Below, piece after piece: positions 1 to 16,188 of a stretch of DNA of 16,188 nt. Within the stretch, counting starts at the first letter, position 1; every line of letters starts with the position of its first letter. This stretch comes from a virus. Lineage: Duplodnaviria > Heunggongvirae > Uroviricota > Caudoviricetes. The stretch lies in the IMG/VR virus record IMGVR_UViG_3300021963_000032; one strand, written 5' to 3'. The position numbers were made by a program, and so were the translations under genes. A model generated the notes under the pieces. The model saw only the letters and a list, made by a program, of their open reading frames with translations. It ran no database searches and was not told the origin of the DNA.

Positions 1-225
1 GAGGAAGCTATTATAGGCCTAGACGCTTCTCAAGAGGTAGTCAGAGTAGTGTACGACATTGACGCTATTATTTCAATCCTAATGGAGCGAGATGAGATGA
101 CAGAGGAAGATGCACTGGAGCATTTCGGCTACAACATTCAAGGAGCCTACGTAGGCGAAGGAACACCAATCTACGTTTATGGCGGCGGACACGAAAGAGT
201 ATTAGAATTAATAAGCAATTTATAA
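1..225 (+). CDS. 5'-truncated hypothetical phage protein (74 aa visible)
   Basis: Frame 1 is open from base 1 to TAA at 223-225 and reads EEAIIGLDASQEVVRVVYDIDAIISILMERDEMTEEDALEHFGYNIQGAYVGEGTPIYV. It resembles from memory a common aquatic-phage family (AIIG...VVYD...EEA.E.F.FN..GAYVGE.TPI). It is not in the ORF track because the start lies upstream. Confidence 0.8.
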   Translation, partial: EEAIIGLDASQEVVRVVYDIDAIISILMERDEMTEEDALEHFGYNIQGAYVGEGTPIYVYGGGHERVLELISNL

Positions 226-228
226 GTT

Positions 229-465
229 ATGGAACAATACAAATCACTCTACGAGTACCTAGGAAAAGCAGCAGGTGCTGAACTAGGTAAGAAGGTAGCA
301 GCTGCTGCTTCAGCACAGAAAATTAAACTAACTACACAAGAGGTTAGTAACCCCAAGTATACTGGAACTGTACTAATGTATCCAGTTAACTTCTTAGATG
401 AATACTTCCACCCAGAAGTACAACCAACCTTAGGAGATATTCAAGACGACGAATTACCATTTTAA
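229..465 (+). CDS. Hypothetical protein with an SSB-like acidic C-terminal tip (DDELPF)
   Basis: 78-aa ORF tightly packed between its neighbours, ending IQDDELPF. Confidence 0.8.
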   Translation: MEQYKSLYEYLGKAAGAELGKKVAAAASAQKIKLTTQEVSNPKYTGTVLMYPVNFLDEYFHPEVQPTLGDIQDDELPF

Positions 466-467
466 CT

Positions 468-1241
468 ATGAACAAGAGAATAGAAGATTATAACAAAGTC
501 CTACCAATCATTGAACTATATCGATGTGTGCAATCTGAAGGAAGCCGATTTGGCAGACCTACAGTTGCAGTACGCACAACCGGATGCACGCATAGATGTT
601 TCTTTGGAGAAGGAGGCTGGTGCGATAGTTGGTATACATCGATCCACCCAGAGAAAGGAACATTTACATTCCAGGATATTATTAACATCTACGATGAGAA
701 TCCACACATTAAAGAAATGATGTTGACGGGAGGATCACCAACAATGCACCCAGCATTGGTAAACGAACTAACACACTTCGCTAATGAAAGAGGAATCCTC
801 ATCACAATCGAAACTGAAGGTAGCCATTTCGTACCTACTGACTTTCCTATTGGCCTTATATCTCTCAGTCCAAAGTTTGGTAATTCTGTACCCGTACTTG
901 GTGCTGTTACGCCTCAAGGAGCGATTGTGGATCAAAAAATGATTGATCAACACAATAAGTTTAGAATGAGGCTTGCTACAATGAGTGAGATGATTAACTT
1001 CCATGCAGATTATCATTTCAAACCAGTATGGGATGGAACAGAGAAGAACTTAGAAGAGATCGAAGAACTTCGAGTATTACTTGGTATTCCAAAAGAAAAG
1101 ACGTATATTATGCCAGCAGGCGATACACGAGAGGAGCTAATTAAAATGTATCCACTAGTGTTTGATATGTGTGCTGAGAGAGGTTATAACATGACGGGGC
1201 GAGATCACATTATCGCTTTCGATACAAAAAGAGGAGTATAA
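468..1241 (+). CDS. queE: 7-carboxy-7-deazaguanine synthase (radical SAM, QueE)
   Basis: N-terminal IIELYRCVQSEGSRFGRPTVAVRTTGC matches the QueE F.SIQGEG...G.P..F.R..GC pattern. It also has a Cys triad CTHRCFFGEGGWCDS, LTGGSP and IETEGS, and is co-located with folE and a QueD-like gene. Confidence 0.9.
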   Translation: MNKRIEDYNKVLPIIELYRCVQSEGSRFGRPTVAVRTTGCTHRCFFGEGGWCDSWYTSIHPEKGTFTFQDIINIYDENPHIKEMMLTGGSPTMHPALVNELTHFANERGILITIETEGSHFVPTDFPIGLISLSPKFGNSVPVLGAVTPQGAIVDQKMIDQHNKFRMRLATMSEMINFHADYHFKPVWDGTEKNLEEIEELRVLLGIPKEKTYIMPAGDTREELIKMYPLVFDMCAERGYNMTGRDHIIAFDTKRGV

Positions 1242-1408
1242 TGCACGAACTGTTACACTTTATAGGAATATGTCCTGATAGTTTCACTCACACTAGCTTG
1301 ATTGAAGTTGTAGTGACAAACTATCAAACACTAAATGATTTAATTAATTTAAACTTAAAAAGCTATGTTGCTAAATTCACATCAAATAGAGGAGCATCTA
1401 CAAACTAA
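1241..1408 (+). CDS. Small hypothetical protein (55 aa, MHELLHFIGICPDSFTH...), missed by the ORF track
   Basis: ATG overlaps the queE stop (TAATG at 1239-1243) and the frame is open to TAA at 1406-1408. It fills an otherwise empty 120-nt gap and overlaps the start of the next gene. Confidence 0.6.
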   Translation: MHELLHFIGICPDSFTHTSLIEVVVTNYQTLNDLINLNLKSYVAKFTSNRGASTN

Positions 1409-1847
1409 TGGTTTGGGAAGCAAAGCTCAGGTAGGTTATGATTTGACCTTAAAATCAGTAAAGATGGTTATGGGTGGTGCAGTTACTCAAGACAAGACTA
1501 TCGTAGAAGATTACACAGAAGTAACTCCATTCCAAAATGCAAATGGTAAGTTTATGTTCAAACTTTCACCAGGAGTTTATTCGCTGACATTCGAGCAAGG
1601 TTGTAAGCTACCCAATAACGTAACTGCATTCATTCGTCACCGTTCAAGCGTACTACGATGCGGTGCAGAGATCACTTCGGGAGTTTATGATCCAGGATTC
1701 GAGGTGGATGAGATGGGTGGTGTAATGTTTGCACACAGAGTGCTTGTTATTGAAAAAGGAGCTAGAGTAGCTCAGATTATCATGATGGAGAATACTCCAG
1801 CCGATATGTACGATGGTCAATGGCAGGGTAGTAAAGACTTGAAGTAA
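1365..1847 (+). CDS. dut: Trimeric dUTPase / dCTP deaminase-fold protein (archaeal-type dUTPase-like)
   Basis: Motifs GYDLTL, RSSVLRCG, GVYDPGF, GARVAQ and C-terminal YDGQWQG. The Dcd catalytic Glu (the TLE motif after DPG) is not evident, which favours a dUTPase over a deaminase. Confidence 0.75.
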   Translation: MLLNSHQIEEHLQTNGLGSKAQVGYDLTLKSVKMVMGGAVTQDKTIVEDYTEVTPFQNANGKFMFKLSPGVYSLTFEQGCKLPNNVTAFIRHRSSVLRCGAEITSGVYDPGFEVDEMGGVMFAHRVLVIEKGARVAQIIMMENTPADMYDGQWQGSKDLK

Positions 1848-2188
1848 TGAAGAAGTTTATAGAAGTAAGAGTAGATGTAGAAGGATTACATCACTGGCCG
1901 GATTGCAACTTGCCACACGTAGAGTATCTAAAGCACCTACACAGACATACATTCCAGATTAGCTGTAGAGCTGAGGTGAAGCATGGTGATCGTGATATCG
2001 AGTTTATCGATTTCAAACACAAATTGAAAAAGTATATTGCAAGCACTTGGTACGATCCAACTTACGGCTGTTGTAACTTTGGTGCAATGTCATGTGAAAT
2101 GATTGCAGAAGACTTACTAAATATGTTTGGACTTTGTCTATGCTCGGTGTCGGAAGATGGAGAATTTTTTGGTATAGTTGAGATATGA
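1847..2188 (+). CDS. dpdL: QueD-like T-fold protein with LxxxHRHxF motif (DpdL-like; putative CDG decarboxylase or atypical QueD)
   Basis: LKHLHRHTF replaces the QueD CxxxHGH motif. It also carries IEFIDFK and SCEMIAE (QueD: T.E.IA) and terminal VSEDGE (QueD: V.Et), and lies between queE and folE. Confidence 0.65.
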   Translation: MKKFIEVRVDVEGLHHWPDCNLPHVEYLKHLHRHTFQISCRAEVKHGDRDIEFIDFKHKLKKYIASTWYDPTYGCCNFGAMSCEMIAEDLLNMFGLCLCSVSEDGEFFGIVEI

Positions 2189-2628
2189 AGATAACTTATT
2201 TATGTGGACGCATCTGCAGTGGTAAGAGTACTTACAAACCTGACACTAGAAGATTAATGGTATCCGATATTGTTCGTAATGTTGTTAGAAGTAATGACAG
2301 AGAGCGATTGCAAAACTCAATGCACCTAGAGAATGACATCTTACACGGCTTGGCAATGTGCATCGATTACGATATGGAGATGGGTGTGCAAGAGTTAATC
2401 ATCGATGGTATTCGACAACCGTCAATCTTAGAAAGACTATCAGCAGTTTATCCAGGAGAGATAGTATGGCTAGAGGTTTCACTCGAGGAACGCAAAAGAC
2501 GTTACGAAGCTAGAGGAGCTGAGAAAGATACAGAACCATTTGAAGTAGCAGATAATAAGCCAATAGAGTTGGAATGTCAGAAAATTTATAGTATATTCAG
2601 TAAACAATTAAAAGTTATAAACAATTAA
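2185..2628 (+). CDS. P-loop nucleoside/nucleotide monophosphate kinase-like protein
   Basis: Walker [10 protein letters not shown], followed by IIDGIR and a lid-like [10 protein letters not shown]. This pattern is typical of the adenylate/dephospho-CoA/dNMP kinase-like fold. It overlaps the upstream gene by ATGA. Confidence 0.7.
2569..2599 (+). promoter_or_regulatory. Putative Bacteroidota-type promoter upstream of folE
   Basis: TTG (2569-2571), a 20-nt spacer and TATATTCA (2592-2599). The geometry matches other copies in the window. Confidence 0.45.
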
Positions 2629-2630
2629 AT

Positions 2631-3278
2631 ATGGAGTTAATTACAAAAGCAAATGGAAACATTCCTCGTTCAGAAGAGGAAAAAAAGCAGATGATCGAAA
2701 AGGCTGCTGAGTACTACGGAGGATTCTTAACAGCATTAGGTTTTGATTGGAAAGCTGATCCGCATAGCGATCGTACTCCACACCGTGTAGCTAAAGCTTG
2801 GGTAAATGATTTGATCGCTGGATCTATCTCACCAGAGCCTGAAGTAACAGCATTCCCTAATGACGAAGGTTATACGGGTCTTATCTGTCAGACACGCATT
2901 CCAGTAATGAGTATGTGTGCACACCACAACTTAACTTTCTCAGGAGTAGCTCACGTAGCTTACATTCCAGGAAAGGATAAGGGTGACTTGGTGATTGGAT
3001 TGAGTAAGTTGAATCGTATTGTAGATTTCTACTCTCGTCGTCCAAACATTCAAGAATCTTTAACTAAGCAAATTCACGACCACATTGAGAAGTTGTGTGT
3101 AGGTAATAGAGGAGTTGCAGTAGTAATCGAATCACAACACAATTGTGTTAGATGTCGTGGAATTAAACAAGACAGTGTAATGAAGACTTCACAGATGTCA
3201 GGATATTTCTGGACCAATGAAATCGGTACACGTCAAGAATTTTTTAACCTAATTGATCAAAGTCGTTATGGAGTTTAA
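2631..3278 (+). CDS. folE: GTP cyclohydrolase I
   Basis: [52 protein letters not shown] and HNCVRCRG, which include the Zn ligands and conserved FolE motifs. Confidence 0.95.
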
Positions 3279-3621
3279 TAGCAGTAGCACCAGTACTGGT
3301 ACATCATACGTTAACGATAAGTTACTGTACAATGGAATAAATGTAACACCAGGAAATAGCTGGATTACAAGTGGAACAACAATCACGGGAGGATTAACCT
3401 TAAACAACAATACAACAAGTATGAATCAACAAGTAAAAGTAGCAGTGTTTCAAGTAGAGCGAAACAAGCACAATGAGATCAAGTCGTCAACATTTATTGA
3501 TGAGTTTTGGATCGAAAAGAAACCAGGCATCTCAATCGACTTTGCAGTAGCTAAAAAGCTGAATGGCGAGTATGAAGCAGATGAGATTGTAATCAAAGAA
3601 ATCTACACAGTTACTTTGTAA
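3268..3621 (+). CDS. Hypothetical protein with S/T/N/G-rich N-terminus
   Basis: The track starts this ORF at TTG 3253. The in-frame ATG at 3268 ([11 protein letters not shown]...) overlapping the folE end is more likely. The stop at 3621 is 1 nt before the next start. Confidence 0.7.
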
Positions 3622-3622
3622 T

Positions 3623-4408
3623 ATGGATTTCTACGTTATATCACCAGTTAGCAACTTGGAGCCAATGAAGCTGGGAGATCGAATCTTTGCATTGGCTCAC
3701 TTATGGGTACAGTTTCCTGAGTATCGAGAGTTTATCAAAGCTCGTAAGCAAGAAGGCTGGTTTGTAACATTAGACAACTCAGCAGCAGAACGAGCATTAG
3801 TTACTGAAGATATTCTAATCAACATCTGCCATGAGTTAATGCCCAATGAGGTAATCGCACCAGACGTGTTGTTTGACAAAGACGCAACAATTGCAAACGC
3901 AAAGTCTTTCAGAGATCGTATGGAGAGTGAAGGCTTACTTGGCAAAATCGATATCTTTTTCTGTCCACAAGGTAAAACAAAAAAAGATTGGCTAGAAGCA
4001 TATACGTTTGGAATGTTTGAAGAGTGGGTTGATGTAATCGGATTCTCTAAGATTGCAATTCCAAATGCATGGTTAGAAGATTATAAAGACGATCAGGGAA
4101 TCAAAGAAGCACGATGGATGGCTTATGATTACTTGAAGGCAGAAGGTGCTTTGGTTAAACCAATCCACTGTCTAGGTCAAGGAGATCCAAGCGAGTTCAG
4201 CTACTATGGCCACCCAATGATGCGAAGCACAGATTCAGTGTATCCAGTATGGGCAGCTATCAATGGTCAGGACTTTAGAAAAGATCATGAGACTCGAACA
4301 CCAACACCACACAAACTTCTTGAAACATATGACATGAAGGATGTGAATATGGAGCTAGTCAAAAAGAACATTCAGTACTTGAGACTCAGCTGCATGGATT
4401 ACGCATAA
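3623..4408 (+). CDS. dpdA: TGT-fold (TIM barrel) guanine transglycosylase-like protein, DpdA-like (possibly DpdA3 type)
   Basis: The motifs appear in TGT order: TLDNSA (cf. DSGG), APDV, CPQG (cf. VQGG), IGFS (cf. IGG), IHCLG (cf. H.LG) and STDS (cf. nucleophile Asp). It is the last gene of the deazaguanine cluster. Confidence 0.65.
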   Translation: MDFYVISPVSNLEPMKLGDRIFALAHLWVQFPEYREFIKARKQEGWFVTLDNSAAERALVTEDILINICHELMPNEVIAPDVLFDKDATIANAKSFRDRMESEGLLGKIDIFFCPQGKTKKDWLEAYTFGMFEEWVDVIGFSKIAIPNAWLEDYKDDQGIKEARWMAYDYLKAEGALVKPIHCLGQGDPSEFSYYGHPMMRSTDSVYPVWAAINGQDFRKDHETRTPTPHKLLETYDMKDVNMELVKKNIQYLRLSCMDYA

Positions 4409-4430
4409 CACCTAACAACTAAACCAAAAG

Positions 4431-4461
4431 AACCAACTCGTAAAAAAGTTGGTTTTTTTTT
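4431..4461 (+). terminator. Rho-independent terminator closing the deazaguanine cluster
   Basis: Stem AACCAACT (4431-4438) / AGTTGGTT (4447-4454) with an 8-nt loop, followed by a T-run to 4461. Confidence 0.75.
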
Positions 4462-4506
4462 GCTCAACTGTTGCATATATGAAATATGTGCCTGACCTTT
4501 AGGTAT
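4461..4506 (+). promoter_or_regulatory. Promoter cassette copy 1
   Basis: TGCTCAACTGTTGCATA-N16-GACCTTTAGGTAT. TTG (4471-4473) is 20 nt from GACCTTTA (4494-4501). It is near-identical to 5046-5091. Confidence 0.7.
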
Positions 4507-4753
4507 GAAAGAGAGAGAGATAAAAGATCAGATTAGTGAAGTGTTCAATCAAGTAAGCTTCCGTAAGTTTGCCCATGCATTTCGAAAAAGCATTGCACCA
4601 TGGTTCTCACGTGAGAGTAACCTCAAGTCAAACGGTGGTCGTGTTGGTCCTAACTACACTTTTGAGGAACATGCATCGTATGTAATCGGTGATGGATCTT
4701 ATAGTGTTACCGAAGAAGAGTTCAACAATTTTATGAAAATCATTAAAAAATAA
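4505..4753 (+). CDS. Hypothetical protein (82 aa)
   Basis: ORF directly after promoter cassette 1. The start is uncertain because the ATG lies within the cassette's GGTATG. Confidence 0.7.
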   Translation: MKEREIKDQISEVFNQVSFRKFAHAFRKSIAPWFSRESNLKSNGGRVGPNYTFEEHASYVIGDGSYSVTEEEFNNFMKIIKK

Positions 4754-4758
4754 GAGAT

Positions 4759-5040
4759 ATGAGTTACCAAATTATCAACGGAGAGTACGTTAAGATGAGA
4801 CAAGAAAGTGAGATGCCACAAAACCCAACGGAGCAATCAATCGAGAATGCTTTAGTAGAGCTGGGAGTGGATTGTGAAGACTTAGAGTTTACTAGTGCAT
4901 TTGGAAGTAGTAAAAGATATATCCGATACAGATACTGGAAAAGTTTACCTATATCGTTTGAAGAGATAATGGAACTAGGTCTTGAGGAGGAAGCTGACTA
5001 CGATGACGACTGTGGTTATAAGTACGTTTATTTTATATAA
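4759..5040 (+). CDS. Hypothetical acidic protein (93 aa)
   Basis: ORF with an AAGAGAT leader before ATG, co-oriented and tightly packed. Confidence 0.75.
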   Translation: MSYQIINGEYVKMRQESEMPQNPTEQSIENALVELGVDCEDLEFTSAFGSSKRYIRYRYWKSLPISFEEIMELGLEEEADYDDDCGYKYVYFI

Positions 5041-5045
5041 AGTTA

Positions 5046-5091
5046 TGCACAACTGTTGCATAAACGAAATTAAGTGACGACCTTTAGGTAT
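5046..5091 (+). promoter_or_regulatory. Promoter cassette copy 2
   Basis: TGCACAACTGTTGCATA-N16-GACCTTTAGGTAT. TTG (5056-5058) is 20 nt from GACCTTTA (5079-5086). Confidence 0.7.
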
Positions 5092-5103
5092 AATTAAAAA
5101 GAG

Positions 5104-5123
5104 AGATATGAATAAAGTAACAA
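5104..5123 (+). repeat. 20-nt exact direct repeat, copy 1 (AGATATGAATAAAGTAACAA)
   Basis: Identical to 5642-5661 and spans the start codon of the ORF at 5108. Confidence 0.9.
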
Positions 5124-5434
5124 ACAAAACAATCGACATTAACGATTTCGAAACGAAAATGGCTTTGAAAGCTATGACATCGGAAGAATTAAGAGCTATC
5201 AACAGTTATGTTGTTGGAATCTTGAAAACTAGAAAAGCTTCGAAGCTTGCTGAGGTTAAACAAGAACTAAGAGAAGGAGCTCCAGTAACAGTGAATCACC
5301 CTCAACTATCCTTTAGAAAGAACCTAGTACTGACTAAGATCAACAAGACTCGTGGAGTTGTTCAAGTGCAAGGCGCTACCGGTGGTTTTGATCAAGGATG
5401 GAATGTTCCACTACAATTAATCCAAATGCGATAA
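5108..5434 (+). CDS. Hypothetical protein, N-terminal helix plus possible SH3/KOW-like beta-barrel
   Basis: The C-terminal half (GAPVTVNHP...VLTKINKTRGVVQV...WNVPLQLI) looks like a small beta-barrel. The fold is inferred. Confidence 0.7.
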   Translation: MNKVTNKTIDINDFETKMALKAMTSEELRAINSYVVGILKTRKASKLAEVKQELREGAPVTVNHPQLSFRKNLVLTKINKTRGVVQVQGATGGFDQGWNVPLQLIQMR

Positions 5435-5437
5435 GAT

Positions 5438-5635
5438 ATGAAAATAGAACAATTCGAAGTAGAAGAAGGCAAGCTCAAAGCTGTCAAAGACATTAGTACG
5501 TTTGGTGGATCAAATATGTGGTTCTTGTATGTGCAAAAGGTAACCAATAACTGGGAACAGATCCAGTGGATGGGAGTGTACAGCATGCAGCAACTATTCC
5601 ACACACAGTTACCAACTTACCCAGACAACGTTTAA
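5438..5635 (+). CDS. Hypothetical protein (65 aa)
   Basis: ORF with an AAGAT leader before ATG, in a packed co-oriented block. Confidence 0.65.
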   Translation: MKIEQFEVEEGKLKAVKDISTFGGSNMWFLYVQKVTNNWEQIQWMGVYSMQQLFHTQLPTYPDNV

Positions 5636-5641
5636 TATAAA

Positions 5642-5661
5642 AGATATGAATAAAGTAACAA
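5642..5661 (+). repeat. 20-nt exact direct repeat, copy 2
   Basis: Identical to 5104-5123 and spans the start codon of the ORF at 5646. Confidence 0.9.
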
Positions 5662-5894
5662 TCAATGTGAAAGATGAACACGGAAAAATCATCAAAACCT
5701 ACGACATGGAGCTCGTAGAGTCATCAACAGTGCAAGAGTTCTATGAGGAAGCTCGTAGAGTCTGGTCTGAATACTATGTAGAATGTGTAATCGGATCGTG
5801 CACTTTATCGAGAGACTTTACGTATGAGCAAGAGATGATTATGCTCGCAGAAGAGGAGTCTTATAAACAATTCCTAACACTTGCAGGAGTATGA
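5646..5894 (+). CDS. Hypothetical protein (82 aa)
   Basis: ORF beginning MNKVT, the same first five residues as the ORF at 5108. Confidence 0.7.
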   Translation: MNKVTINVKDEHGKIIKTYDMELVESSTVQEFYEEARRVWSEYYVECVIGSCTLSRDFTYEQEMIMLAEEESYKQFLTLAGV

Positions 5895-5995
5895 TAATAC
5901 TAAAACTAATCTTTGCAGCTGCATTAGGTGCACTCTGCATCACTGGAATGATATTATCTGTAGCAATAATTAACGATTCACTTAAAAAGAAATAG
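5891..5995 (+). CDS. Small single-pass membrane protein (34 aa), missed by the ORF track
   Basis: MIILKLIFAAALGALCITGMILSVAIINDSLKKK. It has an ATGA overlap with the upstream stop, TAG at 5993-5995 and the next ATG at 5998, with a hydrophobic stretch followed by a basic tail. Confidence 0.65.
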   Translation: MIILKLIFAAALGALCITGMILSVAIINDSLKKK

Positions 5996-5997
5996 AC

Positions 5998-6276
5998 ATG
6001 GCATACGTAGAAGTAGATATAGACTTAGATGATTTTTATGATGATTTAGGTGAGTGGGAAAAGGAAGAGCTTGTAGAGAAGCTTATCAAGGATGGTTATG
6101 AGATGAAAGATCCGAACAGAGAGTATGAGGAAGATGTTGATGTGGATAGTGTGGAGTTTAATGGAAACCCTCTCGACTATGCATGGAAGGCAATGATCAA
6201 GAAGATTGACCACAGTCGCTATCAACTGACACCAGAGCAGGAAGAAATGTTGTTCAACTTAGCAAAGAGCCTATGA
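5998..6276 (+). CDS. Hypothetical acidic protein (92 aa)
   Basis: ORF beginning MAYVEVDIDLDDF, very Asp/Glu rich and tightly packed. Confidence 0.75.
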   Translation: MAYVEVDIDLDDFYDDLGEWEKEELVEKLIKDGYEMKDPNREYEEDVDVDSVEFNGNPLDYAWKAMIKKIDHSRYQLTPEQEEMLFNLAKSL

Positions 6277-6719
6277 GTACGACATTTGCAATTAGGACTC
6301 CTGACGGAAAGCTAAAACCTATAGCTTATAGAGTGAACGGTGGTAAGATACATTTCACAAACGACATTGCTGAGTTTATGTTAGAGGAGAGTTTACCGGT
6401 AGAGGCAACTGACAACTCACCACAAGGTATCTTCACAATTGGTGACATAAGGGAGTGCATCCGTAGACAAGAGGAAGAAGAAGAGTATGAGGAGCAGTCG
6501 TGGATTAAAGATCCTACCAAGATAGAAAGGCGCAAACGTAACTCAATCTTTGTACCGATGGATGATGCATGGCATAAAGAGCATGACTTTGTTGAAGTAA
6601 CGGAGTGGTCGAATGGAGAAGGGTGGGACATTACAATCTCTGACGAAAAACAGATATCACTACACCATACAGAGTTTGCAGTTATCAAAGAATTAATAGC
6701 TTTATTGGAAAAAGATTAG
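6273..6719 (+). CDS. Hypothetical protein, apparently two modules joined by a poly-Glu linker
   Basis: An N-terminal module, then QEEEEEYEE, then a C-terminal module containing DFVEVTEWSNGEGWDITI. Confidence 0.75.
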   Translation: MSTTFAIRTPDGKLKPIAYRVNGGKIHFTNDIAEFMLEESLPVEATDNSPQGIFTIGDIRECIRRQEEEEEYEEQSWIKDPTKIERRKRNSIFVPMDDAWHKEHDFVEVTEWSNGEGWDITISDEKQISLHHTEFAVIKELIALLEKD

Positions 6720-6727
6720 TATATTTA
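6697..6727 (+). promoter_or_regulatory. Putative promoter for polA
   Basis: TAG (6697-6699), a 20-nt spacer and TATATTTA (6720-6727). The ATG follows at 6732. Confidence 0.5.
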
Positions 6728-6731
6728 GCAT

Positions 6732-8972
6732 ATGAAAAGTTACAAGATAATAACCGACGAGGCTGGTGTCGTAGAATTAGCCAACTATATCAAGAACGGT
6801 AACATCATCGCGTATGATACTGAGACGACTAGTGTCAATCCTAGAACTGGTCAGATCATTGGATTCTCAGTTTCAGCTAATATCGGTGAAGGTTATTACT
6901 TTCCCACACGTAAATGGGATGCAGATGCTCAGCAACTAGTTGATCTTACGTTAGGTGGAAAGAGTTGTGATGACATTGCTGTACAGCTTATCAAAATGTT
7001 GTTAGATAAAAAGCTTGTCATGCACAATGCATCTTTCGACGTTCGGTACACGAAGAACTTCTACGGAGTTGATCTTCGTGATGCTCTCTATTGTGATACC
7101 ATGTTACTACGACACACCCTCAAAGAGGATGGTCCATTTGGTTTGAAGGATATTGCAATTGAGATTCAGAATGAGTTAGGTTTAGATGCTGAGAAGGATG
7201 CCAATGAAGAGCAGATTCGATTGAAAGAATCTATTCAAAACAACGGTGGAAGCATCACTAAAACTAACTACGAAATCTTCAAAGCTGATATGAACCTATT
7301 GGGAGAGTATGCAGCAGCCGATACCGATTTAACGCTTCGAGTAATGACTCACTACTTGCCAATCCTAAAGGAGCAGGAGTTGTGGGATTTCTTCTTTGAA
7401 GAGGAGGTAATGCCTCTTTACAAGACCGTTACTATTCAGATGGAAGAAACGGGAACTCAGCTTAACATTGAGTTGATCGAGAAGACTAAGAAGGATATCA
7501 ATGCTGATATCGCTAGACTCGAGGGTGAGATTATCTCAGACTTAATGAAGATACCACAAGTTCAGCAGTGGGTTGTTAAACGAGCGTTAACTAATCACCC
7601 ACCCAAGAAAAGAGGTCACTATGGTAAACGAGTAGAAGCTAAGTTGGATCAACTAATTGATCGTGATGGTGGAGTAGCATTCCTAAAGAGTGGTGATCCG
7701 AATGACCTTAACGAGCAAGATAAGATTGCAATCAGCTTAGACCTATTAAAGGAGAAGGATGGTACATTTGTAAACATCAGCAGTAAGCAGCAGCTATCCG
7801 AAATGTGCTTTAAGTATATGAAGATCAAACCTATTAGTCAGACTCGTAAGGGTACAGATCAGTTTGATGACGGAATGATTGATGCGTTAAGTAAGGAGCA
7901 CGGTTGGGCTTTTAAGCTTCGTGACTACAACAAACTAAATAAGATTCAATCAGCCTATGTTGATCGATTCCTAGACAATAGTGAGAACGGAAGATACTAT
8001 TGGTACTTCAAACAACACGGAACTACCTCAGGTCGATTTAGTTCTGACTCACAACAACTACCTCGTGTACTTGAGGAAGGAGAGCAAAGTGAATTAGTAT
8101 TAAGTTACAATAACATTATTCGTAGCTTCTTACAAGCAGAGGAGGGACGTAGGTTTATTATCTGTGACCAATCATCTCTTGAGCCACGAGTGTTCGCATC
8201 AGTAAGTAATGACCCTAACCTAATTAACGTATTTCTTGACAATGAGGATTTATATTGTAGAGTGGCTATTCAAGCGTTTAAGCTTAAAGGCATGTCGGCG
8301 AAGAAGAGCGATGATAACTACGTCAAGAACATTCGTCCAGAACTTAGACAGAGAGCAAAAAGTATTGCGCTTGCTATTCCTTATGGAGCAGGTGCGTGGC
8401 AGATCGGTCAATCGCTCAACATTCCAATCGGAGAAGCACAAAAAATGATCGATGGTTACCTAGAAGGTTTCCCTGAGTTAGCTAAGTGGATGAGTGATAG
8501 CCACCTGAGAGCACAGACTTTTGGTTATGTGAAGAACAAGACTGGACGTATTCGTCACTTAGACCGAGTAAAGTTAATCTATGAGAAGTTTGAGAATAGT
8601 CTTATTGAACCAGGACCATTTGCTCAAATGAAGCGTATGGCTAAGACTCCGGAGCAGACAGCACAACTAATGAAGCTTCGTATGGAATACAAGAACGGTC
8701 TTAACAACTGTAAGAACTTTCAGATCCAATCACTAGCAGCTTCAATCATGAACAGATCTGCTATTCAGATTCACAAGCGATTCAAAGAGGAAGGACTAGA
8801 TGCTTGTATCATGCTACAGATTCACGATGAGTTTGTTGTCAATGCAAGTGTAGAGTGTATGGATAGAGCTTGTGCAATTACTAAAGAGTGTATGGAGAAC
8901 ACAGTATCAATTGCAACTGGATTGATTGCAGAGCCAAACATCGCAAAAGATTTCGGAGAAGGACACGTTTAA
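6732..8972 (+). CDS. polA: Family A DNA polymerase with 3'-5' exonuclease and no 5'-3' exonuclease domain
   Basis: ExoI AYDTETT, ExoII HNASFD, ExoIII YAAAD, then QHGTTSGRFSS, motif A CDQSSLEPR, motif B RQRAKSIALAIPYG and motif C QIHDE. Confidence 0.95.
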   Translation: MKSYKIITDEAGVVELANYIKNGNIIAYDTETTSVNPRTGQIIGFSVSANIGEGYYFPTRKWDADAQQLVDLTLGGKSCDDIAVQLIKMLLDKKLVMHNASFDVRYTKNFYGVDLRDALYCDTMLLRHTLKEDGPFGLKDIAIEIQNELGLDAEKDANEEQIRLKESIQNNGGSITKTNYEIFKADMNLLGEYAAADTDLTLRVMTHYLPILKEQELWDFFFEEEVMPLYKTVTIQMEETGTQLNIELIEKTKKDINADIARLEGEIISDLMKIPQVQQWVVKRALTNHPPKKRGHYGKRVEAKLDQLIDRDGGVAFLKSGDPNDLNEQDKIAISLDLLKEKDGTFVNISSKQQLSEMCFKYMKIKPISQTRKGTDQFDDGMIDALSKEHGWAFKLRDYNKLNKIQSAYVDRFLDNSENGRYYWYFKQHGTTSGRFSSDSQQLPRVLEEGEQSELVLSYNNIIRSFLQAEEGRRFIICDQSSLEPRVFASVSNDPNLINVFLDNEDLYCRVAIQAFKLKGMSAKKSDDNYVKNIRPELRQRAKSIALAIPYGAGAWQIGQSLNIPIGEAQKMIDGYLEGFPELAKWMSDSHLRAQTFGYVKNKTGRIRHLDRVKLIYEKFENSLIEPGPFAQMKRMAKTPEQTAQLMKLRMEYKNGLNNCKNFQIQSLAASIMNRSAIQIHKRFKEEGLDACIMLQIHDEFVVNASVECMDRACAITKECMENTVSIATGLIAEPNIAKDFGEGHV

Positions 8973-8985
8973 TAAAAAACTAGCA

Positions 8986-8993
8986 TATTTATA
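8986..8993 (+). promoter_or_regulatory. TATTTATA motif upstream of hsp20 (possible second promoter class)
   Basis: Intergenic TATTTATA, also present at 13515-13522. Confidence 0.35.
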
Positions 8994-9056
8994 CACAGAC
9001 CCTAGGGCAGCCTAGTTACATTATTATTTTATAAACCATCTAAGGAGGTAAACATT

Positions 9057-9467
9057 ATGAGCACAGAAGTCACATTTGACGTCCTATTTCGGGACCTATT
9101 TAACGCGCATTCGCGTTTCGGATCTATTTCAGAGATCAAAATTCCACACCCAGTAGATATCTACGAACACTCAGACGGTCTTGTTTTTGAGATCGCATGC
9201 ACCGGTCTTACTAAAGACGAGGTTGATATTGATGTTGAGTTGGATGTTCTAAAGGTAAGTTATAACAAACCACAACACCATGATGGCATTGAAGAAGCTC
9301 GCACATATCAGTGTAGAGGAATTGCACGCCGTTCGTTTAATCTAGCGTATAAGATATCACCAAAATACACTCTATCAGAGAGTGCAGCTGTAATGGAGGA
9401 TGGTCTATTGATTATTGAAATTCCATTTGCTGAAGAAGCTAAACCAAAAAAGTTACAAATTAAGTAA
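9057..9467 (+). CDS. hsp20: Small heat shock protein (Hsp20/IbpA family)
   Basis: Alpha-crystallin domain pattern PVDIYE...EIACTGLTKDEVDIDVE...RGIARRSF...A.MEDGLL.IEIP with a C-terminal KKLQIK (I-X-I like). A strong SD AAGGAGGT lies at 9042-9049. Confidence 0.92.
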   Translation: MSTEVTFDVLFRDLFNAHSRFGSISEIKIPHPVDIYEHSDGLVFEIACTGLTKDEVDIDVELDVLKVSYNKPQHHDGIEEARTYQCRGIARRSFNLAYKISPKYTLSESAAVMEDGLLIIEIPFAEEAKPKKLQIK

Positions 9468-9476
9468 CTAAAACGG

Positions 9477-9506
9477 TTGTTCTTGGGTCTTTTTTCCGTA
9501 TATTAA
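9477..9506 (+). promoter_or_regulatory. Putative promoter for groES-groEL
   Basis: TTG (9477-9479), a 19-nt spacer and TATATTAA (9499-9506), located intergenically. Confidence 0.5.
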
Positions 9507-9528
9507 ATTTTATAAACAGTTATACAAC

Positions 9529-9822
9529 ATGAGTAAATTTCAACCAGTTAGCGACAAGCTAGTGTGTCTTCCACTCGAGCAAGACGAAATGAGCGCAGGA
9601 GGGATCATCCTTCCAGAGCTAAGTGACCAGAAAACCCTAAAGGCTAGGGTAGTAGTTGCGGGGAAAGGATTTTGGGCAGCTCCAGGTTTGTTCATTGAGA
9701 CAACCCTTACAGAAGGAGATATAATCCTTTATCAGCGATTCGCTGCACAGACATTTGAGTACGATGACTTGGAGTACCATATCATCCAAGAGCGTGATGT
9801 ATTAACAAAAATCAACGACTAA
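9529..9822 (+). CDS. groES: Co-chaperonin GroES (Cpn10)
   Basis: FQPVSDKL, mobile loop EMSAGGIILPE, VVVAGKG and GDIILY...Y.IIQERDVL. It lies directly upstream of groEL. Confidence 0.93.
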   Translation: MSKFQPVSDKLVCLPLEQDEMSAGGIILPELSDQKTLKARVVVAGKGFWAAPGLFIETTLTEGDIILYQRFAAQTFEYDDLEYHIIQERDVLTKIND

Positions 9823-9824
9823 GA

Positions 9825-11465
9825 ATGGACAATAAAGTAAAGATTATCAGTTATGATACTGAAGCACGAGACAAAGTGCGAAATGGTGTGAACAAGTTAG
9901 CTAAGGCTGTTTCATCTACATTAGGACCAAAGGGTCGTAACGTAATGATTGAAAAAGAGAATGGCTCTCCAGTGATTACAAAAGATGGTGTAACAGTTGC
10001 AAAAGAGTTCTTCTTGAAAGACCCAGTAGAAAACATGGGTGCTCAGGCAATCAAAGAAGTATCAGTTCGTGCTGCTAAGATGGCTGGAGATGGTACTACA
10101 ACTGCAACGGTTCTAGCTTCGTATATGTACAACGAGGGAATCAAAGCTATCAACGCAGGAGTTAATCCAATTGAATTAAAAAGAGGAATGGATTTGGCTA
10201 CAAACCAAATCATTGAAAACCTACGTGACTTGAGTCGTGATGTAGTTACTAACGAAGAGATTCGTCAAGTGGCAACCATCTCAGCTAACAACGACACTTC
10301 AGTTGGAAACATCATTGCAGAGGCAATGGAGAGTGTTGGTAAGGATGGAGTAATCCAAGTAGAGGAAAGTAAAACTTCTGAGACTACCTTAGAGGTGGTA
10401 GAAGGTATGCAGATCGAACGTGGATTCATTTCACCATACTTTGCAACTAATCAGGCTTCGATGACTTCTCAACTAGAGAATCCAATGATCTTGATCTGTG
10501 ACAAGAAGATCAGCAGCATTAAAGAGATCCTACCATTACTAGAAAACTGTAGCAAGCAAGGTAAACCTTTGTTAATTGTAGCAGACGATGTAGATGGTGA
10601 AGCTTTAGCTACAATGGTAGTAAACAAAGCTCGTGGTATCTTAAACGTATGTGCTATCAAGTCACCAGGATTTGGAGACCGTAAGATTCATATGCTTGAA
10701 GATATTGCTATATTGACTGGTGGTCAAGTGGTTTCAGCAACTAAGGGAATGAAGCTAGAGAAGCTTACTCTTGATATGCTAGGAACAGCTCGTATGGTAA
10801 TTGTAAGCCAAAGTGAAACTGTTATCGTAGATGGTGCAGGAGATACTGACGCAATTGCTGGACGTGTTGAGGACATTAAAACTCAGTACGAAAAAGCAGA
10901 AAGTGATTACGAGAAGCAAGGAATCAAGGAGCGTCTAAGTAAGTTGATGGGAGGTGTTGCAGTATTGAACATCGGAGCAGCAACTGAGATTGAGCTTAAA
11001 GAAAAGAAAGATCGAGTTGACGATGCACTACACGCTACGCGAGCAGCAGTAGAGGAAGGTATCGTTGCAGGAGGTGGTGTTGCTTTAATGCAAGCTATCA
11101 AAGAATTAAAAGTTACAACAGAGAATGACGATCAAATTTTAGGTGTAGGAATCATCACAAGAGCGTGTTCCGCACCTTTCAATGCGATTGTTAATAATGC
11201 AGGTAAAAGTCCTGATGCAATTGCTCAACGTATCACTCTTTTCAAAGAGGGAGATGATTCGAGCTTTGTAGGTTACGATGCACGCCACGATGAGGTATGT
11301 GATATGTTTAAGGCTGGAATCGTGGATCCAACCAAAGTATCTCGTACAGCATTGGAGCTTGCCAATTCTGTAGCTGGAACGCTACTCACCACGGAGTGTG
11401 TTATTAGTTTTGATCCCGAACAAGAAGATAAAGAAAAGAATTCTTCAGTTCCAGACTACTACTAG
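9825..11465 (+). CDS. groEL: Chaperonin GroEL (Cpn60)
   Basis: [40 protein letters not shown] and [22 protein letters not shown]. The C-terminus lacks GGM repeats. Confidence 0.98.
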
Positions 11466-11474
11466 TTTTAATTT

Positions 11475-11503
11475 GAAGGGGGCTTAGGTCCCCTTCTTTT
11501 TTT
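11475..11503 (+). terminator. Rho-independent terminator after groEL
   Basis: GAAGGGGGC-TTAG-GTCCCCTTC hairpin (one G-U pair) followed by TTTTTTT. Confidence 0.88.
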
Positions 11504-11511
11504 CTTAAATT

Positions 11512-11739
11512 ATGAACAACCAGAAACCAAACCAATTACAGCCAGAGATAGATTTCTCTATGGCAGAAAACTATACTTGTGAAGAGTGTAGCAATGATAG
11601 ATTCGTAGTAAACTATTTGATTAAGAAGTTCTCAGCTTTGATTTCTCCAACCGGGAATGAAATGCTAACACCTATTCAGGCTTTTGCTTGTTCCAAGTGT
11701 GGACATATTAATGCAGATTTTTTACCAGAAAATCAGTAA
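11512..11739 (+). CDS. Zn-ribbon protein (CxxC...CxxC)
   Basis: CEEC and CSKC pairs in a 75-aa ORF. Confidence 0.8.
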   Translation: MNNQKPNQLQPEIDFSMAENYTCEECSNDRFVVNYLIKKFSALISPTGNEMLTPIQAFACSKCGHINADFLPENQ

Positions 11740-11744
11740 AAAAT

Positions 11745-11775
11745 TAGGAATACTGAGATATGTTTAGTACTTTTA
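11745..11775 (+). promoter_or_regulatory. Putative promoter for the PD-(D/E)XK nuclease operon
   Basis: TAG (11745-11747), a 20-nt spacer and TACTTTTA (11768-11775). The ATG follows at 11780. Confidence 0.5.
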
Positions 11776-11779
11776 TACT

Positions 11780-12667
11780 ATGAGTGAAACAAAGCAAAAG
11801 ACAGTATCGTATTCTCAGTTTTCGTTGTATGCAAAATGTCCACGTCGTTGGAAGTTGGATTACCTAGACAACCTTAGAGTTTACGAACAAAGTATCCATA
11901 CAATCTTTGGAACAGCATTCCACACCACATTGCAGAATTATCTTACTGTAATGTATAACGAATCTGTAAAGAAGGCTGATGAGATTGACTTACCAAAGTA
12001 TTTGCAAGATCAAATATTTTTGGAGTATAAAACAGCTACAGAGAAGAATGGCGGTGTCCACTTCAGTGATGCTAAAGAGTTATCGGAGTTTTATAATGAC
12101 GGTGTTGAGATTCTAAAGTATGTGAAACGACATAGAGGAGTATACTTCTCTAGCAAGAAACACAAACTAATTGGTATCGAGATGCCACTAGACTTACAAC
12201 TCAAAGGTAACATTGGCTTCAAAGGGTTTATCGATATCGTTATTCTTGATGAGCGTGATGGTCGTATTAAGATTTGGGATATCAAGACTTCAACGTCAGG
12301 ATGGAACAAGTACCAAAAGGCTGACCAAACGAAGACAGCTCAGTTAATTTTGTATAAAGAGTTTTATGCAAAACAATACGGATGGGATGTTGAAATGATT
12401 GATGTAGAGTATTTAATCGTTCGTAGAAGGATTAATGAGAATGCAGAGTTCGTTCCTAAGAGAGTACAAACATTCATACCTGCAAGTGGTAAAGTAACTC
12501 GTAACAAGATCGCAAAGATGTTCCAAGAGTTCTTAGACAACTGCTTTACAGAGGAAGGTGAGTATAATGAGAACGGAACCTTTCCAGCTATGGAGACTAG
12601 TGTATGTAAGTACTGTCCATACTTTAATTCGGAATTGTGTAACAAAAAAGATCGAATCAAAAAATGA
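11780..12667 (+). CDS. PD-(D/E)XK nuclease, Cas4/AddB-like with probable 4Fe-4S Cys staple
   Basis: SYSQFSLYAKCP at the N-terminus, IEMPL, GFIDIV, IWDIKT, QLILY and C-terminal CKYCPYFNSELC. Confidence 0.88.
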   Translation: MSETKQKTVSYSQFSLYAKCPRRWKLDYLDNLRVYEQSIHTIFGTAFHTTLQNYLTVMYNESVKKADEIDLPKYLQDQIFLEYKTATEKNGGVHFSDAKELSEFYNDGVEILKYVKRHRGVYFSSKKHKLIGIEMPLDLQLKGNIGFKGFIDIVILDERDGRIKIWDIKTSTSGWNKYQKADQTKTAQLILYKEFYAKQYGWDVEMIDVEYLIVRRRINENAEFVPKRVQTFIPASGKVTRNKIAKMFQEFLDNCFTEEGEYNENGTFPAMETSVCKYCPYFNSELCNKKDRIKK

Positions 12668-13137
12668 CAGAGTTTATAGATATTTCAATGGGGAGAATCA
12701 GTACCCTCGATCCGAGAGTAATTGAATCTGCTACCAGAGCATTTCAGAAATGTCTTTCAAAACATATTCCAATTTACATTATTTGGGGTAGTCGCACAGT
12801 CGAGCAACAAGAATTATTATATAGGTCCGGACGCTCAATGCACGGACCTATTATTACATCTCGCAGGCCTGGTTACAGTGCACATAACTTTAGATTGGGA
12901 TTAGACTTCTGCCTACTAGATGGAAAGAAGTTACTTACGTTTGATGAATGCCTACCTAACGAAGTGTTGCATGAAAAGTGGTTTAGAGCAGTTCGTTATT
13001 TTGAAGAAGAAGGATGGGAGTCAGGATGGAGATGGCCAAGCTTTGAGCCAGGTCATTTACAAAACCTAATGGGACATACCATAGGAGAGTTACACATAAG
13101 TTACGCAAGACATGAGAATAGGGATAACGGGAACTAA
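12664..13137 (+). CDS. M15-family Zn peptidase (L-Ala-D-Glu peptidase / endolysin-like)
   Basis: GSRTVEQQELLYRSGR, an SxH-x6-D motif (SAHNFRLGLD) and GWRWPSFEPGH (ExxH). Confidence 0.82.
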   Translation: MTEFIDISMGRISTLDPRVIESATRAFQKCLSKHIPIYIIWGSRTVEQQELLYRSGRSMHGPIITSRRPGYSAHNFRLGLDFCLLDGKKLLTFDECLPNEVLHEKWFRAVRYFEEEGWESGWRWPSFEPGHLQNLMGHTIGELHISYARHENRDNGN

Positions 13138-13510
13138 GACGTACGAGAATAGGATAAAAATTAAGAACTTTATGTTCCAACTTAAAAACCACGCAGACGA
13201 TCTTGTGATTATTGGCTTAGGAGAAAGGGATGGAGCTGACAAGTACGTAAAACGATATGCTTTAGAGTTTGGATATTCTTACCGAGAAGCGAATCTACCC
13301 CATACCCCACAGAACCTATACAGTTTACTTTCGGAGCAACATTACAATAAGCCGTATGCTCCTAAAAATTTTTTCACAAGAAATAAGATCTATACGCAAT
13401 TTGTTGACAAACTCGTTTTGTTTGACGATTCCGATGTGAGGGATATAAAGGTTTCAAATTTGGTTAGAGAGTTTGCAAAAGCCAAAAAGAGAGTTGTTAT
13501 TGTAAATTAA
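13112..13510 (+). CDS. SLOG-superfamily (YspA/DUF2493-like) protein
   Basis: IGITGTKTY, GERDGADKYVKRYA and FFTRNKIYTQFVDKLVLF match the SLOG G.R...GAD...RN...D pattern. Confidence 0.7.
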   Translation: MRIGITGTKTYENRIKIKNFMFQLKNHADDLVIIGLGERDGADKYVKRYALEFGYSYREANLPHTPQNLYSLLSEQHYNKPYAPKNFFTRNKIYTQFVDKLVLFDDSDVRDIKVSNLVREFAKAKKRVVIVN

Positions 13511-13514
13511 CAAC

Positions 13515-13522
13515 TATTTATA
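13515..13522 (+). promoter_or_regulatory. TATTTATA motif 3 nt before the ATG at 13526
   Basis: Intergenic, and the same octamer as 8986-8993. Confidence 0.35.
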
Positions 13523-13525
13523 AGC

Positions 13526-13918
13526 ATGAAAGAGATGAAAACGTGTATGGCTGAGTTGGTAGAGTGCATGGATGATCAAGGATGGTCAACGTATCCACTA
13601 CCTAGCGTGAAGCTAAATAACGATCCACAGATGACAAATGGCATCTTAACACCGACTGGACACTACGACCCAGCAAACAAGGTGATCGTTCTTTATGTAG
13701 CTAATCGCCACCCTAAAGATGTGCTAAGAAGCTTTGCACACGAAATGAGACATCACCACCAGAATATGACTGGGATGTTGAATATGGACGAAGTAGATAG
13801 TGCATCAGATCCCAACTATGCTCAAAATAACAAACACTTGAGAGGCTTAGAGGAAGACGCTTTCAAAGAAGGTAACATGCTATTCAGAGATTGGGCAGAT
13901 AAAAGAAAGAACAAATGA
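13526..13918 (+). CDS. HExxH zincin-like metallopeptidase domain protein
   Basis: GHYDPANKVIVLYVANRHPKDVLRSFAHEMRHHHQN with a distal Glu (LEEDA). Confidence 0.7.
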   Translation: MKEMKTCMAELVECMDDQGWSTYPLPSVKLNNDPQMTNGILTPTGHYDPANKVIVLYVANRHPKDVLRSFAHEMRHHHQNMTGMLNMDEVDSASDPNYAQNNKHLRGLEEDAFKEGNMLFRDWADKRKNK

Positions 13919-14154
13919 GAGATATATTCGAAAACCTAAGTACAAGACTGCAAGGTGGTGACCACGAAGTAGAGATGGCTATTACAGACTTAAAAGCTAT
14001 TGCTGATATGGCTGGAAAACTAGCAACATACTTTCAAGACAACAATCCACAAGAGTTAGAAGGTTGGGTACAAGCTAAGATTACAAAAGCAGCTGACTAC
14101 ATGGAAGCTGTATATAAGAATACAATCTATTCTGGAGATCATTTCGAGGAATAG
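13915..14154 (+). CDS. Hypothetical helical phage protein
   Basis: The DHEVEMA...LEGWVQAKITKAADYM pattern is recalled as a recurrent large-phage domain. It has an ATGA overlap. Confidence 0.75.
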   Translation: MRDIFENLSTRLQGGDHEVEMAITDLKAIADMAGKLATYFQDNNPQELEGWVQAKITKAADYMEAVYKNTIYSGDHFEE

Positions 14155-14156
14155 AT

Positions 14157-14187
14157 TAGCATTTTTAGATAAAAAAGGTTATATTAA
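14157..14187 (+). promoter_or_regulatory. Putative promoter for the glycosyltransferase genes
   Basis: TAG (14157-14159), a 20-nt spacer and TATATTAA (14180-14187), located intergenically. Confidence 0.5.
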
Positions 14188-14206
14188 ATAAAAACAACAG
14201 TTATAT

Positions 14207-15691
14207 ATGAAGAAAGGTTATATCCCAAAGGATCAAAGAAAGACAATTCTATTTTTAGCAGATGATCTAAGACTTCCGTCTGGAATCGGTACAATGACAA
14301 GAGAGCTTGTTGTTGGTAATGCACACGCATATAATTTTGTGGAGATTGGAGCAGCAATGCAACACCCGGATGCAGGTCAGATACTAGACATTAGTGCTGA
14401 CGTAAATGTGGAGGCAGGGATTGACGATGCAAGTGTGATTATCTACCCATACAATGGTTACGGTGATGCGGATATTGTTCGTACATTAATCGATAAGCAT
14501 AAAGTAGATGCAATCGTGCACTTTACAGATCCTAGATATTGGATTTGGTTATACAGAATGTCTGCAGAAATTAGACAGAATATTCCTATATTCTACTACC
14601 ACATTTGGGACGACCTTCCAGCTCCACACTATAACAGACCATACTACGAGTCGTGCGACTTATTGATGGGAATCAGCAAGCAATCTGTTAACATTAGTAA
14701 GTTAGTGTTAGGAAAGGATAACTTCATTGATTTAGACTCAAACCCACCAGCTGAGATGGTCAGCAAGAATCTACCCAAAACTACATACGTACCTCACGGA
14801 GTCAACGCAAAGTATTTCTTCCCACTAGATAGAAATGATGAGCAAGTTCAAAAGATGCGTAATGAAATTTTCCAAGGAGCTAATCCAGACTATGTACTTT
14901 TGTACAATAATAGAAACATTCGTCGTAAGATGACCTCAGACGTTATCCTAGCTTTCAAGATGTTCCACCAGGATTTAGTTGAAAAGGGATATAAGGATGA
15001 TGTTCGTTTGGTATTAAAGACACAACCAGTAGATGAGAATGGTACAGACCTTTACGCTGTTATTGATGCAATCTGTCCGGAAATAGCTGACAAGATAATA
15101 TTCCATACTGCTAGATTGACTCCATATGAGATGGGTATACTATACAACTGTTGCGATACGGTAATCAACATTGCTTCCAACGAAGGTTGGGGATTAAGTA
15201 GTACTGAAGCGTTAATGACTGGACGTACGTTGATTAATAACGTGACTGGTGGTCTTCAAGATCAATGTCGCTTTGAGGATGAGGATGGTAACTGGATTGA
15301 GTTTAATGAAGACTTCGCTAGTAACCATGGAGGTAAATACACTAAGTGTGGTATTTGGGTGAAACCAGTATTCCCTGCAGCTATTAACTTGCAAGGTTCA
15401 ATTCCAACTCCTTACATCTTCGACGACCGATGTGATGTACGTGACGTACAAAAAGCAATTACATATTGGTTTGAGATGTCACAAGCAGATCGTGAGAAAT
15501 GTGGAGTGGCTGGGTACCAATGGGCAACCGGACCAGAAGCAAACATGACTGCAGAAAATATGTGTATGCGTTTTAGACAAGCAGTCGATACTACTATGGA
15601 AAGTTGGGTAGCACCAAGTAGATTCACATTGTACGATTCACAAGTACAGCTACAAAAATTCAATAATAAAAAATCAGGTATTTCTATCTAA
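14207..15691 (+). CDS. GT-B (GT4-like) glycosyltransferase
   Basis: ILFLADDLRLPSGIG, YVPHGVN, NRNIRRK and the GT4 acceptor motif ASNEGWGLSSTEALMTG (EGFG...E). Confidence 0.9.
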   Translation: MKKGYIPKDQRKTILFLADDLRLPSGIGTMTRELVVGNAHAYNFVEIGAAMQHPDAGQILDISADVNVEAGIDDASVIIYPYNGYGDADIVRTLIDKHKVDAIVHFTDPRYWIWLYRMSAEIRQNIPIFYYHIWDDLPAPHYNRPYYESCDLLMGISKQSVNISKLVLGKDNFIDLDSNPPAEMVSKNLPKTTYVPHGVNAKYFFPLDRNDEQVQKMRNEIFQGANPDYVLLYNNRNIRRKMTSDVILAFKMFHQDLVEKGYKDDVRLVLKTQPVDENGTDLYAVIDAICPEIADKIIFHTARLTPYEMGILYNCCDTVINIASNEGWGLSSTEALMTGRTLINNVTGGLQDQCRFEDEDGNWIEFNEDFASNHGGKYTKCGIWVKPVFPAAINLQGSIPTPYIFDDRCDVRDVQKAITYWFEMSQADREKCGVAGYQWATGPEANMTAENMCMRFRQAVDTTMESWVAPSRFTLYDSQVQLQKFNNKKSGISI

Positions 15692-15701
15692 CAAGTTACA
15701 T

Positions 15702-16188
15702 ATGGCAAATAAACCAACAGTCCTTTTAATGGCACCAGTAGCAACACTAAGTGGCTATGGTGCAAGATCCCGAGACATAGCTTATAGCTTGATCAACTCA
15801 GGAAAGTATGATGTCAAGATCTGGAACACTAGATGGGGCACAACTCCAATGAATGCATTAGATTCTGACAACGAGAAGCATAAGATGATTCTTGACTGTA
15901 TGTTGACTAATCCTAATCTACCAGCGCAGCCAGACATCTTCATTCAGATTACAGTACCAAATGAATTTCAAAGAATTGGTAAATACAATATAGGAATCAC
16001 TGCAGGGATAGAAACAACAATCGCAGCAGGTCCTTGGATCGAGGGATGCAATCGCATGGACTTGATTCTAACATCTTCTGAGCACTCTAAGAAAGTATTT
16101 AATGAGTCGGTGTGGGAGAAAAGAGATCAACAGACAAACCAAGTAATTGGCCAATTGAAGCTTGAAAAGCCAATCGAAGTCTTATTTG
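15702..16188 (+). CDS. 3'-truncated second GT-B glycosyltransferase
   Basis: ATG at 15702 opens a frame running off the window: MANKPTVLLMAPVATLSGYGARSRDIAYSL...RWGTTP...PDIFIQITVPNEFQRIGKYNIGITAGIET. The SGYG N-terminal motif is typical of phage GT4-like proteins. Confidence 0.8.
   Translation, partial: MANKPTVLLMAPVATLSGYGARSRDIAYSLINSGKYDVKIWNTRWGTTPMNALDSDNEKHKMILDCMLTNPNLPAQPDIFIQITVPNEFQRIGKYNIGITAGIETTIAAGPWIEGCNRMDLILTSSEHSKKVFNESVWEKRDQQTNQVIGQLKLEKPIEVLF

Follow-up and report, generated by a model that had tools for sequence, protein, structure and literature searches.

The window analyzed here (the whole stretch of 16,188 nucleotides) carries at positions 468-4408 eight close-packed, plus-strand genes that probably form a module for replacing guanine with 2'-deoxy-7-deazaguanine (dDG), of the type found in Cellulophaga phage phiST, and that include, as an integral component coupled to DpdL, a P-loop kinase (Table 1). 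FolE, QueD and QueE would convert GTP to 7-carboxy-7-deazaguanine (CDG), with QueD presumably encoded upstream of the window; DpdL would strip the carboxyl group from CDG, a decarboxylase role proposed in the literature; and the minimal TGT-fold transglycosylase DpdA3 would take guanine out and put the deazapurine in. Since neither QueC nor QueF is involved, the pathway would end before preQ0. That the base is dDG is predicted from homologs sharing 35-44% identity. The cluster is a new member of a published system rather than a new kind of system, because the DNA of phiST, whose genome encodes FolE, QueD, QueE, DpdL and DpdA3, is fully 7-deazaguanine (Cui, Hutinet et al., NAR 2023, PMC10516641). 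A preliminary description of this DNA, which from the lack of QueC had predicted CDG or 7-deazaguanine, holds in its core; its CDG option is less favored, again because phiST DNA is fully dDG.

Table 1. Features of the window in and around the predicted dDG module
Feature	Position	Strand	Support or remark
Small conserved gene, 3' end	1-225	+	phrog_13182, E 1e-18; context only
78-aa conserved ORF, directly 5' of queE	229-465	+	no family match in Pfam and PHROGs
QueE, radical-SAM CDG synthase	468-1241	+	phrog_2076, E 9e-48
55-aa ORF	1241-1408	+	clade-specific; no family match
dUTPase/DCD-fold dNTP pyrophosphatase, archaeal dUTPase type	1365-1847	+	PF22769, 48.9 bits (cut-off 27); PF00692, 22.3 bits
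DpdL, QueD paralog, 113 aa	1847-2188	+	35% identity, E 1e-21, to phiST DpdL CGPG_00067
NMP-kinase-like P-loop kinase	2185-2628	+	AAA_18, 31 bits (cut-off 29.4); AAA_33 match
FolE, GTP cyclohydrolase I	2631-3278	+	PF01227, E 5e-44; phrog_2197, E 2e-56
117-aa ORF (122 aa from TTG at 3253)	3268-3621 (or 3253-3621)	+	clade-specific
DpdA3-subfamily guanine transglycosylase, 261 aa	3623-4408	+	phrog_20335, E 2e-54
Terminator-like hairpin, intrinsic	4431-4463	+	stem AACCAACT/AGTTGGTT, then nine T; closes block
Family A DNA polymerase	6732-8972	+	phrog_17, E 3e-96; context

All eight ORFs were found as first described, and the tight coupling ascribed to them can be read directly from the junctions: TAATG joins queE to the 55-aa ORF and the pyrophosphatase gene to dpdL, and ATGA joins dpdL to the kinase gene. 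Besides a 44-nt overlap between the 3' part of the 55-aa ORF and the start of the pyrophosphatase gene, and an 11-nt overlap of the 117-aa ORF's ATG with the end of folE, the remaining junctions are gaps of 1-3 nt. At the end of the block, where a terminator had been claimed, there is likewise a terminator-like hairpin with a run of T behind it. (The hairpin scan also lists this element on the minus strand.) Upstream, the partial gene at the edge of the window has the same endpoint as an 86-aa gene in the closest relative, a syntenic 66-kb contig, and the 78-aa ORF has homologs in the equivalent position at loci L006/L007, L013 and L014. Downstream, the order DpdA3...PolA-GroES-GroEL is common to the window and to Flavobacterium phage immuto; by PolA-Hsp20-GroES-GroEL synteny the source is judged to be an uncultured phage probably related to immuto.

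The gene first described as TGT-fold is a DpdA3 homolog: tblastn matches it to phiST (CGPG_00065, 40% identity), Chryseobacterium phage MA9V-3 (44%), and the immuto and CP220-type phages (27-29%). Its AF2 model (pLDDT 92.9) retrieves TGT at the top rank in Foldseek (E 4e-7) and is equally similar (VIA Z ~17) to ArcTGT, TGT and the DNA preQ0 insertase DpdA (7ui4, Z 17.0). It shares with bacterial DpdA and the tRNA-guanine transglycosylases the (beta/alpha)8 TGT fold over 229-232 aligned residues, but at 13-18% identity only, and it is ~100-300 residues shorter and has no CxCxxC Zn site; it is a minimal TGT barrel that lacks a Zn subdomain. Searches yielded no PF01702 match in Pfam and no sequence-level PDB match, profile search included.

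QueE is 63% identical to phiST QueE (several NCBIfam QueE models match it, each below its own cut-off), and FolE is 50% and 60% identical to its phiST and MA9V-3 counterparts. Of the four pathway genes first reported in the block, queE, folE and the TGT-fold gene stand; the QueD-like gene is DpdL, and the block therefore lacks a canonical QueD. The one T-fold gene had been made to serve as both QueD and DpdL, of which only the latter applies. QueD was rejected as an identity for this 113-aa protein, which has no catalytic Cys and whose motif LKHLHRHTF fits the DpdL signature LxxxHRHxF (PMC10516641); H15, L28, H32, R33, H34 and F36 are invariant in 29 homologs. From exact synteny with the closest relative only, in which QueD (PF01242) lies three genes upstream of QueE, the true QueD would lie beyond the upstream edge of the window, at a distance of ~0.3-0.8 kb; the three intervening genes in that relative are small, and one encodes a thioredoxin.

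The neighborhood is conserved in related phages, as the preliminary description had suggested checking: there are 13 IMG/VR loci whose DpdA3 is 72-90% identical to that of the window, and those extending far enough upstream retain QueE-DCD-DpdL-kinase-FolE-DpdA3. In the closest relative DpdA3 is 92% identical and ORF lengths are identical. QueD is present in five of five related contigs, in which neither QueC, QueF nor a canonical TGT was found; two of these contigs are 96% and 98% complete. Among the window ORFs searched with Pfam, PHROGs or NCBIfam, none has a QueC or QueF match (ORFs 4759-5040, 5438-5635 and 5646-5894 were scanned against PHROGs only). The reported lack of QueC and QueF in the cluster is thus borne out, and genome-wide in near-complete relatives, an absence that pertains to the window and its relatives rather than to the whole genome of the window's own phage. 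The 55-aa and 117-aa ORFs are confined to close relatives and are under purifying selection: the former (dN/dS 0.21-0.42) shows 50-77% amino acid identity at L005, L006, L014 and L015; the latter (dN/dS 0.17-0.26) is kept at L005 and L006/L007, has a 127-aa counterpart in the closest relative, and gave no lead in Pfam, PHROG or atlas searches.

Similarity to phiST extends across the module (QueE 63%, FolE 50%, DpdL 35%, DpdA3 40%, and 30% between the kinase and CGPG_00066); both clusters lack QueC, include an NTP pyrophosphatase, and lie upstream of a DNA polymerase gene. They differ in gene order, in the two small ORFs added in the window, in the parting of QueD from QueE by three small genes (as in the window's closest relative), in the fold of the pyrophosphatase (beta-barrel dUTPase/DCD in the window, all-alpha MazG/dimeric dUTPase type in phiST), and in genome backbone (~160-kb immuto type versus 79-kb Cbastvirus type). 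The closest isolate is the cultured phage MA9V-3 (PV245944.1), which has the same DpdL-kinase-DpdA3 order and is 44% (DpdA3), 47% (DpdL), 39% (kinase), 36% (DCD-fold pyrophosphatase) and 60% (FolE) identical; unlike the window, its cluster is interleaved with thyA and recA, and its DpdL bears an in-frame, N-terminal HNH/endonuclease VII-like domain. Apart from queE and folE, the MA9V-3 cluster is annotated as hypothetical proteins, and no report on the chemistry of MA9V-3 DNA was found in the literature searched. The immuto and CP220 phages, in which G is fully replaced and for one of which, CP220, a QueC-like enzyme is proposed to lead to dADG (PMC10516641), share the DpdA3 subfamily and a P-loop kinase and NTP hydrolase adjoining DpdA3; these kinases, however, belong to a different P-loop family (AAA_28), and the end products are other ones, immuto tailoring involving QueF and DpdN. 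For CP220 gp055 (HD + AAA_33), a role in end healing, as an enzyme of the HD-Pnk kind, is conceivable instead.

A dNTP pyrophosphatase and a nucleotide kinase beside base-making enzymes also accompany full replacement of one base in two pre-replicative pathways, the T4 hydroxymethylcytosine route (dCTPase, dCMP hydroxymethylase and dNMP kinase) and the S-2L/phiVC8 diaminopurine route (MazZ, DatZ and PurZ). This comparison concerns mode of operation, with neither homology nor membership claimed; those routes have no transglycosylase, and the window's near-complete relatives G001 and G002 have no recognizable dGTP-specific hydrolase.

The four genes interleaved with the pathway had been regarded as lying outside it and as uncharacterized components. 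Two of them have phiST counterparts, the kinase resembling CGPG_00066 and the pyrophosphatase being a functional analog of CGPG_00068; the kinase is nonetheless both integral and unexplained. It has an NMP-kinase fold: it matches the AdkA-like kinase SSO1041 by profile (E 8e-9), and its model (pLDDT 89) matches adenylate kinases, UMP-CMP kinases and UPF0200 proteins. Translationally coupled to dpdL and kept beside DpdL and DpdA3 in relatives (in MA9V-3 just upstream of DpdA3), it is treated in the phiST paper as lacking homologs in other deazaguanine phages (PMC10516641). By tblastn its family occurs in 6 of 50,697 phage records, all six being phages with DpdA3 and DpdL. The DpdL family comprises 3108 representatives at 50% identity; among the best 150 of these, 42 are DpdL-kinase fusions. 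At 90% identity, fusions of this kind form 62 clusters, and at seven of seven sampled fusion loci DpdA3 lies within 3.6 kb. Minimal [DpdL-kinase]-DpdA3 gene pairs occur as well (L026, L036 and L037), as do fusions of DpdL to a dUTPase (P0081) and to a phosphoribosyltransferase (P0334).

It is possible, though less probable, that the same dDG module acts in a purely post-replicative manner, as in the published model (PMC10516641): DpdL would act on free CDG, DpdA3 would swap every G in finished DNA, and the kinase and dUTPase-fold enzyme would merely share the region while supplying nucleotides for an AT-rich genome (dUTP clearance, dNMP phosphorylation). The equal similarity of the DpdA3 model to the DNA insertase and to tRNA enzymes fits this, and so does the neighborhood of thyA, RNR and recA. 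The pyrophosphatase (NF002598, E 2e-24 in NCBIfam; best PDB match 9w59, 'probable dUTPase', E 1.5e-11), kept in every related locus, may be a plain housekeeping dUTPase, since it is the sole dUTPase-family gene in near-complete relatives (G001 and G002) and thyA is near the cluster in G001, MA9V-3 and immuto. Moreover, neither a canonical thymidylate kinase elsewhere nor a recognizable HD or MazG dGTP hydrolase was found in G001 and G002; a dGTP-excluding, purely pre-replicative route would require such a hydrolase. A housekeeping kinase, however, is expected neither as a frequent in-frame fusion to DpdL, nor in minimal pairs with DpdA3, nor as a family that, in the phage records searched, is confined to phages with DpdA3 and DpdL; the phosphoribosyltransferase and dUTPase fusions are hard to square with a DpdL restricted to free bases; and co-expression of dpdL and dpdA in E. 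coli gave no dDG (PMC10516641).

Insertion of CDG (as dCDG) or of some derivative other than DG is unlikely. DpdL would then not be a decarboxylase and would serve, for example, in pterin or purine binding or in some other modification with the kinase, and T-fold proteins are indeed paired with kinases in pterin metabolism, as in FolB-FolK fusions. The decarboxylase activity of DpdL is a proposal, and Sulfolobus virus STSV2 (spelled SVST-2 in the source) is a natural case of dCDG (PMC10516641, Table 1); yet phiST, phi19:2 and phi13:1, with the same DpdL and DpdA3 set, contain dDG, dCDG was not detected in them (PMC10516641), and the window protein keeps every residue of the DpdL signature. It is very improbable that the TGT-fold protein modifies tRNA (queuosine/archaeosine type), with the cluster as an auxiliary tRNA-modification module, for although its fold is equally close to tRNA-guanine transglycosylases, its 261 residues (versus 360-580 in TGT chains) include neither a Zn subdomain nor the portions that bind tRNA at the C terminus, PF01702 does not match it, its experimentally studied homologs belong to phages with fully substituted DNA, and QueC and QueF, required for preQ1 and queuosine, are absent from the related contigs.

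For the favored dDG module, then, the kinase is a regular, often physically fused partner for which the published model does not account. The DpdL fusions hint at, and do not prove, a nucleotide-level step rather than a purely post-replicative process: at least one DpdL-handled intermediate would be a phosphorylatable nucleoside or nucleotide and not a free base alone, and insertion might occur before or after replication. The pyrophosphatase is a regular neighbor of the module. It would fall to the family A DNA polymerase encoded downstream to copy or use dDG.

Sequence comparison assigns the block, with high confidence, to the type of module published for Cellulophaga phage phiST (PMC10516641), which comprises FolE, QueD, QueE, DpdL and DpdA3, and makes 2'-deoxy-7-deazaguanine (dDG) the predicted base. 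In phiST itself, dG is fully replaced by dDG (PMC10516641). Every core component of the phiST system has a counterpart here; the window differs in having a pyrophosphatase of another fold, another gene order, two clade-specific small ORFs and a backbone like that of the Flavobacterium phage immuto. The preliminary description was right about a 7-deazaguanine system and about the predicted base, and overstated the novelty, a phiST-type system having already been published. Its reading of eight genes, overlaps and a terminator stands: direct reading of the ORFs and junctions yields TAATG, TAATG and ATGA (with gaps of 1-3 nt otherwise) and, at 4431-4463, a hairpin followed by nine T. The window as a whole is phage-like, one-strand and about 39% GC; megablast of positions 1-8000 against 50,697 phage records returned zero matches, so that no isolate among them is close at the DNA level.

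Features of the window, with the evidence for each assignment
Feature	Position	Strand	Evidence
QueE	468-1241	+	family matches
55-aa ORF	1241-1408	+	conserved in close relatives, without a family match
dUTPase/DCD-fold protein	1365-1847	+	PF22769, NF002598, PDB 9w59
DpdL (113 aa)	1847-2188	+	homology to phiST DpdL, signature
P-loop kinase	2185-2628	+	family match
FolE	2631-3278	+	family matches
117-aa ORF (122 aa from an upstream TTG)	3268-3621	+	conserved in close relatives
DpdA3 (261 aa)	3623-4408	+	DpdA3 homology, TGT-fold model
Family A DNA polymerase	3' of block		
Hsp20, GroES, GroEL, in a row straight after the polymerase	9057-11465		
PD-(D/E)XK exonuclease	3' of block		
M15-type peptidase	3' of block		
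132-aa protein	13112-13510		weak YAcAr/SLOG-family match (PF10686 E 0.006; phrog_289)
Glycosyltransferase (494 aa), about 10 kb 3' of DpdA3	14207-15691		phrog_2170 E 8e-17; weak PF00534

Among the genes 3' of the block, the order of GroES and GroEL after the polymerase is the same in immuto. SLOG proteins, to which the 132-aa product shows its weak match, are nucleotide binders; a PF10686 gene likewise occurs near the deazaguanine cluster of locus L028.

The last gene of the block encodes a DpdA3-subfamily transglycosylase, which is 40% identical over 254 aa to phiST DpdA3 (CGPG_00065; E 6e-61) and which, by tblastn, matches Chryseobacterium phage MA9V-3 at 44%, the Cellulophaga phages phiST, phi13:1 and phi19:2 at 40%, and the Flavobacterium immuto phages and CP220-type Campylobacter phages at 26-29%--that is, the DpdA3 phages described by Cui, Hutinet et al. 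(PMC10516641). An AlphaFold model built with 15 homologues as input (pLDDT 92.9) matches tRNA-guanine transglycosylases in Foldseek at E 4e-7, with Z about 17 alike to ArcTGT, to bacterial TGT and to the DNA preQ0 insertase DpdA (7ui4). The protein is not a tRNA-guanine transglycosylase of the PF01702 type: it has no Pfam match, PF01702 included, its sequence contains no CxCxxC, and the TGT barrel is present without the zinc/C-terminal subdomain. Searches of the PDB, both with the single sequence and with the profile, gave chance matches only. Three aspartates, D51 (LDN), D81 (APD) and D204 (TDS), are invariant in 15 DpdA3 homologues and, by motif order only, are candidate equivalents of TGT Asp102, Asp156 and Asp280. 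The acidic pI of DpdA3 proteins (4.7-6.6) was considered as an argument against DNA binding and set aside as too weak for use.

Two further observations concern DpdA3 genes elsewhere. Bacillus phage BSTP12 (MW354678.1) carries, at L030:5899-6687, a 262-aa DpdA3-like gene annotated as 'NadR trifunctional NAD biosynthesis/regulator protein'; this annotation is probably wrong, because the gene sits within a Gat-QueC/QueD/QueE/FolE cluster, just 5' of DNA polymerase I. The product is a plain DpdA3-like protein, and a DpdA3-kinase fusion was rejected. On IMG/VR contigs from sample 3300008267, the module at L014:7096-10640 has a QueE without residues 82-138, a DpdL that ends after 59-76 aa and a DpdA3 in two pieces, and DpdA3 is also split at L015:10001-10731; these broken modules represent either decay or assembly errors.

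The 113-aa protein, which the preliminary description had called QueD-like, was misassigned: it is 35% identical to phiST DpdL (CGPG_00067; E 1e-21), and its residues 28-36, LKHLHRHTF, match the DpdL signature LxxxHRHxF, which in DpdL stands in for the CxxxHGH of QueD (PMC10516641). Because of this signature and this homology, the protein is DpdL, not QueD. L28, H32, R33, H34 and F36 do not vary across 29 DpdL homologues, and the properties of a QueD/PTPS protein are lacking: a leucine occupies the position of QueD's catalytic cysteine, PF01242 gives no match, and TIGR03112 matches weakly (E 0.006). Alignment of DpdL with the QueD of relatives by hhalign is weak (48% probability, confined to the 36 C-terminal columns); hence the T-fold assignment of DpdL is based on its homology to the phiST protein together with the published HHpred result (PMC10516641). 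The DpdL profile had no matches in the PDB. In-frame N-terminal extensions of DpdL recur in MA9V-3 (L002:4647-5528) and in six database representatives (P0271, P0305, P0307, P0311, P0322 and P0298), where they span about 190-250 aa and resemble an endonuclease VII/HNH homing endonuclease (phrog_3322, phrog_1035); such an extension may be a mobile endonuclease aimed at dpdL or a true fusion. The extension at L011:6998-8062 has an HNH-like motif by eye and a sole match, phrog_5104, of unknown function. QueD-DpdL fusions were considered for the long extensions of MA9V-3 and L011 and rejected, the MA9V-3 type matching endonuclease VII/HNH families and L011 only phrog_5104.

Two of the CDG-making enzymes, FolE and QueE, lie in the window and the third, QueD, does not, so that the block by itself does not hold the whole CDG pathway. 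QueD probably lies just beyond the window's edge, as judged by its placement in relatives. The closest relative found, a 66-kb JGI contig whose DpdA3 is 92% identical to the window's, has the same string of ORF lengths (78, 257, 55, 160, DpdL, 147, 215, ~122, 261 ... 746, 136, 97, 546), except that its DpdL is called at 124 aa and its counterpart of the 117/122-aa ORF at 127 aa. Located 5' of this string are QueD (PF01242, 159 aa), a thioredoxin and an 86-aa gene, on the end of which the window's first ORF falls exactly; this mapping would place QueD about 0.3-0.8 kb before window base 1. PF01242 QueD was found 5' of QueE in all five related IMG/VR contigs searched, and QueC, QueF and a PF01702 TGT in none of the five, two of which were judged 96% and 98% complete. 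QueC and QueF were not found in the window either; hence the lack of QueC noted initially appears, on this comparison of contigs, to be real in the window's lineage. In some relatives QueD reads CxxLHGY rather than CxxxHGH (L019:1495-1956, L020:1498-1965 and L021:1498-2025, all on the minus strand): the second motif histidine is a tyrosine, and PF01242 still recognises these sequences above its cut-off.

The order of the module is kept in related loci. DpdA3 is 72-90% identical to the window's in 13 IMG/VR loci, and the order QueE-(55 aa)-DCD-DpdL-kinase-FolE-(117 aa)-DpdA3 is retained in those whose sequence extends sufficiently far upstream. A large protein database contains 539 close homologues of DpdA3, the best 120 of which are all at least 70% identical; clustered at 50% identity, the DpdL family comprises 3108 representatives. 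The 55-aa and 117-aa ORFs are probably real genes, as suggested by a dN/dS of 0.2-0.4 between close relatives; outside the clade no relatives were detected, there is no family match for either, and an atlas search with the 117/122-aa ORF was uninformative (all scores <0.9). The product of 1365-1847 belongs to the dUTPase/dCTP deaminase superfamily, scoring 48.9 with PF22769 (cut-off 27) and 22.3 with PF00692 (cut-off 22) and having a probable dUTPase as its best PDB match. At the site between QueE and the DCD-fold gene, some close relatives have a small ORF with a sub-threshold match to the PRPP loop (PF00156), which by computed coordinates lies at about 7567-7629 in L009 and at about 6012-6161 in L011; the window has only the 55-aa ORF there.

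The kinase is 30% identical to the kinase of phiST (CGPG_00066) and 39% identical to the product of the MA9V-3 gene directly 5' of its DpdA3. CGPG_00066 was stated to lack homologues in other deazaguanine phages, and a kinase is nowhere mentioned (PMC10516641). By tblastn the kinase of the window has matches in only six of 50,697 phage records, and all six are DpdA3 and DpdL phages. The protein has a P-loop SGK[ST] and nearly invariant VSDIV(K/R) and G(I/V)RQ motifs; its profile matches SSO1041 (3lw7, AMP-bound and adenylate-kinase-related) at E 8e-9; and a model with pLDDT 89.3 ranks AK1, UMP-CMP kinase and archaeal UPF0200 proteins at the top. It has the fold of a nucleoside monophosphate kinase and is a putative NMP-type kinase. 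That it might instead be a polynucleotide kinase is a lower-ranked possibility, such an enzyme appearing at rank 23 of the same model comparison.

What ties this kinase to the pathway is its fusion to DpdL. At locus L017, on a related contig, the two form a single reading frame, and this fusion, used as a query, retrieved the DpdL-kinase architecture in 62 clusters at 90% identity, always in the same order and with identities to the query down to 30%. An independent exhaustive DpdL profile search found such fusions in 42 of the 150 best representatives at 50% identity--more than a quarter of that set. Coupling of the kinase to DpdL is absent from PMC10516641, the one paper describing DpdL and DpdA3. 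DpdA3 lies within 3.6 kb of the fusion in each of the seven fusion loci fetched, and three of these (L026:9001-11124, L036:10001-12133 and L037:3473-5142) show the minimal arrangement RNR-[DpdL-kinase]-DpdA3. Because of the fusion data, the kinase appears, from gene architecture, to be an integral part of the pathway, tied specifically to DpdL. The preliminary description had proposed the interleaved genes as uncharacterised components: for the kinase this holds, and the core components have phiST counterparts.

The fetched flanks of the three minimal loci contain no FolE, QueD or QueE, which suggests that host-made CDG is used. These loci lie on contigs of about 100 kb with SNF2, UvrD, NAD-ligase and BACON genes, a backbone that is possibly crAss-like; DUF4494 follows DpdA3 in two of the three. 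DUF4494 is also present in the immuto cluster (gp209).

Other partners of DpdL are known from one example each: a classical dUTPase (P0081, 273 aa, L028:9001-9822) and a phosphoribosyltransferase (PRTase; P0334, 248 aa). A stand-alone PRTase occurs in the clusters of immuto (gp211), L027, L028, L035 and Synechococcus phage BUCT-ZZ01, and is absent from the window. The L028 cluster has FolE2 (PF02649) in place of FolE and adjoins a UDG-PolA fusion polymerase. In the other DpdA3 lineages, a P-loop kinase lies near DpdA3 in each and an NTP hydrolase in most: immuto has a PRA-PH/MazG-like gp208 and an AAA_28 kinase, gp203; in CP220, DpdA3 (gp056) is flanked by an HD and AAA_33 protein, gp055, possibly an HD-Pnk end-healing enzyme instead, and by an AAA_28 kinase, gp057; and BSTP12 has a weak P-loop protein directly 5' of DpdA3. 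The kinases of immuto, CP220 and BSTP12 belong to different P-loop families, only the neighbourhood being common.

Two questions were left open by the 2023 description, namely, how DpdA3 phages reach 100% replacement and why DpdL with DpdA3 was not reconstituted (PMC10516641). CDG would be made by FolE, QueD and QueE, decarboxylation is the role proposed for DpdL, and DpdA3 would carry out the base exchange. According to the published post-replicative model, DpdA3 swaps G in finished DNA; in fold, DpdA3 resembles the DpdA that acts on DNA and the tRNA enzymes equally. Since a free purine base offers a kinase no substrate, the simplest reading is that the substrate or product of DpdL is a nucleoside or nucleotide; the fusions that join DpdL with a PRTase and with a dUTPase agree with this. 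It is tentatively proposed, at a likelihood that approaches an even chance without exceeding it, that the complete replacement of G by dDG in DpdA3 phages occurs at least partly on free nucleotides, before replication. A deazaguanine nucleotide would come from a PRTase, where present, or from the action of DpdA3 on a guanine nucleotide; DpdL would process it; the DpdL-coupled NMP-type kinase would phosphorylate the result; and the phage polymerase would incorporate the product, with DpdA3 perhaps only loading the base or tidying up afterwards. DNA polymerases accept 7-deaza-dGTP. The logic would resemble that of the full-replacement pathways for T4 hmC and S-2L diaminopurine, with no homology claimed.

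Several observations leave room for the post-replicative model. The DCD-fold gene is the sole dUTPase-family gene in the near-complete relatives, and thyA and RNR adjoin the cluster, so that its product may be a dUTPase with no more than a housekeeping function. Elsewhere in these genomes a canonical thymidylate kinase is missing, and in principle the kinase could therefore serve more generally. Nor is an HD or MazG dGTPase recognisable in the near-complete relatives G001 and G002, which leaves a strictly pre-replicative route with dGTP exclusion without an obvious enzyme. The nucleotide route, for its part, would explain the failure of dpdL with dpdA to give dDG: the two genes alone yield none in E. 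coli (PMC10516641).

The kinase is thus a concrete candidate for the component missing from the reconstitution of DpdL and DpdA3. The cluster itself adds one member to a published system, from a lineage abundant in metagenomes, several of which are JGI freshwater samples. Because DNA in which G is fully replaced by 7-deaza-G resists many restriction enzymes, the dDG pathway bears on the arms race between phages and their hosts, and also on making modified DNA with enzymes.

Follow-up and report, generated by a model that had tools for sequence, protein, structure and literature searches.

A predicted nucleoside-monophosphate kinase in a phage 7-deazaguanine cluster and a candidate pre-replicative route to modified DNA

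The window, by which we mean the whole stretch of 16,188 nucleotides of Caudoviricetes DNA analysed here (IMG/VR record IMGVR_UViG_3300021963_000032), has all of its long open reading frames on the + strand, and no near-identical phage record was found for it. It carries a cluster of deazaguanine genes (Table 1) that sits among RNR, helicase, RecA and PolA genes. QueD (PTPS) is encoded just upstream of the window, at 7321-7785 of locus L003, on the ~160-kb contig. The 55-aa ORF of the cluster was called at the same place in three contigs that carry the kinase sequence. PolA is followed in the window by genes for HSP20, GroES and GroEL (9057-11465), and the order PolA-GroES-GroEL is common to Flavobacterium phage immuto_2-6A.

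Table 1. Genes of the deazaguanine cluster and the adjoining polymerase, in window coordinates.
Feature	Coordinates	Strand	Basis and remarks
QueE (7-carboxy-7-deazaguanine synthase, radical SAM)	468..1241	+	phrog_2076, 9.1e-48; NCBIfam QueE models all below their cut-offs
55-aa ORF	1241..1408	+	Gene call; no PHROG match, no family
dUTPase/dCTP-deaminase-superfamily protein, candidate dNTP pyrophosphatase	1365..1847	+	Pfam DCD, 9.8e-13
DpdL (QueD paralogue, proposed CDG decarboxylase)	1847..2188	+	113 aa; 35% identical to phiST gp040; phrog_17812
Short-LID NMP-kinase-fold protein	2185..2628	+	147 aa; Pfam, motifs, fold model, dN/dS
FolE (GTP cyclohydrolase I)	2631..3278	+	Pfam, 5e-44
117-aa ORF between folE and dpdA3	3268..3621	+	No family; some relatives conserve it
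DpdA3 (minimal TGT-fold transglycosylase, no Zn subdomain)	3623..4408	+	261 aa; 40% identical to phiST gp042
Family A DNA polymerase (PolA) with 3'-5' exonuclease domain; presumed incorporating polymerase	6732..8972	+	Pfam DNA_pol_A, 1.8e-58

An earlier, sequence-only reading of this DNA had placed an NMP-kinase-like gene between a DpdL-like gene and folE, and the details of the locus bear this out. The ATG of the kinase gene (2185) overlaps the TGA of the 113-aa gene upstream (1847-2188) as ATGA, its TAA (2626-2628) ends 2 nt ahead of the folE ATG (2631), and its product matches Pfam AAA_18 above the cut-off (3.8e-7). AAA_33 is matched as well (3.1e-5), and these two are the only families to pass our threshold of E<=0.01. 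All coordinates given in that reading were correct. The PHROGs match is phrog_19196, a family of unknown function. Searches returned 391 homologues clustered at 90% identity and, at the 50% level, again 391 representatives, and dN/dS against the closest relative is 0.08, which indicates purifying selection. On account of the many homologues and this low ratio, we conclude that the ORF at 2185-2628 is a real gene under selection. One homologue, at 3760-4200 of locus L014, is 84% identical and has an in-frame TAA inside; DpdL lies ~0.5 kb from it with no overlap, and this may reflect gene decay or a misassembly.

The nearest described counterpart is the system of Cellulophaga phage phiST, whose DNA is 100% dDG and which encodes FolE, QueD, QueE, the MazG-like gp039, DpdL (gp040), an "ATPase" (gp041, CGPG_00066) and DpdA3 (gp042) (Cui, Hutinet et al., NAR 2023, PMC10516641). 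Judged by its sequence, the window cluster is a new member of this phiST-type system (FolE, QueD, QueE, DpdL, DpdA3). The enzyme set matches, as does the local order DpdL-kinase, and identity to the phiST proteins is 40% for DpdA3 (over 255 aa, E 4e-62), 35% for DpdL and 30% for the kinase. DpdL carries LKHLHRHTF, which follows LxxxHRHxF where QueD has CxxxHGH, and across 14 sequences residues L28, H32, R33, H34 and F36 show no variation. The two systems differ in the pyrophosphatase, which is dUTPase/DCD-like in the window and MazG-like in phiST, in the placement of folE and the 117-aa ORF, which in the window separate the kinase from DpdA3, and in the genome that surrounds them, which is T4-like, of ~160 kb and with PolA for the window, whereas that of phiST is of 78 kb with Pol III alpha. 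QueC is absent from two relatives of the window, the complete genome G001 (159 kb, terminal repeats) and the 98% complete G003. Given this absence and the phiST-type enzyme set, the DNA is predicted to contain 7-deazaguanine (dDG).

The structure of the kinase was modeled from an alignment of 14 sequences, which also served for the analysis of conservation. The AlphaFold model (pLDDT 92.8) shows the three-layer core, with NMP-binding helices and a LID, of solved NMP kinases. In Foldseek the short-LID adenylate kinases rank first (AK1, 5ycc, E 9e-9, TMq 0.75); UMP/CMP kinases (1uke, TMq 0.73) and the Sulfolobus adenylate-kinase-related protein 3lw7 come next, and thymidylate and polynucleotide kinases rank lower. 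The window protein shares with these short-LID enzymes (AK1, UMP/CMP kinase, 3lw7) the fold and the Walker A motif and, as judged by eye, would share a DGxxR-like motif and a basic LID, but identity is only 12-20% and the window kinase is shorter (147 aa). When PDB sequences were searched with a profile of the family, no kinase came back, only chance matches.

The motifs of the kinase are in keeping with this fold. The Walker A motif, GxxxxGK[ST], is N-terminal and reads GRICSGKS (residues 8-15). Three further motifs are VSxxVR (with R31), DGIRQ (D74-Q78) and the basic ERKRRYExR; within the alignment, G8, G13, K14, D74, G75, R77, Q78 and R103-R106 never vary, and R31 almost never does. By eye, R31, R77 and R103-R106 resemble the DxxR, DGxxR and LID arginines of adenylate kinase, so that the three motifs would seem to correspond to the two arginine motifs by which NMP kinases bind the acceptor phosphate and to their LID. 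In hydroxyl kinases, T4 Pnk among them, the Asp of DxxR acts as the general base. The equivalent position 28 of the window kinase varies between D and N; the family therefore has no invariant general base of the kind expected in a nucleoside or polynucleotide kinase, which we infer to fit a phosphate acceptor. No Pfam match was seen to CoaE (PF01121), thymidylate kinase (PF02223), the T4 gp1 dNMP kinase (PF21448) or guanylate kinase, and identity as a dephospho-CoA kinase, a thymidylate kinase or a member of the gp1 family was dropped for lack of a profile match. The sequence-only reading had named two identities that would speak against it, a dephospho-CoA kinase and a general dNMP kinase; the former finds no match, while the latter, despite the missing thymidylate-kinase and T4-type matches, is retained below as a rival. 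From the model and the motifs the gene product is predicted to be a nucleoside-monophosphate kinase, and in our best explanation it would be one dedicated to the DpdA3/DpdL system.

The kinase is bound closely to loci that encode DpdL and DpdA3. A tblastn search of 50,697 phage records with the kinase matched the phiST group and Chryseobacterium phage MA9V-3 and no others, and in both the gene order is DpdL-kinase-DpdA3. In IMG/VR, all 24 loci with a kinase homologue (36-87% identity) are deazaguanine clusters, with DpdL immediately 5' of the kinase in 23 and DpdA3 present in 20. Three of the four loci that lack DpdA3 end at most ~1.2 kb past folE or the kinase; in the fourth (L027), DpdA3 is expected at or beyond the locus end, judging by its twin L026. 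The reverse count was made on IMG/VR loci that extend 3.5 kb or more to each side of DpdA3, by subgroup alignments, as the all-lineage DpdA3 alignment was too divergent. A kinase was found within 2.8 kb of DpdA3 in 12/12 window-type and 57/57 immuto-type loci (median gaps 1.2 kb and 0.7 kb, respectively), that is in 69/69, although these loci derive from only about seven lineages and the counts therefore overstate independence. A dNTP-pyrophosphatase-like gene was near DpdA3 in 12/12 and 56/57 of the same loci.

The same arrangement extends to cultured phages, where DpdA3 occurs in seven lineages (the window type included), each with a P-loop kinase at most one or two genes away. These kinases belong to at least four unrelated P-loop families: AAA_18 in the window type, phiST (gp041) and MA9V-3; AAA_28 (phrog_2107) in CP220 (gp057) and immuto_68; a T4 gp1-like protein in Vibrio phage D479; and phrog_761 in Bacillus phage BSTP10. 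CP220 gp055, an HD+AAA_33 fusion, lies directly upstream of DpdA3. In contrast, no small ORF with an N-terminal Walker A motif occurred within 3 kb of DpdA1/2 in 17 IMG/VR loci or in nine GenBank loci (9g, CAjan, BA3, Bhz54, RHEph06, Yong-L2-223, Bipper, phiFN37 and Finch). Polymerase genes adjoin many of these control loci as well, and thus membership in a replication module does not by itself account for the kinase.

Gene fusions tie the kinase to the pathway as well. DpdL-kinase fusions make up nine representative clusters at 50% identity, and two viral contigs have such a fusion directly beside DpdA3. A kinase-FolE fusion is encoded by a 370-aa ORF without a stop at 5980-7092 of both L026 and L027, which come from different samples; its kinase and FolE parts are 54% and 79% identical to the window proteins. 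Six distant members of the kinase family were sampled. Four have DpdL and/or DpdA3 as neighbours, with a family B polymerase adjoining one and a FolE2-type cyclohydrolase present with one, and two lie outside any visible deazaguanine cluster. DpdL in turn occurs without an annotated adjacent kinase in other phages, for example ACP17, PA5oct and BUCT-ZZ01. Taken together, we regard the kinase as very probably a functional component of the DpdA3 system. The sequence-only reading had proposed co-occurrence with DpdA3 and DpdL as a check and absence from most homologous clusters as grounds for giving the idea up. Such absence is clearly contradicted by the loci: every DpdA3 locus with enough flank has a homologous or non-homologous P-loop kinase, which is fused to DpdL or FolE in places and is missing from the 26 DpdA1/2 control loci.

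Several loci seen in this survey have features of their own. The distant cluster at 1438-6402 of L166 encodes QueD, DpdL, the kinase, a DpdA3-like protein, a FolE2-type (PF02649) GTP cyclohydrolase and two dUTPase/DCD proteins, together with a weakly matching nucleoside 2-deoxyribosyltransferase-family protein and a phosphoribosyltransferase-like protein. The 332-aa protein P0260 (L170, 1701-2699) has a pair of P-loop kinase-like domains in tandem, of which the first belongs to the window kinase family, and lies in a phage replication region with no deazaguanine genes visible within 5 kb. In MA9V-3, the 293-aa protein XQU63047 (L001, 8120-9001) joins an HNH-endonuclease-like N-terminal half to DpdL and may be a true fusion or the result of an over-extended start; its N-terminal half was rejected as a dNTPase, since it resembles an HNH endonuclease. 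Bacillus phages of the BSTP10 type encode Gat-QueC, QueD and FolE, with kinase, DpdA3 and PolA consecutive, and BSTP10_076 was ruled out as a candidate, being an HNH endonuclease. The DpdA3-like gene of BSTP10 (L009, 5899-6687), BSTP12 and BSTP5 is labeled "polynucleotide kinase", "NadR" or "integrase" in GenBank, and these labels look like misannotations.

DpdA3 itself is modeled (pLDDT 92.8) as the TIM barrel of TGT (TMq 0.68), ~100 residues shorter than TGT and devoid of the Zn subdomain. D204, which is invariant, lines up with Asp280, the nucleophile of TGT, a weak sequence match that is backed by the fold. DpdA3 proteins are acidic, with a median pI of 4.96 and a net charge of -13, compared to 6.3 and -3 for DpdA1/2; this is at most suggestive and, like the missing Zn subdomain and the neighbouring kinase and dNTPase genes, would be an indirect hint at a free-nucleotide substrate. 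Among DpdA3 forms of at least 458 aa, a range that a fusion of ~410-450 aa would fall below, all that turned up were LAGLIDADG-containing versions, and no DpdA3-kinase fusion was found. Five metagenomic homologues of 463-490 aa (P0270-P0274) have DpdA3 interrupted by LAGLIDADG_3 (PF14528/PF14527) and bear an intein or a homing endonuclease. The C-terminal 258 aa of P0254 were ruled out as DpdA3.

The pyrophosphatase fold differs by lineage: dUTPase/DCD-like in the window type, MazG-like in phiST and immuto, and HD in CP220. CP220 has a canonical dUTPase elsewhere in its genome, and the HD protein of its cluster is therefore an extra one. The window protein matches the NCBIfam archaeal-type dUTPase model at 1.6e-24, below the cut-off, and its closest solved relative is PDB 9w59, a "probable dUTPase" (1.5e-11). 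The DCD-like gene is the sole dUTPase-superfamily member in complete window-type relatives, and so it is possibly an ordinary dUTPase.

These components can be arranged into a pathway that operates on the nucleotide pool. FolE, QueD and QueE would convert GTP to the free base CDG. The dNTP pyrophosphatase of the cluster would hydrolyze dGTP to dGMP, both removing the competitor and supplying the substrate on which DpdA3, as a minimal TGT barrel, would exchange guanine for the 7-deazapurine at the level of the free deoxynucleotide. DpdL would decarboxylate to 7-deazaguanine, with either the base or the nucleotide as its substrate. The kinase would then make the diphosphate, the host NDK would raise it to 7-deaza-dGTP, and the phage polymerase would incorporate it to give a fully substituted genome. 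The sequence-only reading had reserved a role for the "divergent PolA", which indeed starts (6732) 2.3 kb past DpdA3, but the polymerase beside related clusters varies (family A, family B, Pol III alpha). As the adjoining polymerase family is not constant, the special role of PolA as a dedicated partner was dropped; family A polymerases accept 7-deaza-dGTP anyway.

In the T4 hmC route, a dCTPase (gp56), a dCMP hydroxymethylase (gp42) and a dNMP kinase (gp1) act in turn. The proposed route would parallel this gp56/gp42/gp1 scheme and MazZ/PurZ of the Z-genomes, as it follows a like logic: a dNTPase removes the canonical dNTP by taking it to the dNMP, the dNMP is modified by a second enzyme, and a kinase and a polymerase complete the route. 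The enzymes are non-homologous throughout, and the modifying step here would be a TGT-fold base exchange; we know of no such exchange on free nucleotides. The Z route (MazZ, DatZ, PurZ) is summarised in PMC12783734 and PMC12697855. In the CP220/immuto systems, too, a P-loop kinase and a dNTP (pyro)phosphohydrolase flank DpdA3, but their AAA_28-type kinase (phrog_2107) is not homologous to that of the window. These systems encode QueC along with other tailoring enzymes and lack DpdL, whereas the window system has DpdL.

The accepted view differs. Cui et al. (PMC10516641) concluded, from the finding of DpdA3, that 7-deazaguanine modifications are all post-replicative, and stated that other deazaguanine phages lack homologues of CGPG_00066, which belongs to the window kinase family; no role was assigned to it. 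The same paper reports that reconstitution with DpdL and DpdA3 in E. coli failed, that the phages with DpdA3 are those with 100% replacement, and, by citation, that the dADG nucleoside occurs in the cytoplasm of CP220-infected cells. A modified-dGTP route was mentioned by Hutinet (2019) "as proposed for Campylobacter phages". In the literature to late 2025, 7-deazaguanine DNA is the standard example of modification at the nucleic-acid level (PMC10516641, PMC12783734), and a paper of December 2025 still uses it as such. No published proposal of a pre-replicative route by DpdA3 and a kinase was found in the literature to late 2025, within a scope of sources outside subscription journals. The sequence-only reading had summarised this state correctly, with post-replicative exchange by DpdA as the accepted model and kinases and the like as the mark of pre-replicative systems.

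A route ahead of replication, in which a dGTPase, DpdA3 (on dGMP), DpdL, the kinase and the polymerase would act in turn, is the best-supported reading of these data, and we give it a roughly even chance of being correct. The gene, its fold, the conserved NMP-kinase motifs, the constant association and the fusions are shown, whereas every substrate and the timing relative to replication are proposals, and the interpretation in the sequence-only reading is to that extent partly supported. It is favored by the NMP-kinase fold and motifs, by the 69/69 association, by the non-homologous kinases that take the same place, by the clean DpdA1/2 controls and by the fusions. Further points counted in its favor are that complete related genomes have no Pfam match to thymidylate kinase, the T4-type dNMP kinase or QueC, that replacement is 100% in DpdA3 phages, that the dADG nucleoside has been seen in infected cytoplasm, and that DpdA3 is acidic and without the Zn subdomain. 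Against it we count that DpdA3 keeps the TGT nucleophile Asp, that all characterised TGT and DpdA enzymes, to our knowledge, act on polynucleotides, and that Cui et al. concluded otherwise. The DCD-like protein may be a plain dUTPase, the kinase-FolE fusion also fits GTP supply, some DpdL phages have no annotated kinase next to DpdL, two of six sampled distant family members lie outside clusters, and only about seven lineages are represented; these, too, weigh against it. More tentatively, and with somewhat less than even confidence, DpdA3 could be the first TGT-fold enzyme to exchange the base of free dGMP, forming with the dGTP pyrophosphatase, DpdL and the kinase a complete pathway to 7-deaza-dGTP, such that all fully substituted genomes (dDG, dADG, fdPreQ1) would be made through the nucleotide pool.

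The kinase could instead phosphorylate GMP, recycling guanine to GTP for FolE with the help of a purine phosphoribosyltransferase or the host Gpt, in which case DpdA3 may still act on DNA. The exchange, at whatever level it occurs, frees one guanine per modified position, and each CDG costs one GTP; such recycling would sustain the very high flux that 100% replacement demands. The kinase-FolE fusion in two contigs, the occurrence of the kinase solely with high-flux DpdA3 systems, and the presence of a phosphoribosyltransferase in 63/80 immuto-type DpdA3 loci and in some window-type relatives are all what recycling would lead one to expect. Yet neither Pfam nor PHROGs gave a phosphoribosyltransferase in the window, fusions of the kinase to DpdL are far commoner than that to FolE, the kinase has no Pfam guanylate-kinase match, and the co-occurring dNTP pyrophosphatases would be unexplained. 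Hosts, moreover, possess a Gmk of their own. On balance we consider recycling unlikely. A small purine-type phosphoribosyltransferase is encoded at 5801-6196 of L012, 8641-9051 of L034 and 4035-4553 of L131, and could serve guanine recycling or the synthesis of a 7-deaza ribonucleotide.

Large phages often carry dNMP kinases, and the window kinase could be a general enzyme of this sort, akin to T4 gp1, which raises dNTP supply and came to lie in the cluster as part of a nucleotide-metabolism and replication module. The RNR, helicase, RecA and PolA genes around the cluster agree with this, and complete related genomes gave no Pfam match to thymidylate kinase (PF02223) or to the T4-type dNMP kinase (PF21448), so that the window kinase is possibly the only such kinase of the phage. 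The DpdA1/2 control clusters, however, adjoin polymerase genes too and are without a kinase. A general supply role also sits poorly with the fusions to DpdL or FolE, with different kinase families occupying the same place beside DpdA3, and with the 69/69 association, and we judge it improbable, more so than recycling. Least probable is an end-healing role, in which a 5'-polynucleotide kinase and a phosphoesterase would repair nicks from massive post-replicative exchange: the fold matches include the polynucleotide kinase of Clostridium thermocellum (TMq 0.67), and CP220 has its HD+kinase fusion and D479 a metallophosphoesterase near DpdA3, but adenylate and UMP/CMP kinases fit the fold better, the Asp at DxxR varies between D and N, the fusion partners are small-molecule enzymes, and there is no ligase among the cluster genes with an assigned family (the 55-aa and 117-aa ORFs have none).

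The kinase and the candidate dNTP pyrophosphatase thus emerge as fixed parts of every DpdA3 system that we examined (one immuto-type locus has no dNTPase-like gene), the kinase being sometimes fused to DpdL. That both were left out is a possible reason for the failed reconstitution in E. coli, and the present analysis names the missing parts. How 100% of G is replaced becomes a directly testable question. Should the pre-replicative route hold, it would provide a new enzymatic source of 7-deaza-dGTP and a new class of substrate for the TGT superfamily, and the modified G of these phages would be made as a free nucleotide ahead of DNA copying, contrary to the published swap in finished DNA.
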